In this document: piece after piece, positions 1 to 50,735 of the stretch
How the letters are laid out: every line of letters begins with the position of its first letter
How positions within the stretch are numbered: the first letter of the stretch is position 1
Assembly: GCA_964447465.1 (NCBI GenBank)
Contig: CAYUTR010000003.1
Coordinates: 1-50,735 of the forward strand
DNA: 50,735 bases
DNA from: an uncultured Chryseobacterium sp.
GTDB lineage: Bacteria > Bacteroidota > Bacteroidia > Palsa-965
Direction of reading: 5' to 3'
Program-made: the position numbers and the translations under genes
Notes under the pieces: model-generated
Database searches by the model: none
Told to the model about the DNA's origin: nothing
Seen by the model: only the letters and a program-made list of their open reading frames with translations

Positions 1-36
1 CATGGGGTCTCTGGTTCAAGTCCAGAAGGGGGAGCA
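1..36 (+). tRNA. 3' portion of tRNA-Asn(GTT), truncated by the window start; left attachment site
   Basis: T-arm TCTGG-TTCAAGT-CCAGA and acceptor strand AGGGGGAG. The duplicated copy at 33026-33071 starts ACTGTTAATCATG, an anticodon loop CT-GTT-AA. Confidence 0.8.
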
Positions 37-40
37 GCTT

Positions 41-74
41 AAAAGCCTTTTTCGGAAACGAAAAGGGCTTTTTT
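41..74. terminator. Intrinsic terminator after the tRNA, probably also serving the convergent integrase
   Basis: AAAAGCCTTTTTCG-GAAA-CGAAAAGGGCTTTT followed by a T tract. Confidence 0.75.
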
Positions 75-100
75 GTTTTTAGCAACTGATGAGCAATTTC

Positions 101-135
101 GGGTTGCGGAAAAAGGTGCGGTTTAGGGTGCGGAA
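101..135 (+). repeat. Three G(G/T)TGCGG repeats; putative integrase arm-type sites (left)
   Basis: GGGTTGCGGAAAAAGGTGCGGTTTAGGGTGCGGAA; a near-identical array lies at 32931-32963. Confidence 0.65.
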
Positions 136-159
136 TTTTTCAAACCCGCACTTTCATTC

Positions 160-1548
160 TCAACGTGAGAGACCCTTTTCTCGACCCTTTTTGTCCTCGA
201 TTTCGATTTCGTTTTGATCCTCGGATTGGTATACGGAGAAGTCCTTTGCCGCAGCCGCAAGAATCTTTTTACTCGTGTAATGGCGTTGCATTACTTCTGT
301 TCCAGAATGGCCAGAAATTGCCCTGGCGTTCGAGAGACCCACAGCTGCGGCAAGTCCACTGATGTATGTCTTCCGCAAGCATCCGAACTTTAATCGCTTG
401 GAATATCCGAGTTGCGCATAGTAATGCGCGAATGACTTTGACATGAGGTTACGCATTGAATCGCGATCCATTGTTTCACCTGGTGCAAGAATGAATTGAT
501 CCAACTGCATGTCATTTGATCGAAGTCGATCTAACAAACCACGAAGCTCGGAAGTGAGTGGAACAATGCGATATATCCAGTCATCTTCTTTTGAGAGAAG
601 ACCTTTTTGACGAATTACTTTGTAGTCCGGCACCATTATTCCGTCTTCGGTAATGTCTTTCCATTTCATCCGCAGAATTTCTTCACGGCGTCGGCCAGTA
701 TAAAGAGCTAGTTCCACCGCATCTTTCATCCACGGCTTGTAGTAATTCTTTTTTACGCCATTGGAAAGTGTGTGAATACCGCGCTCTTGATCTTGCAGAA
801 TTTCGGTCAGTGCCTTGAACTGATGTTCTTCCATCGTCATAACGTTTTCCTTGGTCGGTTTTCTGATAAGCGAAGTGAATGGATTGCGCGAAGTGAAACC
901 TTCGTTGACCAAGTAGTTGTAGAAGGAAGTCATGTTCGTGATGGCCCGATTGTATCCGGCATTTCCGAGTTCAAGTTCTTCGGTAAGGTATTCGTAGAAG
1001 CTACCAATGAGCGCGTCGTCGATGTCGTTGATGGACATAGTTGATACGTCGCGGTCATTTTCCTTCGCGGCAGTTGCGAGGCGAAGAAAGGTCCTTTCCA
1101 TTTCTTTCAAAGTTTCAGGACTTCTTTTTTTGCGTTTGAACGCCGGGGCGATTTCCGGATCACCATGTAGGTAGCCGATATAGCGAGCCATCAACTCTGC
1201 GAGGTTATCGCTCGCGACTGTCGGTTGTTGTTTTTCTTTTGTTGCTGTTGATCGCGGCACAACGGGAACAGAATTCGCTTCGTCTTTTATTTCACGCTGA
1301 AATTCTAATGCAAGACGTCGCGCTTCATTCAGATCCCTTACGCCGGTCAGCGTCTTCGTCCTGCGCTCGTTGGAAGTTCCAGGCACATGCGCAAAAATTT
1401 TGAAGACGTGATCTGATCCCGATTTGCAGAACTGGATGTCTTTCCCAGAACCCTTACACACGCCATCCACAGTCGTTCCACACGCGTAGCAATGTACCTT
1501 GAGCCCTTTGACCTTCTTCGTGGCGGGGATGTACAGTGGCTTGGTCAT
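160..1548 (-). CDS. Tyrosine recombinase / integrase with a Cys/His-rich N-terminus
   Basis: LALYTGRRREEI (catalytic R), CLRKTY, ISGHSGTEVMQRHY (H and Y); adjacent to the att site. Confidence 0.92.
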   Translation of the reverse strand: MTKPLYIPATKKVKGLKVHCYACGTTVDGVCKGSGKDIQFCKSGSDHVFKIFAHVPGTSNERRTKTLTGVRDLNEARRLALEFQREIKDEANSVPVVPRSTATKEKQQPTVASDNLAELMARYIGYLHGDPEIAPAFKRKKRSPETLKEMERTFLRLATAAKENDRDVSTMSINDIDDALIGSFYEYLTEELELGNAGYNRAITNMTSFYNYLVNEGFTSRNPFTSLIRKPTKENVMTMEEHQFKALTEILQDQERGIHTLSNGVKKNYYKPWMKDAVELALYTGRRREEILRMKWKDITEDGIMVPDYKVIRQKGLLSKEDDWIYRIVPLTSELRGLLDRLRSNDMQLDQFILAPGETMDRDSMRNLMSKSFAHYYAQLGYSKRLKFGCLRKTYISGLAAAVGLSNARAISGHSGTEVMQRHYTSKKILAAAAKDFSVYQSEDQNEIEIEDKKGREKGLSR

Positions 1549-1922
1549 GTTTGTGCTCCGGAGATTGTTTGCATGAGCTCAGAAAAGAAACGCGATGCGT
1601 TTTTTCCTGGCGGTACTTTTGGAATTGCAACTTTCTTTTTTGTATCTTGAAGCATAGTTTCAATACCGCTGATATCTCCAAATTGATAAGCTGTTAATGC
1701 TAGTTTCCAATCAACGCCGTACCGCTTTTTGAGATACGGTATCAATGAGTGAAGCCGAGCGGCTTCAAATTCAGTTTTCAGTACATAGGGGGTTTTTGCT
1801 CCTACATCAGAGAAGATCGCGACTGTGTGGTTAATACACCACCTGCGCGCGCTGCGCTTATCCTTAAAACTCAGAAGGCGCGCGCATTCGCGTAAAGTCA
1901 ATCTGGCTATGTCTGTCGGCAT
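1545..1922 (-). CDS. Helix-turn-helix protein, excisionase-like
   Basis: Probable start MPTDIARLTLRECARLLSFKDKRSARRWC; 4-nt overlap with the integrase start. Confidence 0.55.
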   Translation of the reverse strand: MPTDIARLTLRECARLLSFKDKRSARRWCINHTVAIFSDVGAKTPYVLKTEFEAARLHSLIPYLKKRYGVDWKLALTAYQFGDISGIETMLQDTKKKVAIPKVPPGKNASRFFSELMQTISGAQT

Positions 1923-2054
1923 GGGTGTTCCTGTGTTGCAGATACAGTTGGTGCATTGGTTCACGGACACGAAAATTATTTTTTCGTGAAAGTGTCCGAA
2001 TGCGTGTCTTTTCAGATGTATATCAATAGCAAACACACTAAAACCAAACTCCCT

Positions 2055-2765
2055 ATGAGAACGACCCTTACACACGCCGAATTGGTTAATGCAATTGCTG
2101 ATGCACACGACGCAGGTCTTACAGTGGAAGCTGAACGTTTGTTCATGGAGCTGTATGAGAGGATTCGCGATCACTTTTACAGAGCGTATTGCAGCGTGCT
2201 TCGCGAAACGTTCAAGTCATCGGAGACTTCGCCGAGAGCGGAAAGGGTGTTTCAGGTCATACTCAACGAGATCGAACGAGAAATCCGCCGACGAAAGTTT
2301 AGTGTTGCAGCGGATGTAGCCGATGAAGTGGTGCGTAAACGGCTTGCGGTTCGCGTACTTCTGAAAGCTGTATGGCGAACGAAGGATGCGATCGAGAAAC
2401 AGAAGTTTATGTCTAGCTCTGACCTCGCCCCTGGACAATTGGAACAGTACGCTGATGTGCCGGATCACGACTCGGAGGAGAACGAGCACTTGCGCGTTGG
2501 GATAGCGTATGTGTTTGCTAACCTCGCTGACAAGGACCGCGAAATGATACAGGTGTATCACTACAGCGGACTAGCGCCTGAAGCCGCGGAAGAAATTCTG
2601 CGGGAGAAACACGCGCTCGGCGAATCCGCATTTAAGAAGGCGCTGTATCGTGCGAAGGAACGATTTAAGGAACTCTGGAAAGAGTACCTCTCAATGGAAT
2701 ATCGACTAACCACAAATAACCACTCTCAAAACCGCGAATACAATGAAAAACAACTCAACACCTAG
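2055..2765 (+). CDS. Sigma-70/ECF-like DNA-binding protein
   Basis: C-terminal region-4-like LADKDREMIQVYHYSGL...ESAFKKALYRAKERFKELW; start assigned to MRTTL. Confidence 0.55.
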   Translation: MRTTLTHAELVNAIADAHDAGLTVEAERLFMELYERIRDHFYRAYCSVLRETFKSSETSPRAERVFQVILNEIEREIRRRKFSVAADVADEVVRKRLAVRVLLKAVWRTKDAIEKQKFMSSSDLAPGQLEQYADVPDHDSEENEHLRVGIAYVFANLADKDREMIQVYHYSGLAPEAAEEILREKHALGESAFKKALYRAKERFKELWKEYLSMEYRLTTNNHSQNREYNEKQLNT

Positions 2766-2922
2766 CCCACGTGGTCAGGAATTGCTTTCTCAACTTTCCG
2801 TTGATGTACTACTTGCTTTTGGATTGATTGAATTGCTTGCCGATGAAACCTTTGCTAAACAATATGCCGAAGTTCATAACATCGAATGCGTTTCACCGGA
2901 GTATCAACGACTGACTAATTAA
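2743..2922 (+). CDS. 59-aa hypothetical protein (MKNNSTPSPRGQELL...YQRLTN)
   Basis: Hand-translated ORF below the track cut-off; A-rich start context; overlaps the end of the sigma-like gene. Confidence 0.4.
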   Translation: MKNNSTPSPRGQELLSQLSVDVLLAFGLIELLADETFAKQYAEVHNIECVSPEYQRLTN

Positions 2923-2969
2923 GGGAGCAATGATCACGTAACGCCACTTACCACAATGGTAGGTGGCGT

Positions 2970-3935
2970 TTACCTTTTCTTGAAGAGTTCTGTGACGATC
3001 CATTCAATTACTGGCACTGTGACTGCGTTACCTAAACACTTGTATCGTTGTGTGTCGCTAATGCCGATGGTCCAGTAATCAGAAAATCCTTGCAAGCGTT
3101 CGCACTCAAGCGGCGTGAGTTTTCTAATCTGCTTGTACAGGTTTCCGCAACGTTTCCCGACGAGCTTCACGTTTCTGAAATCACCAGCGCACAGCGCAGG
3201 TGAAATCGGCTTCCATCCGAATTCACGGTTGGATGAATTCGTGATCGCGATCACTGGCACAGAATTCGTCGATGCAACGAGCGCAGGACTGAATCCGGTT
3301 ACTCCGTGGATCTTTTTGTTGATGTACCCACCGTTATACAGGCAGTGAATGCCCGACCCGTTTTTCGTTTTATGCGGCGCGTCAGTCGGCGTATCTGTGA
3401 AGCCTTGAGGAAATATTTTGGGTTGGGTGATGCTTCGATGATGTCCGATAATGAGGACGCGTTCGCGGTGCTGTGCGACTCCGTGATTCTTGCTGTTAAG
3501 CACAAGCCATTGGACGCGATACCCCAATGCAGCAAGCGCGGCGACGATGACTTTGAAAGTGCGGCCGTCGTCGTGATTGAGCAGTCCCTTAACATTTTCG
3601 AGAATGAAGCGGGAAGGTTTTTTCGCGCGCAGTATTCTTTCAATGTGATAGAACATCTGTCCGCGGGGATCAGCGAAGCCTCTTCGTTTTCCAGCGATGC
3701 TAAAACTCTGACAAGGAAATCCGCCGACGAGCAGATCGAAGTCGGGCAATTCCTTTTCGTTGATCTTGGTAATGTCTCCGAAGTTTTTGTGCTTCGCGAA
3801 ATGCGTTGTGTAGATTTTGATTGCATAGGGGTCTATTTCGGAGTACCCCACGCAATGAGTTTTCTTTCCCGCTAATGCCTTATGAATTCCTGCTTCAAAC
3901 CCTCCGATACCACTGAACAATGAAAAATATTTCAT
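2970..3935 (-). CDS. dcm: DNA (cytosine-5)-methyltransferase, orphan
   Basis: FSGIGG, GFPCQSFS, ENV, QHRER and GNAV motifs; no adjacent restriction enzyme seen. Confidence 0.95.
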   Translation of the reverse strand: MKYFSLFSGIGGFEAGIHKALAGKKTHCVGYSEIDPYAIKIYTTHFAKHKNFGDITKINEKELPDFDLLVGGFPCQSFSIAGKRRGFADPRGQMFYHIERILRAKKPSRFILENVKGLLNHDDGRTFKVIVAALAALGYRVQWLVLNSKNHGVAQHRERVLIIGHHRSITQPKIFPQGFTDTPTDAPHKTKNGSGIHCLYNGGYINKKIHGVTGFSPALVASTNSVPVIAITNSSNREFGWKPISPALCAGDFRNVKLVGKRCGNLYKQIRKLTPLECERLQGFSDYWTIGISDTQRYKCLGNAVTVPVIEWIVTELFKKR

Positions 3936-3977
3936 GGTGAGGTAGTCCCGAAATGGGAAGTGAATTAGTAACGCGAC

Positions 3978-4145
3978 CTAGGAATTGATAATGACGGCGT
4001 AGTGCCGCGCGTATTCTATGATTGCGTCGATGATAGTGTTTCGACACTTCGTACATGCCGGACAACAGTTTTGCGCCCGATGCATACTGTAGAGAAATTT
4101 TCTCTTGAGTGTGATTAGACGCTGTATACTCTTTCGATCATGCAT
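3978..4145 (-). CDS. 55-aa Cys-rich hypothetical protein (CCPACTKC)
   Basis: Hand-translated ORF MHDRKSIQ...VIINS directly upstream of the methylase. Confidence 0.3.
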   Translation of the reverse strand: MHDRKSIQRLITLKRKFLYSMHRAQNCCPACTKCRNTIIDAIIEYARHYAVIINS

Positions 4146-4310
4146 AAATGATTACTCGTTGATGCGAGGATTTAATTTTGATAATCGACCAGCTGCTTTA
4201 CGTGCAGCGGACTATGGAACTGGAATTCGCATTGGTTGTTTCCTTCTGTTGCCAGAATGTCCCGCAGGGGATCAATGCCAATTCGCAAGAGCATCCATAG
4301 ACCGCTGAAA

Positions 4311-4348
4311 ACAAAAACAAGCCAGCTATTTAAGCTGACTTGCTTTTC
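4311..4348 (-). terminator. Terminator downstream of tRNA-Thr
   Basis: CAAGCCAGCT-ATTT-AAGCTGACTTG hairpin with an A tract on its left (U tract on the minus strand). Confidence 0.55.
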
Positions 4349-4353
4349 CGTTG

Positions 4354-4427
4354 AGCCACTTTTCGGATTCGAACCGAAGACCTGCCGTTTACAAAACGGC
4401 TGCTCTAACCAACTGAGCTAAAGTGGC
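4354..4427 (-). tRNA. tRNA-Thr(TGT)
   Basis: Reverse complement GCCACTTTAGCTCAGTTGGTTAGAGCAGCCGTTTTGTAAACGGCAGGTCTTCGGTTCGAATCCGAAAAGTGGCT folds as a full cloverleaf; CCA is not encoded. Confidence 0.95.
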
Positions 4428-4511
4428 ACTTTCCTCTGTGTGAACCGCGTATTTACAAGACGTAGTTCTCACCGAGAGCGGAAAGCAAGACATGCTTAAA
4501 TAACAGGTCTC

Positions 4512-4540
4512 AGTATATAGCCCAGTTGGTTTCGTTTCAA
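4512..4540 (-). promoter_or_regulatory. Canonical sigma70 promoter for tRNA-Thr
   Basis: TTGAAA-N17-TATACT on the minus strand. Confidence 0.65.
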
Positions 4541-4564
4541 GTTTGAGTTGTGGATAACTCTGAT

Positions 4565-5497
4565 TTAGATTGTCGAGTATATCTGCTGATGCAATGGCTT
4601 GAGCTCTGATTGAATAACCTGGAAATAATAGTTGAGCGTCATGTACAAACTCTTGTGGTGTGCGAGTTGTTGTACTGTTTTTGGATCAATTCCTTTTTTG
4701 AGAGGAATCGTAATGAACGTCGAGCGGCATGTCTTGTGTGTGAATGTTGATAGTAGTTTGGCGTCGATCTGTGATCGCTTCTTGAGTCTCTTGAGTGTTG
4801 TGCCAGCGGAGTTTTTGCGAAGCCTTGTACCATCCATTGATACAAATAGTGCCGGACAATCATCGGTACGCATCGTGAGGTATTCCTGAATTGAATTTTC
4901 TGCACCGTGTACAAAAACGGTTTTCCATTCGTCGTCGGCTTTTGCATCTTTAACTCTGAGTTCAAGAGTGTTCCAATTGATGTTTTCTATATCAACGCTG
5001 AGCGCTTCGCTCAAGCGAAGACCTGAATGAATCATCAGTTCAAAAAGTGCGGCGGTCCGCTTTATACTTAGTTGATGACCCCGTATCAATCTTCCGCGAC
5101 AATGTTTGCTGAAGTTCGGGGAATGATCTTGCGCGAGAACCGTGCGAATCTCTTTGATGTCTTCAGGCGACCATGCCATTACATCTCTTGAGCGGCGATA
5201 GGATGGGATGTCGATTTCATTTGCTTCTACGCCCGATCCTATTCTGCACTTTTTAACGTACTGCAATACCTTCCTGAATGTGAGCACGGCACTACGCGCA
5301 GTGCTTTTACCTCCAAGATTTGCCCTGTCTATGATTTCATTTCGGTGAATGGGCAGTAGCTCCGCTAGATTTTTATCACCGATCGCTGGTGAGATGATCT
5401 TAGTAAACATTGCAACGTGTTTTGAAATAGTACTCTCGGCTAGGTCGTTGCAACGACAATCTCTGATAAATCCCTCAAGTAAATCCTTGATTTGCAT
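4565..5497 (-). CDS. Second tyrosine recombinase (XerD-like)
   Basis: HSGLRLSEA, THKTCRST, LAHHKSLYMTLNYY; start assigned to MQIKDLL. Confidence 0.88.
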   Translation of the reverse strand: MQIKDLLEGFIRDCRCNDLAESTISKHVAMFTKIISPAIGDKNLAELLPIHRNEIIDRANLGGKSTARSAVLTFRKVLQYVKKCRIGSGVEANEIDIPSYRRSRDVMAWSPEDIKEIRTVLAQDHSPNFSKHCRGRLIRGHQLSIKRTAALFELMIHSGLRLSEALSVDIENINWNTLELRVKDAKADDEWKTVFVHGAENSIQEYLTMRTDDCPALFVSMDGTRLRKNSAGTTLKRLKKRSQIDAKLLSTFTHKTCRSTFITIPLKKGIDPKTVQQLAHHKSLYMTLNYYFQVIQSELKPLHQQIYSTI

Positions 5498-5800
5498 AAT
5501 ACAAAAAGCCCGGAAACAACCCCGGACTTTCTGCTGCACCCAGCTTGCGCCGGGCAACAAAAAAATAGCACACTTCAAAGAAAAAATAAAGAGTAGGTAA
5601 AGAAACCCTCAAGAAGAGAGCTAGAGCTTATCGGTATGTATTAGTCCCGTGTTGTTTCACTCCCTTTCGAGGAGCTGCTTCTTACGAAGCAACGGTCTTA
5701 ATTAACATAATAAAGTTCAACCGGCGTGAAGATTACTCTTTCTCGCATTTCGTGTCAAGGAAAGTTGTGACCTCGAGATGATTTATGCTATAACCTATTC

Positions 5801-6505
5801 ATGTCTGAGCATGAACAAATAGCGCAGAAAGCAATTGACTATGCACGTGCAAACAAAAAGAAGATTGCCCGTGATTTGACCGACACAGATAAGTTTCCCA
5901 GCGAAGAAAATCCAGTTTCGGTTTTCATGGCTGGGTCACCGGGCGCAGGGAAAACCGAGTCGTCCAAGAATCTTATCAAGAGATTTTCCGATCAAAACAA
6001 TTCCGTGTTGCGTATTGACCCTGATGAATTGCGAAATTATTTTGAGGATTATACTGGCACCAATTCATTTGTTTTTCAGTCGGCGGTTTCAATTCTCGTG
6101 TCTTCAATTCATGATCACGCACTTTCAAATCGCCAGAGTTTCTTAATTGATGGGACGCTATCAAGCTTGAAACAGGCCAAAGAAAATATACAGCGCTCGC
6201 TTGATAAAAAAAGATTTGTCCAAATACTTTATGTGTATCAAGACCCCATTCAGGCCTGGGACTTCACGCAAAAACGAGAAGCCTTAGAGGGTCGCAACAT
6301 TCCCAAAGAAGTTTTTATAGAACAGTACTTTGCAGCCCGAGAAACAGTCAACGCATTGAAGAAACAATTCGGACCAACAATTCGGGTTGATTTGTTGGTC
6401 AAAAACATTGACGGTTCAGATCAATACTATAAGGAGAATATTGACATTATTGACAGTTATGTTGAAGAGATATATAATCGAGAGACCCTAAAAAAAGTGA
6501 TATAA
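5801..6505 (+). CDS. Zeta toxin family P-loop protein
   Basis: FMAGSPGAGKT, RIDPDELR, LIDGTLS, REALEGRNIP motifs. Confidence 0.85.
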   Translation: MSEHEQIAQKAIDYARANKKKIARDLTDTDKFPSEENPVSVFMAGSPGAGKTESSKNLIKRFSDQNNSVLRIDPDELRNYFEDYTGTNSFVFQSAVSILVSSIHDHALSNRQSFLIDGTLSSLKQAKENIQRSLDKKRFVQILYVYQDPIQAWDFTQKREALEGRNIPKEVFIEQYFAARETVNALKKQFGPTIRVDLLVKNIDGSDQYYKENIDIIDSYVEEIYNRETLKKVI

Positions 6506-6510
6506 TCAAT

Positions 6511-6666
6511 ATGTATATGTTTTCACTTCTACGAAAACCGGAGAAAGAAACGGAATTCTCAAAGTTTATTCGAAATGCCTCTTCTGGTGAGAAGAAGAAG
6601 GTATTTATTGATGTGCTTACCCAAGCCACGGAGGATCAACGCAAGATTTTGAATAAGGGGTGCTAA
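6511..6666 (+). CDS. 51-aa helical protein, possible partner of the zeta toxin-like gene
   Basis: Hand-translated MYMFSLLRKPEKETEFSKFIRNASSGEKKKVFIDVLTQATEDQRKILNKGC; TGATATAAT just upstream. Confidence 0.6.
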   Translation: MYMFSLLRKPEKETEFSKFIRNASSGEKKKVFIDVLTQATEDQRKILNKGC

Positions 6667-6700
6667 ATAAAACCGCATGCGCGGTTTTATTTTTTCTACG

Positions 6701-7183
6701 TCAGCACGAATAGAGTTTCACTTTTTCGAGCATCCCTCTCAAAGTCCACCGCGGCATGAGATAGCCATCTTTCAATTCTGTAACGCGAAGCACTCGTTCA
6801 TTTTCGATAACGTATTTGAATCCCCACATGTAAGTGGGGTGGTAATACAGAAAGAGCCATATCTCATTGTCTTTCATTGAATGCGTGAGATACATATCGA
6901 TCGATTTATAGGTGCGCTCTTGATACACAATCGCAAAGCGATCCTGCTGCGCGAGTTTCCAGAGAAAAGCGTAGTAGCCGTGCTGCTCTGGAATCGCGAT
7001 GACGCCAGGACCGATCCCGACCGCCCGATTGAATTCACGTATTGCCAAATCAACGTAACGCGTGAGTCGTCGCTCGTCCATTGGGATTGAGCTCGTAATC
7101 ATGCGACGCTGTATCGAATGTGATCCTTTGAGACAAACGTGAGCACATCGCTTCGTTTTCCTTCTGACGGCAAGAGAAAGCAC
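6701..7183 (-). CDS. Hypothetical protein; true start probably near 7102-7081
   Basis: ORF only. Confidence 0.45.
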   Translation of the reverse strand: MLSLAVRRKTKRCAHVCLKGSHSIQRRMITSSIPMDERRLTRYVDLAIREFNRAVGIGPGVIAIPEQHGYYAFLWKLAQQDRFAIVYQERTYKSIDMYLTHSMKDNEIWLFLYYHPTYMWGFKYVIENERVLRVTELKDGYLMPRWTLRGMLEKVKLYSC

Positions 7184-7449
7184 TCGCCGATGATTTTCTC
7201 TTTGAAAATTTCCTGCGCGGTTTTGTTCTGCTTTACTGACGTTCCGTTCTTCAGTTTAGGAGGAAAGGTTTTATACTCTCCTTCGACGACTTCACCGTAC
7301 CAATCATATTCGCCGCAGTAGAGCGTTCCCCATTCAGTATTTACTTTCTTCCATTCAGGAGCAATCCTTTCCATGAAAAGTTTCGCCATTGGCTCCGTCA
7401 TGCTTATTACGCCTCCGTTTAGATTGAAATAGTAGTATGACATCTTCAC
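7099..7449 (-). CDS. Hypothetical protein
   Basis: ORF only. Confidence 0.5.
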   Translation of the reverse strand: MKMSYYYFNLNGGVISMTEPMAKLFMERIAPEWKKVNTEWGTLYCGEYDWYGEVVEGEYKTFPPKLKNGTSVKQNKTAQEIFKEKIIGECFLLPSEGKRSDVLTFVSKDHIRYSVA

Positions 7450-7547
7450 AGATTTTAATGTCCGTGAAGGTTACATCCACAATTCAGGAAGTCTGACTAA
7501 GAAATTTAGCTAAGTGTTAAAGTAACGTGAACTAGATGGCTGATGCA

Positions 7548-8066
7548 TCAGAACGCAACTCGCGCAGCATCAAGTGCATCTTGAACGATGCCTAATTCTC
7601 CAGGATATTTTTCGCAGAAATCATCTGGGTTTCCATTTGGAGGGCAGTAAATGCCATTCATCCAACCTTCATACTTGCCATGACCACACCAAACAAAGCC
7701 ATTGCTTACTCTACGGTCTTCATAGATTTTTCCGACTGGATAGTCTGGTATACCATTCGACTCTGCATAGTGGAGTACTTTCCATCTCTCATCCGGCTCA
7801 CCGACAAAACAATAAACTGTTGGCTGTCTGGACACATCGGATAATTCCTTTAAATGTTCGAGCGTTTGTGTTGTCGGCACTTCAGCACAGATCTCAACGA
7901 AGCATTTCCACCCAGGTATGAAAAATGTTGGTGTGTGTAGTGTGTCATTCTTCAGTACAACTGTTCTGGATTTGTACTCCCACGCCGTATCGAGTTCATC
8001 AAAGAACACTGCCCATTGCGCTTCGAGCTTCGTTGCAAAAGTGACCGTCTTATATACTACGTCCAT
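7548..8066 (-). CDS. Phage-type PD-(D/E)XK-like protein, possibly degenerate
   Basis: FATKLEAQWAVFFDEL...WEY...TPTFFIP...FVEIC resembles the FRSRLEARWA...YLPDF...EIK family but lacks the PD aspartate and the ExK lysine. Confidence 0.5.
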   Translation of the reverse strand: MDVVYKTVTFATKLEAQWAVFFDELDTAWEYKSRTVVLKNDTLHTPTFFIPGWKCFVEICAEVPTTQTLEHLKELSDVSRQPTVYCFVGEPDERWKVLHYAESNGIPDYPVGKIYEDRRVSNGFVWCGHGKYEGWMNGIYCPPNGNPDDFCEKYPGELGIVQDALDAARVAF

Positions 8067-8070
8067 AGAA

Positions 8071-9495
8071 TTATTGCTTTATAAATTTTCCAGAACACGG
8101 ATTCCTTCCTTCCTCAGTAACCTGATAGAAATACATACCCTCCGCAAATTGTGAGGCAGAGATCGACACCGAGGACTCATCCGTTTCTTCCCGCCACACT
8201 TCCTTCCCGAGTGCATCATATATAACAAGCTCACGCGATTTTTGCTCGCCCGAGAATTGAAACGTGATAATGTCACTTACAGGATTCGGATAAACAGAAA
8301 TTAAAGGATTGTTCAACGGGCCTTCAACTCCAAGATAGAATTGACCACACGTGTCGACCCAATTGCCGCCATCAAACTTGGCAATATGCAAAATAGAATC
8401 TTGTCCAATGCTCCAGAAATTGCCACCGAGAAATAGTGAGTCGCGGAATACCGCGAGCGCATACGGTCGAGTATCAAATGTACCGATTGTATCAAATACA
8501 CACCACTGCACGCCATCCCATTTCGCAACATCTTCTCCTGCCACTCCACCAGCGCATTGAAACGCTCCGCATATCCAGAGCTCATTATGAAACACGACCA
8601 TATCGTGTATCTGACCATTCACAAACGGATTAGGTGGATTGAATGTGCCACCGGCAGGATCAATCCATACAGTTCCATCCCACGCAGCAATGTTGTCGCT
8701 TGGATTGTTTGCATTCTCTGTTCTTGTAAACGCTCCCGACACATACAGTTTATTTTGAAAAATACACATCTGCTCGACACCAGCTAACCCTCCATAGAAG
8801 CCGCCGCCAACATCTGTCCACGCAGTACCATTCCATCTTACAATTTCCCGGATTCCACCTGGACCTTGAAAATTGCCGCAGACATACAATTCGTTGTTGT
8901 ATTCGATAACATCACAGAGAAGATTTCCTCCGTAACTCGGCAAGGCATGTACATCTGACCACGTGGTGTCATTCCATTTAGCAAGACCATTGACCGGAAT
9001 TCCATCTGCATTGGTGAAGGCGCCGACAACATACAGTTCGTCGTTAATTACGCGCATCCCCGAAACTGAATTACTAGTTCCCCCGAGTACTGAATCCCAC
9101 GTTGTGCCATTCCATCGCGCAATATGATTGCATTGCACACCACCTGCCATCGTGAACCCGCCGCCAACATATATGTCCCCATGATATTCAGTTATGCAAC
9201 TTACAGATGGCCCGGGACCAGCAAAGCCAGTCAAGCAATTCCATTCAATACCACAGCCAAGTGAAAAATAATTCGTGCCGTTCCACCCCATTACGCCGGG
9301 ACAAAAGATAGCAGAATCAGCTTCCTTGAAAACGCCAGCCATGTATAGAACATCACCTACGGTATCAACAAAAAAGTCCGTGATTGCACTTCCTTGTGTT
9401 ATGCCATCCTTCACGGGAATCCAATGCTGCGCACGTCCCTCAAAGGAACATGCGCAGCAAAGTGCGATCAGAAATATGATGATGTGCTTTCTCAA
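8071..9495 (-). CDS. Secreted beta-propeller repeat protein with T9SS type A sorting domain
   Basis: Signal peptide; repeats of LYVGGxF...IARWNGTTW; C-terminal VYPNP...GMYFY...GKFIKQ. Confidence 0.9.
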   Translation of the reverse strand: MRKHIIIFLIALCCACSFEGRAQHWIPVKDGITQGSAITDFFVDTVGDVLYMAGVFKEADSAIFCPGVMGWNGTNYFSLGCGIEWNCLTGFAGPGPSVSCITEYHGDIYVGGGFTMAGGVQCNHIARWNGTTWDSVLGGTSNSVSGMRVINDELYVVGAFTNADGIPVNGLAKWNDTTWSDVHALPSYGGNLLCDVIEYNNELYVCGNFQGPGGIREIVRWNGTAWTDVGGGFYGGLAGVEQMCIFQNKLYVSGAFTRTENANNPSDNIAAWDGTVWIDPAGGTFNPPNPFVNGQIHDMVVFHNELWICGAFQCAGGVAGEDVAKWDGVQWCVFDTIGTFDTRPYALAVFRDSLFLGGNFWSIGQDSILHIAKFDGGNWVDTCGQFYLGVEGPLNNPLISVYPNPVSDIITFQFSGEQKSRELVIYDALGKEVWREETDESSVSISASQFAEGMYFYQVTEEGRNPCSGKFIKQ

Positions 9496-12400
9496 TGTTG
9501 AATAACCACTTTCTGGCTATACATATTTTCGTGATCTATGTACTGAATCGAGTAGACGCCATTTGCCCATGTCGTCGTATTAAACGTGGTTCGGTTTTGA
9601 CCTGGATTAATCGTTTGAGTTGCCACGATCTGACCGAGCGCGTTATACACTAAGATACTGCTTTTCTCTGTGCCATCGCCGGGGAGAAGAACGGTGAATT
9701 CGTCAGCTGTGGGACTTGGGAATACGGTAAGTACACCGGGTTGTTCTTTGATTGAATCAGGAATCCCAACATTCAAACCTTGAAGGTCGAGTGAAGTAAG
9801 ATAAATATCCCACGGCGCATCGGTATTCCAGACGACAGGTGTATAGCACCAAGGATTCGCTGTGCTCGGACAAATGAATGGATAGTTATTCGATCCTGTA
9901 AACCCTGTGAAGTAAAGTCGCTGTTGCGCCGGAGACCATGAAATTTGCGATGCGACATCACTTGCACAATCAATGTACGGGAAGCCAGTCCAAGGACAGT
10001 CACCACCGCAGTATGTCGACCACGCTAACGATTTGTTTGCGCGGAAGCAGAACATATTGACGTCAGCTGAAGTCGGTTCTCCTCCTGCATACGCAGACTG
10101 CCAAAAGAATGGCGGTTGATTGACTGTTGGAAATGCAGAACCTGTATTATCTGTAATGCCCGTGAGGTATACGTTACCGCTGTCATCATGTACTGCATCG
10201 AGGAATTTCTTCTCATAGTTGATTTGAAATGCAAACGTCGCGGATTCATCTGAACCACCGCCATAGAATGTTGCCCATCGCAGCATGTTCGGCGGACCGA
10301 ATGCCATGATGTAATAATCGGCTTGACCATTGATAGTTTGATCGATATGTCCTCCAGACGGCCCCCAGATTGCATAGCCGCCCGATGTATCCTGTTGCGT
10401 TATGATTCCTGGATCAGTCGGAATGTTCGTTACTCCAGCGATCATTACTTGACCGCCGATGCTCGTCACCGTTTGTATAGAGCTCACGCGATTTACTGCA
10501 GTACACCATTGCATCGCTCCGCTGTTTGCGAAACGCGAGACAAATCCTTTTTGCGTATTCATCACCGCATATGCACCGATGTGATAATCTGAACCACTCC
10601 ACATGAGCGGGAAACTACCGTCTGTCGCACCAACAGCGAAGAATGCATTTTGCACTGTGTCGTATGTTGCGTCATACATTTCATCTAGTCCGCCGCCGCC
10701 GAGATACGTTGACCAACGCAGCGTATTGGTAGTATCAAATGCAGCGATGAAGCAGTCTTGCATTCCACCACCGAATGTATAATCGAAGTACGACGAAAGC
10801 ACGGAGTGACATAATGGGAAATAATGATTTGCTGGCGCAGTGCTGCCAGTTGTATCATTAAGAGAGGAACGTGTGTTGCCCGCCAAATACACGCGTCCAT
10901 TCGGTGCGCATCGAACAACTCTTCCTTCATCCTGATCTCGCCCACCGAAGAACGTGCTCCATGATATAGCTCCAAATGCTGTATCCATCCTCGCAATAAA
11001 TGCATCATAGGACACAGTATTGTAAACGTAGTTGGTGTCTTGCCAATAACTACCGTTGCTCGGGTTAGCAGAAGGGGCAATTGGGAATGTTCCTGCGCGA
11101 CTATTTGTTTGTCCGGCTATATAGAGGTGATTTGAGGATACGCCACCATTGAATGTGACACTACGTACCCAATCAAAACCAGATCCAGATGGTCCGCCTC
11201 CTCCGTAAAATAATACCCATTCTCTTCTGGCATCCGCGTTAAACTTCAATACAACACCTTCTGTCATTCCTCCATTCCAAGTTGTTGCTGTATTCCAGAG
11301 TGGAAATGATTGATCCCATGTATAGCCGCCAACGTATGCATTGCCAACGTTATCATTGCATACATCCATGCCATAGTCGTTATCATTGACTGTCCCATAG
11401 TGCGTCGACCACCACATGTTTCCATTAGCAGGACTTGATGGCGCGGTGTATGGTCCTTGATACATTCGGAATACGAGTGTGTAGCTTGAGTTGTACGAAC
11501 CAAGACTTGTGAATGAAACGGTGTTGCCACTTATACTATATGCTGGTGACCATGCAAGCGAGACATAGTTGCCGCTTGCATCTACTTGAAACACGTCAGC
11601 TTTTTGTATCGTCATTGAACCGCAGCCGGTAGTAAGTACAAGATCTCCTCCTCCATTGATGCTCATGCTTGTTTGTCCAGACCAATTCATTTCAATATTC
11701 GCTGGATTGCCTGTCGGTTTGACGGCGAAGTATGTAACCGGTCCAGTACCATTGTGTGTTTGCATCATGTCGATCTTGGTGTACAAGTCATATGTTGTAA
11801 GACGACGATACAAGGGAACACGTACGGCACCTTGTGGAGTGCCGCCGCCATAATAGTTGTGATGATCTGTGCGTGGATCATAAGCACGGATAACACGATC
11901 GGGGTTCGCGTTCTTCGGCGTCATGTCGATGCGCGCCATCGAATCGACGAGGTTCAAAGAATCACGACGATTCAGAAATACATACGAAGTTGTCTTGTTT
12001 GAGAAGTACGTACGCGGCCATGTTTCTGCGTTGTAATATTTGATCGTATCGTGTTTGTTACCATCTGTGCCGAGGAGCTGACCGCGATTCTTTACGAATG
12101 CCCATGCAGTTGAAAGTGCCATGCCATCGGGCATGTAGATTGCAATCTTCTGAATGTAGCGTACCGCTGTGTAGGAGAGCGCCCCTGGTACTCCTGTTTG
12201 TCCTACAACAATGAAACTGCCGTCTTGTGCAGCAGCTACGTCGAATGCGCGATCGTCTTTGTCACCGACACTATGCCAACTTGCAGACCATAATGTAGTG
12301 CCTGATGCGTCATACTTGATTGTGTAGTAATCATTGTTTACTCCGTTGTGCTTCCAACCTGTTACAACTGGAAGACCGCTGGCATCGAGCGCAATCGCTG

Positions 12401-13508
12401 TAGCTTCATCGTGTCCGTTGTTTGTTCCATTGACCGTTTGTACCCATTGCTGTGTTCCGCTTGAGTTATACTTGATGGTCGCATAATCAGTGCTTTGTCC
12501 GGAAAGAGTTGCATACCCAGTCACGTACACATTGCCCGAAGCATCGACTGCAATGCCCTTTGCTTCGTCGTTCAAACTTGCAGAGCCGTTATATGTCGCT
12601 GTCCATTGCGAAACAAGATTGCTATCGTACTTGACCGTATAGTAGTCGAGTCCAACACCAGTATTTGATTTGCTGCCCGTGATGTACACGTTTTTGTTTG
12701 CGTCAGTTGTCATGCCGTGAACCATCGCGAAACCAATTCCTGCACTGCTACTTACAGACATTAATGACGGCACTCCGGTCGTAGGGTGGAAAATTAGTGC
12801 AGCCATTTTATAGTCGGTCGAATTATTTTGTACTCCTGCGCCGACTGCAACTTTACTTCCTGAAAATACAATCTTGTAACCACCATCATTGAGGTTGTTG
12901 TAGTTATAGAATGACACCCATTGTTGCGTACCGCTTGAATTGTATTTCAGTCCGACAACGTCAAACTTATTAGTGCTGCCGCGATTGCTCGTGCCGGTGA
13001 CGTAGACGTTACCAGAAGCATCGGCCATTAGAGCTGTACCATAATCGGAACCCGTGCCACCGTGATATGTTGATGCCCATTGCTGCGTACCGCTAGAGTT
13101 GTACTTTACAGTGAGTACGTTGCTGCTGTCGCCGACTGTGTTTGTGACTGCACCTGTGATGTACACATTTCCGCCTCCATCAAGAAAGAGTGCTGATGCG
13201 AAATCATCTTGATTGCCACTGCCAGCGTATTGATTAATCCAGATCAATGCACCTGTAGAAGAGTACTTAGCAACAAGAGCGTCATAGTTGCCGGAGCTGT
13301 TCATTGTCGCTCCTGCAATAAACACATTACTACTGGCATCTGTTTTGGTAACCGATTTTTGGAAGAAGTACTGAGTCCCAGCGGAATTGTTCCAGTCTTC
13401 AAAAATTGTTGGTTGCGAAGTTTGTGCGTTGCTTGTTAGCGTAAAGCAGCACACGGAGATTCCGGCTATTCCTTTGAGAACGCGCGGGAGAAAGCGTTTT
13501 GATTTCAT
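9492..13508 (-). CDS. Large SBBP-repeat secreted protein with T9SS type A sorting domain
   Basis: Signal peptide; DASGNVYVTG repeats; FVKNRGQ segment; WSTYxGG repeats; C-terminal VFPSP...QKVVIQH. Confidence 0.9.
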   Translation of the reverse strand: MKSKRFLPRVLKGIAGISVCCFTLTSNAQTSQPTIFEDWNNSAGTQYFFQKSVTKTDASSNVFIAGATMNSSGNYDALVAKYSSTGALIWINQYAGSGNQDDFASALFLDGGGNVYITGAVTNTVGDSSNVLTVKYNSSGTQQWASTYHGGTGSDYGTALMADASGNVYVTGTSNRGSTNKFDVVGLKYNSSGTQQWVSFYNYNNLNDGGYKIVFSGSKVAVGAGVQNNSTDYKMAALIFHPTTGVPSLMSVSSSAGIGFAMVHGMTTDANKNVYITGSKSNTGVGLDYYTVKYDSNLVSQWTATYNGSASLNDEAKGIAVDASGNVYVTGYATLSGQSTDYATIKYNSSGTQQWVQTVNGTNNGHDEATAIALDASGLPVVTGWKHNGVNNDYYTIKYDASGTTLWSASWHSVGDKDDRAFDVAAAQDGSFIVVGQTGVPGALSYTAVRYIQKIAIYMPDGMALSTAWAFVKNRGQLLGTDGNKHDTIKYYNAETWPRTYFSNKTTSYVFLNRRDSLNLVDSMARIDMTPKNANPDRVIRAYDPRTDHHNYYGGGTPQGAVRVPLYRRLTTYDLYTKIDMMQTHNGTGPVTYFAVKPTGNPANIEMNWSGQTSMSINGGGDLVLTTGCGSMTIQKADVFQVDASGNYVSLAWSPAYSISGNTVSFTSLGSYNSSYTLVFRMYQGPYTAPSSPANGNMWWSTHYGTVNDNDYGMDVCNDNVGNAYVGGYTWDQSFPLWNTATTWNGGMTEGVVLKFNADARREWVLFYGGGGPSGSGFDWVRSVTFNGGVSSNHLYIAGQTNSRAGTFPIAPSANPSNGSYWQDTNYVYNTVSYDAFIARMDTAFGAISWSTFFGGRDQDEGRVVRCAPNGRVYLAGNTRSSLNDTTGSTAPANHYFPLCHSVLSSYFDYTFGGGMQDCFIAAFDTTNTLRWSTYLGGGGLDEMYDATYDTVQNAFFAVGATDGSFPLMWSGSDYHIGAYAVMNTQKGFVSRFANSGAMQWCTAVNRVSSIQTVTSIGGQVMIAGVTNIPTDPGIITQQDTSGGYAIWGPSGGHIDQTINGQADYYIMAFGPPNMLRWATFYGGGSDESATFAFQINYEKKFLDAVHDDSGNVYLTGITDNTGSAFPTVNQPPFFWQSAYAGGEPTSADVNMFCFRANKSLAWSTYCGGDCPWTGFPYIDCASDVASQISWSPAQQRLYFTGFTGSNNYPFICPSTANPWCYTPVVWNTDAPWDIYLTSLDLQGLNVGIPDSIKEQPGVLTVFPSPTADEFTVLLPGDGTEKSSILVYNALGQIVATQTINPGQNRTTFNTTTWANGVYSIQYIDHENMYSQKVVIQH

Positions 13509-13925
13509 TGTGTTGGGTTTAGGTGATATGTGTTTGATTTGGGCAATACAAATTCAGACACGCATTGAGCGTGATTTTTTCGATGACAAAATGATTCTCA
13601 CAATCCCACCTCGCTCGACAGAGTGCCCGAGCACATAGAGCCACACTCTATGATTGCTTACTAAAGGCGTGTCCGGGTGCCGCCGAGGGGAACAAAGCGA
13701 CACCCAAATGACACATTCTAACTTCTTGTAGAAGAACGTTACAGCAACGCTAATCTATTTAATATATTATTGACTGCACAACAAATATTCGTGATTATTT
13801 ATCAACTCCAAGGCGCTAAGTGTAGTGCTGTTTTGTTTCAAATCCTCAGATTCTTTCCGAATGCGGCAAATCACTTTGCCAGTGAGGTGTTTTTCTTTCT
13901 GAACTCAAATCCTGCGTTTGTCATG

Positions 13926-14795
13926 CTAGAGCGCGATTCGTAATCCAATCGACAAACCAACTGCACTATTCTTGTACTTCGATGTTTTGTTCGGATCGGA
14001 GCCAGTATAAAAGTGTTTCCAATAAAGCTCTGCATCGCTCGCATTGCTGTCAGTCCATTGTGACGTTTCATTTTTTACGTCACGCAAACCTTGATTAACA
14101 TTGAGCGAGATGGGTACTGATATCTTCTCTGATATGTTCAGTGAAAATCCGCCAGCGAGGGTAATGCCGAAGTCCGCCGAGCGAAACGGTTTCTCCAGGA
14201 AGGGATGCGTCGCCGATGATTCGTTTCCTTGTGAATCTTCGTTTGAAAACGCGAGCTCACCACCCGATGCGATTTTAGTCGCCTCCTCCCAATCACCATT
14301 TGAAAGATCATCCATGACTATAATTTCATGCTTATAACCGAGAAGGAATCCGAAGTAGATGCCACCCGAGGCGAAGAAAGATATTTTCTTATCTGTTCCT
14401 TTTTGTATAGAGACGAATGCAGGAATCTGGAGGTAATGCAGTTTCGCCGTGCTCGTGATAGTGAAGTCGTCGACCAGGTTGCCGATGGGTTGATGTCCTC
14501 TGTATGATGATTTCTGTCCGTAACCGGAGTAACAGAGACCCGTGCTGAAACTCATCTTGTCGTTGATCGGCATCGAAAGCAAAGTGCCGAGACGTAAGCC
14601 AAGCGTGAACTTGCGATCGGATTCTGCGTAGTCTGCATCATTTGCGCCTGAGGTTGGAACATAGAATACGCCACCGCGAGTGCTTTGCGGTTGGAAAAAG
14701 AAAGTGATCGATTTCTGTGCATGAGCTACCGAGACGAATACAGAAAGTAGTGCGCTAGTAATACAAAAAGCAACGTGTATTTTTTTCATAATCAC
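13926..14795 (-). CDS. Outer-membrane beta-barrel ('porin family') protein
   Basis: Signal peptide; LHYLQIP, GGIYFGFLLG, DFGITLAGG; terminal beta strand VGLSIGLRIAL. Confidence 0.75.
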   Translation of the reverse strand: MIMKKIHVAFCITSALLSVFVSVAHAQKSITFFFQPQSTRGGVFYVPTSGANDADYAESDRKFTLGLRLGTLLSMPINDKMSFSTGLCYSGYGQKSSYRGHQPIGNLVDDFTITSTAKLHYLQIPAFVSIQKGTDKKISFFASGGIYFGFLLGYKHEIIVMDDLSNGDWEEATKIASGGELAFSNEDSQGNESSATHPFLEKPFRSADFGITLAGGFSLNISEKISVPISLNVNQGLRDVKNETSQWTDSNASDAELYWKHFYTGSDPNKTSKYKNSAVGLSIGLRIAL

Positions 14796-14831
14796 TGGGT
14801 TTGGTTTGCAAGCTAATCAAAAAACGCAAAA

Positions 14832-14879
14832 TATAACATATACGTTATAGGTTTTTGCGTAGGCTCCCCGCACCTTGAT
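14832..14879 (+). promoter_or_regulatory. TAAC-N6-GTTA palindrome plus CCCCRCACCTTGAT box upstream of the XRE gene
   Basis: Both motifs recur with identical spacing upstream of the paralog at 39022-39068. Confidence 0.6.
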
Positions 14880-14899
14880 TCTCGGAAATCAGGCCATTT

Positions 14900-15121
14900 A
14901 TGCAGGAAAAGGAGTTCTTAAAACAGGTGGGGAAACGGATTGCAAAATACCGGAAGGATCGAGGAATGACCCAAGTTGAGCTAAGCGACCTGTGCAATAT
15001 GGAGCAGTCTGCTCTGGCACGGCTTGAATCTGGCAATTCCAATGTGACCGCGCTTACGCTACGGAAGGTGGGAAAGGTACTGGAAGTGCCGGTCAAGAAG
15101 TTTTTTGACTTTGATTCTTGA
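14900..15121 (+). CDS. XRE-family HTH transcriptional regulator
   Basis: RKDRGMTQVELS...LARLESG; paralog of 38780-39001. Confidence 0.9.
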   Translation: MQEKEFLKQVGKRIAKYRKDRGMTQVELSDLCNMEQSALARLESGNSNVTALTLRKVGKVLEVPVKKFFDFDS

Positions 15122-15438
15122 TAAATCCAGAATTATACGAACAGGCTAAATCGTTCATTTATTGAGATTTGCTCGTGAAATTGTTTAAGAATTGCGGTCT
15201 CGCATTTGTAGGATATCGTAACTCTCATTACCTTAACTGAACTTGATAAACCATTCATTTTGCCGCTAGAACTGGCGTGCGGCAGCTCGACATTACTACC
15301 CACGACCTAGCCCTTCGCTAGTGCCAATCGCTTGACTAACAGGCGGCTAGGCATTATAGTTGCTATTGTTATCGTTCTTTAAATTAATTACCCAGAAATT
15401 AGGACAGTTCGTAACTCTTACTAATTTCGCATGGGGAT

Positions 15439-15471
15439 AAAAAAATCCCAAACTGTTCAGAGTTTGGGATT
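15439..15471 (-). terminator. Intrinsic terminator
   Basis: AATCCCAAACT-GTTCAG-AGTTTGGGATT with an A tract on its left. Confidence 0.6.
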
Positions 15472-15506
15472 CAGGTTCTGCCTACTTAAGCACGCCTCGG
15501 AGTTTC

Positions 15507-15677
15507 TTAATCAATCGCAAGAGCGCGATTAAGATCCTCACAAGGTCCTCGAACCATGGAGCTAGTGTCTCCATTTTGTCCTCCTTTTTTTGAATGTGGG
15601 TCGACTATCAGCGGTCCCAGCGGTGGCAGGTCTTCGGACTTTCCGAAACAGGTACTCAAGAAGTTGGTAGCGATCAT
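15507..15677 (-). CDS. 56-aa hypothetical peptide (MIATNFLSTC...)
   Basis: Strong A-rich Bacteroidota start context (AAACAATTACAAAATCAAACAATG) and a downstream terminator. Confidence 0.45.
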   Translation of the reverse strand: MIATNFLSTCFGKSEDLPPLGPLIVDPHSKKGGQNGDTSSMVRGPCEDLNRALAID

Positions 15678-16667
15678 TGTTTGATTTTGTAATTGTTTTA
15701 ATTTCTGAGGTAAAATAAAAATGCTGGTGAGTTTTCGACTTAGTCGAAATCTCATGGCTTGGTCAGTGTTGCTTCCAGGGAGTCGAAATTCCGGAGAGCG
15801 CTGGCCTTTTTTTATATTATATCAGTGATGCATTCGATTTGGGTTGATGAATAATAGCTAAGAGTTGAACTAAAATCAAGAGTTACGCGGAAATTCACCT
15901 TGACCAGTCCGTACGCGAACGGAAACTTTTAGTGTGGGAAGTAACAGGAGGTATATTGCCTGTGTTTCTGGTTAGCCCCCTAATCAGCGAGGCAGCTGCA
16001 TTCGGCTTTGCCGGCCAGAATGTCTAATACGAAACTAGCGCAGATTCCGCAGACGCGAAAGAAATCTGGGTCGAAGTAATCAACAGCAAGCAAGTTTTTT
16101 AGTTAGAAAAAAGCGTTTGTAAAATATGGAAATAGAGCCTTTTACTTCCCTGATCACTTTTGTTTGCAAAAAATGACCCCAAACCGACACAAAGTATGTG
16201 CGGATTTTAAGAAAATCGAACATTCCTTCCGGATAAATTAATTTAGGGAAAATGTAAAGGGATGTGAATAACTAAATATCCAACTTCGCAAACTCCGAAC
16301 TCGCTGTAAAAAAGGAAGTCGTGCGCAATCGCAGATAATATCCTTGTCTTAGTCCGCTTTGACCGGAATCATAAACGGCTTCATACATTCAGGACACTGG
16401 ACCAATTTCTGTTTTACTTCTTCCGCTTTCTCTGTTGTCCAGGTTCCAGTATCGGTTTCGGTGATTTGTTTCCTTATGCAAAGGTATGCTGCGCGCCCTG
16501 AATGAAACAAGGCAGGATAAATCGCGCTGCAACAATTTTTCATTCTTGTCTTTTGAATTGATCTCATGAAAATTTCTTGCGCGCGTCCTCGTTTCATTCA
16601 GGGACGCTCCGCTCAAATGGTATGCACAAGGAAACAAATCACCCGATGTGAACCAAAGAGAGACAAC

Positions 16668-17153
16668 ATGAGAAAACCGAGAACTCCATTCGTGACAGAT
16701 ATTGAACTTTTGTATCGACCCACTACATTCCTGCGACGCGATTCGCAGATCGTGACGAGCGCCAATGCAGAACCTTTGTGCCGGTCACTAATCCCCGAAG
16801 GACAAATTGCATTACGAGAATACTTCGTTATGTTAATGCTCAACCGCGCAAATCGTGTGATTGGTCGCAGCATTATTTCCATTGGAGGCATGAATACAAC
16901 AGTTGTCGATCCGAAAATGGTTTTTTTAACGGCGCTTTCCGTAGGAGCGGGAGCAATAATAATTTCACATAATCACCCTTCAGGATCGGTAAAGCCCAGT
17001 CAAGCGGACATTCAACTCACCAAGAGAATTGCTGACGGCGCTCAGATTTTAGATATCTCATTGCTTGACCATATTATCTTGAGTGCTGATCCGGCTGGCG
17101 ATCCATTAACTTCTCGATCATATTTCTCATTCGCGGAAGAAGGGTTGCTTTAA
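16668..17153 (+). CDS. radC: RadC-like JAB/MPN domain protein
   Basis: REYF...SHNHPSGSVKPSQAD...LLDHII. Confidence 0.9.
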   Translation: MRKPRTPFVTDIELLYRPTTFLRRDSQIVTSANAEPLCRSLIPEGQIALREYFVMLMLNRANRVIGRSIISIGGMNTTVVDPKMVFLTALSVGAGAIIISHNHPSGSVKPSQADIQLTKRIADGAQILDISLLDHIILSADPAGDPLTSRSYFSFAEEGLL

Positions 17154-17269
17154 AGTTAAAGCGCAGTGTGTTGCGAACGATGTAGCGCCTATTCGTTAGT
17201 GGGGATGCCGAAAATCTTCAATTCATTAACGTTACGTGGTAATTAAATGCGGAGCCGGAAGACAAATAG

Positions 17270-17899
17270 TTATTTCATCGAGTCGTTCGTCCGTAGTGTT
17301 TCAGGCAGGTTACTGATATAGCCTGTTGCGCCTGGGTGAAGTGGACCCACAATCGACCACGCGCCTGAACGTGCAGGAGTGATAACCACCTCGCTAGTTG
17401 GTTTGATGGTATCGGTTGGTGTGACAGTTATTATACCGACGCCGCTGTCCTCAAAATGCATCTGCATCGGCAGTTGGTAGTAGGAACAATATACTGTGTT
17501 GATTACCTCGTTGCGGTCACGACCGAGTGCCACCCACATGTTGATTTCATCATTAATGATCTGACTTTCGGTTTTGTTAGGAGAGATGAGATAACCGTTG
17601 GTGCGCACATGCAGACCAATACCAGCTCCGAGCACGATTCCGACGAGCAGGAATGCAATAGGCCAGGGTGACACCCGATTACGCATGAGCTCCGCGATCA
17701 CCGCCACTCGCGACGGTTTTGTTTCGGTCGTATCTGTTTTGTCCATCTTGATGCCAGCAAGCACGGTTGCGAGCGTAACAAGCAAGGCCACAAGCGAGGT
17801 AATGACGGTGTTGATCACGGGAGATACGGCCATGCCTATCAGCCATCCAAATGTTAGACCAATGACCAGTACAGCGAATACGTTCGAGAGAGATTTCAT
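17270..17899 (-). CDS. Membrane protein with about 3 TM helices
   Basis: Three hydrophobic segments in the N-terminal half; start assigned to MKSLSNV. Confidence 0.6.
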   Translation of the reverse strand: MKSLSNVFAVLVIGLTFGWLIGMAVSPVINTVITSLVALLVTLATVLAGIKMDKTDTTETKPSRVAVIAELMRNRVSPWPIAFLLVGIVLGAGIGLHVRTNGYLISPNKTESQIINDEINMWVALGRDRNEVINTVYCSYYQLPMQMHFEDSGVGIITVTPTDTIKPTSEVVITPARSGAWSIVGPLHPGATGYISNLPETLRTNDSMK

Positions 17900-18016
17900 T
17901 GTGTAGCGATTAGCGGTTGGTATGCCAATAGTATGAATTTCCGACCAGACTGAAAGGGCACTCAAATAAACTAAGCTCTAGTCCATTTTCGGAAAGCTCA
18001 GGATCTCTCCTTTCGT

Positions 18017-18166
18017 CGAGATGTTCGCAACCTCAAAAGGAATGTCGCAAAGTACGGCCACACGCACAGTCACTACGTTCCACAAGATTGCATTTACCAA
18101 TGGTAAACCACTTTGGTAAATGCAATCTTGGTTAAGGGGCGACCCTTAACAATCCCGAACATCTCG
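18017..18166. other. Structured element; candidate origin of transfer (oriT)
   Basis: Perfect 18-bp inverted repeat (18083-18100/18113-18130) ending in ATCTTG, an 8-bp GCGA hairpin, and an enclosing 11-bp inverted repeat. Confidence 0.5.
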
Positions 18167-18238
18167 CAAGCGCAAAGGACAAGCGCAGCAAGTCCAATGC
18201 TATGCGATCTGATTTAAAATGCTTCGAAGTCACCGCGT

Positions 18239-19279
18239 TTAAAGACCGAACATGATCCGCTCAGAACCATTCACGAAATTAAGATAAAGAGGGCCGACAA
18301 GTGACGGAACGACTTTAAGTTGAATTTCCACGCTGTCGTCCTGATAAAGTGAAACTGTTGTGGCCGTGCTGACAGCCTCATTGCTGTTATTAGCTAGAAT
18401 CCTGATCGAGTCCAAGTCCAAATTGGATATCAATCCGTCATCATTCGAAAGAAAGAAGTGAGCATTGGTTTGAAACGGGATGAAAAAACGGCCGAAGTCA
18501 GTATTCAGAAGTGTAACAGTAATTTGCGGCTCTTTGTGCGTCACCGAGATAGTGATCTGACCAACAGTAATCGATTGATTTAGATCTCCCCAAATGATTG
18601 TGTCGTTTCGTTTGAATAATCTCCTAATTAAGACATCGACATTAGTGTACGGATTCGTCGTGGCATGTTTTAAGGCATTTAGATCAGCGCCTTTTTTATG
18701 TCTTAACCATGCAGCATTTTCCAAAACGTGCTCGTTGCGAGACTGCACAACTTGATATACATTATATCCCCATTTCTTATTATAGTCAGGAATGTATTTT
18801 TCTCTTATGCGATTCGCAGCGCAACGTACTCCTTTACAATCTAAAGGATGATCTTTTCCTGGTTTACCACAATCAAAATGTTTTTCACCTTCCTTGCAAT
18901 CTGATTTTGCGTATGCAATTTGGTTCTTTTCGTAGTGAAGCAAAACCCAATGTTCAAAGGCAACGCTCGAATAGCCAACATTGACGATTCTACCGTCAAT
19001 TATCTGTGCGGCATCGGTTAGAGCCTGAGTTGGAACATCGCCATCTTTATCAAAGACTGCCCAAACCTCCGTATGTGTTTTAGATTTTTTCCGTGCGAGA
19101 TTTACCAAAGCCGTCGCATCATTGGGGCTCTTTGAATCTTCTGGATACACCGTGATAGTTACGTCCCACGTGTTTTGCACTTCATCACGAATCGCCTCAA
19201 AATATCTCCTTTCTGATACAGCTCCTTCACAGGCAATATAAATCGTGTGTGGTGCCGGTTGCTTCTTTATAACTCGCAT
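18239..19279 (-). CDS. rloB: RloB-like (TOPRIM-related) protein with a C-terminal extension
   Basis: YIACEG..SERRYF, VWAVFDKD, SSVAFEHWVLLHYE, NPYTNV. Confidence 0.85.
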   Translation of the reverse strand: MRVIKKQPAPHTIYIACEGAVSERRYFEAIRDEVQNTWDVTITVYPEDSKSPNDATALVNLARKKSKTHTEVWAVFDKDGDVPTQALTDAAQIIDGRIVNVGYSSVAFEHWVLLHYEKNQIAYAKSDCKEGEKHFDCGKPGKDHPLDCKGVRCAANRIREKYIPDYNKKWGYNVYQVVQSRNEHVLENAAWLRHKKGADLNALKHATTNPYTNVDVLIRRLFKRNDTIIWGDLNQSITVGQITISVTHKEPQITVTLLNTDFGRFFIPFQTNAHFFLSNDDGLISNLDLDSIRILANNSNEAVSTATTVSLYQDDSVEIQLKVVPSLVGPLYLNFVNGSERIMFGL

Positions 19280-19288
19280 ACCAATTAG

Positions 19289-20575
19289 TTATTTTGTCGG
19301 AGGAAACTTGATACCTGTTTCATTGATTTTGGGTTTCGCGCGCATATTCCCAGCATCATACCATTCTGCCAATGAAACATCATCAGGAACGTTGTCAAAA
19401 TCCTGAGCAGAATAAAGTTCTGTTGAACCATATTGATTTTTCTGAGCGAACCATACCTGATCCTTTCTTAAAAAGGTTTTGTCGATCAATGAAATGTCGT
19501 GTGTAGAAAATATTAGTTGCGCGTTGTTAGGGTTACTTACAGCATCGTTAAACAATTTTACAAATAACGCGCAGAGATCAGGATGAAGACTTGAGTTTAA
19601 TTCGTCAAACAATCCGAAGCCGCCTGTATCAATCATTTGTGCAAAAATTCCACCGAGACCAACGAATGATTTTGTTCCATCAGAAGCAGTTGGAAAAAAT
19701 TGAAACTCCTTTGTGCCAACTTCGTGCTTATCCTTAAAACGCTTGTGCTTGGTGTAAGGAGTATAGTCCTCAGGCGATGCTGAAGCATTTGGTGTTAGCC
19801 CACTAGAGTCCTTTTTTTCCTCGACTCTCATGCTCATTGTTTGGAGATCGGCTTCACTGATTAAGCGATTGATCCATTCATTCGTTTTATTATTACCCCC
19901 ATTTTCATTCATGGATTTGAGTGCCGTGAACAAAAGTTGTCTGCGGGCATCCGCATTATTTGCGTCCCAAATAAGTGTGGTTAGAAGGCTTTTATATACC
20001 GCACCCATGAAGTCGTCAGCATGATTGTTTGCCAGATCAGACAACGCCAGACGTTGAGCTATTATTTTGTTCGGTAAACTTCTATTTTCGAGGGCGACTC
20101 CGTATGTGACTGAAGCTCCCGATCTCGTAAAAAGGCGTTGAAAATTTCCATCGGAGTAATGCTCAAGATCTTCCGAAAGGAATTCTGTAGCCGTATGAGA
20201 GAATTGGTAGCGGAATCGTGTAAGATTCGTTCCAACAAATTCGAATAAATATGATGTGGGCTTGTCTTGCATCGTATCTTCCAATTCATACGGATCATAT
20301 TCAATGGTGCTCTCCAAATTATTGCTAGCGCTGGTCTCAACTAATCTGCAAAAACTATTAAAGGCTCTAAGGAAATTACTTTTCCCGCTAGCGTTTGGCC
20401 CGTAAATCGCAACCGTTTTTAATAGTTTTACTGTTTGATCTCCGGACAGTTTCAGATCAAATGTATTTTCAGCACGGTTGGGTATCTTAGGATTCGCCTC
20501 CATGCTAAAAATGAGTTCATCACAGATTGATCTGTAATTGGAAACTCGGAACTCAATAAATTTTGGTTTACTCAT
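19289..20575 (-). CDS. RloA-like AAA/ABC-type ATPase
   Basis: IYGPNASGKSN, SDGT, FDELNSSLHP, AQLIFSTHD, LRKDQVWF. Confidence 0.88.
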   Translation of the reverse strand: MSKPKFIEFRVSNYRSICDELIFSMEANPKIPNRAENTFDLKLSGDQTVKLLKTVAIYGPNASGKSNFLRAFNSFCRLVETSASNNLESTIEYDPYELEDTMQDKPTSYLFEFVGTNLTRFRYQFSHTATEFLSEDLEHYSDGNFQRLFTRSGASVTYGVALENRSLPNKIIAQRLALSDLANNHADDFMGAVYKSLLTTLIWDANNADARRQLLFTALKSMNENGGNNKTNEWINRLISEADLQTMSMRVEEKKDSSGLTPNASASPEDYTPYTKHKRFKDKHEVGTKEFQFFPTASDGTKSFVGLGGIFAQMIDTGGFGLFDELNSSLHPDLCALFVKLFNDAVSNPNNAQLIFSTHDISLIDKTFLRKDQVWFAQKNQYGSTELYSAQDFDNVPDDVSLAEWYDAGNMRAKPKINETGIKFPPTK

Positions 20576-20617
20576 TATCGTTGTTTTCTTTCTCGTTCAA
20601 TTGAACCCTTTGAAGTT

Positions 20618-21577
20618 TCACGGATTATCTTTTTTGAATCTCATATTTATCGTGAGATTGCCACGCTTGACAATACTTTTTTCAGTATTGATTGTAGCAA
20701 TAATGGTCTTAACCGTTGGTCGTTTCACCGGGTCTTTTGATAGCATTGTGTTGATTAATGTCACTAACGTGTCTGGAAATCTATGAGCATTTTTGACAAC
20801 AATCTTTCCGCCATTATTTACGACGTTAGATGCGTATTTATCGGACGATACTCCTTCAGGATATTCTCCACTTAAGATTTGGCAAAAAACAATCCCCAAC
20901 GAGAAAATGTCAGACTTGAGAGAAATTTCTGAAGTTGCTATTCCAGAACCTGTCTGTACATACTTTTCAACTTCCGGGGAAAAGTAGGTTAAATCACCAA
21001 TAATATTTTCAGCTTGCGGTGGGTTGTGATAAAAATATCCATTGTCATAATCAATCAAGTATGGCACGAAAAAACCTGCCGGATCTTTTTCGAAAAGAAT
21101 ATTCTGTGGCTTAATATCACCATGAACAATTCCTGCGTCGTGTAGTATTTTTAATGATTCAGAGATTACTCTCAGAATAAACGTCCTCTTTTCAAGAGGA
21201 AGTCGAGAAATTTCGGCAATTGAGAGTGAAGCCGAATTAATTTTTCTCGTGACCTTATAGTATTTGGCGTTGACGCGAAAAAAGTCTAATGTTTGTACAA
21301 GGTGAGTATCAAATATTACGCATGGATCTATTGTTTCTTTCAGCGCATGGTGCTGCTTCTCAAACTCTAAACATAAAGCTCGCTTTTTGATTTTTTTAGT
21401 TTCGCTCCCCGGTGATCCAATAATAGGAAAGGTCGGCGCCAAAAACTCTTTCATGAAATAATAAATGCCTCTTTTTCTTACAAATGTCCAAGTGCTACAC
21501 CCTGCATTCTTGTTAGAGAAGGGAGCTCCATCCACACCAGCTACTTCGTATCCATTTATTATTTCGCCGATCTTCAT
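20618..21577 (-). CDS. Ser/Thr protein kinase
   Basis: FMKEF, HGDIKPQNIL, IDYD, YFSPE, SDIFSLG, RPT. Confidence 0.92.
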   Translation of the reverse strand: MKIGEIINGYEVAGVDGAPFSNKNAGCSTWTFVRKRGIYYFMKEFLAPTFPIIGSPGSETKKIKKRALCLEFEKQHHALKETIDPCVIFDTHLVQTLDFFRVNAKYYKVTRKINSASLSIAEISRLPLEKRTFILRVISESLKILHDAGIVHGDIKPQNILFEKDPAGFFVPYLIDYDNGYFYHNPPQAENIIGDLTYFSPEVEKYVQTGSGIATSEISLKSDIFSLGIVFCQILSGEYPEGVSSDKYASNVVNNGGKIVVKNAHRFPDTLVTLINTMLSKDPVKRPTVKTIIATINTEKSIVKRGNLTINMRFKKDNP

Positions 21578-23211
21578 TTGGCGTCAATGTTTTTCAAATA
21601 CCTTTCATATTGAGCTTTATACTTTTGCCAAAGCGCTCTCTTGAGTTTATCCCTGGTGTCCTTAACACCTTTCAGTTCTTTCGCTTCTGGAGTATTTTCT
21701 TCAATTCTGTTCTGCTTTTTGAACGCCGATAGGTCAGACTTTAGATCTTTTGAATCAGCTTTAACTTTTTCAAATTCCGAATCCTCATAATCAATCCGCC
21801 TTTTTAAATCTTCTCTTTTCTTCTCAAGTTCATTTAGTTCTCGAATCTTTTGCTCAATAAGGTTTGACGTTTTTCGAAATTCATTTTCTGCATCATTGAT
21901 TGATCTTTCAATTTGATCCGCTAAATCACCAAGAGACCTGATCCTCATCTCAAAGCGATTAATTTCTTCTTGAATTCTTTGATTCCTTTCAACTGTTTCG
22001 CGCATAGATAGCTCGAGTGCGTCGGTCTTCCTATATGTGTCAGTTAGCTCTTCAATATCAACAGCCAGTATTTCACTTCTCTTTCGGAACAAATGTTTCA
22101 AATCGCTAAACGAGCTACATCCAACTACGCTTAATGCAATAGAAATATCATCACTTTGATCTCGCTGTAGTTGGACGATTAATTTGGATTTCCACTCCTC
22201 AATTGTCGAAGCCTTAAGTAGAGTATTTAATAGTAAGTACTCAAAATGGATTGGTGTTTGTAAATATCCAAATGCACCGTCTGTAGCAGCAAAAATTATT
22301 GAAGGGACTTTAACTGTATGGCTTGCAATATTTATTTTGTAATCTCTATCAGCATTTACACAGTTCGAAATTGGCGAGTCACTAACCAAGTTCTCAAACG
22401 CGTCATTTTTGTCTACAAGATCATCGATGGTTAATTGCTGCAAGCCCTCGTTTGGATCTAACACATATATTCTTGAATCTCCGGCCCAGAAATTATTTAT
22501 TTCAACCTGCTTGTCAGTGCTTTTTAAATGCGCTATCGCAAAAGTTGTCGGGAGTTTTTTAATTAAGCTGCTTTTAATTTTGAGTTTAGGATTACCTCTT
22601 TTTTCGATTTTCTCAAGAATTTTTGAGAGGCCGGTATTGATATGCTGTTTTAACTCAGACGCAATTTCTTTCTGAGTGTTACTGGAGATTTCTGCTCCGT
22701 TAGTTATCAATGCAGCAAAATATTTCTCAGCTATCGAAATAACTGCACGAGAAGCTAAATATGCACCGCTGTGTTTTCCATCGTCAATTTCGTAAATCGT
22801 TCCGCCAGCGCCACCCATGCCATCAGCAACACCAATCACCGTAGAATCGTCATCAAACTGAATCAATGTTGCTGGCGAATCTTCTCCCTTTCCACTAATC
22901 TTTTCAAGATCAACAGTAAGGTTAAAGGCCTTGTTCGGAGTAATTTGATGTACTTTAGTTTTGTCCTCAGGTACTACTTGTACTTGCTTATCTTTATTGT
23001 GAAATTTGAGATTTGAAACCTCTCCAATTTTTTTGTCCTCCGTTGAGACCTTCGCATCACTTTTATTATTTAATGAGTCGGTTACGGGAATTTCTCTTCT
23101 TTCCTCTTTCGCAGTCTTCTCCAATGGTGTTGGGCCATTTTCAGGCTTCACCGTTCCGGTATCAATCGACAAACCGAAAAACTCAAAAACTAGCTTTATC
23201 CTTTTATTCAC
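21574..23211 (-). CDS. PP2C-family phosphatase with a long C-terminal coiled coil
   Basis: GVADGMGG, WAGDSRIY, ATDG, SDD; long E/K/R-rich heptad tail. Confidence 0.88.
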   Translation of the reverse strand: MNKRIKLVFEFFGLSIDTGTVKPENGPTPLEKTAKEERREIPVTDSLNNKSDAKVSTEDKKIGEVSNLKFHNKDKQVQVVPEDKTKVHQITPNKAFNLTVDLEKISGKGEDSPATLIQFDDDSTVIGVADGMGGAGGTIYEIDDGKHSGAYLASRAVISIAEKYFAALITNGAEISSNTQKEIASELKQHINTGLSKILEKIEKRGNPKLKIKSSLIKKLPTTFAIAHLKSTDKQVEINNFWAGDSRIYVLDPNEGLQQLTIDDLVDKNDAFENLVSDSPISNCVNADRDYKINIASHTVKVPSIIFAATDGAFGYLQTPIHFEYLLLNTLLKASTIEEWKSKLIVQLQRDQSDDISIALSVVGCSSFSDLKHLFRKRSEILAVDIEELTDTYRKTDALELSMRETVERNQRIQEEINRFEMRIRSLGDLADQIERSINDAENEFRKTSNLIEQKIRELNELEKKREDLKRRIDYEDSEFEKVKADSKDLKSDLSAFKKQNRIEENTPEAKELKGVKDTRDKLKRALWQKYKAQYERYLKNIDAK

Positions 23212-23877
23212 TTAAATGCTATTGGCTATGGCATCAATTATGGCACTGTAATCATGTTCTTCAAGTCCTTCTCCAGCTCGCGAAGTATAAATTATTGTGT
23301 TATCCCAGGTCGCTATTTCTTTCCATGGATAATCTTCTGGGCCATAAATAATTAATCGTTTAGCGCTGAATTCCTGATCGTCCCAGAGATCAGTCAATTC
23401 GTCAAGATTTTTTGGAAGATCTGAAGGATAATTTGGAAGGTATGAGCCAGCTCCTTTCTCTAGTTTGTGGGCTGGAGCGTCAGTGTACAAAACAATTACA
23501 CGTCGATGTTTTCCTTCACCTTTATTCCATTCAGATTTCATAGCTAACGCCAGTGCTTCTAATGAACTTTCTGGGTCGTCACCACCACCATCAGCAACTA
23601 TTGTACTCACGAACATCGAAAAGTTAGTTTTCTGAACGGGAAGAGAATAGAATGGAGATAGCTCCATTGCATTTTTCCCATCAGCAAAATAATCTCTGAA
23701 CTTAATCACCTTCACACGAAGAACGTCTATTCCTTTACCCTTGATTGTAAGATTGTCGGTCAAATCTTGATGAAATTTGATCGCATTTTCTTTTACATGA
23801 TCAATTACTGGCGCCATACTACCGGTAGCATCAATGCAAAGGACAATGTCCACCGTGTACTTCATTTGTTGGCTCAT
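23212..23877 (-). CDS. vWA domain protein
   Basis: MIDAS motif DIVLCIDATGSM, GGGDDPES, LYTDA. Confidence 0.9.
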   Translation of the reverse strand: MSQQMKYTVDIVLCIDATGSMAPVIDHVKENAIKFHQDLTDNLTIKGKGIDVLRVKVIKFRDYFADGKNAMELSPFYSLPVQKTNFSMFVSTIVADGGGDDPESSLEALALAMKSEWNKGEGKHRRVIVLYTDAPAHKLEKGAGSYLPNYPSDLPKNLDELTDLWDDQEFSAKRLIIYGPEDYPWKEIATWDNTIIYTSRAGEGLEEHDYSAIIDAIANSI

Positions 23878-24256
23878 AGTAGTAGTCTAAATTTGGGTGT
23901 AAAAGTAGAGAATTTGTAGATGGGGGCTTGTTTTAGCTGAAAACAAGGACATTCCGCATCGAATGAAACCATTTGTAAATCAAGGCTTTAGACCAGTACG
24001 ACACGTGATTCTCAAAACAACCTTTTGACTCAGGGTTTCAGTTTAGGGTCTAATCCTCTATAAAAGTACCAAATCTTAGAAATTGGACGTTAGCTAATCA
24101 CGTCAGACGTCGGCTTTTCGGAAGCCATTTACGTTTAAATCAAACGGTATACTTTTGCAGGACTAGGCAAATAATGGTCTTGCGGACTTTTTCTTTGACA
24201 GCGACAAATCAAGGCCGGCTGAGAAGACCATTCCAACTTTAATAAAAATTATCACA

Positions 24257-24490
24257 ATGAAAAACACAATGATGATATATGGTCATCTGATTGATGGCAA
24301 CACATTTTCGGTTTCTCCGATTGATGGCGAAACTTTAATTAAGAAAGTGTGGACGGATGATTTTGGTGTGCCGCCTGAGGCTTTGATCTTTGATGCTAGT
24401 ACGGAATCAGGGGAACGTGTGCGAATTGTAGTTCCATTTTCAAAAACTCAAGAGTCGTATGCGATTATCGGAAACCCACAAATGAAATGA
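24257..24490 (+). CDS. Hypothetical protein
   Basis: ORF with A-rich start; TACTTTTG promoter box near 24150. Confidence 0.6.
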   Translation: MKNTMMIYGHLIDGNTFSVSPIDGETLIKKVWTDDFGVPPEALIFDASTESGERVRIVVPFSKTQESYAIIGNPQMK

Positions 24491-24960
24491 CGGATAAAGA
24501 AGAAAAGCACTTAACACAATTAAGGACGCACTCGGCAGAAACTGATAAGCTTAAAGGCTATGCAATTCAGCGAATCGATCTGCTTATTATTTCTGTAAGC
24601 GGAGCGAGCATCTATTTATCTCTAGAGATAATGAAATACATGCACGAAGCAAATCTTGCCTGGAGTAATTGGCCATTCAAACTCGCCGGCTTGTTATTCG
24701 TGTTGTCAATCGTTACGAATTTTCTCGGTCAATGGGCCGCGCACAATTCATCACATCACATGAAGTGTTCTACTGATGCAGAGATTTACTGGCGTCAATA
24801 TCATGGAGGCGCAGATTTACAGAAGCCATCTACAATTGCCATGCATGATCAAAAATTCACGAACTATACCAAGTATGTTTCGTGGGCAAATGTTACCTGC
24901 ACAAGCTGTATGCTAGCGGGTCTTTTTGTATTAATTTTCGCTGTACTGATTATTTTTTAG
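24487..24960 (+). CDS. Three-TM membrane protein
   Basis: Three hydrophobic segments; 4-nt overlap with the upstream ORF. Confidence 0.65.
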   Translation: MTDKEEKHLTQLRTHSAETDKLKGYAIQRIDLLIISVSGASIYLSLEIMKYMHEANLAWSNWPFKLAGLLFVLSIVTNFLGQWAAHNSSHHMKCSTDAEIYWRQYHGGADLQKPSTIAMHDQKFTNYTKYVSWANVTCTSCMLAGLFVLIFAVLIIF

Positions 24961-25090
24961 GTGGCGGTGGTGGTTTTGGGCCTGGAGCCTGTGGCGGAAA
25001 GTTTTTTAATCGCTCTCGTTGTGGCGGAGGATTGTTGGGCCTAGGTTGTGGCGGTGGCGGTGGTTTGGGTGGATTTTTATCTGAAGACAT
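24950..25090 (-). CDS. 46-aa proline-rich micropeptide
   Basis: Hand-translated MSSDKNPPKPPPPPQPRPNNPPPQRERLKNFPPQAPGPKPPPPPKK. Confidence 0.55.
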   Translation of the reverse strand: MSSDKNPPKPPPPPQPRPNNPPPQRERLKNFPPQAPGPKPPPPPKK

Positions 25091-25170
25091 TGTTATAAAT
25101 TGAACTTGCAATTTATATAAACTGCAATCATTCTTGCGAATAATTTAGTTCACACAAACGACACTTGAGA

Positions 25171-25240
25171 ATCACCCCCGTATTTATACGGGGGTGATAA
25201 AGGGGGGTATTTATACTGGTTTTTACCCGTATTTATACGT
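25171..25240. promoter_or_regulatory. Three copies of the GTATTTATAC operator core
   Basis: Cores at 25180, 25207 and 25229; the first lies within a palindrome with 13-bp arms; same motif as at 37427 and 38109. Confidence 0.75.
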
Positions 25241-25375
25241 GGGTAAAAACGGGCATTTTAGAGGTTTTTAACTGAAAATGAACCTACTACGAAAGGACTA
25301 TTTGGTTCATTTCATCAGTTTATTGAAACATTTGTTATTACTTTGCGTTATATAACATACTCTACCTACTAAGTC

Positions 25376-25732
25376 ATGCAAACCTACGCGACAGCGCCTA
25401 AGTCATGCTCAATTTTCCGAATCAAAGATGAACTCGGTGCAAATCATGCTCAATTCTATGATCAGGGGTTGGCAATTGGTAAAAAGGTGAATTGTTCTTT
25501 AGAAAAAGGAGAACAGGTCGAAATCTCATTCGTAGGAATGCCAGAACCAAATTTTCCATTTCTTAGTGGACTTTTTGGATTAATTTTTCATCAATATTCG
25601 GTTGAAACTGTGAAAAATTTACTTCATTTGTCACACGCAACCGCCGATGTGAAAGCTGATATTGAAGATGTGAGATGGCGTGCTGATAACATTGAGTTTC
25701 ACAATGAAGTTCTCTATTCGGAAAAAGAGTAG
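25376..25732 (+). CDS. STAS-like (DUF4325-type) protein
   Basis: DQG..I...V...L..GEQVEISFVGM....PFLSGLFG pattern; upstream of a PIN gene. Confidence 0.65.
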   Translation: MQTYATAPKSCSIFRIKDELGANHAQFYDQGLAIGKKVNCSLEKGEQVEISFVGMPEPNFPFLSGLFGLIFHQYSVETVKNLLHLSHATADVKADIEDVRWRADNIEFHNEVLYSEKE

Positions 25733-25749
25733 AGTTTGCAATCCATTAT

Positions 25750-26358
25750 ATGATTTCTCCATTACCTGCAGTTCCGTCCGCTGGATTTACTTACTTATTG
25801 GACACCAACGTTTGGCTTAAGGTATTTGACTTTCCTGCTGATTTGTTCGGAGATGACTCAAAGTTCCCAAAAGAAAAAAAGCAGCGTTACGCCGAGCATC
25901 GCGGCTACTATAGTTTCGTGAGAGGCTTTACACTCACATTCGCCCCTCAGATTATTTTGCCAAGTATAGCGTTGTCCGAAATTGTTAACGTGTACATGCG
26001 GTCAAAGATGTTTCTCATCTATCAAAAAAAACACGGTTTTCATAAACAGTACAAAGAACACTATCGACCTAGTTGGGAACATCGGAGAGACTTTAAAAGG
26101 ATTCAAAATGGGATGCTTAGTTATGAGAGATGCTGCATACAAACAAATGATGGATTTGGCACCGCTCACACCATTTCCTCCGCGTTGAAGTATAATTCAA
26201 ACAAATTAGATTTTGCAGATCATTATATGTACGCGATTGCTAAGAAAAGAAATTGTGTGCTTGTAACTCATGATGCCGATTACAGCGTGTGTAACGACAT
26301 TCCAATCCTTACTTTGAATCAGAACATGCTTCCTAAACCAGGTAGCGCTTCAGCATAA
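25750..26358 (+). CDS. PIN domain ribonuclease
   Basis: YLLDTNVW, ALSEIVN, LDFADHY, LVTHDADY. Confidence 0.88.
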   Translation: MISPLPAVPSAGFTYLLDTNVWLKVFDFPADLFGDDSKFPKEKKQRYAEHRGYYSFVRGFTLTFAPQIILPSIALSEIVNVYMRSKMFLIYQKKHGFHKQYKEHYRPSWEHRRDFKRIQNGMLSYERCCIQTNDGFGTAHTISSALKYNSNKLDFADHYMYAIAKKRNCVLVTHDADYSVCNDIPILTLNQNMLPKPGSASA

Positions 26359-26370
26359 TAAAAGCAGCCA

Positions 26371-26574
26371 TCAGGCTGCTTTGTTGTTGGATTCAGCTAG
26401 TTTTTTTAACATATCGAGCGAAGCACGCAAAGCTGCGATATAATTCTCTTTCTCCGCCCGATTGTAGTACCCCGAAATATCGTCTGAATAATCTTCCTTC
26501 AAGAGTTGGAACTTCTCAATTTCTGAATTGATCTGCTTTTCAAATGCTGAAACTAATTCCGCTACTGTTTTCAT
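26371..26574 (-). CDS. Small helical hypothetical protein
   Basis: Start assigned to MKTVAELV. Confidence 0.5.
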   Translation of the reverse strand: MKTVAELVSAFEKQINSEIEKFQLLKEDYSDDISGYYNRAEKENYIAALRASLDMLKKLAESNNKAA

Positions 26575-26712
26575 GGTTGTCTTGATTGGTTCTCCCAATA
26601 ACCCAATCGATGAGTTACCAAGAGAGCCAATCAATAAAACGACCAAAGTAGAATCGCAGTTCTCCCCAAATAGTAGCATGTTATAGTTTTTTGTCAAGTG
26701 GTAGAAATACCG

Positions 26713-27531
26713 CTATCTGTGGCGAGACTTGCCCCTTGCTTTGCGCTTCGATTGCAGGCGATTGAGGGCTTTTTCAACATCAAAGTCCAACTGTACACCT
26801 AATGTTCCGAAGCGAAACTTTCTATTGTCTTGGACAACTCCATATAGCTTTCCTCCGCGCACATAAACCTCCAAGTTCTTTCTTTGGAGTTGAACGAGGA
26901 AGTCCTCTTGCGATCTCGCTTGCGCCTGACATTCGAGCACTGCTTCACGAACTTTCTCGTGAATCGATACTTTCTTCATTCGTTGTTTCATCTGCACTTC
27001 CTGGTCGTTCACGCGCAGTTTCGATTTTCTACCATGTGCAACCACAGACTTCGTGAGTTCTCTAAAATTCGTGATTTGGTGCTGTTGAACTTGCTTCTTA
27101 ATATCGCCGAACTCTCCGCGGCTCATGCGCATTGCTTTCCCGGTCGTATCGACGCCTGACACCAGAAGATGTACGTGGTAGTGTTCTTTATTGTAATGTG
27201 GTATCGCCAAAACTTTCGCACCGCGGACGCCAACGCGCAACCGGATATACTCTCTAGTCATCTGTTCCATCTTCTCGGCAGTGATGTGTCGCGCGTCATC
27301 TTTGTGCCAGGATAGAATCTCATGCGTCATGGTCACACTATCTTTTCTGCGGAGTACACGCCCTACCTCAAGCTCTTTGAGCTGATTCACCCAACTGTCA
27401 ATTTTGTTTCCTTTTAGATTATGCGCAACGACAAATCCCTCGCGACCGGACAGTCGATCGTTGTCGTGCAGCATGTATTCAATGAGCTGACGATAGGTTT
27501 TATTTTTCCTTGATTTTATCTTGACGATCAT
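26713..27531 (-). CDS. MOBP-type relaxase
   Basis: N-terminal LIEY; HEILSW; HUH motif HYNKEHYHVHLLVSG. Confidence 0.88.
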   Translation of the reverse strand: MIVKIKSRKNKTYRQLIEYMLHDNDRLSGREGFVVAHNLKGNKIDSWVNQLKELEVGRVLRRKDSVTMTHEILSWHKDDARHITAEKMEQMTREYIRLRVGVRGAKVLAIPHYNKEHYHVHLLVSGVDTTGKAMRMSRGEFGDIKKQVQQHQITNFRELTKSVVAHGRKSKLRVNDQEVQMKQRMKKVSIHEKVREAVLECQAQARSQEDFLVQLQRKNLEVYVRGGKLYGVVQDNRKFRFGTLGVQLDFDVEKALNRLQSKRKARGKSRHR

Positions 27532-28072
27532 GTGAGGTGATCAGTTGCAGCAAGTGAGCTTTAATATCAAGAGATTGGTTCAGTGCATCGCATAAAAGTT
27601 GTTCGAGTTTGGGTGGACTACTCAAATGTTCACGAACACTCGTTTCAAGCAGTATGATTCGTGCTTCAATGCTTTCGATCTTCTGATCTCGTTGCCAGAA
27701 GTATTTCTCACGAACTCCAGCGAGAGCCTGAATCTCATTGGCGCATTGAGCCAATAGCTGCTCCAGGTGAGCGAGAAACGCACGATCCGGCACGATATAC
27801 GTCTCAGTGAGATATGCCACAGCAGAGGCGCGTATAAACGCGGCCAGAGTCATTTTGTGTTTGCGTGCACCTGCAGCAATGCGCTCGTAGGTTCCATCTG
27901 CGCGAGAGAAGGCGACAATAACCTCTGGATTTTCTTTGAGCTGTTGTCGGCGATGGTTGTAATGGTAGGTCTTCCAATAACCGCGTTTCGCAGCGGCGAT
28001 CTCGTCAGGCGATCCTGTTTCCAGAATTCCCAACGCATCAAGATGCTTCCATAGACCACTACGCTTTCGCAT
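27500..28072 (-). CDS. Relaxosome accessory (MobC-like) protein
   Basis: RHH-like ARKHKMTLAAFIRASA and CANEIQALA; lies between the coupling protein and the relaxase. Confidence 0.5.
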   Translation of the reverse strand: MRKRSGLWKHLDALGILETGSPDEIAAAKRGYWKTYHYNHRRQQLKENPEVIVAFSRADGTYERIAAGARKHKMTLAAFIRASAVAYLTETYIVPDRAFLAHLEQLLAQCANEIQALAGVREKYFWQRDQKIESIEARIILLETSVREHLSSPPKLEQLLCDALNQSLDIKAHLLQLITSHDRQDKIKEK

Positions 28073-29519
28073 TAGATCGCTTTGATTGCGGTAATGGCAG
28101 GATTGGGACAACGCCGAATCCTGCACCGACCATTCGCGGAGGCGTGAGTTCACTGTGTGCGCGGAACGTCGAGTCCTTATAATAAGGACGAAGCTTCGCT
28201 TTGATCGGTGGATTGTGACCACAAATGATCAGCGCTTCGCTCGATGACATCGTACGGATTTCCGATGCGCTCATAAGGCTACGAGTAATAGTCTTGCCTT
28301 TCTCATCCTTGTAATCGAATTCACCCATCAGATCGGAGAGTTCTTTCGCCGTATCAAGTGGTTGTCCCGTGAAGTACATTTTCGCAAAGCAGTTAGCGCG
28401 GATGGCTTCTGCATCTTCGCGTCCATAAATGCTCACAAGTTGATTGTAGTCCTGCACAAGTAGCATAATTCCTGCGCGGCTCTTACGTACGTTCGCAATC
28501 GACAGTTGTAGATTTGGAAAATGTAACGAGGACGCTTCGTCGATCAGGAAGAATATATCGAGTTCGTTTTCTTTCGGTATTCGTGACAGGACATATCCGA
28601 AGAACTGTTCCAGGAAGAGCGAGGTAAGTATTGAGTAATACTTGACGTCACCTACTGACGTTTGCAGGAAGAGCGCTGTTGGACGTTTACGGAAGTTGTC
28701 GAAGGAAATGGAATCGACGCTCGTCACTTGCGCGACAGCGTTATCTCCAAGCAAAGTGAGAGAAGCAAGGCAGGTCGCGATAACACCGCTTCGTACCTTC
28801 TCGTCCAGGCCAACGAATGATTTGTAAGCAAGCCAGAGAGCAGGATCATTTTGTGCGTGCTTTGCATACAGCTGGTCCACGGCATCCGGATCGCCGCTCA
28901 TGCTATTAAGTAAGTAGCGCAGATTCGCAAGGTTGCGATAGGGTTCCGCTTCGAGATGCAGTGTCGCAATAAGCGCGGCAAGCAATGAACTCGCTTGGGA
29001 ATTCCAGAACGGGTCTTTTTTCCCTTTGCCGAGCGCGTTGTCAATAAGCATTGATGCGATCTTCTGCATTTCTGAAGATGTCTTTGCGCGTGCAACAGGA
29101 TTGTACCCGCAGGAGATTTCCGGCTTGGCGAAGTTGAGTACGCGCACGTCGTATCCACGGTCAACAAGCGACGCTGCGCTTTTCTCAAACAGTTCCCCCG
29201 ACGGATCATGCACAACAAAACTGCCTCGCATTTTGTAGAGCGACGGCAACAGCACGACGCTCGATTTGCCGACGCCAGTTCCACCGATGATGAGCGCATT
29301 GGAGTATGCATCTTTCGCACTGAGAGAACGCCTACCGGTCAAACAAAAACCCGCTGCATTCCTACTGAGTAATTCTCGTTCGCTGATAAAGTTTGAAGTA
29401 TGTGCGTGTTTGCGCTTGCCGACACCCGAGATGAATGTCTCAAGCGTTTCGCCGAGCAGCCCGAACAGGGATTCGAGCAGTGAGATTATAAGTTCAAGGA
29501 TTTTTTCGATTAGGATCAT
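28059..29519 (-). CDS. Type IV coupling protein (TraG/VirD4 family)
   Basis: GGTGVGKS, VVHDPSGEL, GYNP, DPFW, LIDEA, VQDYNQL..IYG. Confidence 0.92.
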   Translation of the reverse strand: MILIEKILELIISLLESLFGLLGETLETFISGVGKRKHAHTSNFISERELLSRNAAGFCLTGRRSLSAKDAYSNALIIGGTGVGKSSVVLLPSLYKMRGSFVVHDPSGELFEKSAASLVDRGYDVRVLNFAKPEISCGYNPVARAKTSSEMQKIASMLIDNALGKGKKDPFWNSQASSLLAALIATLHLEAEPYRNLANLRYLLNSMSGDPDAVDQLYAKHAQNDPALWLAYKSFVGLDEKVRSGVIATCLASLTLLGDNAVAQVTSVDSISFDNFRKRPTALFLQTSVGDVKYYSILTSLFLEQFFGYVLSRIPKENELDIFFLIDEASSLHFPNLQLSIANVRKSRAGIMLLVQDYNQLVSIYGREDAEAIRANCFAKMYFTGQPLDTAKELSDLMGEFDYKDEKGKTITRSLMSASEIRTMSSSEALIICGHNPPIKAKLRPYYKDSTFRAHSELTPPRMVGAGFGVVPILPLPQSKRSNAKA

Positions 29520-29691
29520 CGTTACGTCTGTCGTTAGGAGTAATGAGAGACTTCACCCAATCACCAAGCACGCGAGCGGCGAATTCTATGCCACGCAGAC
29601 ATGCCCACACGCAAGTCAGAAACACTTTCCAGCAGAGCATCAAGAGAAACTTGATGCAGTTGCCGAGAAGCTGTTTCAGATTTTCTTTCAT
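29494..29691 (-). CDS. Small membrane protein
   Basis: Hydrophobic 65-aa ORF inside the operon. Confidence 0.55.
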   Translation of the reverse strand: MKENLKQLLGNCIKFLLMLCWKVFLTCVWACLRGIEFAARVLGDWVKSLITPNDRRNDDPNRKNP

Positions 29692-29699
29692 GGATTGGG

Positions 29700-30479
29700 T
29701 TATTGATTCGTTTGAGCGATTACGTTCGCAGCGACAATGACTTTCGCGCCATGAGATTCAAGTAAAGTCTGGTAGAACCCTGCGACCAAGCGAAAGAGTT
29801 CATCCTGTGCTGCGTTTTCCGGTTGAAAAATCAGATAAACACTGATGCCGGTTAAGTCTTTCAAATCTGCTTTCGCAATCAGCATAGCGGTAATCTTGTT
29901 CGGATCAGTGCGAAGTGATCCAATGGTTTTCTTGTCATAGAAGGAAACGGTTTTGTCGTTTTCCATCAGATCGCTGTACACAATCAGCGTGCGCTCGGCC
30001 GAATGACTTTCAGACAATCGGTTCAATTCGTTAGCAATTGGGAGATAGACAGAAGAGTGCGGACGACCAACAGTGTCGACCGCGCGCGCAGCGAAAAACG
30101 ATCTGATGCTATCCTCAAATTTTTCTACTTCTCTGTCGCGCGTAAACCCGCTTGAAGTAAGCCGGTTTCCCCCTGGCGCAAGAGAAAATGTCGTTCGACG
30201 ATTGAAGCTCACATCGGTTAGATCGGCATAAGAGAATTCAGCGCCATCCCATTTGTTGGTGTCGAGACCATAGAGTCCGATGATCTCATTCGCATCAGGT
30301 TTTGCAATCTGCGCTTCCGTAAGATCAACTTGAATGACTATCTCAATCGTATTGCGCTTCGGGCATTGCTCATTGCATGATCCACTGAGGACAAGCATGC
30401 ATAGGAGTAAAAGTGCGATCGCACCTACGACGTATGGTGTCGGATCAAATTTATTTCTGGTTGGTTTTGCGTTCTTCAT
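29700..30479 (-). CDS. Membrane-anchored or lipoprotein, vWA-like
   Basis: N-terminal TM and LSGSC; VDLTE...LIVYSDLMEN. Confidence 0.6.
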   Translation of the reverse strand: MKNAKPTRNKFDPTPYVVGAIALLLLCMLVLSGSCNEQCPKRNTIEIVIQVDLTEAQIAKPDANEIIGLYGLDTNKWDGAEFSYADLTDVSFNRRTTFSLAPGGNRLTSSGFTRDREVEKFEDSIRSFFAARAVDTVGRPHSSVYLPIANELNRLSESHSAERTLIVYSDLMENDKTVSFYDKKTIGSLRTDPNKITAMLIAKADLKDLTGISVYLIFQPENAAQDELFRLVAGFYQTLLESHGAKVIVAANVIAQTNQ

Positions 30480-30482
30480 GGG

Positions 30483-31532
30483 TTATCGGTTTTGGGTTAG
30501 TGGCGTGAGTGGAGGTACTGGATCACAGAAGCAGTCCGGTGTGAGTTTGTCGTCGCGGTGTGCAAGCAGCGTGCTCTTAAACGCTTCTGCGGTTTCGTTG
30601 TACAGGGTAGCGATTCGTGCTGTCGCGTGATTCGCAAGACTTATGATCTGCTGATGGTGCAACGCCTGTTCACGCGCCTGATCCTCGAGCTTGTCTTTCT
30701 CAGTTTTAAGCCCTGTGATCTTATCTTCCCGCTCGAGGATTGCTTCATACTTAGCGCGAAGCGCACGGTCCGCTTGTGCTTCCTCTTTCTTCGGGAAGAA
30801 GAAATACGACGCGAGCATCGAACCGATAAACAGGAAGAGATTCACCACTGCAAATATTCCTGGGTGTACGGAAGTCTCTCCCGTGCTACCTAGCATTGTC
30901 GCTCTCCAGGAAGACAGCACAGCGATAAGGGCGAGCGCAGGAATCGCAAGTGCGGCAACACCAAGATAAAACTTGCGGCCTTCGTTCTGTGCACGAGCAA
31001 TCAGGTACATGATGCCGCGAGAGAACAGGTACATTCCTGCGGTGATGCTAGCTGCAATGAAGAGTGAAAATAGCAAGCTATCGCCCATGAACTCGAAGCT
31101 CCACGCATTGAAGACCAATTCGCCGAGGTAGATCAGCGCAAGTATCACAACACCTTTCCAGTTGGAAGTGTGTCGCATGTCAGGCACTTTGCCGTCGAGC
31201 TCGTGTTTGGCAATGGTGTTCTCGTGCGTCAGACGCGCGATGTTGCTACCTATTTCCGTTTGCTTGTGTTCAAGCGCGGTCCCGTTTGTACGCATCTTCG
31301 CATCGTGCATGTCCGGCTGAATGAGTTGTAGCACTTGCGCGCGTAAGTCCTCATATCCGCTTTTAATAAAGCCGATGTAGGGTTCGAGCTTGTCCATCAC
31401 TCCGGGACGATTCTGCATGCCGAGGAATTTGGCCTCCTTGATCGCTTTCGATTTGAGTTCAGCATCCTTTTCAAGAATGCGCTTCTCTAATTCAGGATAG
31501 GTGTGACCGTATGTGTTGTTGTTAGTGCTCAT
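30483..31532 (-). CDS. 4-TM membrane protein with coiled coils
   Basis: Four central hydrophobic helices flanked by heptad regions. Confidence 0.7.
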   Translation of the reverse strand: MSTNNNTYGHTYPELEKRILEKDAELKSKAIKEAKFLGMQNRPGVMDKLEPYIGFIKSGYEDLRAQVLQLIQPDMHDAKMRTNGTALEHKQTEIGSNIARLTHENTIAKHELDGKVPDMRHTSNWKGVVILALIYLGELVFNAWSFEFMGDSLLFSLFIAASITAGMYLFSRGIMYLIARAQNEGRKFYLGVAALAIPALALIAVLSSWRATMLGSTGETSVHPGIFAVVNLFLFIGSMLASYFFFPKKEEAQADRALRAKYEAILEREDKITGLKTEKDKLEDQAREQALHHQQIISLANHATARIATLYNETAEAFKSTLLAHRDDKLTPDCFCDPVPPLTPLTQNR

Positions 31533-31547
31533 GGTTTTTGTTTTAGG

Positions 31548-31820
31548 TTAGCGTGTAATGTGTTTGCGAGAAGCTGTTTTGTTTGTGCGGATGTCGCGTA
31601 GTTCTTGCTCCGGTGTGCTCCGCCAATCTTCCAATAAATCCGTTGCATGCGTTGATGCCATGTCGATTGCGTTTCGCAAATCACTCGTGCAGACCCCGCC
31701 GTCGAGCGGCTCCCGTTCATCTTCGGCGATGTCATTCACTGATCCCGCATAAATGTTGTATTCGAAATCACCGTCGCCGCGCTCAAAGACTTCTATCGTG
31801 ATCTCTTTGGGTTTGCTCAT
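31548..31820 (-). CDS. Hypothetical protein with a ...ITR tail
   Basis: In operon; shared C-terminal motif. Confidence 0.6.
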   Translation of the reverse strand: MSKPKEITIEVFERGDGDFEYNIYAGSVNDIAEDEREPLDGGVCTSDLRNAIDMASTHATDLLEDWRSTPEQELRDIRTNKTASRKHITR

Positions 31821-31832
31821 TGACGGTTGTTG

Positions 31833-32393
31833 TTAGCGGGTAATGCCCTGTGATTTGTCTTGCTGATTCTCCCTGAGCGCAGCAAGCTCTTGTGATGGAC
31901 GCGAATCAATTTCCTGTGTCTGTTCCTCCGGGGATTCCTGTGCGTGCGGCGCCGACACTTCATGTTCAACCTCCTTCTCATCGAAGACCACGCTGTGTCC
32001 TTGCTCTCTCGCATTATTCATCCACTGTTCAAGGAACTCGTTCAAATCTCTCTTGAGCTTCGGACGCAAGTATGTCTGACCGTCGTGCTCCTCATATATT
32101 TGCTGATAGACAAATTGGTTTTGAAAGGTTAATGCTTCGGCAGTCTTCTGTTCCGGATCAATGCGCACCTCCATATCGGGATCGGGCACCTGGTCACCAT
32201 TTGATTCAAAGTAGTGTGCGAAAGCGACTATGTGTGCGTCACCATCTTTGCGTAGGTAATCGTAATGCAAATCCATGAAGGGTTCCGACTTGGATTTTCC
32301 TGAAGCTGTTCCTTGCGTGAGATGCGTTTCGAGGTCTGGAATGATCTTGCCGATGTTGGCATATATACGTTCGTGTATGTTGGTTTCGGACAT
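31833..32393 (-). CDS. DUF1249-like protein with a ...ITR tail
   Basis: PFMDLH...AHYFESNGDQVPDPDMEVRID...AEALTFQN. Confidence 0.65.
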   Translation of the reverse strand: MSETNIHERIYANIGKIIPDLETHLTQGTASGKSKSEPFMDLHYDYLRKDGDAHIVAFAHYFESNGDQVPDPDMEVRIDPEQKTAEALTFQNQFVYQQIYEEHDGQTYLRPKLKRDLNEFLEQWMNNAREQGHSVVFDEKEVEHEVSAPHAQESPEEQTQEIDSRPSQELAALRENQQDKSQGITR

Positions 32394-32405
32394 AGTGATT
32401 ATTAA

Positions 32406-32840
32406 TTAACGAGTAATGTCTTGCGACCTATCTTTTGATTTCGCGCCACGATTACGAATTTCTTTGAGTTCTTCCGCTGGATTTTTCTCGGGTGGTGGAA
32501 CAGGCTTTGGTTCGAGCTCAGGTGTCTTCTCTTGGCTGATCTCCTGTTTCTTTTCAAGTTCCTCAAGCGCCAGTTCGTGTCCATGCTTCGCAAATCGCTT
32601 TTCGATGTCCACATAGGATTTGGAAACACCGAGCACTTCTTTGCCGTCAGCACTTTTAGCGGTGTATGTTTTTTCTTCTCCGACTTTATCGAAGTAGATA
32701 CGTCCAATCACCACCTTCTTTTCTTCACCGGGAACGGTTTGCAGCACGGTTGTCATGTGCTGGCCCTTATTCCATCGGCTATATTTCTGGAAGATCGTTT
32801 TGCCTTTGGGTTGGTCGAGAGATTGCTTTTCGGTGCTCAT
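32406..32840 (-). CDS. Hypothetical protein with a ...ITR tail
   Basis: First gene of the mobilization operon; start assigned to MSTEKQ. Confidence 0.65.
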   Translation of the reverse strand: MSTEKQSLDQPKGKTIFQKYSRWNKGQHMTTVLQTVPGEEKKVVIGRIYFDKVGEEKTYTAKSADGKEVLGVSKSYVDIEKRFAKHGHELALEELEKKQEISQEKTPELEPKPVPPPEKNPAEELKEIRNRGAKSKDRSQDITR

Positions 32841-32930
32841 GGTGCTTTGGGTTTGCACTTGAGATACCATTCAGAAATCCGATTTCGGACACGCGCTCGG
32901 GAAAATTCTTCGGAGGGAATCGCTAATTCA

Positions 32931-32963
32931 GGGTGCGGAAGGGTGCGGTTTTAGGGTGCGGAA
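32931..32963 (+). repeat. Three GGGTGCGG repeats; putative arm-type sites (right)
   Basis: GGGTGCGGAAGGGTGCGGTTTTAGGGTGCGGAA. Confidence 0.65.
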
Positions 32964-33025
32964 ATGTTCGGAAATCCCTCAAAATGGCACACTATCAGCA
33001 CAATGAGAGCACCTGAGAGCGCATC

Positions 33026-33071
33026 ACTGTTAATCATGGGGTCTCTGGTTCAAGTCCAGAAGGGGGAGCAG
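33026..33071 (+). repeat. attR: duplicated tRNA-Asn 3' half, from the anticodon loop onward
   Basis: Identical to 1-37 over 33035-33071; no D-arm or 5' acceptor strand upstream. Confidence 0.9.
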
Positions 33072-33098
33072 AAAGCCCGGTCGAAAGATCGGGCTTTT
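33072..33098 (+). terminator. Intrinsic terminator
   Basis: AAAGCCCGGTC-GAAA-GATCGGGCTTTT. Confidence 0.75.
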
Positions 33099-33127
33099 GT
33101 GTTTTGTAGAACCAGTAATGTGCCGAA

Positions 33128-33424
33128 ATGAGTGAAATTGACTTCTGTGTTTATGTAATATATTCTGTCAAATTGAATCGAAACTACATCGGATCAACCG
33201 ACGATTTTGAGGAGCGATTCTACAAACACAATGCTGGATTGTATGATGCCGCTTTTAGTGTGAAGGGAATTCCGTGGGAGGAGAAATTAGTCATTTCCGG
33301 ATTGACATCCCCACAGGCTTATGCGATGGAGAGGCGCTTCAAAAAGATGAAGTCCCGAAAATACATTGAGAATTTGCTCAAATATCCAGAGTTGATAGAC
33401 GCGCTCAAAAAGCGATTTGGGTAA
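33128..33424 (+). CDS. Small GIY-YIG nuclease
   Basis: VYVIYS...YIGST...R...HN...AMERRFKKMKSRKYIE. Confidence 0.9.
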   Translation: MSEIDFCVYVIYSVKLNRNYIGSTDDFEERFYKHNAGLYDAAFSVKGIPWEEKLVISGLTSPQAYAMERRFKKMKSRKYIENLLKYPELIDALKKRFG

Positions 33425-33478
33425 GGGTCTCTGGTTCAACCCCGAACGCTTTCGGGGCAGAAGGGGGAGCAGAAAGCC
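33425..33478 (+). repeat. Third tRNA-Asn tail copy, interrupted by an 18-nt hairpin
   Basis: GGGTCTCTGGTTCAA[CCCCGAACGCTTTCGGGG]CAGAAGGGGGAGCAGAAAGCC; followed by its own terminator ending near 33497. Confidence 0.85.
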
Positions 33479-33615
33479 GCAGAAATGCGGCTTTTTTGTT
33501 TTGGCAGCACCTCAGGTTGTTTCCACCTCTGCTTTACGCAAGGAAACTGAGCACCGAGCACCGAGAACAGAGCACTGAGAACTATATTTGCGCCCTGTAA
33601 AATCAACAACCAAAA

Positions 33616-34539
33616 ATGAGCCTACTTGTAGTCGGAACCATGGCATTTGATGCCATTGAAACACCTTTCGGAAAGACAGATAAAATTATAGGCGGCGCCG
33701 CTACCTATATCGCACTGGCTGCTTCCTACTTTTTCAAGAACATCAATATCGTGTCGGTGGTTGGTGGCGACTTCCCGGAGGAGTCGATGGACATGCTCAA
33801 AAAGCACGGAGTGAAACTCGATGGTGTGCAGATCAAGAAGGATCAGAAATCATTTTTCTGGTCGGGACGTTATCATACGGACATGAATTCCCGTGATACA
33901 CTCGCAACAGAACTCAACGTACTTGCCGACTTCGATCCTATCGTTCCGGAGCATTGCAAAGAAGTTGATTTCCTGATGCTCGGAAATCTCATGCCGCAGG
34001 TTCAGCAAAAAGTAATTGCTCAACTAAACAAACGCCCGAAACTTATTGTGCTCGACACGATGAATTTCTGGATGGATACGGCGCATGATGAACTCGTGAA
34101 AACAATTTCACAGGTTGACGTGCTCACAATCAACGATGGCGAAGCACGCCAGCTCTCCGGAGAATATTCTCTCGTAAAAGCAGCTCAGAAAATTCTTTCG
34201 ATGGGTCCGAAAGTACTCATCATCAAAAAAGGCGAACACGGCGCATTGCTCTTCAACAAGGAACAGGTGTTCTTCGCTCCTGCCCTGCCATTGGAAGATG
34301 TGTTTGATCCAACCGGTGCGGGCGACAGTTTCGCTGGTGGATTCATCGGCTACCTCGCAGAAACAAAAGATATTTCTTTCGACAACATGAAGCGCGCCAT
34401 CATCTTCGGATCGGCAATGGCTTCGTTTACGGTTGAGAAATTCGGTGTAGAGCGTCTTGTTGGATTAACACAAGACCAGGTTGATGAACGAGTGCAGGAG
34501 TTTATTGACTTAGTTCAGTTTGATATTTCGTTGGTGTAA
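33616..34539 (+). CDS. PfkB-family carbohydrate kinase
   Basis: GGAATY, INDGEA, DPTGAGDSFAGG; TATATTTG promoter box near 33583. Confidence 0.93.
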   Translation: MSLLVVGTMAFDAIETPFGKTDKIIGGAATYIALAASYFFKNINIVSVVGGDFPEESMDMLKKHGVKLDGVQIKKDQKSFFWSGRYHTDMNSRDTLATELNVLADFDPIVPEHCKEVDFLMLGNLMPQVQQKVIAQLNKRPKLIVLDTMNFWMDTAHDELVKTISQVDVLTINDGEARQLSGEYSLVKAAQKILSMGPKVLIIKKGEHGALLFNKEQVFFAPALPLEDVFDPTGAGDSFAGGFIGYLAETKDISFDNMKRAIIFGSAMASFTVEKFGVERLVGLTQDQVDERVQEFIDLVQFDISLV

Positions 34540-34560
34540 ATTTTCGGCGGCCTGCGGCGC

Positions 34561-34729
34561 TAACCACATAGGGCCATAGAAACATAGACATTATTAAAAG
34601 CGTGATGCGCAACCGCATCCGACATAGAACACAATAGAGAGACGTAAACTCTATGTGCACTATGACGGACGCCTTAAGGCGTCGCGCTTAACAAGTTTAG
34701 AGCTATGAATCTATGATCCTATGTGGTTA
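34561..34729. repeat. Imperfect palindromic (REP/MITE-like) element between convergent genes
   Basis: Terminal inverted repeat TAACCACATAGG/CCTATGTGGTTA with internal CATAG/CTATG reiterations. Confidence 0.6.
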
Positions 34730-34739
34730 AAAAATCGGG

Positions 34740-35387
34740 CTACAGATACAGCCCATTCTTAATCGCATACATCACAATCCCCACCGTATTTTTTGCTTTT
34801 ATTTTCTGGAGAACACTTTCCCGATGGCCCTCCACTGTCCGCTGACTAAGATTCATCTTCTCTGCAATTTCCCTCGCACTTAGTTCCTGGCACAGCAACT
34901 GAATCACCTGCAATTCGCGCTCGGTAAGTCCGACCTTTTCAAAATTCGGTTTGATTTTTTTCCCCAGCATCAATCGTTGCACAAGCGCGTGCGATACACG
35001 TTCGTCGAGATAGTATCCCGTATCCATCACCGAGAAAATTGCATCAACCAACGTTTCTATCGGATCGTTCTTCACAAGAAAACCATGTGCCCCACTTTCA
35101 ATCATGTGCGCGATGATCGCTTCTTCATTGTGCATCGTGAGAATCAGCACGCGTATTCCGGGATGAGTTGCTTTAAGATACGCAAGCGTTTCTGTGCCGT
35201 CCATCTCCGGCATTTCAAGATCAAGCAGAACAACGTCCGGCTTCTTCTTCTTCAGTTTCTCCACCAATTCTTTCCCGTTACCCGCTTCGATCATCACGTT
35301 GAGCTCTTCGAATTCACTCAACAGGGAAATCAGTCCCGCACGGAACATAACCTGATCATCAACTACTGCGATGTTATATTTTACCAT
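34740..35387 (-). CDS. NarL/LuxR-family response regulator
   Basis: VVDD, LLDLEMP, LTM, FLVK receiver domain; LTERELQVI...RTVEGHR HTH. Confidence 0.96.
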   Translation of the reverse strand: MVKYNIAVVDDQVMFRAGLISLLSEFEELNVMIEAGNGKELVEKLKKKKPDVVLLDLEMPEMDGTETLAYLKATHPGIRVLILTMHNEEAIIAHMIESGAHGFLVKNDPIETLVDAIFSVMDTGYYLDERVSHALVQRLMLGKKIKPNFEKVGLTERELQVIQLLCQELSAREIAEKMNLSQRTVEGHRESVLQKIKAKNTVGIVMYAIKNGLYL

Positions 35388-36190
35388 ACTGCCGGTACTT
35401 CAATGATGACTTCTGAATCTGATTGTCCCTTACTCAGATATTGTATTGTGCCGTTTACGAGTTGTACCCGACTTTGGATACTCTTTAATCCAACTCCTTT
35501 TTGAGATTGTGCAAGTTCCGACGCGGCTTCATTCGTAATCCCAATTCCGTTGTGTCTGATCTGTACACCCAACGCTGTATCCGTCGCGCGTACCGCTATT
35601 CCAATCGCCGTGGCTTGAGAATGCTTGAGAATATTATTCACGATCTCACGTACTGCACGGTACAATTGAAGTTCTACTCGTGGCGCGAGCCGGCGATCGT
35701 TGGTTTCTATTACACAATCCATCTTCACTTGTCCCGATGCGTTGATCTGTCTGCACATTTCCGCCAGACCTTTATCAAGACCAAGCTTCACCAATGTAGG
35801 CGGCATCAGATCGTGTGCAATTCCGCGAACGGTCTGAATGCTTTCATCTACCATGCTCAGACTTTCCTTCACAAGCTCTTCTGTTTTTGCTTTGTCAGCC
35901 GCATTACGCGAGAGCTTCGTCATCTGCAGGCGGATTACATTCAGCAACGTTCCCACATCATCGTGAATATTCTTCGCAATTTTTTCACGCTCCTGTTCTG
36001 CAATTTCCAATGAAGCGTTAAGCATGTCTTTCTGGTGACGGTTTTCTGCGGCCTGTATGTGCATCTGTTGCGCCATTACTTTGCGCTGATATAATGCAAC
36101 GAAGAGCACGATGGACACAACGAGTATCAACATCGCACAGGTGCCAATGGCAACCAGAAGTCCTACTGGAATTGCTTCCTGGCTTTCCAT
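35381..36190 (-). CDS. HisKA_3-type histidine kinase with one TM helix and no sensor domain
   Basis: EREKIAKNIHDDVG, EIVNNILKH, HNGIG, GVGLKSIQSRV. Confidence 0.93.
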   Translation of the reverse strand: MESQEAIPVGLLVAIGTCAMLILVVSIVLFVALYQRKVMAQQMHIQAAENRHQKDMLNASLEIAEQEREKIAKNIHDDVGTLLNVIRLQMTKLSRNAADKAKTEELVKESLSMVDESIQTVRGIAHDLMPPTLVKLGLDKGLAEMCRQINASGQVKMDCVIETNDRRLAPRVELQLYRAVREIVNNILKHSQATAIGIAVRATDTALGVQIRHNGIGITNEAASELAQSQKGVGLKSIQSRVQLVNGTIQYLSKGQSDSEVIIEVPAVW

Positions 36191-36825
36191 AGTCCGATTC
36201 CGATTAATAAATTAAGTAGTATTACCAAAACCGAATGAACTCCCCACCAGAGGATTTCCATCAGATCCATTGAGTTTGTAATCAAATAATTGCTCGACAC
36301 AAAAATGAATATATCTCCACCGAAGTAAATCATGATGCCTGTGATGATCCAGAACTGAGGCGTTGCAGTAATGTTTGCATATACCATGTCTTTCATCATC
36401 GTATAAAGCATCACGATTGAGTAAAGCAGAAAAATAACCGCGGCGATACCGATTGAAAAGTTATCCATCTGCATCGCGCCCTGCAAAATAATATCAGTCA
36501 CAACCACGCCAATGAAAAGAACGTTCACGGCAATTATCGCTACCTGAATTTTCAGACGTCTGATTTCGCCCACAAAGAATGTGCTGATCAGTGTGAACTC
36601 TAGAATTGTGTACACCCTGGGAACATAGGCACTAAAGGCATGTGATTCACGATATAACTCTGTCAGTACATCTGCAGAAAATGCAACAACCGCCAATAGA
36701 ATCAAACATCGCAATCCGTAAGAACACTGCTTAAAACGCAATGCCCCGATCCCAACCGGAACCAACGAAGACCAAAATGCAACATCAATCAGTACTGTAA
36801 GTGTTTGTGCTGCTCCAGGAGACAT
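36163..36825 (-). CDS. Polytopic (~7 TM) membrane protein; putative receptor subunit
   Basis: Seven hydrophobic segments, YTILEF, FWIITGIMIYFGG; overlaps the kinase start. Confidence 0.8.
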   Translation of the reverse strand: MSPGAAQTLTVLIDVAFWSSLVPVGIGALRFKQCSYGLRCLILLAVVAFSADVLTELYRESHAFSAYVPRVYTILEFTLISTFFVGEIRRLKIQVAIIAVNVLFIGVVVTDIILQGAMQMDNFSIGIAAVIFLLYSIVMLYTMMKDMVYANITATPQFWIITGIMIYFGGDIFIFVSSNYLITNSMDLMEILWWGVHSVLVILLNLLIGIGLWKARKQFQ

Positions 36826-36948
36826 TCGTTGTTTGTTATAACCCGCCACGAAGATATGATTCATACGTTCCTGCATTTAACCGCTTACTACTTCTCCAAA
36901 AAAAGGACGTCCCATCAATTGCTTGACGGGACGTTTCCCCCCTTTTAA

Positions 36949-37266
36949 TTAGCCCGCAAGCGGGCTATCATCACCGTCGCACCATGGCGGGCAAGGTTTT
37001 ACTCTTTCCGCAACAATTCCACTAGTCATATCATTCTCATCCGCGCTTACACCTACGAATACTAATTCCTTGTTTCCGCTGTCGTCCAGCCCGTAATACA
37101 CTCTGAAACCTACACACCCTGTTTGACCAAGAATCGCGTTGATAATATTCTTTCCAATGAAGTGTGCTTTAGCGCCGGATGCGCCTTCGGAGTTTCTGTA
37201 GTTTGCAGTCATTGCTGCACCTTCTGCGAGTGTAATTACTTCTCCTTCTTTTCCGTCAAATGCCAT
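36949..37266 (-). CDS. Small PCPPxC protein, copy 1
   Basis: MAFDGKEGEV...GCVGFRVYY...ERVKPCPPWC; paralog at 37644. Confidence 0.88.
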   Translation of the reverse strand: MAFDGKEGEVITLAEGAAMTANYRNSEGASGAKAHFIGKNIINAILGQTGCVGFRVYYGLDDSGNKELVFVGVSADENDMTSGIVAERVKPCPPWCDGDDSPLAG

Positions 37267-37426
37267 AAGTTGTTTTGTTTAATTGTTGTACACTGATTGA
37301 GTTAGAGGGTCTGTTTCGTTTTTCTTAAAAATAGGTATTTCAAAAATTACCTTTTGAATGTTGCTACAAATGCCTTTTTCACACAAACTTTAGGATCAGA
37401 TGTTTAACACAAAAAGCGCGCTTTTT

Positions 37427-37469
37427 ACCCCCGTATTTATACGGGTAAAATCCCGTATAAATACGGGGG
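37427..37469. promoter_or_regulatory. 43-bp double-palindrome operator
   Basis: ACCCCCGTATTTATACGGGTAAAATCCCGTATAAATACGGGGG, identical to 38109-38151. Confidence 0.85.
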
Positions 37470-37490
37470 CGCAAAACACATATTTGCTCT

Positions 37491-37600
37491 TTTGTGCCAA
37501 CACATAACGCGAAGCTGCGGCTGAGTTCATCGTCCGAACGATTCCCGCAGGATTAATAATGGCAGAAGGACGGTAATACCGTCCTTCTGCTTTTCTCTTT
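37491..37600 (+). ncRNA. Candidate small RNA divergent from the operator
   Basis: CATATTTG box at 37479-37486, nested stems, and a perfect terminator stem (37562-37590) with a T-rich tail on the plus strand. Confidence 0.4.
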
Positions 37601-37643
37601 CCGGATTGGCTCTCCGGATGTTATGTCTATTAGCTGAAATTCC

Positions 37644-37973
37644 TCATATGTTTCTCCACGCGCCAGCTAAAACTCCGGTAGTCCCGCAATATGGTGGACA
37701 CGGACGGATGCGTTCAACTATCACTCCGTTTTCCAAGTCCTCCTCATCAGCATTGACACCCACCAGCACAAGACTCTTTTTTCCGTCTTCAATTGCATAA
37801 TAAATTCTGATCCCAACGCATCCGGTTTGATTCAGAATACTGTTGACTTTGTTTACACCAACTGTGTGAGCCCGTACTTCCTCTTCATCGGGGTTCTCTG
37901 TACTCCAGTTTATGAGCCATGATTCAGCGTCTTCTAGAGAAACTACTTCTCCTTCATTTCCATCAAATGCCAT
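37644..37973 (-). CDS. Small PCPPxC protein, copy 2
   Basis: MAFDGNEGEV...GCVGIRIYY...ERIRPCPPYC. Confidence 0.88.
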   Translation of the reverse strand: MAFDGNEGEVVSLEDAESWLINWSTENPDEEEVRAHTVGVNKVNSILNQTGCVGIRIYYAIEDGKKSLVLVGVNADEEDLENGVIVERIRPCPPYCGTTGVLAGAWRNI

Positions 37974-38108
37974 AATAGTTTTGTTTTAGGTGGTTAATAA
38001 ATGATTTGCTTGAAATGAAAGATAGTTCAATTCACCGATTACTGCAATGCAAAAAGGCTTTCGTACTTCAATTATTTTCAGACTGTTGTCGAAAAAAACA
38101 TACATAAC

Positions 38109-38172
38109 ACCCCCGTATTTATACGGGTAAAATCCCGTATAAATACGGGGGTGCAAAAAAGGGTATTAGTAC
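38109..38172. promoter_or_regulatory. Second copy of the 43-bp operator plus a degenerate third core
   Basis: Identical 43-mer at 38109-38151; GTATTAGTAC at 38163-38172. Confidence 0.85.
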
Positions 38173-38251
38173 TCTTGTAGCAACACACAATGCTAAAGTA
38201 CATTTGAATTCAAAGTTCAGATGTGATTACTTCGATAGACTCAGTACAGGC

Positions 38252-38446
38252 ATGGAGAGCAACGAGCATTTACGTGGACACCACATCAACATCAATAAAT
38301 CGCGCGAAGTGATGTACTGGTCCTATATGCTGGAGTGTGAGAAAGAAGATCTCATCAACGCGGTTGTCCGCATCGGCACCTGTGCAAAAATGGTAGATGA
38401 CTATCTCGTGATGAACCGCAGAAAAATTTCTTCGAATGGCCAATAG
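38252..38446 (+). CDS. DUF3606-like small protein
   Basis: ININKSREVMYWS..L......L.NAV.RIG; TACATTTG promoter box at 38199-38206. Confidence 0.65.
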   Translation: MESNEHLRGHHININKSREVMYWSYMLECEKEDLINAVVRIGTCAKMVDDYLVMNRRKISSNGQ

Positions 38447-38783
38447 AACTTCTGCCGGCGTTGCGTTCGACGATGATGTTGTTCAGAAAATATGGGAGAA
38501 GGCGCGACCGATTGCCGGACAAGATCCTGCACGCGTTCGTAAAGACATCTGCGGCGCCATCATTCATCGCGAAGATTTTAATCGCCAATCAAAAATACTT
38601 TCATTCGGTTGGGAAATCGATCACATCAAGCCGCTTTCAAAAGGCGGAACAGACGATTACTATAATCTGCAACCACTTCATTGGGAAAACAATCGCGGCA
38701 AAGGAGATGAACATCCTTCGTGGAATTGTTTGGTGCAGGGAGATGAAAAAGAGAATGGGTATGTGAGGGTGGTGAGCGGCTAA
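38436..38783 (+). CDS. HNH endonuclease
   Basis: KDICGA...GWEIDHIKPLSKGGTDDYYNLQPLHWENNRGKG. Confidence 0.9.
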   Translation: MANRTSAGVAFDDDVVQKIWEKARPIAGQDPARVRKDICGAIIHREDFNRQSKILSFGWEIDHIKPLSKGGTDDYYNLQPLHWENNRGKGDEHPSWNCLVQGDEKENGYVRVVSG

Positions 38784-39001
38784 TAGTCGAAATCAAAAAA
38801 ATCTTTCAGCGGAACATCCAAAGCTTTACTGAGTTTCAGAAAAGTTGATGCCGTAATATTTTCCGTTCCTCCTTCCAATCTTGCTAAAGCTGAACGCTCC
38901 ATGTTACAAAGATCTGCGAGGCTTTGTTGCGTCATCTCGCGCTCCTTTCTTAATGAGGCGATACGCTTTCCCAGTAACTGAAAAAATTTCTTTTCCTGCA
39001 T
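38780..39001 (-). CDS. XRE-family HTH regulator
   Basis: MTQQSLADLCNMERSALARLEGG; paralog of 14900-15121. Confidence 0.9.
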   Translation of the reverse strand: MQEKKFFQLLGKRIASLRKEREMTQQSLADLCNMERSALARLEGGTENITASTFLKLSKALDVPLKDFFDFDY

Positions 39002-39350
39002 CCTTGCATCCGATGGATGAGATCAAGGTGTGGGGTTTTAGAAAAAACATTGGTAACCCATAGGTTACAGTTGATAAAATTCAATAGATTGCATCGTAAA
39101 TGTGACCACTTGTGAAGTAATTGCTTGCGCCGGTGGTTTTCTCCTGGCTTTAACTAATCGAGGTTATACATTGCACTTATTCAGCCTTCATCCCACACTA
39201 GCGATCTGTGTAAAGAAGCGTATGCTCCAGTTGCTGAGTTTACAGCGGAAGAATAATGTGAGGAATCAAAAAGTGATTAGTTCTTTGAGCCGGCTTAGCG
39301 CACCACAACACTGTACATATTATCAAGTCATAACCCTAAACCACTCCATC

Positions 39351-42300
39351 ATGAAAAAACGAATCAGCAGAATTGGTAGTATAGCTCTACTTCTATTCGC
39401 CATTCTCTGTTACACACAACGCGTTCAGGCGCAAACCTGCGCGACGCCTTTGGCTCTAATGATTAACAACTGCGGTAGCTATTCCGTTAGCGATTCTATC
39501 GTTTGGCTATCGTTCAATTCCGGCAGCAGCAGCTCGTGGTGCAATATCAGTGTTACCGCAACGAGTGGCTCTGCCTCGATTACAGGAGCAGAACTATACA
39601 CCGGAACGTGTACTTCGCTGACACTGGTTCAATCAGGAAATAGTGATATAGAAGGATTCCTGATCAGATCAAGTGTTTCTGCATCGACGAATTATCTTTT
39701 AAAAGTGATACGATCAAATTCTGGCAGCGGTCAGGTTTATGTCTGTGCAAACGCAACCTCAACGTTGTTGCCATGTCCTCCATGCCCTGATTCATTATGT
39801 CAACTCGTTTGCAACCCGGATTTGGAATCATACCCTAACTCTACAACGGGTCAAGCCCCAGCCAATTTTGATTCGACTAATGTTTGCGGCGGCTGGAGAA
39901 CGCCGGGTGTTGGAACTCCAGATTATTTTAAATTCGGATTTCCCACAGTAGTTGACACAAGTAACTTTGCCGGTACAGAAGCGCCACATTCCGGAGACTC
40001 ATACGCTGGTATTTACTGCTACTACAACACCAACGCATTGTCTCGTGAATACATTCAACACCATCTGCAACAACCGCTCCTCGCAGGAGAATATTACACT
40101 TTAACTTTCTGGGTTAGTCTCGCGGATTGTTCCGGCTTTGCCGTTAATGATGTAGGTGCATATATTTCCAGCGTACGACCTAATCAGCAACCAAATCCTT
40201 CAGTTTTCAACTTGACGCCACAAGTTATTGCCAGCGCCACAATTTCAGATACCAGCGATTGGGTAATGATCAGCGGAACATTTCAAGCAGTTGGAGGAGA
40301 GCTATGGATAACAATAGGTTCCTTCGGCAATGCTCCTCAAGTGCAAACCGCAATGCCGGGACCTCTTCCGGCGCCACCGTTTCCATTTCCAACTGTCAAC
40401 ACGAATCCGAATGTGGGTGCATACTATTACATCGATGACGTAACGTTAGAATATTATCCCGATCCTACTTTCACATGGTCGGGCACATGCAGAATGTTTT
40501 TCGTTGATAGCACTGAATGTGTTGATACCAGCTATGTCCATCACTGGAATTTTGGTGATCCGGCTTCCGGGGCAAACGATAGTTCCGCGTTACAGAACCC
40601 AATGCATATTTTCACACAGACCGGTATTCCGTATGCGGTTACTCATACAATCACAAGTCCGAACGGTCCGGTATTTACTTATACGGCTACAGTCATTCAG
40701 CCCGGCGGTCCAACAGCAAACATAGTCGGTTATCAAACCAACAATTGCGGAAACGGGTTTATCACTTACACGGCAAGTCCATGTGTACCGGGAATTGTTT
40801 ACGACTGGTCGGCCTCAATTCCAACGGACAGTTTGAGTGATACCAAGGGATGCTCAACGAATGTACATTGGATTAGCGCAGGTGGCTATCTCTATCTCTC
40901 GGCATGGGATTCCATAAACGATTGTTATGGATTTGATACGTTATACATACCGGGTTGTTGCCAGTTGCAGACACTATACACGATCAGTAACACAAGCGCA
41001 TCGGCAGTATTGAGCAGCGCTGCGTTCTCTGCATGCATCACGGCTCCAAACACAATTGATGGTCCTTGCAGCGGAAATGACATCATGATCTCCGGTGTGT
41101 TCACGATTGATGTACCTCTTACATTCCTGAATTGTAATTACATCAGCCTGTCGCCAAACACAGTTATCATCGTAAATCCAGGTCAGACACTTACGTTAGA
41201 CAATTGTACGCTCTCAGTTAAATGCGACACGATGTGGGATGGGATTTACCTGACAAATGTGTTTTCGACTGTGAATATCATTAACACATCAGTCATTCAA
41301 CAGGCGAAGAATGCAGTAGTCTCGAACAGCGGTGGAAAATACTTTATTGAAAACTCCACATTCCAAAACTGTTATAGAGACATTGTCGTGAATGCCTACA
41401 GTGGCACTCATCCCGGCGTTGTGCGTTCCACTGATTTTGTAATGAATGGACCGCTCTGGCCTGCGATTCCAGCACTTCCATTCGCGCACAACAGAACAAT
41501 TTGCGCCATCGAGATCTACGACAACGTTGACATCACTATCGGCGATGCAACAACAGCTGCAAATCGCAACCGATTCAACAATGTTGCTGTCGGAGTGCGG
41601 TCCAATAACTCGATTACAAAGGTGATCAACGGACGCTTCACAAACATCATTGGTAATGTCATAATTCCCAATGCTGGAACAGGTGTTGTTGCAAACGGTC
41701 ATAAGAATGTAACGTATCAACCTGCCATTACAGTTGGTGGTGTTGGATTAAATAGCTGTGCGTTCACGACTATGCGTATCGCTGTCGATGTCTTCGACCT
41801 GGTGCACGTCAGTATTCTTAATAACAACATTTCGGAGATACGATTGTATGGTGTTCGTGTTCAACGAGCGAATTCGCGGAACATTGCTATTAATGACAAC
41901 GATATTGCGAACAATTCGGTGACGTATGGATTCAATACAGGGATTTTGCTACTTGAATGTTACGACGCGACAGTGAACATTAATCTGAATTCCATTTTGC
42001 AAACGGGGAATACCACGTCCAACTATGCTTCTCAGATTGGAACAGGTATTCGTGTTGCGTGTGTGTCTCCGGCTGATATGACAGTAAATATTCAGAGTAA
42101 CCAAACAATCAGCAGGGTTCGGACGGGTATCTGGGTGCAGAATCTCGTTGGCAAGAACAAAGTGTTCATTGGCGGTAATTCGATCGCCTTCACAAAACCA
42201 AACGGAGCTTACACAATTGCTCATTATGGAATTCGCTTGGAAGGTTGCGCAACTGTTCGATGTGATACCAACAATGTGAGCAAAGCTGCCACGACCGGTC

Positions 42301-43497
42301 TACCGACCGCAGGAATGGTTCAGCGACTGCGAGGGATCAGTATTGAGAACAGCCCGGTGACTTATGCAATTGATAATATTTTCACAAGGTTGGGCAGCGG
42401 CATTTTCGGGTGGGAAACTTCCTCGGGAAGTACACTTGCCTGCAACACAATGAACCGTTGTTATAACGGAGTGTTCTTTACTGGCGGTGCTGCAACGGGT
42501 TTTCAGTGTGACATCGGAGATCAAATTCTTGACCCAAACAATACTCCAGCATCGACGGGGAACGTTTGGAATAATACCGTTTCATTAATTAATGATTTAA
42601 ATGGTAATGTTTCGCCAACAATTAGCTGGCGCTATCATACAGTAACTCCACCAACTGCGGTGGGAACAAACGGTATTAATTTAGTCTTTGATTCATATAA
42701 TGCTTGCGGTATATTTTTCTTGTTACCTCAGCAAGTAGAGCGGGACAGGCAGGTTGGTGTTGCGTTACGATCTGCTTCTGATACGAACACAACTGCGGAG
42801 AACCGCCACTTGCTTCATCGTTATGCGCATCGTAAATTAACACAAACACCAGCGTGGTTAAGCCTCGGCTTCCCGGACGACACGCTGTACCAAAATTTCT
42901 TTAACAGCTATAATCCGACGAACGTGGGAACATTGCGCCAAATTGAAATTGCTGCCGACTCCGGCGGTTTTCAGTTTGTTGCTTCTGCGTGTAATTCACT
43001 TGCATGTTCTAACGTGCCAGAACATAACGTGAAAGTTGTTTATGGCATTTATGCAGCAACATGGATGCAGGGTATAGCAGAATTTACTTCGGCAGATTCC
43101 GCTACACTTCTGAACATTGCGCAGCAAGACCCTATAGAAGGTGGTACTGCAGTTTACAGCGCGCAGGTGATGCTCGATCTTGAAATAGACTATTACGGCG
43201 GCAGTTCACAACGCATAGGACAGGAAAATTCAAGTCATGCAACCCAAAGCGAGTTGAACGTCTACCCGAATCCTGCAAACGCATCGGTGAAACTGGAGTA
43301 CGGTGTTGACGAAGGACAAAGCGCACAGGTCGAGATTTACGATCTGGGTGGCAAACTCGTCCTCAGTCAGCAGCTTCCGCCGCAACAAGACGTTTACACG
43401 GTTGAAACGGCAGTTCTGACGGGTGGGTGTGTACATGATCCGTGTTGTGGTGGGTGATGAGGCGACCGAAAGTCAGCGCCTTGTGATCGTTAAATAA
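39351..43497 (+). CDS. Large secreted protein (PKD-like plus beta-helix repeats) with a T9SS domain; frameshifted near 43425
   Basis: Signal peptide MKKRIS; GTPDYF, SREY, WNFGDP; VYPNP; the canonical CTD ending GVYMIRV...QRLVIVK is in the +1 frame. Confidence 0.85.
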
Positions 43498-43565
43498 CTT
43501 AACTTTGGTAAAAGGCGTATAAACAGTAGGTTCCGGGTGAAATTGCCCGGAACCTGCTTTCTAAA

Positions 43566-44528
43566 ATGAAAGCACGATTTATTTTTATTGCTGCACTATT
43601 TCCCCTTCTTTCGACGGGGCAGGTGAACATTGTTCCCAATCCGAGCTTTGAGGACACGTTACGGTGCTCGTCTGATACATCTGTTGTGAAGACGAAAAAG
43701 TGGTATCGACCTAGTGCGTGCGGTACACCTGACTTTTACTATCCATTACAAATCAATGGTGGTTGTGTTGCACACTTTCCTCAAAGTTGGGGTGGTGGGG
43801 ATTATTCTAATATGCGTGGTTATCAAGCACCACGAACAGGGATAGCTTATGCTGGTTTTGTGTTAAGTCTAGGCGATGAACTCATGGCAGTTCCTCTTAC
43901 TGATTCTATGATCCCCGGAAAATATTATGTAGTGAGTTTTTATACTTCGTTGGCCGAAGTTTCTGTTTCTGGACTCGATCAGATTAATGTTTGCTTCATG
44001 CAGGACAGCGTAACAGATTTTAACGGGGCTACTTGCTGGTCGTATCTAGGTACTTTGCACGTTGATGCCGGAAATCAAGCTGGCACCATTATCACTGATA
44101 CTATCTCTTGGGTGCTCGTGCAGGACACATTTATTGCTGAGGGGGGAGAACGCTACATGATTATTGGGAACATTGACACGGCGGGAACTCAATACTCGAA
44201 TGCACAAATCGGCTCTTACTACTACTTCGACGATTTCGACGTTCATTGCATTGATTGCACATCTGACACCCCGGAACCGCCAGCTTATCCTGAATTTTCA
44301 CTTGCACCGAATATTACCAGTGGGCAAATTACCCTTAGCGGAAATTTTCCGGCAGGTACGCAATTCGAAATTTTCAATATGCTGGGCCAACGAGTCTTTT
44401 ATAACGAAATCCCAAGTGGGAATAATTCACTAAACGTGCTCCTGACTTTAGCGAATGGAACGTACACGTATCGTTTGCAGTCTGGTGACAATTCTTTGAA
44501 AACCGGAAAGTTGATTATTGCTCAATAG
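43566..44528 (+). CDS. Secreted T9SS type A protein
   Basis: Signal peptide, NPSFED, GTPDF, YYYFDD, GTYTYR...GKLIIAQ. Confidence 0.9.
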   Translation: MKARFIFIAALFPLLSTGQVNIVPNPSFEDTLRCSSDTSVVKTKKWYRPSACGTPDFYYPLQINGGCVAHFPQSWGGGDYSNMRGYQAPRTGIAYAGFVLSLGDELMAVPLTDSMIPGKYYVVSFYTSLAEVSVSGLDQINVCFMQDSVTDFNGATCWSYLGTLHVDAGNQAGTIITDTISWVLVQDTFIAEGGERYMIIGNIDTAGTQYSNAQIGSYYYFDDFDVHCIDCTSDTPEPPAYPEFSLAPNITSGQITLSGNFPAGTQFEIFNMLGQRVFYNEIPSGNNSLNVLLTLANGTYTYRLQSGDNSLKTGKLIIAQ

Positions 44529-44585
44529 TTGTTCTCCTCCTTTGGCAGGTTGCTAGCTATTTTCAAGGAACCTTCTTTTAAAAAT

Positions 44586-45583
44586 ATGAAAGCCGTATCA
44601 CTTTGTTTGCGTTGCTTTTACCCTTTCTTAGCGCAGGGCAGGTTAATCTTGTGCGAAATCCAGGTTTTGAGGATACGTTACGTTGCCCCTCTGATAGCAC
44701 GATAACAAAAGCAAAAGTTTGGTATCGACCATCGGCTTGCGGGACACCGGATTATTTTTACCCTACTATGACCGGTAACATCGGCTGTATCGATCAAATG
44801 ATATTATTTAATTCTTGGGGCGGCGGCGGCTACGGTCCTGCAAATAACAACTGGGGCACACAATTTCCTAATACGGGTATTGCTTATGCTGGCATGGCAG
44901 TGGCTGGAGGTACAGAACTTATGGCTGGAAAATTAAGCGATTCATTACAAGCCGGGAAGACTTATGCTGTCAGTTTTTACACATCATTGGGTGAGACTTA
45001 TTACAGTCAAGGAGCGCATGGCTTAGACTTAATTAGTTTCTGTTTTATGCAGGATAGTATTGTCGATTATGATCAATGGACCTGTTGGTCTTATCTTGGA
45101 ACTCTTCATGTAGATGCCGGGAATCAATCTGGAAATTTTTTGACAGACACACTCGGTTGGACGCTTGTTCAAGACACTTTTGTTGCCGAAGGAGGGGAAC
45201 GCTTTTTTGTATTTGGCAACATTGATACTGCAAATACACAATATGTAAATTCCGCAACCGGAACCGCGTGTTACTATTTTTTCGACGACTTCGATGTTCA
45301 TTGCATTGATTGTACTTCTGACACTTCGGAGCCACCAACTTATCCGGAAATTTCTGTAACGCCAAGTATTACCAGTGGTGAAATAACACTCAGCGGAAAT
45401 TTCCCAGACGCAACAAAGTTTGAGGTTTACAATATATTAGGACAAAAAGTTTTTTATGACGAATTACAAACCGGAAACCAATCGCAAACTTTGTTTTTGA
45501 CTTTAGCAGATGGTTCCTACTTGTATCGTGTGCATGCCGCCGGCACAACCCTGAAAACCGGTAAAATTGTTGTCGCTCATTAA
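44586..45583 (+). CDS. Tandem paralog T9SS protein; apparent 1-nt deletion at codon 3
   Basis: Highly similar to 43566-44528; the ATG at 44586 is out of frame with the body. Confidence 0.8.
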
Positions 45584-45646
45584 TCGAATAAATGATTGAG
45601 TTCGTTTTGGAGATTGGTGTCCTTAACATGAAACCATGCCGTCACC

Positions 45647-46591
45647 TCAATACTCCCTCCTCCAAAAAACAAATTCCCCGCCTTCATCTCCTTCTAGTTT
45701 CAGATGCCCATACCGCGGAGCCTGTTCTGTATCCTGGTAAACTTTTGCATTCACATCTGCTGCAAGTTCAAGCACCGTAAAAGGTGTTTGTCTGTCCTTG
45801 AGAAATTCATAGATGTGTAATGCAAACGGACTGTGATCATCTTTCCCATCTGTAACAGGCTTGAGTCTTCCGGATGAATAAGCTTCACGCGAAGGGATTT
45901 GCTGAATTTCATGATACATCGACCACTTTACCTGTTCATCGGGAGTGAACCCGGGGAACTGCGTCACGTTCACGTTAATCACAACAGCGCTGTCTCCTCG
46001 GTCGGCTATGGTTGCAACTGTTGGTGCAGGTTTGGATTTGCGGTCATCGAAAATAGTTGAGCCGTAACATGCGTCTACAAACAACACAATGTGCATCGCC
46101 GAACTGTTCACAATTCCGTTGAGTTTTAAATCCATGCACGATACCAATGAAGTTGCATCGCGTCCTCCGTCGCACGGAATCCAGAATCCAATGCGCGTAT
46201 CCGGATGCTGATATCCGTGACCGGCGAAATAAATAATCAGGTTATCGCTATCCCGGACTTTCAACGCAAGAAACCGGAGTGTGTCCAGAATGTTCTCCCG
46301 CGTTGCAAGCGAATCTACAAGCAGGATGCTGTGTTTCGGAGAGAACTGGTATTCTGTTGTAAGCGTGGAGTGAATGTACTCCATGTCTCCGCGTGCATTA
46401 CGCAGATCTTTCCACACTGCATTCGAATCGTAGTTGCTGATGCCAATTCCAAGAAACCAATTCACCGATGTGCGATCCGGAAACATTCCTGCACGCGATA
46501 ACAATGTCTGATTACGCGCAAGACCGTCACTTGCGTTTGCCAATGCGACAAACACAACGATCAATCCGAAAAAACATTTCGCAACGCGCAT
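45647..46591 (-). CDS. Secreted caspase-family (C14) peptidase
   Basis: Signal peptide; LGIGISNY, YFAGHG, VDACYG, HSPFA. Confidence 0.9.
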   Translation of the reverse strand: MRVAKCFFGLIVVFVALANASDGLARNQTLLSRAGMFPDRTSVNWFLGIGISNYDSNAVWKDLRNARGDMEYIHSTLTTEYQFSPKHSILLVDSLATRENILDTLRFLALKVRDSDNLIIYFAGHGYQHPDTRIGFWIPCDGGRDATSLVSCMDLKLNGIVNSSAMHIVLFVDACYGSTIFDDRKSKPAPTVATIADRGDSAVVINVNVTQFPGFTPDEQVKWSMYHEIQQIPSREAYSSGRLKPVTDGKDDHSPFALHIYEFLKDRQTPFTVLELAADVNAKVYQDTEQAPRYGHLKLEGDEGGEFVFWRREY

Positions 46592-46727
46592 GTTATTTAC
46601 TTTTTTCATACTCAGCACAGATCGCAAAGCGATCCGCCGTGCCGCGTGGGTTTAGTACTTCTCCGTTTCGCCGTCTCTCCGTGTAGAAGCGAGCTTGTCC
46701 TGAGCGTAGTCGAAGGGCAGGCAGCCA

Positions 46728-48998
46728 CTATTTCTCGGCGCTCAACACCTGCAACTTCCTCACGCTCCACATCTCACTCGTTACCGCCGGAGGATCTTCC
46801 GTAAAACTTCGTGTACGTGAACCATAATTGCGCATCATGTTTGTAAGCGGACTTACTGCACCCTTCGATGGGCCGCGTTCAAGCACTCCGTCTGATTTGA
46901 AAATATCGGGAGGCAGCGGCGTTTCAGAAGCTACCATGAAATACGTGTCGTACCCATATGGTTTGGAAACTGTAAACCCAAGCGGATCGCCACCCGGAGT
47001 TTTCTCCAGCGGAATTGTACGCTTGCTCTGAAATTTTCCACGGTACTCCACTTTGTTTCCGTCGCCGAGTTCCGGTCGCGGATACAACAGCACCATTTTC
47101 CCGGTTGCATCCACTGCAAACACATTGATATAACGCTGACAGTAAAATGGTTTGAAGTTGATCGTATCGAGTACGAGAATCAGCTCGAGACGTTCTCCTC
47201 CATAAACTGTTTCACCCGGCTGAACAATTCCTCCGTCCTTGTGTTTCAATCCTAAGTAGTATGGAAACTCATCGGGAGGAGAAGCAAGATTCATCCATGC
47301 ATTCAGTTTGCCGAGACGGATCGCGTAACTCGCAATAGAGTCTGCACCTTTCAAGGCCTGATCGCCGCCAATCCAGCTGGAACGTAATGGCAATCCTAAA
47401 TTAGATGCAGTATCGGTTTTAGAAACGTTCGGACGGATCAACGCATATTCTAATCTTCCGTTTGTTCTTCCCGCGATGATATAATTCGCCGACATCGGAT
47501 CGCTCGTGAAATCAATTGCAGAGTTATCTGTTCCAGCACCAATCTTCGAATGCAATGCCGCATCAAATTCTTTCGTTGGAGGAAGCTGCAGAGAAACAGT
47601 TGCGCCTTTCCGGATTTCTTTCTTCAGTTCCTTTTCATTGAGCGCAGTCAGTGTTTTGATTTTACTTTTCCCTGCCTGCGAAATCATCCAGTGATCGATG
47701 TGATACTGAATCACATATTCCGGAACAGCTTCTGTCTGATCTTTCACCTGAACACAATGTCCGGAGGTGAATAGATTTTGAACAGGCATGATTGCAGCCG
47801 TCAACTCTGAGTTCGTCATTGTTGCAGTTGGAGACCACAACAAAAGTGTGGGGCGATCGGGTGTTACCCAGTTGAGCATTTCAACAATATCTCCGGGATG
47901 AAATGAGCTGATATCGCCGGTCACAATTTTAGCAACACTGGTTCCGATTCCCGCAACGGTTACAACTTCGATTGTGTCTTTTCCATCGGGACGAGCAAAA
48001 CGGCATCCGGGATAAATCGATAATTCAAATCCGCCGCGAAGGCGAACAAATCCGTCTACAACTTCCTGCACACCTACAATCGTGCGCGTCTGCACGTCGC
48101 TTACAGCTGTTCCGAAAAGCGTAGCATTCTTCCTTGCTTCATTCGCGCCAAGAATCGGATCCTGGAATTTCGGACCGCCGTCTGATTTCAGATTCGCAAC
48201 GATGCGTGTGAAAATCATAGCCGCACTTTCGTTTGTCGTTGCGCTGTTGATTGCTTTGATGAGCGCAAGTGTAAATGCTCCGTGAGAAATTCCATCGGCG
48301 TCTACAGCTTCTTTCGCAGTCTGATCGCGTTGCGCTGCACTGAACACCAATGCGCCGCGCTCTTCAATGTTTGGCGATTTGCTATCGTCGTTCGCATCAA
48401 AGTTCAACGGTGGCGCCTGGCGCGAAATGTATTCAACCGGTAAACTGTTACCACGTGCAATTCCTCCGCTGTGACAGCAATCATAAATAATAGTGAGCGT
48501 AACTCCCGCATCAATAAATTTATTGAACAGTGGAGCAAGTTCTTTGTTGCGGATATCCCACAAGTCTGAAGGAACCATTGTCTGATCCTGTCCGGTTCCA
48601 TCGTAGGAACGGCTGTTCTTCACTTGCGATCCGTGACCGGCGTAATAAATCAGAACAACATCGCCGGCCTGTGGCATACATTTTCCGTACAGCTCATTGA
48701 TTGAATTCAGAATTCCATCGTGCGTTGCCTGTTTGTTCATGAGCGTATCGATATTCTGCTCCATGAATCCGTAACGGGCCATGCATAGTTGCTTCATCGA
48801 ACGCGCATCGTTCACACATCCCTCCAGGTTTTTCCATCCTGCACGTTCTTCTGCGCCACGAGCTGCAAATGCGGCAGGAGTTTGTTTGGTCTCTTCATAC
48901 GTATCAATACCGATGATGAGCGCGCGCTTCACACCGGCATTGAGCGTAGTGCCGAACAACACGATTGCAATTGCGAAGATGAAATTCCTGTTTTTCAT
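46728..48998 (-). CDS. Secreted caspase-family peptidase with a C-terminal DUF4384-like domain
   Basis: Signal peptide; RALIIGIDTY, LEGCVND, YYAGHGSQ, YDCCHSG, HGAFT, QDP; YINVFAVDATGKMVLLYP...PYGYDTY. Confidence 0.92.
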   Translation of the reverse strand: MKNRNFIFAIAIVLFGTTLNAGVKRALIIGIDTYEETKQTPAAFAARGAEERAGWKNLEGCVNDARSMKQLCMARYGFMEQNIDTLMNKQATHDGILNSINELYGKCMPQAGDVVLIYYAGHGSQVKNSRSYDGTGQDQTMVPSDLWDIRNKELAPLFNKFIDAGVTLTIIYDCCHSGGIARGNSLPVEYISRQAPPLNFDANDDSKSPNIEERGALVFSAAQRDQTAKEAVDADGISHGAFTLALIKAINSATTNESAAMIFTRIVANLKSDGGPKFQDPILGANEARKNATLFGTAVSDVQTRTIVGVQEVVDGFVRLRGGFELSIYPGCRFARPDGKDTIEVVTVAGIGTSVAKIVTGDISSFHPGDIVEMLNWVTPDRPTLLLWSPTATMTNSELTAAIMPVQNLFTSGHCVQVKDQTEAVPEYVIQYHIDHWMISQAGKSKIKTLTALNEKELKKEIRKGATVSLQLPPTKEFDAALHSKIGAGTDNSAIDFTSDPMSANYIIAGRTNGRLEYALIRPNVSKTDTASNLGLPLRSSWIGGDQALKGADSIASYAIRLGKLNAWMNLASPPDEFPYYLGLKHKDGGIVQPGETVYGGERLELILVLDTINFKPFYCQRYINVFAVDATGKMVLLYPRPELGDGNKVEYRGKFQSKRTIPLEKTPGGDPLGFTVSKPYGYDTYFMVASETPLPPDIFKSDGVLERGPSKGAVSPLTNMMRNYGSRTRSFTEDPPAVTSEMWSVRKLQVLSAEK

Positions 48999-49016
48999 TT
49001 TGACCTGGTTTAATTT

Positions 49017-49427
49017 CTATTCCCGGAACTTAATATACTGATCTGCAGAATTACATCCGAGTTCAGCAGTCCAGTAATAAGTGTGCCCTGTAGTTTCGGC
49101 ATAATATTTACGAACGCTTGGAATCACCCACAGCTCCCCGACTCCATAAGGGTCAATTATTCCTTTGAATACGCTGTCGACGTAAATGTTTATCCAATAA
49201 CCCGTGTAATTATCAAAGGTCACATAACAGCCGCAACTGCAATCGGTATCATCAACGGCAGAGTCCTGTGCCGGCAATTCGGTCAGGTCCGGGCTACTCC
49301 CGCGAGATGCAACAACTTCAGTTGCCTTCACATCCTGAACAACGCGCTCGCGCTTAACGCTGTCCTGCGCACGCACGGTGGTCGTGAAAAATAATGCAAT
49401 GAGAAACAGAAAGAAATAATTTTTCAT
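49017..49427 (-). CDS. Small secreted protein, paralog A
   Basis: Signal peptide; C..TFDNYTGYWINIYVD..FKG. Confidence 0.85.
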   Translation of the reverse strand: MKNYFFLFLIALFFTTTVRAQDSVKRERVVQDVKATEVVASRGSSPDLTELPAQDSAVDDTDCSCGCYVTFDNYTGYWINIYVDSVFKGIIDPYGVGELWVIPSVRKYYAETTGHTYYWTAELGCNSADQYIKFRE

Positions 49428-49566
49428 TGCGTCGGTTTTGAAATGTTACAAATATAATTCAATGCAAGCTGCATGCCGGAAAGTTACCACGTGATTCACA
49501 CTTTAGTGGTAAATGAAAAGGGCATTCAAAAATGTGAATGCCCTAATTCATTATTCGTTTAGCGAA

Positions 49567-49980
49567 TTACTCGCGGAGGTTAACCCACCAATCAGAGTAG
49601 CAATCACCGCTGTTTTCCCAGTAGAATGATCCGCCAGATGACTCAGCATACCAGCTCGTCCATCCACCATACACCCATACTTCGCCGGTTCCCCAAGGTT
49701 CAACATAACCTTTGAAGTTTCCGTCTACATAAATCTTGACCCAGTAACCAGTGTAGTTGTCGAAAGTAAGGTGACACTCACTTGCTGATCCGCGCTCAGC
49801 AGGTTTTGGAGCTACTACGTCCGTTGTAGGAACGTCGTTTTTGATTTTGTCTTTGCCGCGCGCGCCAGCCATTTTAGTAGCCTTCACGTCTTTTACAACG
49901 TGCTCTTTCTTTCCTGTCTGTGCATTCGCAACACCGAATGACAATACTGCAACAAGCAGCATAAAAATGTGTTTTCTCAT
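49567..49980 (-). CDS. Small secreted protein, paralog B
   Basis: Signal peptide; C..TFDNYTGYWVKIYVDGNFKG. Confidence 0.85.
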   Translation of the reverse strand: MRKHIFMLLVAVLSFGVANAQTGKKEHVVKDVKATKMAGARGKDKIKNDVPTTDVVAPKPAERGSASECHLTFDNYTGYWVKIYVDGNFKGYVEPWGTGEVWVYGGWTSWYAESSGGSFYWENSGDCYSDWWVNLRE

Positions 49981-50258
49981 AGTAATAGTTAGTTGGTTTG
50001 GTTATGATGTTACAACGCAAATATATATCAATCCGCATGCTGAAAACACACGGCGCTGTCAAATTCACACTTTAGTATTAGATGAAAAATCACATAGCGC
50101 TCTGTACTACTCCTTTATCGTAGAAAAACTTGCGTTAAGCTATCATTACATAACGTATACGTAGAAATACGTATATATCGTTTTGCGCTGGTGGTACGTT
50201 AATTGGTTGTAAGAAATCGTTATTTTTATACTCCTTAAAAACTTCAGACCCCAATTCA

Positions 50259-50735
50259 ATGTCACACGCACTCAGATATATATTTGTTTTACTTGCAGCA
50301 TTTTTCCTGCAGGTAAGCCTCTTTGGGCAGGATGGCGACTCCAAAGTATTTTTCCTGGGAATCGGAATTGAAAAATGTATTAACGGAACTCCGGGCAAAC
50401 CGAATGCTGTAGCCGATGTTCAGCTTGTAAAGCAGCGCACAACTAAAGATGCTGCAAGCGGAGATGTAAATTTTACGAATAATAATTCCTCGCTGATGAT
50501 CAGCAAAGCAGTGTCTTACACACTGTTTAACGATGCTGCTACGCTAAAGAACATCGATTCCATTATTACGCAGGTCATCAAACCGTTGGCTCGTCCGCAA
50601 GATGTATTCTATATCTATATCAGTGCGCAGAGTACAGGACTTCTTGGCGCTTTCAATGTACCAGCTGATCCTATTGTGCCCGGAAAGAAAACGAAACCAG
50701 GACCTCCGCAACGCATCATATTGGAAGCTTCACAC
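50259..50735 (+). CDS. Secreted caspase-like protein, partial (runs off the window); catalytic His apparently lost
   Basis: Hand-translated MSHALRYIFVLLAA...FFLGIGIE...NAVADV...ATLKNI...DVFYIYISAQS (SAQS in place of AGHG). Confidence 0.75.
   Translation, partial: MSHALRYIFVLLAAFFLQVSLFGQDGDSKVFFLGIGIEKCINGTPGKPNAVADVQLVKQRTTKDAASGDVNFTNNNSSLMISKAVSYTLFNDAATLKNIDSIITQVIKPLARPQDVFYIYISAQSTGLLGAFNVPADPIVPGKKTKPGPPQRIILEASH

Follow-up and report, generated by a model that had tools for sequence, protein, structure and literature searches.

Epsilon/zeta (pSM19035) and PezAT are toxin-antitoxin systems built around UNAG kinases, and epsilon inhibits zeta by sitting on the nucleotide-binding side. 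Among type II systems, higBA, mqsRA and hicAB place the toxin gene first and provide the antitoxin with its own promoter; they pair RNase toxins with DNA-binding antitoxins. NBU-type elements are integrative mobilizable elements of Bacteroidota that reside in tRNA genes. 'Orphan' PezT/zeta toxins have also been reported in a review, which for these toxins sought antitoxins among upstream genes only (PMC10532202).

The locus described here lies in an uncultured Chryseobacterium sp., in a stretch of 50,735 nucleotides that forms an entire contig of a MAG and was analysed at full length (the window). It probably represents a Patescibacteria-type two-gene cassette inserted in the backbone of a Bacteroidota island and encoding a putative kinase-partner toxin module. 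As in epsilon/zeta and PezAT, the window kinase has a Zeta_toxin match, a Walker A P-loop and the PezT/zeta fold, and its small partner is predicted to occupy the nucleotide-binding side, as epsilon does. Unlike in those systems, the gene order is reversed, with the kinase first and the partner second, and the cassette is without omega or an HTH regulator. The 51-aa partner matched no described family and is homologous to neither epsilon nor PezA. Moreover, a profile of the window kinase family run against the PDB missed zeta and PezT at E 0.001, retrieving only seryl-tRNA(Sec) kinase, so the substrate may differ from UNAG. Like higBA, mqsRA and hicAB, the locus places its putative toxin gene first, and a promoter-like element at the end of that gene could boost the antitoxin; unlike them, the putative toxin is a kinase and the internal promoter would be expected to yield a leaderless mRNA. 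The surrounding island resembles NBU-type elements in its tyrosine integrase beside a tRNA attachment site, tRNA 3'-end repeats, relaxase and coupling protein, but differs in targeting tRNA-Asn, in having a second integrase and an island-borne tRNA-Thr, and in its cargo, which combines genes of the defence type with substrates of type IX secretion.

The mobilizable island

The mobilizable island occupies window bases 1-33071 within tRNA-Asn. Its attL (1..37, forward strand) is the 3' end of tRNA-Asn(GTT), for which the complete gene is found at the end of another contig, C530 (1894-1968; C530 1934-1988 is identical to window 1-55), and attR (33035..33071, forward) is a 37-bp direct repeat that copies window 1-37 exactly. 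The island's tyrosine integrase int1 (160..1548, reverse; PF00589) forms a host-type module with orf209 (1545-2174); int1 has paralogues on C27, C73 and C164 of the same genome (28-32% identity) and is 46% identical to islands of the same-genus genomes G007 and G023. A relaxase (26713-27531, reverse; PF03432, 6.4e-13) and a type IV coupling protein (28059-29519, reverse; PF02534, 1.1e-55) are also present, and a full conjugation apparatus was not found among the island ORFs scanned. The cargo comprises defence-type genes and type IX secretion proteins carrying Por_Secre_tail; the island also encodes RloB with AAA_21, a kinase with PP2C and VWA, PIN and RadC. Bases 38-33034 constitute a Bacteroidota integrative mobilizable element in tRNA-Asn with its own integrase, relaxase and coupling protein.

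Host-type genes around the cassette

An earlier note on this DNA had read positions 2970-7449 as one alien block of Patescibacteria origin holding a methylase, tRNA-Thr(TGT), a second integrase, a zeta-like gene and a 51-aa ORF. All of these are present in that interval. The proposed origin is supported for the kinase and partner (~970 bp; tree support 99/92); the remaining block has same-genus or same-genome relatives, and sequence comparisons of the kind that the note had suggested place the methylase, int2, orf160 and orf116 with host-type proteins.

The C5 cytosine DNA methylase (2970..3935, reverse; PF00145, 3.2e-84) has a Bacteroidia bacterium as its sole organism-named close match (55%) and homologues in same-genus G003 and G022 (49-55% amino acid and 66-72% DNA identity), and its tetranucleotide distance stands at the 38.2 percentile for the genome. 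The second tyrosine recombinase, int2 (ORF 4565-5578, reverse; PF00589, 5.2e-21), likely comprises 4565..5497 with its ATG at 5497, because its relatives are 310 aa long. It is 52% identical in amino acids to a gene adjoining tRNA-Thr in G007 and lies at the 58.8th tetranucleotide percentile. By these comparisons, the methylase is not alien and int2 is not alien to the genus.

The island-borne tRNA-Thr(TGT) (4353..4427, reverse; UGU anticodon) is strongly unlike the chromosomal tRNA-Thr(UGU) copy on C205. The top match reaches 89% among 150 Patescibacteria genomes drawn for comparison, marginally above the 87% among 150 same-phylum genomes, and the tRNA is uninformative on phylum of origin. 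The divergence from the chromosomal copy and the marginally higher match might favour a single Patescibacteria-derived block, as might the rarity of the int2 family, which has 19 proteins, self included, in a 5.8-billion library and no match in 300 same-phylum genomes at 1e-20. However, 301 Patescibacteria genomes likewise gave no match to the int2 family, and in G007 an 84% DNA homologue of the tRNA-Thr adjoins the int2 homologue.

Backbone and right-flank sequences also stand against a single block. Non-coding island backbone upstream of int2 (5498..5723, no strand) is conserved with G023:C7, where the copy also precedes an integrase and shows linkage to tRNA-Asn, int1, orf209 and orf269; DNA identity over 5495-5723 is 79-88%. 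Together with a second stretch of G023 homology at 4147-4244, it interrupts the supposed block. To the right, orf160 (6701..7102, reverse), probably encoding 133 aa from an ATG that overlaps the stop codon of orf116 (ATGA), shares 53% amino acid identity with a homologue in G007:C46, and 6701-8066 (orf160-172) falls at the 12.4th tetranucleotide percentile; orf160 is host-type on this sequence evidence. Its neighbour orf116 (7099..7449, reverse) belongs to a multi-copy host family, with 4 paralogues in the same genome (C14, C49, C178 and C19; 33-40% identity) and a homologue in G007:C46. A 38-bp repeat (7483..7520, no strand) sits upstream of every orf116 paralogue, with copies on C178, C49, C19 and C14 (97%), C4 (87%) and G007:C46 (95%). 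Alien origin of the whole block is refuted for five of its seven parts by these same-genus or same-genome relatives, and as an account of 2970-7449 it is scarcely credible.

Extent and continuity of the cassette

Composition and homology confine the foreign part to about 5724-6695 only, in place of the edges first drawn at 2970 and 7449. This ~0.97-kb forward-strand cassette comprises a promoter, the kinase, the partner and a terminator, gives no same-genus DNA match, and runs opposite to all neighbouring genes. Its left edge is marked by the end of the 5498..5723 backbone homology, and its right end by a hairpin followed by a T-run (6669..6691, forward) that is not common to G007:C46. In G007 and G023, the corresponding place carries no cassette on the opposite strand. 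The tetranucleotide comparison that the earlier note had proposed singles out only the cassette core (5801-6666; GC 39.8%), which lies at the 96.7th percentile for the genome, against the lower values given above for int2, the methylase and orf160-172. The cassette would have entered where the orf116-orf160 operon ends, next to the non-coding region upstream of int2, and the insertion is explained by neither a recombinase nor a flanking repeat.

The earlier note had also raised an assembly chimera, in which a Patescibacteria fragment was misjoined into a Bacteroidota contig. The MAG is in 544 contigs with 2.66% estimated contamination, and the two runs share a single sample, probably that from which the MAG derives; depth is about 5x and the contigs are fragmented. 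Furthermore, the left junction is bridged by just 26 bases left of 5724 in the listed contig, below the 31-base rule that was applied. Nevertheless, one assembly contig covers 5698-6825 and another 6597-7518, depth is similar on both sides, and neither cassette edge has a loose end. A chimera is unlikely because branch points in 1-10000 occur only at 37, 79, 7483-7520 and 8182, and none at 5724 or 6695; moreover, an insert of 0.97 kb implies that the assembly went wrong twice. The sole graph branch near the block, with loose ends at 7483, 7485 and 7520, is caused by the 38-bp host repeat, and the join there is backed by synteny with G007 and G023 and by the att pair. Taken with the edge-spanning contigs, these observations make a misjoin highly improbable.

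Distribution and phylogeny of the kinase

Searches for the kinase gave matches in 7 of the 250 Patescibacteria genomes drawn, and in none of 40 relatives or 400 same-phylum genomes (0/440 together). All three of its organism-named close matches belong to the ultra-small Patescibacteria, and no Bacteroidota title occurs among its best 80 genome loci. Uneven database sampling could in principle lend a rare native Bacteroidota mobile-element pair such an affinity, given that only about 440 same-phylum genomes were covered by the search and that the majority of the 2871 homologues are without an organism name. The genome counts argue against a native pair, as do the atypical composition of the cassette and a promoter layout that is the Patescibacteria clade's, and we regard it as very unlikely.

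In a careful tree, the window kinase groups with 28 rows at support 99/92; 20 of these rows are labelled as Patescibacteria-type, 6 lack a phylum label and 2 are labelled otherwise. Nesting inside the clade receives support of 86/61, 97/25 and 71/58, and by the AU test (p 0.871) a tree in which the window falls outside these 28 rows is not rejected. Because the test permits this outside position and nesting support is low, the donor could be an unsampled sister lineage; the cassette could also have come from a phage or plasmid vector. Best identity is just 65-71%, with no recent donor known, and a proteobacterial clade is nearly as similar (55-62%). The family also occurs on proteobacterial plasmids (46-58%), and the cassette GC of 39.8% exceeds the 30-37% seen in seven of its eight nearest loci. 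Against such a source stand the 99/92 support for the window with the Patescibacteria clade and a promoter element common to all 11 loci of two sub-clades (below); a phage vector is further disfavoured by the integrase family having no match at useful identity in a phage collection. An unsampled lineage or such a vector is accordingly a minority reading, and a Patescibacteria-type source is preferred.

The kinase and its predicted partner

The first gene (5801..6505, forward) encodes a zeta-fold P-loop kinase of 234 aa that matches PF06414 (Zeta_toxin) at 145 bits, where the cut-off is 22.3 bits. Its structure model (pLDDT 91.7) is matched best by PezT (2p5t) and zeta (1gvn and 3q8x), with TM 0.66-0.70, and the sequence retains 63 of 65 columns invariant among 25 relatives. 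The second gene (6511..6666, forward) encodes the 51-aa partner, a putative antitoxin, which immediately follows the kinase gene at 75 of 80 loci; its family has a conserved core, and the window partner retains 6/6 invariant columns. In Patescibacteria loci, the cassette adjoins restriction-modification or YgjP-like genes in 6 of 8 examined.

Modelling suggests that kinase and partner bind each other. The complex model scores 0.90, a mark that 116 of 157 solved complexes attain, as do 2 of 215 mismatched pairs; the best of 3 controls gives 0.43. Runs show at least 92% contact agreement with partner pLDDT of at least 79, and the interface takes in kinase residues 48-62, placing the partner on the P-loop. 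In this model, the partner would span the P-loop helix and so obstruct the kinase nucleotide site. We infer that the pair may form a module of the toxin-antitoxin or abortive-infection type in which the toxin gene precedes that of the partner.

Promoter layout

The motifs singled out in the earlier note, namely TGCTATAAC, TGATATAAT, TGTGGATAA and TTGAAA-N17-TATACT, are present as written. The sigma70-like TTGAAA-N17-TATACT (4512..4540, reverse; 10/12 matches) lies 84 nt upstream of tRNA-Thr in a flank that is not conserved in G007. As a mark of alien DNA, sigma70-like sites do not exceed chance, with 7 in 2500-8500 versus 9.6 +/- 3.0 in shuffles, and such motifs occur in 10.5% of host upstream regions. 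The DnaA-box-like TGTGGATAA (4549-4557) is equally unexceptional; the 9-mer occurs once in the window versus 0.40 expected, and at least once in 36 of 100 shuffles. The TAnnTTTG motif attributed to the host is indeed used by it (15.3% of 1866 host upstream regions versus 1.2% inside genes). Its absence from the block is not diagnostic, because the 9 upstream regions inspected across 1-8200, among them those of host-type genes, contain no exact copy.

In contrast to these motifs, the near-leaderless layout that the note had remarked on is typical of the Patescibacteria clade. The kinase is preceded by a promoter-like TTGTGA-N18-TATAAC with a TG extension (5765..5794, forward), in which the -10 has a final C instead of the usual T; TGCTATAAC (5786-5794) ends 6 nt ahead of the kinase ATG. 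This layout is found in 24 of 28 Patescibacteria-clade loci and 3 of 50 proteobacterial-clade loci, against baselines at random positions of 13% and 6%, respectively. A second, extended -10, TGATATAAT (6498..6506, forward), overlaps the kinase stop codon 4 nt ahead of the partner ATG. Among 27 Patescibacteria-clade loci, 12 carry a -10 in this position, TG-extended in 8 of them, versus 9 of 48 in the other clade (0 with TG); the 12 include 11/11 loci of the L002-L008 and L038/L047/L057/L078 sub-clades. From its position, the -10 before the kinase would give a leaderless transcript; together, the two sigma70-type boxes are predicted to produce leaderless or near-leaderless mRNAs.

Probable transfer between phyla and possible function

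Bacteroidota are among the phyla for which gene sharing with Patescibacteria is predicted to be more frequent, per genome, than it is for Pseudomonadota, for instance, and the gyrB example in that study is a transfer from Bacteroidota to Patescibacteria (PMC12455944). The cassette involves the same pair of phyla; compared with the gyrB case as described there, its direction is likely the reverse, into a mobile element, and it keeps a foreign promoter layout. Transfer would have run from a Patescibacteria-type source to a Bacteroidota mobile element. In the new host, the promoters may still work and the kinase may be toxic, with the -10 that overlaps the kinase stop codon predicted to be able to supply additional partner.

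A Patescibacteria-type cassette in a Bacteroidota mobilizable island

An earlier note on this contig described bases 2970-7449, which carry a methylase, a tRNA-Thr, a second integrase (int2), a zeta-type kinase, its 51-aa partner and two small ORFs beyond, as one alien block of Patescibacteria-like genes nested in a Bacteroidota island. The five genes it listed are all present at their positions, and its four sequence motifs occur as written. The overall proposal is partly supported: a foreign cassette of ~1 kb, of Patescibacteria type (~5724-6695, forward strand; kinase 5801-6505, 234 aa; partner 6511-6666), lies inside an otherwise ordinary Bacteroidota mobilizable island, to which the rest of 2970-7449 belongs.

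The host is a metagenome-assembled genome (MAG) of 544 contigs and 5.08 Mb, with estimates of 96% completeness and 2.7% contamination; the window is its entire contig C3. Its assignment to Bacteroidota rests on type IX secretion C-terminal sorting domains on two large proteins adjoining the block, on enrichment of the promoter motif TAnnTTTG (present in 15.3% of 1866 upstream regions versus 1.2% inside genes) and on the methylase, whose sole organism-named close relative is from a Bacteroidia bacterium. A comparison of the coupling protein with the plasmid collection was uninformative on organism (27% to Sphingomonadaceae plasmids).

By its ends and gene content, the island (1-33071) is an integrative mobilizable element of ~33 kb in a tRNA gene. 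Bases 1-37 correspond to the 3' end of a tRNA-Asn whose complete gene is found at the end of contig C530, and they form an exact 37-bp direct repeat with 33035-33071. The integrase int1 (160-1548) lies beside one copy, and a relaxase (PF03432, 6.4e-13) and a type IV coupling protein (PF02534, 1.1e-55) are encoded within the island. Together, these att repeats, int1 and the mobilization genes bear out the description of a Bacteroidota island. The int1 gene and its own partner ORF have paralogues on three further contigs of the same genome. The cargo includes RloB with AAA_21, a Ser/Thr kinase with PP2C and VWA proteins, PIN, RadC and type IX secretion substrates. The defence-type part of this cargo occupies 18239-23877, where genes for an RloB-like protein and an AAA_21 ATPase are followed by those for the Ser/Thr protein kinase, a PP2C-like protein and the VWA protein, all in one direction. 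Elsewhere in the genome, contig C10 holds ten tRNA genes in 4.1 kb (34139-38275), including tRNA-Ile(TAT), several of which duplicate tRNAs encoded elsewhere; this cluster could represent a tRNA array of a phage or mobile element, or else mis-binning of the contig.

Same-genus islands set the edges of the cassette

Window positions 1-8100 were searched at the DNA level against 26 other same-genus genomes; genome G013, flagged as unpublished, underlies no claim made here. In genome G007, contig C30 carries the tRNA-Asn, int1 and the adjoining orf209 and, ~4.7 kb further, a tRNA-Thr(UGU) that is 84% identical to the one in the window and adjoins an integrase 52% identical to int2 at the protein level. 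The window and G007 tRNA-Thr genes differ mutually by paired stem changes, and each is distinct from the chromosomal copy carried by contig C205. The G007 tRNA is inverted relative to the integrase when compared with the window, and its flanks are not conserved. An int2-family integrase and a tRNA-Thr(UGU) are adjacent in both same-genus islands (window 4353-5497; G007 C30 7676-8763, locus L198). The idea that the tRNA-Thr is an attachment site with a partial second copy was set aside, as neither this tRNA nor the C205 one has a fragment of at least 12 nt at any other place in the genome.

In genome G023, contig C7 carries the tRNA-Asn, int1, orf209 and orf269, and shows DNA homology to window positions 4147-4244 (77%) and 5495-5723 (79-88%), ending at ~5723. 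Between these two homologous stretches lie a different integrase (24% identity to int2) and no tRNA, and the int2 integrase module looks, in these comparisons, exchangeable between islands. The placement of int2 came solely from the same-genus DNA search: the library search returned 19 matches, all lacking an organism name, the metagenome scan one true relative (38% identity, on a 1.9-kb contig), and the viral contigs, phage and plasmid collections nothing above ~32% identity.

The non-coding stretch 5498-5723, upstream of int2, is 79-88% identical to G023 although the integrases share only 24%. It contains two hairpins with paired changes between the window and G023, one of them terminator-like and ending 7 nt before the int2 ATG. 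The stretch may be a regulatory RNA or a recombination site. No Rfam family matches it, and an Rfam scan of 1-10000 returned only the tRNA above threshold. The idea that the wider spacer, 5498-5800, repeats another genomic site was dropped since it has no match in this genome.

The genes on either side of the cassette are likewise host-type. The methylase has same-genus homologues at 49-55% amino acid identity, and contig C46 of G007 carries orf160 (53% amino acid identity), orf116 and a 38-bp repeat, the last two being also familiar within the genome itself, where each of four orf116 paralogues has the repeat ahead of it. Copies of this repeat (7483-7520 in the window), 87-97% identical, occur on contigs C178, C49, C19, C14 and C4 and on C46 of G007, 35-80 nt upstream of each orf116-family member (paralogues 33-40% identical in amino acids), and they break k=31 assemblies; the repeat may be a shared promoter or leader.

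In G007 and G023, no pair of opposite-strand genes separates the integrase from the small ORFs. Only ~5724-6695, with the kinase and partner genes, the 77 bp ahead of them and a terminator hairpin, is without a same-genus or same-genome relative, and this cassette has no DNA match in the 26 same-genus genomes. None of the repeat families listed for 1-12000 brackets it. Composition, expressed as the percentile of tetranucleotide distance among length-matched windows of this genome, agrees with these edges: the kinase and partner stand at the 96.7th percentile (GC 39.8% versus 45.2% for the genome), int2 at the 58.8th, the methylase at the 38.2nd and orf160-172 at the 12.4th. Consequently, the alien block contracts to ~5724-6695. 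The promoter style that had suggested it by eye was a real signal, with an extent overstated about five-fold and edges set by the same-genus islands.

The kinase groups with a Patescibacteria clade

The kinase has 2871 homologues in a large library, the closest 65-71% identical, and the three close matches with organism names are from Nomurabacteria, Buchananbacteria and Paceibacterota; looking up the clusters of ten matches added no further organism name. Among species-representative genomes, 550 confirmed stretches encode a relative; the best 80 of these 550 begin with 17 from Patescibacteria-type or unlabelled MAGs, continue mostly with Gammaproteobacteria and include no Bacteroidota title. 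The kinase occurs in 0/40 relatives of the host, 24 of them of the same genus, in 0/400 drawn genomes of the same phylum and in 7/250 drawn Patescibacteria genomes.

A maximum-likelihood tree of 81 rows unites the window kinase with 28 rows (support 99/92), namely 20 labelled as Patescibacteria lineages, six without a phylum label, one labelled Bdellovibrionota and one Pseudomonadota. Inside these rows, a sub-clade of the window and loci L002-L009 is recovered on weak nodes (86/61, 97/25 and 71/58), and in an AU test a position just outside the 28 rows is not rejected (p 0.871). Thus, affinity of the kinase sequence to the Patescibacteria clade is well supported, while nesting inside it is not; a quick tree taken as proof of nesting was overruled by the careful tree and the AU test. 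The earlier impression of Patescibacteria-like genes therefore stands for the kinase and partner cassette, given this clade and the 7/250 versus 0/440 genomes, and not for the block's remainder. Gene exchange linking these two phyla, Bacteroidota and Patescibacteria, has been published, with an example that runs the opposite way (PMC12455944).

Promoter layout follows the Patescibacteria clade

Motif counts alone do not mark the region as unusual. Bases 2500-8500 hold seven sigma70-like sites versus 9.6 ± 3.0 in shuffles, the DnaA-box 9-mer has a single occurrence against an expectation of 0.40 (reached in 36/100 shuffles), and the sigma70-like pattern is found in 10.5% of host upstream regions. 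Exact TAnnTTTG is present in 0/9 upstream regions examined in 1-8200, host-type genes included, and so its absence from the block says nothing.

The placement of the -10 boxes is more telling. Ahead of the kinase, a TAnnnT hexamer ends 3-10 nt before the ATG in 24/28 loci of the Patescibacteria clade, 10 of these 24 being TG-extended, and a Shine-Dalgarno-like motif precedes the gene in one locus. The proteobacterial clade has the hexamer in 3/50 loci, along with 18 Shine-Dalgarno-like motifs; random positions give TAnnnT at 13% and 6% in the two clades, respectively. In the window, 6 nt separate TG-n-TATAAC from the kinase ATG, TTGTGA lies a further 18 nt upstream, and the regular expression scored the neighbouring TAACCT here, since the hexamer TATAAC ends in C. 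At the partner gene, 12/27 Patescibacteria-clade loci have a -10 box across the stop codon of the kinase, with 4-8 nt between its end and the partner ATG. The L002-L008 and L038/L047/L057/L078 sub-clades have it in 11/11 loci, and eight of the 12 boxes are TG-extended. In the other clade, the figure is 9/48, none TG-extended. The window carries TGATATAAT over this stop codon, as well as a perfect TTGACA-N17-TATAAT at 6450-6478. As judged from -10 placement at both genes in the two clades, the regulatory layout as well as the protein is of the Patescibacteria kind. The near-leaderless -10 boxes pointed out in the earlier note are accordingly real, and the layout recurs across the clade. A limited literature search found nothing on leaderless transcription in Patescibacteria.

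In a Bacteroidota host, the -10 boxes of the cassette are candidate promoters; E. coli-type promoters function poorly in Bacteroides. The island gene orf269 (1956-2765), adjoining int1 and orf209 and kept in G023 (39% amino acid identity), resembles ECF-type sigma-70 factors weakly and below threshold (E 0.002-0.006). If it is an island-encoded sigma factor, it could matter for the reading of unusual promoters.

The cassette is unlikely to be an assembly artefact

A foreign segment in a MAG could also be a chimera of assembly. The stretch occurs, as contigs at ~5x depth, in two runs of one permafrost sample, whereas run X3 contains almost none of its sequence words and no RNA run is listed for it; the contigs probably derive from the same reads as the MAG, and so amount to a second assembler rather than independent data. 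Branch points in 1-10000 fall at 37 and 79 (the att repeat and tRNA flank), at 7483-7520 and at 8182, and none falls at 5724 or 6695. Checked on contigs, the junctions hold in part: contigs spanning 5698-6825 and 6597-7518 bridge the right one twice, and the left one is bridged by 26 bases only, below the tool's 31-base rule. The branch at 7483-7520 was examined as a chimeric junction and discarded, being the 38-bp host repeat ahead of a host gene family, and the join across it is supported by the att pair and by synteny with G007 and G023. We consider it very improbable that the cassette is a chimera.

A zeta-family kinase with a conserved downstream partner

The kinase is assigned by profile to the Zeta_toxin family (PF06414; 145.2 bits against a cut-off of 22.3, residues 28-214). 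Its Walker A P-loop, GSPGAGKTE, is invariant in 26 sequences. The structural model (pLDDT 91.7) has 2p5t and 1gvn as its top Foldseek matches (E 5e-10 to 1e-9, TM 0.66-0.70), its fold being most like PezT and zeta, followed by ng_zeta1 and AvrRxo1. Against the PDB, the family sequence profile retrieves seryl-tRNA(Sec) kinase alone, and the substrate may therefore differ from UDP-N-acetylglucosamine. The window kinase keeps 63/65 columns that are invariant among 25 relatives, the two changes being conservative, and the partner keeps 6/6 invariant positions of its conserved core (F19, R21, A23, K29, V35 and Q43); both copies look intact.

The partner lies directly downstream of the kinase and co-directionally in 75/80 loci across two phylum-level groups. 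It has no match in Pfam, NCBIfam, PADLOC or PHROGs and meets only unnamed clusters in a protein atlas (0.82-0.83); a Shewanella plasmid carries a homologue of it under the annotation 'hypothetical protein'. A model of the kinase-partner complex scores 0.90, a mark reached by 116/157 solved complexes and 2/215 mismatched pairs, versus 0.43 for the best of three controls. Between model runs, at least 92% of contacts are the same, partner pLDDT is at least 79, and the modelled interface takes in kinase residues 48-62, which cover part of the P-loop and the helix that follows. The modelling thus supports a predicted binding of the partner to the kinase; by a further step from binding to neutralization, the partner would act as antitoxin to a kinase toxin.

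Two features separate the cassette from known zeta systems. Firstly, epsilon/zeta and PezAT have a cognate antitoxin gene upstream, whereas the cassette does not: the kinase is preceded by 303 bp, with no ORF of at least 40 aa in 5613-5800, and then by the divergent integrase. Secondly, the conserved partner of the cassette lies downstream and is unrelated. On this gene arrangement, the system is neither epsilon/zeta nor PezAT. A review of PezAT reports 'orphan' toxins, for which antitoxins were sought in upstream genes only, and the portions of it consulted mention no toxin-first order, no partner of 50-60 aa and no -10 box that overlaps a stop codon (PMC10532202). A limited literature search found nothing on zeta toxins in the Candidate Phyla Radiation or Patescibacteria.

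We read the cassette as a putative toxin-first zeta-type toxin-antitoxin or abortive-infection module, which fits the other defence cargo of the island. Six of eight Patescibacteria loci examined (L002, L003, L004, L005, L007 and L008) have restriction genes (type ISP or type I) or genes for YgjP-like metallopeptidases next to the cassette, a neighbourhood that points to a defence island as its setting in the donor group.

A fuller proposal joins these strands: the kinase and partner would be a working, undescribed toxin-first zeta branch native to Patescibacteria, with the antitoxin expressed from a leaderless promoter in the toxin's last codons; the copy in the Bacteroidota island would have been acquired when an episymbiont was in physical contact with this bacterium, and would mark a host-symbiont pair in permafrost soil. 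Taken as a whole, we regard this proposal as doubtful. The gene pair is widespread and annotated only as 'zeta toxin family protein' and 'hypothetical protein'. Few cases are documented in which genes moved from Patescibacteria to other bacteria, and a cassette with a donor-type promoter layout in a Bacteroidota mobile element offers a concrete, testable case. A near-identical donor copy in the same habitat, if found, could hint at who lives on whom.

Follow-up and report, generated by a model that had tools for sequence, protein, structure and literature searches.

An integrated, mobilisable island in the window (the whole stretch of 50,735 nucleotides analyzed here, contig C3 of a 5.08-Mb assembly of 544 contigs, G000) carries three copies of a palindromic motif that recurs as a pair upstream of a NarL-type two-component operon on the adjoining chromosome. 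Comparison across genomes indicates that the motif is very probably the operator of this neighbouring two-component system. We estimate at about 0.65 the probability that the island array is itself a functional operator of the chromosomal regulator, which would place the DUF4325/PIN cargo of the island in the host regulon.

Results

Three copies of a palindromic motif on the island

The exact 10-mer GTATTTATAC is found on the + strand of the island at 25180, 25207, and 25229, with core spacings of 27 and 22 bp. It occurs seven times in the window, compared to a mean of 0.06 in 100 dinucleotide-preserving shuffles, none of which reached seven. On the chromosomal side, it forms two pairs in opposite orientation, each with a spacing of 22 bp, at 37433 (+)/37455 (-) and 38115 (+)/38137 (-). 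The core is the centre of a larger repeat unit, the 7-2-7 palindrome CCCGTAT-WW-ATACGGG, present at all seven genomic loci described below. The island array consists of the following sites:

25171..25198, unstranded: putative operator site 1, a perfect 13-2-13 palindrome of 28 bp, ATCACCCCCGTAT-TT-ATACGGGGGTGAT, with its core at 25180-25189
25203..25220, unstranded: putative operator site 2, degenerate, at 27 bp from site 1, conserved in the GTATTTATAC core (25207-25216) only
25219..25250, unstranded: putative operator site 3, CCCGTATTTATACGTGGG in a 10-12-10 inverted repeat, with its core at 25229-25238, 22 bp from site 2

Site 2 is flanked by GG...TG where the repeat unit would predict CC...GG, and site 3 has one mismatch. 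Sites 2 and 3 are separated by a T-tract, which the chromosomal pairs have as well, and together they form a canonical double site including the T-rich spacer (GGTTTTTACC vs GGATTTTACC), with 85% similarity to 37411-37464 over 53 nt. The stretch ACCCCCGTATTTATACGGG is common to 25174-25192, 37427-37445, and 38109-38127. The initial annotation had reported the three cores, the 22-bp spacing of the last two as in the chromosomal pairs, and the location of the first core within a TT-centred palindrome and a stretch common to the chromosomal copies; exact matching confirmed that this sequence observation was correct throughout.

An 818-nt contig of run X2 matched positions 25129-25946 with 0 differences, but it probably derives from the source sample and is therefore not independent. 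The contigs compared (one sample, probably the source, at a depth of about 5) do not bridge the left junction at ~25126-25129.

The array lies on integrated DNA and the regulator outside it

Several proteins with type IX secretion sorting domains identify the host as a member of the Bacteroidota. The G+C content is low (0.37-0.41) at 20-27 kb, where the array lies. The following features were identified in its neighbourhood and at the right end of the integrated DNA:

18239-20575: AbiLi/AbiLii pair (PADLOC)
20618-23877: kinase/PP2C/VWA trio (Pfam)
24257-24960: two genes of no assigned family, neighbours of the array
26713..27531, - strand: MobA/VirD2-type relaxase of the island (Pfam and relaxase-family search)
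28059..29519, - strand: type IV coupling protein (T4CP) of the island (Pfam)
33016..33071, + strand: partial tRNA-Asn copy, marking the right end of the integrated DNA

Further element genes, with homologues on contig C27, extend up to 32870. The 37 bases at 33035-33071 are identical to window positions 1-37 and constitute an att-like direct repeat; the contig starts inside the 3′ end of a tRNA-Asn, and GGTGCGG clusters are found beside both tRNA-Asn copies. As the contig begins inside the repeat, we count the integrated DNA neither as one 33-kb element nor as several.

In the related genome G007, tRNA-Asn is located directly upstream of PfkB, and a blastn comparison of the window with the 45 kb around this locus gave no match for 17148-33015 and only short matching stretches further left. 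Right of 33.1 kb, the window encodes PfkB, the regulator, the kinase, a 7TM protein, a small protein, and a divergent DUF3606/HNH pair, and this gene order is common to G007 and G014. Because of this synteny and of the element structure on the other side, we assign the regulator to the chromosome and the array to integrated mobilisable DNA, so that the putative target lies on mobile DNA and its regulator outside it, as in the capture of acquired genes by a host regulon. The annotation had stated that the island encodes no NarL regulator, which held over window 1-33071: tblastn with 35 regulator queries detected no GerE/NarL homologue (best E 0.03, short fragments), and Pfam scans of the larger ORFs found no GerE/NarL domain on the island.

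The chromosomal NarL-type two-component operon

The chromosomal part of the window contains the proposed regulator, its operon, and both operator pairs:

34740..35387, - strand: NarL/LuxR-type response regulator (Response_reg and GerE, Pfam), the proposed binder
35381..36190, - strand: HisKA_3 histidine kinase (Pfam)
36163..36876, - strand: multi-pass membrane protein (7TM), the likely sensor partner
36949..37266, - strand: conserved small protein (MAFDG...PCPPWC), encoded at the head of the operon
37427..37475, unstranded: putative chromosomal operator pair (22 bp) upstream of the two-component operon
37644..37973, - strand: paralogue of the small protein, 48% identical
38109..38155, unstranded: second putative chromosomal operator pair, with the small-protein paralogue on one side and the DUF3606/HNH genes on the other

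The small protein is acidic, starts with MAFDGKEGE, shows no hydrophobic leader upon inspection, and carries a conserved C-terminal CPxxC...LNS tail. It has no match in Pfam or NCBIfam, and a PDB profile search with its alignment gave no significant match (best E 0.12). The annotation had gone on to describe the system as signalling, possibly density-dependent; this part was not borne out, as Pfam and NCBIfam revealed no synthase, exporter, or secretion signal and the small protein lacks such a leader.

Between G000 and G007, protein identity is 38% for the 7TM protein, 63% for the small protein, 81% for the kinase, and 76% for the regulator. A fast evolution of the whole operon, considered in view of the 98% identity of PfkB between the two genomes, was rejected, PfkB being merely a conserved enzyme. 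At the nucleotide level, PfkB is 88% identical and the other shared genes 73-78%, with the kinase and the regulator at 76%. Since these two genes behave like the other shared genes, only the 7TM and small proteins stand out, and their divergence would be in keeping with a sensor that diversifies.

Seven arrays in the genome

To place the island array in its genomic context, the 10-mer was searched on both strands of the whole genome. It gave 30 copies, 17 of them in seven clusters and 13 as scattered singles. The 14-mer CCGTATWWATACGG has 12 sites in the genome, all in clusters on four contigs, and the 14-mer scan located the arrays at the following positions:

Contig C3 (the window): 25178-25240, 37431/37453, and 38113/38135
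Contig C27: 6759/6781 and 12551/12573
Contig C49: 14358-14420
Contig C302: 4422-4483

Three of the seven arrays are carried by two mobilisable elements without such a regulator, namely the island of the window and the element of C27, which has two. The three island copies of the annotation are thus real, but the picture is wider, with seven arrays in all and two of them on a second mobile element. Arrays of three sites, the outer ones weak, are also present on C49 and C302.

A dispersed repeat element of the REP or MITE kind was rejected as the source of the motif, since only seven loci exist and their flanks are mutually unrelated. For the latter reason, we regard the arrays as independent cis-elements and not as copies of a repeat element. 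The genes flanking the arrays have no common paralogues. Of the 28 proteins that flank arrays or are encoded on the island, 27 had no NCBIfam match, and the HNH protein had only one far below threshold. SoFic adjoins the C302 array and AbiL lies near the island array, a neighbourhood that alone hints at defence. In a text search of the literature, the 12-mer CGTATTTATACG had 0 occurrences, and 10-mers matched unrelated papers only.

The distribution of the motif bears on whether the repeats could belong to the machinery of the mobile element, as iterons, as an oriT or recombination site, or as a hairpin terminator after the upstream genes. Direct repeats ~22 bp apart are typical of iterons, the island array is located 1.5 kb from the relaxase gene, one of the C27 arrays abuts the 3′ end of a relaxase gene, and the array DNA folds strongly (z = -5.9). 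However, the same sites stand upstream of chromosomal operons without any mobile genes, the motif is missing from 10 of the 13 related relaxase elements, Pfam and NCBIfam revealed no Rep protein, and a terminator scan of 24800-25800 gave 0 terminator-like sites, with no T-tract; the fold merely reflects the palindromes. The motif distribution thus largely refutes an element-structure origin, which we hold to be very improbable. An Rfam search gave only a sub-threshold snoRNA match, taken as chance.

Linkage of the putative operator to the operon across genomes

To examine whether the motif follows the regulator beyond this genome, we compared operons and arrays in other assemblies. The orthologous operon of G007 carries a 22-bp pair at the same place. 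A blind scan for double sites in 185,579 species genomes (one per species) yielded 16 stretches, three of which (L032, L040, and L035) are located directly beside a NarL-type two-component system. L032 and L040 come from distant assemblies, and in both the site is immediately upstream of the same small/7TM/kinase/regulator operon, while in L035 it immediately precedes another NarL-type regulator. Arrays also adjoin other NarL-type systems in L012 and L013, and regulators of G008, G041, and G048 have weaker sites beside them, single or paired. The array of the L027 assembly has up to 8 sites.

A scan of metagenomes returned 39 stretches. In most of them the repeat is another one, TA-centred (CCGTATATATACGG) and frequently accompanied by GTATCC runs; these stretches, which come from similarly named records, were set aside as unrelated. 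The TT/AA type was limited to L086, L090, L095, L097, L108, L110, L111, L119, and L121, and none of these nine stretches encodes DUF4325 or PIN. On contig L110, the pair is next to DUF3606/HNH genes that are 76-88% identical to those of the window. Arrays thus stand upstream of the homologous operon in G007, L032, L040, and, on the DUF3606/HNH side, L110.

Within the class, 48 of 401 genomes and 28 of 199 genera encode the small protein (a count that includes the unpublished genome G210), and the regulator is found downstream of it in 15 of 20 fetched regions. As neither Pfam nor NCBIfam holds models for the small and 7TM proteins, the operon family appears to be previously undescribed; it is widespread. 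Upstream of the small gene, most of 28 regions show palindromic repeats ~22 bp apart, whose words are lineage-specific (for example TAGTACaaGTACTA, TAGGGAGttCTCCCTA, TGTCGGaaaaCCGACA, GGGGGTAattTTACCCC, and CCCGTAaaaaTACGGG). In 24 operons, some of them from kin and so not independent, the operator classes group with variants of the recognition helix. Within the genus, regulators with RTVEGHRE go with the GTAT..ATAC type and those with RTVDGHRE with CCGTAnAAACACCyG-like repeats at the same place. An exception to this subtle E/D split, which again involves kin that are not independent, is L035, whose regulator has D yet adjoins the motif.

The operators of three other genomes, searched in five genomes, gave 10, 3, and 16 forward matches at home vs 0-1 elsewhere, and G000, with 12 sites of its own type, has no exact match to any of five foreign types. 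The 14-mer was found in 7 of 101 relatives (including the unpublished genome G013). Upstream of the conserved DUF3467 gene, G000 (on C302) and G007 carry three CCGTAT-type sites and G014 two repeats of its own type. The operator types are related rather than distinct, as an array of G007 (L021) pairs a CCCGTAAAAACACCTG site with a CCCGTATAAATACGGG site.

A different reading of this linkage is that the arrays are real operators for another factor common to G000 and G007, the adjacent regulator being merely a co-regulated target. One candidate would be another NarL paralogue, since four more NarL-type homologues (34-37% identity) are encoded in G000; the other would be the small MAFDG protein, whose gene invariably adjoins the arrays. 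The latter argument is weakened by L035 and L012, where arrays adjoin NarL-type regulators without the small protein, and this acidic protein has no DNA-binding domain recognisable by Pfam, NCBIfam, or PDB profile search. Furthermore, 7-2-7 palindromes suit GerE dimers, operator classes and recognition helices fall into corresponding groups, and no other DNA-binding candidate co-occurring with the arrays was detected among the island and array-flanking genes. We consider another factor quite unlikely and retain the adjacent NarL-type regulator as the probable binder.

The DUF4325/PIN pair and its predicted promoter region

The genes and elements around the island array that could be under its control are the following:

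24950..25111, - strand: Pro-rich ORF (Gly-rich when read on the + strand) within GGC/GGT-repetitive DNA
25338..25345, + strand: candidate Bacteroidota -7 promoter box TTACTTTG, predicted, one mismatch to TAnnTTTG
25376..25732, + strand: 118-aa DUF4325 (STAS-like) protein, encoded by the first gene of the pair that is the likely target
25750..26358, + strand: PIN-domain protein, 202 aa (PF01850, E = 2.4e-6)

Between the TTACTTTG box and the centre of site 3 there are 104.5 bp, and the ATG follows 30 bp after the box. The same 104.5 bp separate the centre of the proximal site from the box in the island pair, in the operon of the regulator itself, and in the operon of G007, and the distance at other targets ranges from 78.5 to 114.5 bp; the boxes are consensus matches only, and AT-rich DNA abounds in sequences one mismatch away from TAnnTTTG. 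In Bacteroidota, a scan for sigma-70 promoters is not informative. In the window, G007, L040, and L032, the spacer has the same polarity relative to the small gene as it has relative to DUF4325 on the island, as judged by eye. Because of this shared polarity and the 104.5-bp box distance, we take the DUF4325/PIN pair, and not the Pro-rich ORF, as the target. The annotation had placed the array between a Pro-rich micropeptide gene and the STAS-like/PIN pair: the pair stood, but the micropeptide gene did not, the ORF being repetitive and without support as a gene and the polarity of the array pointing the other way. Activation would be the likelier sign of the regulation of DUF4325/PIN. For activation by simple contact, ~105 bp upstream is a long way.

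Matches to the PIN protein were found in 2 of 401 genomes, and the acidic residues D18, E77, D154/D157, and D175/D177 of the protein are conserved with the homologue of G359 (alignment by eye). G359 is the only other genome in which the DUF4325/PIN cassette was found; there, a 287-aa gene stands in front and the motif is absent. The pair has no match among NCBIfam models nor among those of PADLOC, and the defence output suggested by the annotation thus did not find support.

PIN toxins of the VapBC type are commonly autoregulated through promoter palindromes, and the conservation of DUF4325/PIN as a two-gene cassette might suggest that the palindromes are the pair's own operator in the manner of type II toxin-antitoxin systems. 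We give this hardly any credence: the six other arrays have no DUF4325 or PIN nearby, G000 encodes no paralogue of either protein, the homologous cassette of G359 has no motif, and the sites are ~100 bp upstream of the promoter-like box instead of over it.

The array might also be a passenger without present effect on DUF4325/PIN, either host regulatory DNA carried in by recombination or a decaying operator. The degeneracy of site 2 and the distance of 136 bp between array and start codon would agree with this, and the 2.6-kb island cassette is unique to this genome (no DNA match in 100 relatives), so that its conservation cannot be judged. On the other hand, the 28-bp palindrome of site 1 is perfect, site 3 deviates from the unit by only one base, spacing, polarity, and box distance reproduce those of the regulator's own operon, and weak outer sites are equally a feature of the three-site arrays of C49 and C302. 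A passenger is in our view rather improbable, and a functional operator for the DUF4325/PIN pair remains the preferred reading.

The motif on related mobile elements

To relate the motif on mobile elements to the operator of their hosts, we examined the relaxase family of the island, which has 13 members in 7 of 101 relatives, within 6-14 kb around each relaxase (20 kb for contig C27), a small sample of related genomes. Of the seven elements of G000 and G007, three carry the motif (G000 C3, G000 C27 with its two arrays, and G007 C30) and four do not (G000 C14, C16, and C19 and G007 C46). None of the six elements of G016, G022 (two elements), G023, G024, and G027 has it. Consequently, the motif is found on 3 of 13 related elements, all in hosts with the matching operator (G000 and G007), as the annotation would have it. 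On G007 C30, it fronts a 63-aa/158-aa gene pair that is 84-90% identical to a pair of C27, with Gabija-like and TIR genes beside it.

The wiring of island genes to the chromosomal regulator, as the annotation had proposed, is thereby supported by comparison of sequences, but it would not be general, as four of the seven elements in matching hosts lack the motif. Neither of the two elements of G023 and G024 carries the operator word of its own host in the 6-14 kb around the relaxase. In G324 (nine arrays) and G295, the regulons showed no mobile-element genes but ordinary or unassigned ones; hence, the link with mobile elements is not general to the operon family.

Discussion

The model that we favor can be described as follows. 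Dimers of the regulator (34740-35387) would occupy the three island sites, one dimer per 7-2-7 palindrome, and with sites ~22 bp apart, or two helical turns, the dimers would be on one face of the helix. The regulator would bind 37427-37475 before its own operon, resulting in autoregulation, and 38109-38155 before the small-protein paralogue. When phosphorylated, it would activate DUF4325/PIN from an array ~105 bp upstream of the promoter-like box, along with the host regulon. We infer binding, activation over repression, and the promoter position alike from sequence.

This architecture has counterparts among known regulators. E. coli NarL sites are inverted heptamers, 2 bp apart, bound by a GerE-type dimer. 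The motif shares their 7-2-7 layout, and the regulator combines Response_reg and GerE domains with a HisKA_3 kinase partner; it differs in its half-site, CCCGTAT, in having a separate multi-pass sensor and a short kinase, and in the small protein that heads the operon. BvgA, another NarL family member, binds inverted heptads as head-to-head dimers with centres 22 bp apart on one helix face, with 3-6 sites upstream of the activated fha and ptx promoters of Bordetella (PMC7250471). The 7-2-7 palindromes here have a similar spacing (22-27 bp) and form arrays of 2-3, with L027 as the upper extreme. Unlike BvgA, whose last dimer abuts the -35 region, the recognisable sites here stop ~105 bp short of the predicted -7 box; the gap may hold weaker sites that escaped detection, or else the mechanism differs from that of BvgA.

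Like VapBC, the island pair comprises a PIN protein with conserved acidic residues after a small upstream partner gene, but the partner is the STAS-like DUF4325 instead of a DNA-binding VapB, and the G359 cassette has its third gene of 287 aa in front.

Targets of the Salmonella regulator SsrB gain palindromic NarL-family sites, and PhoP of Salmonella likewise recruits acquired genes. Unlike SsrB, which is island-encoded, the regulator here is chromosomal, its putative targets are on mobilisable elements, and the operator is private to a narrow lineage. For SsrB, the recruitment of acquired genes to a two-component regulon by gain of cis-elements has been described (PMC2837388). The present case would be a new example of this known phenomenon, the regulatory capture of acquired genes. 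It would also resemble quorum-listening elements in coupling the expression of element genes to a host signalling pathway. Some phages encode receptors of host quorum-sensing autoinducers; unlike such receptor-encoding elements, the island carries binding sites only, themselves putative.

A bolder and unlikely interpretation is that the operon is a strain-private signalling circuit and that resident elements copy the operator word of the lineage onto toxin- or defence-like cargo, as a regulatory barcode or a form of eavesdropping. Sensor and operator would then diversify like pherotypes, in line with the low identities of the 7TM (38%) and small (63%) proteins compared to the kinase (81%), and the cargo would be DUF4325/PIN here and the 63-aa/158-aa pair on C27 and in G007. 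If true, the cargo would be expressed only in a matching host when the circuit fires, limiting the functional host range of the element.

The island array offers a concrete case in the Bacteroidota, whose regulatory networks are poorly known, of operators that are private to lineages and of the operator of the resident host on the cargo of mobilisable elements. Such private operator words make the prediction of regulons by simple pattern search feasible in many genomes. If the proposed binding is true, the seven arrays would define the regulon of an uncharacterised sensor system and would show how quickly acquired toxin-like genes come under host control.

A conserved four-gene operon

The NarL-type regulator gene lies in an operon of conserved order, in which a small acidic protein is followed by a multi-pass membrane protein, a short HisKA_3 kinase and the regulator. 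We found this operon in 48 of the 401 genomes of the class (compared loci L010, L011, L014–L018, L032, L040 and L124–L143). The small acidic protein, of ~105 aa, follows the pattern MAFDG...GCVGIR...PCPxxC...LNS, and neither it nor the membrane protein is covered by any Pfam or NCBIfam model. In the window, the membrane-protein and kinase ORFs overlap by 28 nt.

Window features named in the text
160–1548, integrase
4353–4427, tRNA-Thr
4565–5578, second integrase, adjoining tRNA-Thr
18239–23877, AbiLi/AbiLii-like pair (AAA_21 and RloB), then a Ser/Thr kinase, a PP2C-like protein and a VWA protein
34740–37266, conserved operon

Integrated DNA and its cargo

The 3′ end of tRNA-Asn is present as a 37-bp identical direct repeat at positions 1–37 and 33035–33071, the contig start falling inside the first copy. 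Clusters of GGTGCGG adjoin both copies (115–133 and 32932–32961), and together the repeats and clusters are probably the att and arm-type sites of the first integrase. The second integrase is adjoined by a gene of the zeta-toxin family (5801–6505).

The AbiLi/AbiLii-like pair and the genes that follow it, including the Ser/Thr kinase, which is PD-T4-6-like, are defense-island-like cargo, and this segment carries no operator sites. At 24960–25075 lies a repetitive GGC/GGT-rich stretch with the repeat units GTTGTGGCGG and GGTGGCGGTGG, whose putative peptides would be Gly-rich when read on the + strand and Pro-rich on the − strand. To the right of the integrated DNA, two caspase-domain (Peptidase_C14) proteins are encoded at 45647–48998, downstream of a type IX-secreted giant protein.

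Operator arrays in the source genome

The source genome (G000) holds five paralogous relaxase/T4CP elements. The relaxases on contigs C14, C16, C19 and C27 (loci L162–L164 and L001) share 40–46% identity with that of the window, and among the five elements operator arrays occur only on the window contig (C3) and C27. A further array, on C302 (L003), belongs to a locus of S8 peptidase, RluA, array and DUF3467 that is conserved in G007, a genome using the same operator type (L022). What separates RluA from the array differs between the two genomes: a SoFic-type gene in G000 (C302, 3038–4162), but an 83-aa ORF together with a 23S-rRNA-IVP (bAvd-like) gene in G007. The position thus resembles a cargo slot of variable content adjoining the operator array.

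Arrays in other genomes and operator classes

Many metagenome contigs with similar record names (L085, L087–L089, L091–L094, L096, L098, L099, L101–L107, L109, L112–L118, L120, L122 and L123) carry a TA-centered repeat distinct from that of the window, in which pairs of CCGTATATATACGG stand 21–22 bp apart, often with adjoining GTATCC runs. As far as examined, it bears no relation to the window's system.

In one Bacteroidota assembly, ACCGTATWWATACGGT sites form arrays of up to eight, with a period of 22–23 bp, at several loci (L027 at 625–798, and L030, L033, L034, L038 and L041). The genes that these arrays precede are unknown or encode LRR proteins secreted by the type IX system. An array of eight sites far exceeds every array in G000 in size. 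On contig C1 of another genome, G295, two near-identical three-site arrays of its private operator lie 23 kb apart (L152 and L153, at ~644 kb and ~667 kb) and may delimit a segment that is mobile or was duplicated.

Finally, a hybrid array on contig C30 of G007 (L021, 4688–4735) combines a CCCGTAAAAACACCTG-type site and a CCCGTATAAATACGGG-type site 22 bp apart, which suggests that the two operator classes of the genus are related variants with a common CCCGTA half-site.

Follow-up and report, generated by a model that had tools for sequence, protein, structure and literature searches.

Five minus-strand genes at positions 34740–38172, read from the open reading frames of the 50,735-nucleotide stretch of DNA that we analysed (the window), encode two paralogous small proteins (S), a 7-TM protein, a kinase and a regulator (Table 1). 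We estimate at about even odds (roughly 0.5) that the region holds a four-part signalling cassette, self-contained and self-regulated, with S acting as the partner of a 7-TM/kinase receptor. Coordinates and domain content confirmed the layout recorded in the first-pass annotation, namely five co-oriented genes comprising two S paralogs, a 7-TM protein, a one-TM kinase and a NarL/GerE regulator. A 28-nt overlap joins the 7-TM gene to the kinase gene and a 7-nt overlap the kinase gene to the regulator gene; the hairpin downstream of smallA is likely a terminator or an RNA-stabilising stem.

Table 1 Features of the candidate signalling region in the window.
Feature	Position	Strand	Description
smallA	37644–37973	-	109 aa, leaderless S-family member, PCPPYC tail; family profile E 4.3e-40
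smallB	36949–37266	-	105 aa, leaderless S-family member, PCPPWC tail; family profile E 1.1e-48
7-TM membrane protein, unannotated family	36163–36876	-	237 aa
Histidine kinase: one N-terminal TM helix, HisKA_3, HATPase_c, without input domain	35381–36190	-	269 aa
NarL-type response regulator: receiver and GerE helix-turn-helix	34740–35387	-	215 aa
Putative operator copy 5' of smallA	38109–38151	.	136–178 nt upstream of ATG; 43 nt identical to 37427–37469
Putative operator copy 5' of smallB	37427–37469	.	161–203 nt upstream of ATG
Strong hairpin downstream of smallA	37562–37590	-	13–14 bp stem, z -5.7
Intrinsic-terminator-like hairpin between smallB and 7-TM gene	36898–36934	-	12 bp stem and T7 run, z -5.5
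Terminator-like hairpin and T-run, end of regulator gene	34736–34755	-	from hairpin scan

At 48% identity (51/106, E 1e-36), the two small proteins have in common the motifs GCVG(F/I)R(V/I)YY, LV(F/L)VGV and ER(V/I)(K/R)PCPP(W/Y)C. Both frames are closed four codons upstream of the start (open frame 109/113 aa), so that no N-terminal signal peptide can be added. smallB is the ortholog of the S gene lying ahead of the 7-TM gene in other genomes, and smallA is, to judge by sequence, an old paralog, its best relative in the sets examined being only 57% identical. The S family, comprising 2858 clusters at 50% identity, is unannotated: S has no match in Pfam, NCBIfam or PDB, and Foldseek against solved chains returned no match at E ≤ 0.001, the best VIA-align match being CopG (6wis_A; Z 3.7, rmsd 4.0 over 51 residues only). 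The AF2 model of the window S is a compact domain with a mean pLDDT of 83.4, and conserved residues are spread over the whole length of the protein, from residue 1 to 103. The model and the conservation pattern both indicate that S, from a new family, folds as a ~100-aa domain rather than being a leader plus core or a short precursor. A RiPP precursor with a long leader (NHLP or Nif11 type) was rejected as an identity for S, given no Pfam or NCBIfam match and no maturase or transporter conserved as a neighbour among 80 related loci. Of the four proteins, S is the best conserved at long evolutionary range (mean identity to the window proteins over 37 loci: S 52%, regulator 45%, kinase 37%, 7-TM protein 27.5%). 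Compared with the closest relative (L003), identities are 63% for S, 38% for the 7-TM protein, 81% for the kinase and 76% for the regulator, a faster close-range divergence of S and the 7-TM protein that is based on one to three close relatives.

The feature of S that persists best is its C-P-x-x-C motif, which most often sits ~8 residues before the C-terminus, with exactly 8 residues after the last cysteine in 44 of 137 S proteins. CX3C is present in 70 of the 72 single-domain representatives. Tandem two-domain fusions account for 78 of the best 150 S representatives, and in these CX3C is kept in the last domain of 67 (26 + 41) and in the first domain of 33 (26 + 7), the first CX3C being internal in 26 of the 78. 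The first-pass annotation had envisaged the release of a disulfide-closed CPPxC peptide, with the W/Y difference giving two signal specificities. A released peptide is at odds with the full-length conservation and compact model of S, with the lack of a conserved processing or export gene, with the internal motif of those 26 fusions and with the behaviour of synthetic CPXXC peptides, which on oxidation prefer motif-to-motif pairing into dimers (PMC11379947). The W/Y position simply varies freely across the family and is not a two-state specificity code.

A signal peptide, anchor or lipobox was found in 40 of the best 150 S representatives (about a quarter), with no export signal in 59 of the 72 single-domain representatives or in either window copy. 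Where S carries a signal peptide or anchor (L092–L104), the 7-TM protein and one-TM kinase come next, as they do after S lipoproteins (L112–L114) and tandem S (L091, L098), and at one locus (L102) a single 7-TM gene is flanked by a leaderless and a signal-bearing S. Sequences read by eye showed a positively charged first loop in the 7-TM partners of exported S, the same as in the partners of leaderless S. This mixed predicted localisation fits no single simple contact model, which counts against our preferred reading.

Next to S, the same genes recur across genomes. Among 80 loci from genome_contigs, the best 80 of 313 confirmed S relatives, a 7-TM-family gene lies immediately after S in 76, a crude hydropathy count places an ORF with at least four TM segments there in 72, and a kinase and a regulator come afterwards in the same orientation in 64. 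Of 39 loci scored in full, 37 have a kinase ORF that starts before the 7-TM ORF has ended, most commonly with a 21-nt overlap (16 loci), and S often lies within ~10 nt of, or overlaps, the 7-TM gene in other genomes. Only S, 7-TM, kinase and regulator genes recur in this neighbourhood, the next commonest neighbour occurring at 8 of 80 loci; no protease, peptidase, maturase or exporter/transporter gene is conserved beside S among the 80. Syntenic records are labelled Flavobacteriales, Crocinitomicaceae, Cytophagia, Chitinophaga, Pontibacter, Ignavibacteria, Calditrichota and Marinimicrobia. The linkage of the small protein to the other genes thus holds across many genomes (76/80 and 64/80 loci), and unlinked homologs, which the first-pass annotation had named as counter-evidence, are therefore not what was found.

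The S/7-TM pair also occurs with one-TM PAS-HisKA hybrid kinases (L037, L079) and with receiver-less GerE (LuxR-type) proteins (L038, L059, L066, L068), two of which (L059, L066) have genes upstream of S in the opposite orientation; the N-terminal parts of these two look hydrophobic by eye. The order S, then 7-TM protein, forms the invariant core of the cassette. We also sampled ten 7-TM/kinase/regulator cassettes where the genome or site gave no strong S-profile match. Nine of them have a 121–253-aa ORF upstream, and six of these nine ORFs end in C-x3-C, five as C-P-x-x-C and the sixth (L115) as an overlapping CPPIC, with two more retaining a cysteine beside PP.

In the window 7-TM protein, seven hydrophobic segments were recognised by reading the sequence and six by a crude hydropathy count; the positive-inside rule suggests an N-out/C-in topology with all loops short. 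The window copy has no Pfam match at E ≤ 1 and no NCBIfam match, and at E ≤ 0.1 none of 40 family members matches Pfam, including peptidase families, YhhN and LiaF. The 7-TM protein contains no conserved His or Cys that would hint at a metal or redox relay, a further point against our preferred reading. YhhN/lysoplasmalogenase, the automatic Atlas labels of the nearest clusters, was rejected as an identity, as these share no common Pfam and 0 of 40 members match YhhN. No characterised family matched in the Pfam, NCBIfam, PDB and fold searches, in line with the first-pass annotation, which knew of no characterised Bacteroidota system of this kind. Among 401 sampled Bacteroidota genomes, the 7-TM family was found in 84, often in more copies, and S in 50, of which 46 also carry the 7-TM family; this broader reach of the 7-TM family compared with the S profile counts against our preferred reading.

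The kinase contains HisKA_3 (PF07730, E 3.9e-10) and HATPase_c (PF02518, E 4.6e-13), with no further Pfam domain and no HAMP match; ~8 residues precede its single TM helix, and H76 is invariant in 39 aligned sequences. The regulator contains Response_reg (PF00072, E 1.4e-26) and GerE (PF00196, E 3.2e-16), and by these domains the pair is classed as a HisKA_3/NarL-type two-component system. The best NCBIfam rows of the kinase include LiaS and UhpB, far below cut-offs, as is a UhpA row, and the NarL, NarP and UvrY rows of the regulator all fall below equivalog cut-offs, indicating a family member and not an ortholog of a named regulator. Elsewhere, the genome encodes five other HisKA_3/NarL pairs (27–37% identity) and a sixth NarL-type regulator for which no kinase match was obtained.

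Upstream of the S genes, the two 43-nt copies are identical, as the first-pass annotation had stated, and each forms a perfect 18–20-nt inverted repeat with a 6-nt spacer. Alternatively, each copy can be parsed as two 7-2-7 palindromes, CCCGTAT-WW-ATACGGG (CCCGTATTTATACGGG / CCCGTATAAATACGGG), 22 bp apart. Searching the 5.08-Mb genome for the 14-nt core with up to one mismatch gave 13 sites per strand, against 0 for a reversed control, which exceeds chance. In other genomes, NNNGTA-N4-TACNNN was found within 300 nt upstream of S at 43 of 79 loci, against 1.5 expected by shuffling and 57 of 3294 other 300-nt windows, and these sites concentrate at −100 to −275 from the S ORF start, with flanks that differ between loci. 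Such a conserved palindrome 5' of the S gene would fit feedback on the S promoter. The palindrome is also present at at least five other places in the genome, near unrelated genes, some of them mobile-element genes, and these sites share only 16-nt units, in arrays of two or three, and not the flanks. Given these additional sites and the other HisKA_3/NarL pairs, the cassette regulator is a candidate binder of the palindromes, which counts against our preferred reading. A consensus scan scores the palindrome as a terminator-like hairpin, and upstream of the smallA copy no co-directional gene ends close by.

In our preferred reading, the 7-TM protein and the translationally coupled one-TM HisKA_3 kinase would together form a membrane receptor, and the kinase would phosphorylate the NarL-type regulator, which would bind the tandem 7-2-7 palindromes 5' of each S gene and control S, reaching the receptor genes by read-through. 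S would be a dedicated protein partner, or input module, contacting this receptor, rather than a short-peptide precursor, and its tail would set the signal by being in one thiol state or another (reduced, metal-bound or disulfide-paired in S–S dimers), in a presumed redox or metal role. The idea of a dimer derives from the tandem fusions among the best 150 representatives and from the pairing of synthetic CPXXC peptides described in PMC11379947. The role of S may be that of a ligand, a modulator or an output of the receptor. Terminator-like hairpins between S and receptor genes in the window clade suggest that far more S is made than receptor, as would suit a signal or effector more than a stoichiometric subunit; this, too, counts against our preferred reading.

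LiaFSR, with liaIH or LiaX, is a cell-envelope stress system of Firmicutes, and like the cassette it has a HisKA_3 kinase that lacks an extracytoplasmic sensor domain, a NarL-type regulator, a separate accessory membrane protein encoded just before the kinase, and small, strongly regulated genes upstream with an inverted-repeat site; the secreted or auxiliary LiaX, which feeds back on the system, would parallel S. The cassette could likewise be a stress module in which the 7-TM protein and kinase alone sense membrane or envelope perturbation, or a membrane-permeant compound, and S is merely an induced thiol- or metal-based buffer or protectant without a direct sensing role. We consider this rather unlikely, even though the order of regulated target genes, accessory membrane protein, sensor-less kinase and NarL regulator matches Bacillus liaIH-liaGFSR, and LiaS and UhpB are among the kinase's best NCBIfam rows despite lying far below cut-offs. 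That S is cytoplasmic in some lineages and exported in others also poses less of a problem if it is a buffer or protectant than if it is a receptor ligand, and separate high-output S transcription units with two divergent S copies per receptor fit an effector. However, by Pfam the 7-TM protein is no LiaF-family member and has no LiaF/PspC-type match, and S is unrelated to LiaI, LiaH (PspA) and LiaX; the kinase differs in having one TM helix and no HAMP match, the phylum is another, and an envelope-stress trigger is only putative here. Furthermore, S often sits within ~10 nt of the 7-TM gene, or overlaps it, in other genomes, and their pairing persists across output swaps (hybrid PAS kinase, receiver-less GerE proteins) and where divergence leaves only the tail and a few core residues of S, which exceeds the expectation for a mere regulon member.

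The Firmicutes peptide quorum-sensing systems agr (AgrBDCA) and ComQXPA are self-regulated, combine a small product, a polytopic short-loop membrane protein, a kinase and a regulator, and have themselves as the conserved local target; the cassette has the same kinds of part, and its putative operator would give it the same self-regulation. By analogy, S or a CPxxC-tail fragment might leave the cell as a self-produced signal sensed by the 7-TM/kinase pair. Of this quorum-sensing-like reading, put forward in the first-pass annotation, the gene linkage and a palindrome fitting promoter feedback stand, the released peptide and the W/Y code do not, and we hold a self-produced signal that leaves the cell to be improbable. 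In its favour, the putative operator has locally a single conserved target, the S gene, and the four genes alone recur, as expected of autoinduction circuits; S has its own putative operator and terminator-like hairpin in the window clade, like an abundant precursor, and the Sec- or lipoprotein-exported quarter of the best 150 relatives implies that the S domain can act outside the cytoplasm; the greater divergence of S and 7-TM protein than of kinase and regulator relative to L003 resembles agr specificity divergence, and the receptor loops are all short, as in AgrC-type peptide sensors. By contrast, S is a 105-aa folded domain, conserved throughout and slowest-evolving over long distances, unlike pheromone precursors such as the ~46-aa AgrD and ~55-aa ComX. 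Export signals are absent from the window S proteins, whose frames cannot be extended, and from most single-domain relatives, and most S proteins are without any export route; those that are lipoproteins or anchored are membrane-attached and hence not diffusible, and one tail is buried in tandem fusions. No peptidase, maturase or transporter is conserved nearby, including any AgrB-type peptidase or ComQ prenyltransferase among the 80 loci, and the 7-TM protein has no peptidase match and no conserved His or Cys. The agr kinase has a fused polytopic sensor and its regulator is LytTR, whereas the cassette has a HisKA_3 kinase, a polytopic part on a separate gene and a GerE-type regulator. It is scarcely credible that the five genes are chance neighbours without shared function and the palindromes repeat elements or terminators instead of operators: recurrence elsewhere in the genome, partly near mobile-element genes, and the terminator-like score would agree with this, but synteny in 64–76 of the best 80 loci across many labelled taxa, a GTA-N4-TAC design with different flanks at the same distance 5' of S (43/79 loci), the recurrence elsewhere of just the 16-nt units without flanks, and the absence of a co-directional gene end just upstream of the smallA copy all speak against it.

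The preferred reading, in which S is a partner of the receptor, has parallels in CpxP–CpxA, NlpE–CpxA and RcsF–IgaA–RcsCDB, where a membrane kinase is modulated, directly or via a polytopic inner-membrane protein, by a small protein or lipoprotein that often contains Cys. CpxP is the most induced target of its own system, giving feedback that parallels S, RcsB is of the NarL/GerE type like the cassette regulator, and S lipoproteins with the 7-TM protein and kinase mirror RcsF–IgaA. Nevertheless, no sequence or fold relation to these systems was found, most S proteins are leaderless and, unlike RcsF and IgaA, S and the 7-TM protein are encoded as an adjacent pair across phyla. In E. coli UhpABC, similarly, a HisKA_3 kinase depends on the separate polytopic UhpC for sensing and signals to a NarL-type regulator; UhpC, however, is of the MFS type with 12 TM helices, UhpB itself carries a multi-TM domain, and the system has no small S-like partner.

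We regard as a long shot the broader proposal of a widespread, undescribed protein-based cell–cell or cell-envelope signalling, in which S would be the self-produced ligand of a split 7-TM/kinase receptor, the oxidised, CPxxC-paired dimer would be active, leaderless S would leave by some export route, and fast-diverging S and 7-TM proteins would define specificity groups; if true, such signalling would span environmental Bacteroidota and some neighbouring phyla. What the cassette resembles is accessory-protein-assisted two-component signalling, here built from two new protein families, S and the 7-TM protein. The S/7-TM/kinase/regulator module thus points to new self-regulated signalling in environmental Bacteroidota, with S as a candidate signal only.

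Gene calling on the window recovered the five co-oriented genes proposed by the first-pass annotation, whose coordinates are collected in the table below. The two small genes, smallA and smallB, encode 48% identical members of a family of small proteins with a C-terminal CPxxC tail (S), and the earlier statement that they carry no signal peptide holds, because their open frames span only 109 and 113 aa and leave no room for one upstream. Following them are a polytopic membrane protein (7-TM), a kinase with HisKA_3 and HATPase_c domains and a regulator with Response_reg and GerE domains. By the positive-inside rule, the 7-TM protein is predicted to have seven helices, an outward N-terminus, an inward C-terminus and no loop longer than about 14 residues, while the kinase consists of about 8 residues, a single hydrophobic helix and then the catalytic core. 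An overlap of 28 nt joins the 7-TM and kinase genes, and one of 7 nt those of the kinase and regulator. Pfam, NCBIfam and PADLOC contained no family for the small proteins or the 7-TM protein; the Pfam search with S returned just two rows (E 0.036 and 0.049), both well under the cut-offs. The top NCBIfam rows, MctS and MctR, fell far under cut-off and belong to a rhizobial monocarboxylate-transport context (PMC9100948). Rfam over 34500-38500 gave just far-sub-threshold hairpin look-alikes.

Coordinates of the cassette, its palindromes, neighbouring features and related loci (window positions unless a genome handle is given; G000, host genome; other G, sampled genomes; C, contigs; L, related loci)
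Feature	Position	Strand	Size	Remark
Five-gene set	34740-38172	-		
smallA	37644-37973	-	109 aa	
smallB	36949-37266	-	105 aa	
Polytopic membrane protein (7-TM)	36163-36876	-	237 aa	
Kinase	35381-36190	-	269 aa	
Regulator	34740-35387	-	215 aa	
43-nt stretches	37427-37469 and 38109-38151			5' of small genes
CCGTATWWATACGG palindrome arrays outside cassette	25178-25240; G000 C27:6759-6794, C27:12551-12590, C49:14340-14430, C302:4422-4483			
MobA/VirD2-type relaxase	26713-27531			
Type IV coupling protein	28059-29519			
Imperfect inverted repeat	34561-34587 and 34703-34729			27-nt arms, 85% complementary, 115 nt apart
DUF3606 gene	38204-38446			Upstream of smallA
Small HNH endonuclease gene	38436-38783			Upstream of smallA
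XRE-type HTH gene	38780-39001			Convergent; upstream of smallA
1451-aa ORF	39102-43457	+	1451 aa	Adjoins cassette
Cassettes missed by S profile	L115-L124			Genomes G135, G155, G371, G017, G043, G315, G259, G323, G287
Three 7-TM-family copies	G335:C1:2383422-2386104			

A word-indexed search found only 20 relatives of S; the full profile search found 2858 representative clusters (50% identity) at E<=0.001, 1338 of them at E<=1e-10. At E<=1e-5, S was present in 50 of 401 evenly sampled Bacteroidota genomes and in 34 of 180 genera, and in none of the 87 genomes of one well-sampled family. Conserved positions are M1, G5, E7, T20, R24, Q48, G53, R55, Y57, G72, D79, C92, P93, C96 and L103. An AF2 model built on a 79-sequence alignment (mean pLDDT 83.4) has two helices, a long beta-hairpin and short strands. 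Foldseek matched it to nothing in the PDB at E<=0.001, VIA-align against 48,161 chains reached a best Z of 3.7, under the usual noise level, and sequence comparison with solved structures gave only E 0.43 and 0.9; hits to CopG, the C-terminal domain of CzcD and UipA were too weak for use. The 7-TM profile likewise found nothing among solved structures, and the names YhhN and lysoplasmalogenase, assigned automatically to its nearest ESM Atlas clusters, lack Pfam backing; the S clusters there are all labelled 'hypothetical'. A keyword literature search, covering main texts, returned no account of the cassette or of the motif in bacterial signalling. S and 7-TM thus form two large families for which no Pfam, NCBIfam, PDB or literature handle was found. 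The closest relative of smallA in the sets examined is 57% identical, and smallA is, judged by sequence, not a recent duplicate; a second S copy occurs in only 1 of 80 other loci.

A scan of species-representative genomes gave 313 confirmed S loci, the best 80 of which were used for synteny. In 72 of these 80, the next ORF on the strand of S has at least 4 TM segments, in 76 it belongs to the window's 7-TM family as judged by profile, and in 64 the kinase and regulator come after it. Anywhere in the locus, phmmer found the kinase in 65 and the regulator in 69. Several of the exceptions look truncated by contig ends. The linkage of S to the other genes is real and widespread, and the observation behind the first-pass annotation stands. 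No further recurrent neighbour emerged in the 80 loci, the next commonest being a small HNH protein, homologous to that of the window, upstream of S in 8. Of 39 fully scored loci, 37 have a kinase ORF that begins before the 7-TM ORF has ended, with 21 nt as the usual length of overlap, which suggests translational coupling; the two are separate ORFs in all loci examined, and a search for longer proteins found no 7-TM-kinase fusion among 2246 candidates, itself weak evidence. Outputs vary: in two loci (L037, L079) the S/7-TM pair lies beside a one-TM PAS-HisKA-HATPase-receiver hybrid kinase, and in four (L038, L059, L066, L068) it occurs with GerE (LuxR-type) proteins without a receiver domain, encoded upstream of S on the opposite strand in L059 and L066. 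S and 7-TM thereby prove an obligate gene pair feeding two-component or LuxR-type outputs. Culturable carriers are represented by Pontibacter-labelled records and one Flavobacterium-labelled record. In locus L016, S is followed by four multi-TM ORFs in a row, none of them matched by the 7-TM profile, and no kinase or regulator lies within the locus.

The 7-TM family reaches further than the S profile: 84 of the 401 sampled genomes have it, often in several copies. In some genomes the 7-TM gene is multiplied behind a single S gene, with two 7-TM-family copies each in L038 and L100 and three in G335. Ten strong 7-TM/kinase/regulator cassettes were drawn from genomes or sites lacking a strong S hit; in nine of them an ORF of 121-253 aa, sometimes a lipoprotein, lies upstream. 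Six of these nine ORFs end in C-x3-C, five as C-P-x-x-C and the one in L115 as an overlapping CPPIC, and two more retain a cysteine beside PP. The S superfamily therefore exceeds the clusters counted with its profile, and a small CPxxC-tailed protein followed by 7-TM is the persistent unit, whose tail outlasts most other S sequence. Over 37 loci, mean identity to the window proteins is 52% for S, 45% for the regulator, 37% for the kinase and 27.5% for 7-TM, so that over long distances S is under strong constraint. Comparison with L003, the closest relative, turns this order round (kinase 81%, regulator 76%, S 63%, 7-TM 38%): among close relatives, of which there are very few pairs, divergence has been faster in the S/7-TM input half than in the half made up of kinase and regulator, a pattern suggestive of specificity divergence.

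The sequence reported upstream of each small gene was recovered as two identical 43-nt stretches, each composed of two 7-2-7 palindromes (CCCGTAT-WW-ATACGGG) with centres 22 bp apart, the layout expected if two GerE-type regulator dimers were to bind one helix face. With one mismatch allowed, the 5.08-Mb genome has 13 occurrences per strand of the 14-nt palindrome core and none of its reversed control. Beyond the cassette, five places hold the core as arrays of two or three units, which may mark a wider regulon or the sites of another regulator. These CCGTATWWATACGG arrays lie upstream of or beside a DUF4325-PIN pair, lipoprotein and DUF4747 genes, a relaxase gene, an unannotated 336-aa gene and a DUF3467 gene divergent from a Fic gene. 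Across the family, 43 of 79 loci have an NNNGTA-N4-TACNNN palindrome in the 300 nt upstream of S (14 have at least two), compared with 1.5 loci expected from shuffling; elsewhere in these loci, 57 of 3294 (1.7%) stretches of 300 nt contain one. The sites concentrate between -100 and -275, and the flanks vary by lineage (TACGTA..., CAAGTA..., TTAGTA..., ACCGTA...), as would be expected of a co-evolving operator and its putative regulator.

A strong hairpin lies 3' of each small gene, the one after smallB having a T7 run and falling in the 72 nt that separate smallB from the 7-TM gene. This gives S, in this clade, the look of a transcription unit of its own with high output, probably with read-through into the receptor genes. 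By eye, a near match to the promoter consensus TTTG...TAnnTTTG lies upstream of smallB; the model behind our sigma-70 promoter scan is not applicable to Bacteroidota promoters. Further out, the relaxase and coupling protein point to a mobilisable element, some 5 kb away from the cassette, and host contig C27 holds a second relaxase-like gene with an adjoining palindrome. The inverted repeat occupies the gap between a PfkB kinase gene and the regulator gene end.

Our preferred reading, to which we give a probability of about one half, is that the four parts make up an autoregulated module, where S would be the dedicated partner of a receptor formed by 7-TM and the one-TM kinase, its CPxxC tail acting as the working end. 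CX3C is present in 70 of 72 single-domain S representatives, and tandem forms keep it in the last domain (67 of 78) more than in the first (33 of 78). Its usual distance from the C-terminus is 7-10 residues, with exactly 8 in 44 of 137 proteins. Oxidised CPXXC motifs prefer to pair with another CPXXC in parallel or antiparallel double-disulfide dimers (PMC11379947). Together with the tail position and with tandem fusions, which make up half of the top relatives, this chemistry suggests that the functional unit is an S dimer with cross-linkable tails. A thiol switch then seems likelier than a released cyclic pentapeptide, and we judge improbable the secreted-signal model of the first-pass annotation, in which the PCPPxC proteins or a disulfide-closed CPPxC peptide are ligands of a split 7-TM/kinase receptor. 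The W/Y difference to which that model attached meaning did not survive comparison, falling at an unconserved 'x' of CPxxC across the family. TRASH/YHS-like and Sco-like copper sites, considered on account of the Cys...CPxxC pattern, have no Pfam support in S and a different spacing, and a DsbD/CcdA-like redox relay was set aside since the 7-TM protein has no conserved Cys.

Where S acts was surveyed in its best 150 representatives. Of 72 single-domain proteins, 59 are leaderless, 10 have a signal peptide or anchor and 3 an N-terminal extension without a TM segment; among 78 tandem proteins, 48 have no export signal, 14 a signal peptide or anchor and 16 a lipobox, in many cases with acidic residues directly after the lipobox Cys that presumably resemble a Bacteroidota surface-export signal. 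Loci of exported forms, gathered by single-protein queries, still have the 7-TM protein and one-TM kinase next, and in L102 a leaderless and a signal-bearing S flank one 7-TM gene. Docking of S on a single face of 7-TM does not fit both classes: either leaderless S exits the cytoplasm by some route of its own or S acts with no fixed contact site. Complex prediction for S, 7-TM and kinase residues 1-140 with alignments scored 0.00 in two runs whose controls did not fold, which speaks neither for nor against binding. A Lia-like layout, with S merely an induced effector, is conceivable, if rather unlikely; five genes without a functional link, set against pairing in 76 of 80 loci, are scarcely credible. 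We take LiaFSR, Cpx/CpxP/NlpE, Rcs/RcsF/IgaA and UhpABC to be analogues: the cassette would work like these accessory-protein-assisted two-component systems, yet is a member of none, nor of agr or ComQXPA.

Gut polysaccharide sensors aside, signal input to Bacteroidota two-component systems is poorly understood. A portable module of small protein plus 7-TM, as proposed here, would offer a new, testable entry point to this input. Should S prove a thiol or metal switch, it would represent a new type of co-sensor; should it prove a signal, the cassette would be the first autoinduction circuit of protein or peptide type known to us in the phylum.

Follow-up and report, generated by a model that had tools for sequence, protein, structure and literature searches.

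ComQXPA-type quorum-sensing loci combine a multi-pass membrane kinase of the HisKA_3 class with a regulator of the NarL family and a gene for a small protein, and they vary strongly between close relatives. A HisKA_3 kinase, a NarL-type regulator and an accessory membrane protein are also found together in the liaIH-liaGFSR locus of B. subtilis, where the small target genes come first, behind the regulated promoter and in the same orientation, with a hairpin after the targets, and where read-through from the activated liaI promoter raises liaGFSR as well, which is a positive feedback (PMC3567932). For this regulator family, the output domain of NarL was described to prefer inverted heptamers 2 bp apart and to bind as a dimer, and the E. 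coli NarL site has a 16-bp 7-2-7 geometry; an engineered NarL site reads TACCCCT-AA-AGGGGTA (PMC4549865). Tandem palindromic operators of an autoregulated two-component operon are a textbook mechanism, and the element described here is of this known kind. The motif, the putative regulon and the module are undescribed so far as a literature search shows, in which no relevant Bacteroidetes system of this kind was found among the 10 of 21 papers listed; an earlier description in print may exist.

The locus studied here lies in a 50,735-nt stretch of DNA from an uncultured Chryseobacterium sp., hereafter the window, and its layout resembles that of liaIH-liaGFSR as far as the latter is described in PMC3567932: kinase, regulator, membrane protein, upstream targets and a hairpin between the targets and the regulatory genes are all present. 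Along the minus strand, the cassette begins with two tandem paralogues of a small-protein family called PCPxxC here, i.e., copy 2 (37644..37973, 109 aa, PCPPYC) and copy 1 (36949..37266, 105 aa, PCPPWC). These are followed by the gene of a multi-pass membrane protein of 237 aa with 6-7 hydrophobic segments (36163..36876), which overlaps by 28 bp the gene of a histidine kinase with HisKA_3 and HATPase_c domains and one N-terminal membrane helix (35381..36190), and finally by the response regulator gene (34740..35387). The membrane protein is a conserved partner of the kinase, and the two together may form the sensor. The regulator, a member of the NarL/FixJ family, has a receiver and a GerE/LuxR-type HTH domain (Response_reg 1.4e-26, GerE 3.2e-16) and is the sole protein of the cassette with a DNA-binding domain; it reached none of the NCBIfam equivalog cut-offs (126.5 bits vs 250 for the NarL model). 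Divergent from the cassette, on the plus strand, are a DUF3606 gene (38252..38446) and behind it an HNH-domain gene (38436..38783), a pair that adjoins the cassette in many relatives, and an XRE-type HTH gene (38780-39001) is located nearby. The likeness to Lia is limited in several respects. No homology of the PCPxxC protein or the membrane protein to LiaF, LiaI or LiaH/PspA was found, as neither matched any Pfam or NCBIfam family. The locus here belongs to the Bacteroidota, and its putative regulon includes at least seven promoters, whereas liaIH is given as the only relevant Lia target (PMC3567932). A search of 14 cassette and regulon proteins in PADLOC yielded only weak HTH or receiver-type matches, on the regulator. 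In Protein Atlas, the clusters nearest to the membrane protein were automatically named YhhN or lysoplasmalogenase and had no common Pfam family, and the nearest proteins to PCPxxC were hypothetical ones; both observations serve as leads only.

The first-pass annotation of this DNA had reported an identical 43-bp sequence in front of both PCPxxC genes with clearly diverged coding sequences and flanks, and both statements were confirmed. The 43-mer has exactly two copies in the window, array A at 37427-37469 and array B at 38109-38151 (palindromic features, given without strand), with 0 mismatches between them and 0 matches in 100 dinucleotide-preserving shuffles of the sequence. Array A ends 160 nt upstream of the ATG of the PCPPWC gene and array B 135 nt upstream of that of the PCPPYC gene; the latter array is also 100 nt upstream of the divergent DUF3606 gene, whose ATG is at 38252. 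When the upstream regions of the two PCPxxC genes were aligned, the identical run of 43 was followed by a next longest run of only 7, and the flanks were identical at 56/93 positions distally and at 66/135 towards the gene (49-60%). The two coding sequences share 187/315 positions as DNA and about 48% as protein. The 43-base identical run within a background of about 60% identity is thus no chance survival, and the 43-mer is, as far as its conservation and position can tell, a conserved regulatory DNA site upstream of both PCPxxC genes.

Each 43-mer consists of CCCGTATTTATACGGG and CCCGTATAAATACGGG in inverted arrangement with their centres 22 bp apart, so that both sites fall on the same side of the helix. 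This spacing and arrangement had been recognized correctly before, but the palindromes, then given as CCCGTA-N4-TACGGG (6-4-6), are better described as 7-2-7, i.e., CCCGTAT-TT-ATACGGG and its mirror with an AA centre, in which seven complementary pairs flank a 2-bp centre. Such 7-2-7 inverted half-sites are present in all four units of the two 43-mers (37430-37445 and 37452-37467 in array A, 38112-38127 and 38134-38149 in array B). The consensus of 17 clustered units of the genome, oriented by their centres, is ACCCCCGTATTTATACGGG and is slightly asymmetric, with an A at -10 in 15/17 units and C runs of unequal length on the two sides; at every well-conserved position, both units of the 43-mer agree with it. 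The 16-bp 7-2-7 geometry is the same as that of the E. coli NarL site as described in PMC4549865, with an A/T centre here and with an adjacent regulator of the same family. However, the half-site here is CCCGTAT, different from that of the engineered NarL site, and the units come in groups of two or three, in phase and with a spacing of about 22 bp. An identification as a true NarL regulon site of E. coli was rejected because of this difference in the half-site and because the regulator stays under the NCBIfam equivalog cut-offs. The LexA-like SOS boxes of Bacteroidetes, given as GGA-N5-TCC and CTAA-N5-TTAG in PMC8565304, do not fit the unit either.

Two terminator-like hairpins separate the genes of the cassette on the minus strand. 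The first, with 13 pairs and -23.9 kcal/mol, follows copy 2 at 37562..37590 and separates the transcription units of the paralogues, and the second, followed by a T run, lies between copy 1 and the membrane-protein gene at 36907..36934. A hairpin after each paralogue suggests that each has its own transcription unit, with read-through, possibly partial, into the downstream membrane-protein, kinase and regulator genes. Promoters in this phylum carry a TTTG element at -33. For copy 1, a promoter was predicted at 37384..37413 on the minus strand, with TTTG at 37413-37410 and AAAGTTTG at 37391-37384, which has one mismatch to TAnnTTTG, the sigma-A -7 box of the phylum at -12 to -5 (PMC9723704). 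With this predicted promoter, the centres of the two units of array A would fall at about -60 and -82 on a single helical face, an arrangement like that of an upstream activator. Towards the DUF3606 gene, -7-like boxes begin 19 and 48 nt beyond array B, and among the seven array loci of the genome the distance from the array to the nearest predicted -7-like box varies widely, from 19 to over 80 nt; the promoter geometry is thus a prediction only.

The near self-complementarity of the 43-mer raises the question of whether it acts as a structure instead, i.e., as an 18-bp hairpin in RNA or DNA, a terminator, an attenuator or a processing site. The 43-mer RNA does fold at -33.2 kcal/mol (z = -6.2), and a consensus scan flagged copy B as terminator-like on the minus strand. 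However, the genes on either side of copy B are divergent, which leaves no transcript to terminate there, and copy A is already preceded by the separate strong hairpin right after the upstream gene. Moreover, units in relatives are often direct or triple (G018, G038 and locus L013 of G007), which makes a long hairpin impossible. An Rfam scan of 36800-38400 at E<=10 returned 32 matches, none of which reached the gathering score; the best were microRNA and snoRNA models on the hairpin, with the top microRNA model at 34.2 bits vs 60. A role as an RNA or DNA structure is therefore considered very improbable.

A genome-wide scan for the motif had been proposed as a means to define the regulon, and it was carried out on the 5.08-Mb assembly of 544 contigs. 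The 38-base core was found in two exact copies and in one with 3 mismatches on contig C27, with 0 matches for the reversed control. CCGTA-N4-TACGG occurs 13 times in the assembly, 12 of which are the W-centred unit. On its own, the 10-bp core GTATWWATAC is not in excess over the expectation from base composition (37 observed vs 32.6 expected), and cores within 30 bp of each other occur at only seven loci, in arrays of 2-3 with 17 units in total. In addition to arrays A and B, a third array in the window (C3:25172-25245, three units, no strand assigned) lies inside a mobilisable element, 130 nt upstream of a DUF4325/PIN gene pair (25376-26358, plus strand). Contig C27 has one array at 6753-6799, which differs from the 38-base core at 3 positions, and another at 12545-12590, which shares 26 consecutive bases including the TAAAAT spacer. 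The remaining two have three units each (C49:14353-14423 and C302:4416-4488); two long ORFs overlapping the former were taken as spurious or over-extended. According to our own reading of the ORFs, the seven loci are without exception intergenic, and all of them have at least one gene start in front; the flanking genes are divergent at four or five loci, in tandem at the others and convergent at 0/7. The facing genes encode mostly unannotated small proteins, and the rest are DUF4325/PIN, DUF4747, a Fic protein and DUF3467. Such a distribution indicates a small regulon and not a dispersed repeat, in agreement with the earlier expectation that the site is linked to promoters.

The opposite possibility, that the copies represent a mobile or recombinogenic palindrome, either REP/MITE-like or as the repeats of an invertible or excisable segment carrying copy 2, with their identity due to spread or gene conversion, can be weighed on the same data. 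Since each 43-mer is nearly self-complementary, the pair can be read as direct as well as inverted repeats, and the two copies can thus be counted as the inverted repeats of an inverton. Two arrays are located inside mobilisable elements near relaxase genes, and 0/43 differences between the copies exceeds what the tolerance of other sites would require. On the other hand, no recombinase gene adjoins the cassette, the integrases being more than 29 kb away, and five of the seven arrays are solitary, without a partner copy nearby. A REP/MITE-like dispersed palindrome was rejected since only seven loci with 17 units in arrays of 2-3 exist, none of them convergent and each facing a gene start. The position is also kept at orthologous loci of species in which the unit sequence differs. 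It is thus hardly credible that the arrays are mobile palindromes, and promoter-linked operator arrays remain the preferred reading.

Comparison with 41 related genomes showed that the cassette is conserved in the genus. A PCPxxC homologue was present in 13/41 and the membrane protein in 15/41 of them (both tallies including the unpublished G013). The order PCPxxC, membrane protein, kinase and regulator was syntenic in G007, G008, G023, G014, G009, G024 and G018, and a more distant form of the cassette was found in G004, G036, G020 and G038. The DUF3606-HNH pair divergently adjoins the cassette in five of these relatives. The exact 14-mer was found in 5/41 genomes, with 12 matches in the genome studied here (G000), 3 in G007, 1 in G008, 1 in G031 and 5 in G038; its reversed control had one match in all 41 genomes. 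Ten loci of the genus had 2-3 units, judged by eye, about 22 bp apart and 130-200 nt upstream of the PCPxxC ATG, and the sequence of the unit differed by species as its position stayed the same. By eye, G007 and G008 carry GTAT-type units like those of the present genome, G014 and G018 carry CCGTA(A/G)AAACACCTG, G023, G009, G001 and G024 carry AAC(G/A)GGTGAAAACACC(C/T)GTT, and G004 has three copies of CGTGAAAAATCACG; upstream regions of G036 and G020 showed no unit or one. Paralogous cassettes in G007, G009, G024, G021, G016 and G025 had further unit variants or none. In G038, which belongs to another family, two copies of TCCGTATAAAC with a spacing of 22 bp precede its own PCPxxC gene, and a GTAT-type pair stands directly after the regulator gene, so the GTAT-type unit flanks the cassette on both sides. 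Sites away from the cassette can also be traced in relatives. Two unlinked sites are kept at the orthologous loci of G007, at an operon of a 63-aa protein and a lipoprotein and in the DUF3467 region, and in G014 the unit type found upstream of the cassette recurs, by eye, at about 5 other loci.

The cassette is also conserved across the class, in which the PCPxxC profile matched 52/301 genomes and 33/167 genera (including the unpublished G200). Apart from this tally and the two that include G013, no result depends on unpublished genomes. The class analysis was based on 27 of 30 loci obtained, with G000, G007 and G200 left out. A kinase match was found within 1.5 kb downstream in 22/27 loci, and a regulator match was found downstream in 18/20 extended loci, 16 of full length. 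Many of the upstream regions showed, by eye, 2-3 in-phase palindromes with other half-sites, for example, TAGGGAG..CTCCCTA, GGGGTAA..TTACCCC, TGTCGG..CCGACA and GGTAC..GTAC, and no clear array could be seen upstream in G237, G247, G253, G100 and G055. The pattern CGTR-N4-YACG occurred 8 times in 8,100 bp of upstream sequence (4/27 loci) vs 0 in the remaining 80,680 bp of these loci, and the density of GTR-N4-YAC was 2.96 per kb upstream vs 0.59 per kb in the rest of the class loci.

Two tests of the array architecture were applied. Under the strict one, i.e., a pair of perfect 6-4-6 palindromes that have similar arms and are spaced 20-27 bp, only 2/27 upstream regions of the class and 2/13 of the genus were positive, both of the latter being those of this window, and no control was positive (0/2700 and 0/1300 shuffles, 0/257 other tiles). 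Since most regions failed this test, the array is degenerate or not evident in many cassettes. Under the looser one, which was chosen after seeing the data and requires a second copy of a 12-mer, direct or inverted, at an offset of 20-27 and with no more than 1 mismatch, 10/27 class and 7/13 genus upstream regions were positive, although 2 of the 10 class cases were hairpins of the upstream gene and not operators; among the controls, 12/2700 and 8/1300 shuffles were positive, as were 7/257 other tiles. On sequence grounds, the periodic array architecture is clearly enriched upstream of the cassettes, though it is not universal or not always detectable.

The first-pass annotation had attributed the identity of the two 43-mers to selection or gene conversion, and the comparison of orthologous with paralogous sites fits this explanation. 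In a hand alignment, the orthologous operator of G007 differs from that of the present genome at about 8/43 positions. The paralogous 43-mers differ at 0/43 positions, despite flanks that are more diverged than the orthologous DNA of G000 and G007 (70-74%), which indicates that the two sites evolved in concert. The identity between the copies ends exactly at the ends of the units. Selection for one optimum appears to be supported, judging from the near-identical unlinked copies in unrelated flanks, and short-tract gene conversion is possible as a cause of the identity of the 43-mers.

The proteins of the cassette diverge much faster than their neighbour PfkB, which is 95-97% identical to its counterparts in G007, G008 and G014. 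In the same three comparisons, identities are 61-76% for the regulator, 58-81% for the kinase, 54-63% for PCPxxC and only 33-38% for the membrane protein, and DNA identity drops from 87% to 65-76% right after PfkB. This contrast, 33-81% in the cassette against 95-97% in PfkB, recalls ComQXPA loci in layout only, as no modifying enzyme or secretion signal is seen here and PCPxxC is predicted to be a folded domain of 100 aa.

The conservation pattern also bears on the identity of the binding protein. From species to species and from paralogue to paralogue, the array keeps its position and architecture but differs in sequence along with the cassette. The binder must thus be co-inherited with the cassette, and since the regulator is the only DNA-binding protein there, it is the candidate binder. 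The link to the adjacent regulator that had been proposed before thus gains support from a conserved cassette, an array at the same position with a sequence that changes with lineage, and an XRE gene that is not conserved. Cassettes that differ in their units also have regulators that differ in the recognition-helix region, a pairing that was read by eye, like the unit types of the relatives, and not computed as a table; no residue-to-base code between recognition helices and unit types was found in the regulator alignment, and the co-variation of unit and cassette at the level of lineages is confounded by phylogeny.

Alternatively, the arrays could be the operators of another factor encoded elsewhere, such as another NarL-family regulator or an unrelated HTH protein. 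Of the seven arrays, five have no linkage to the cassette, and the XRE-type HTH gene is close at hand. Furthermore, the searches for PCPxxC and membrane-protein homologues found none in G031, which nevertheless has a two-unit site of the same motif; similar sites may therefore be recognized by other regulators. However, a unit sequence that changes with the cassette at a constant position needs a co-inherited binder. The XRE gene was beside the cassette in none of the 11 loci of relatives searched, the DUF3606-HNH pair is missing from the cassettes of G008, G018 and G004, which still have arrays, and the present genome has only one cassette of this kind. Another factor as the binder is therefore unlikely, although less so than either a structural role or a mobile palindrome.

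As a whole, the observations are best explained, with good but not high probability, by arrays that would be the operators of the cassette regulator, activating its own cassette and five more promoters. The 43-mer would be a tandem pair of pseudo-palindromic 7-2-7 sites for a dimeric helix-turn-helix regulator, and the likeliest binder is the phosphorylated NarL-family regulator encoded at 34740-35387, 2 kb downstream. Each PCPxxC paralogue, and likewise the divergent DUF3606-HNH pair, would have two adjacent dimers bound upstream of its core promoter, and the bound regulator would activate transcription. Partial read-through into the membrane-protein, kinase and regulator genes could then cause positive autoregulation, and the regulator may also control the five further promoters with 2-3 units of the motif. 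Within this scheme, the sequence of the array, its distribution, its constant position and its co-variation with the cassette were observed, and we infer the identity of the binder, the cooperativity, activation rather than repression, and the read-through.

The family to which the first gene of the module belongs is large. At E<=0.001, 1213 cluster representatives among 1.84 billion were found, many of them two-domain fusions, and the conserved features include Q47, G52, Y56, G71, D78, P92 and the two cysteines. The predicted structure of PCPxxC is confident (pLDDT 88), and comparison of the model with the PDB by Foldseek (best E 0.3) and with 48,161 chains by VIA-align (best Z 3.4) gave no convincing structural neighbour and no fold match. 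A more far-reaching idea, which is doubtful and put forward as a speculation, is that the four-gene module of PCPxxC, YhhN-like membrane protein, HisKA_3 kinase and NarL-type regulator might be a self-inducing circuit of the Bacteroidota with PCPxxC as its signal or feedback partner. Private operators would then insulate each cassette from its paralogues, mobile elements would bring their cargo genes under the control of the signal through a copy of the operator of the host cassette, and the fast divergence together with cassette-specific operators would represent a diversification of specificity of the pherotype kind.

Transcription-factor sites in environmental Bacteroidota are poorly mapped, and the present locus provides a putative operator, a candidate regulator and a putative regulon of seven promoters. 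The conserved four-gene module begins with a gene of a large family that has neither annotation nor a recognisable fold. Moreover, since the operator sequence differs per cassette and the architecture is kept, these cassettes would constitute a natural data set for the co-evolution of NarL-type regulators and their sites and for the avoidance of cross-talk between paralogues.

The two tandem paralogues of the cassette, the PCPPWC gene (36949-37266) and the PCPPYC gene (37644-37973), belong to a large family of proteins without annotation, comprising 1213 cluster representatives at E<=0.001, and no model for these proteins was found in Pfam or NCBIfam. Many representatives are about 210-290 aa long and carry the domain twice. 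In the family alignment both cysteines of the PCPxxC motif and several other residues are near-invariant. The structure was predicted with confidence (pLDDT 88), and no convincing structural match was recovered, the best hits being E 0.3 with Foldseek against the PDB and Z 3.4 with VIA. Directly 5' of the ATG of the PCPPYC gene (37974-38000), an A-rich leader (…ACCACCTAAAACAAAAC…) is common to this gene and its orthologues in the relatives G007 and G008, and a TTTCTATTTTTAG-like box is common to the upstream regions of other orthologues; both may represent translation-initiation or leader signals.

Within 33616-38783, the cassette is diverging far faster than the adjoining housekeeping gene PfkB, the one gene that serves as the conserved baseline for this comparison. 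PfkB is 95-97% identical to its counterparts in G007, G008 and the further relative G014, whereas identities to the same genomes are 61-76% for the NarL-type regulator, 58-81% for the HisKA_3 kinase, 54-63% for the PCPxxC proteins and only 33-38% for the membrane protein, and DNA identity falls directly past PfkB. The membrane-protein and kinase genes (35381-36876) overlap by 28 bp, with a comparable overlap in G007. Since the kinase has only a single membrane helix, the two proteins probably constitute one joint sensor. In the Protein Atlas the membrane protein falls closest to clusters whose automatic names are YhhN or lysoplasmalogenase; this placement is no more than a lead.

A two-unit site with the same motif as the operator arrays was also found in the compared genome G031 (locus L005, ~1495-1545), between an aminotransferase-like gene on one side and a STAS-like/sensor gene pair on the other. 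No homologue of the PCPxxC or membrane protein was found in G031, and a different regulator may read the similar site there.

The greater part of the window's left side (160-32870) resembles an integrative mobilisable element that carries defence-type cargo. In it, two tyrosine-recombinase genes flank tRNA-Thr (4353-4427), a relaxase is encoded at 26713-27531 and a coupling protein at 28059-29519, and there are also a C5 DNA methylase, a Zeta-toxin domain protein, RadC, an RloB/AAA_21 pair and a kinase-PP2C-vWA trio. Elsewhere in the window, 45647-48995 encodes two neighbouring caspase-domain (Peptidase_C14) proteins, one of them 756 aa long and carrying DUF4384. Arrays of the cassette's operator occur at 25172-25245 and, on another contig of the source genome, at C27:12545-12590, both inside mobilisable elements and near relaxase genes. 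These arrays precede cargo genes, namely a DUF4325/PIN pair and a gene for a 186-aa protein, respectively, and mobile cargo may be wired to the host regulator.
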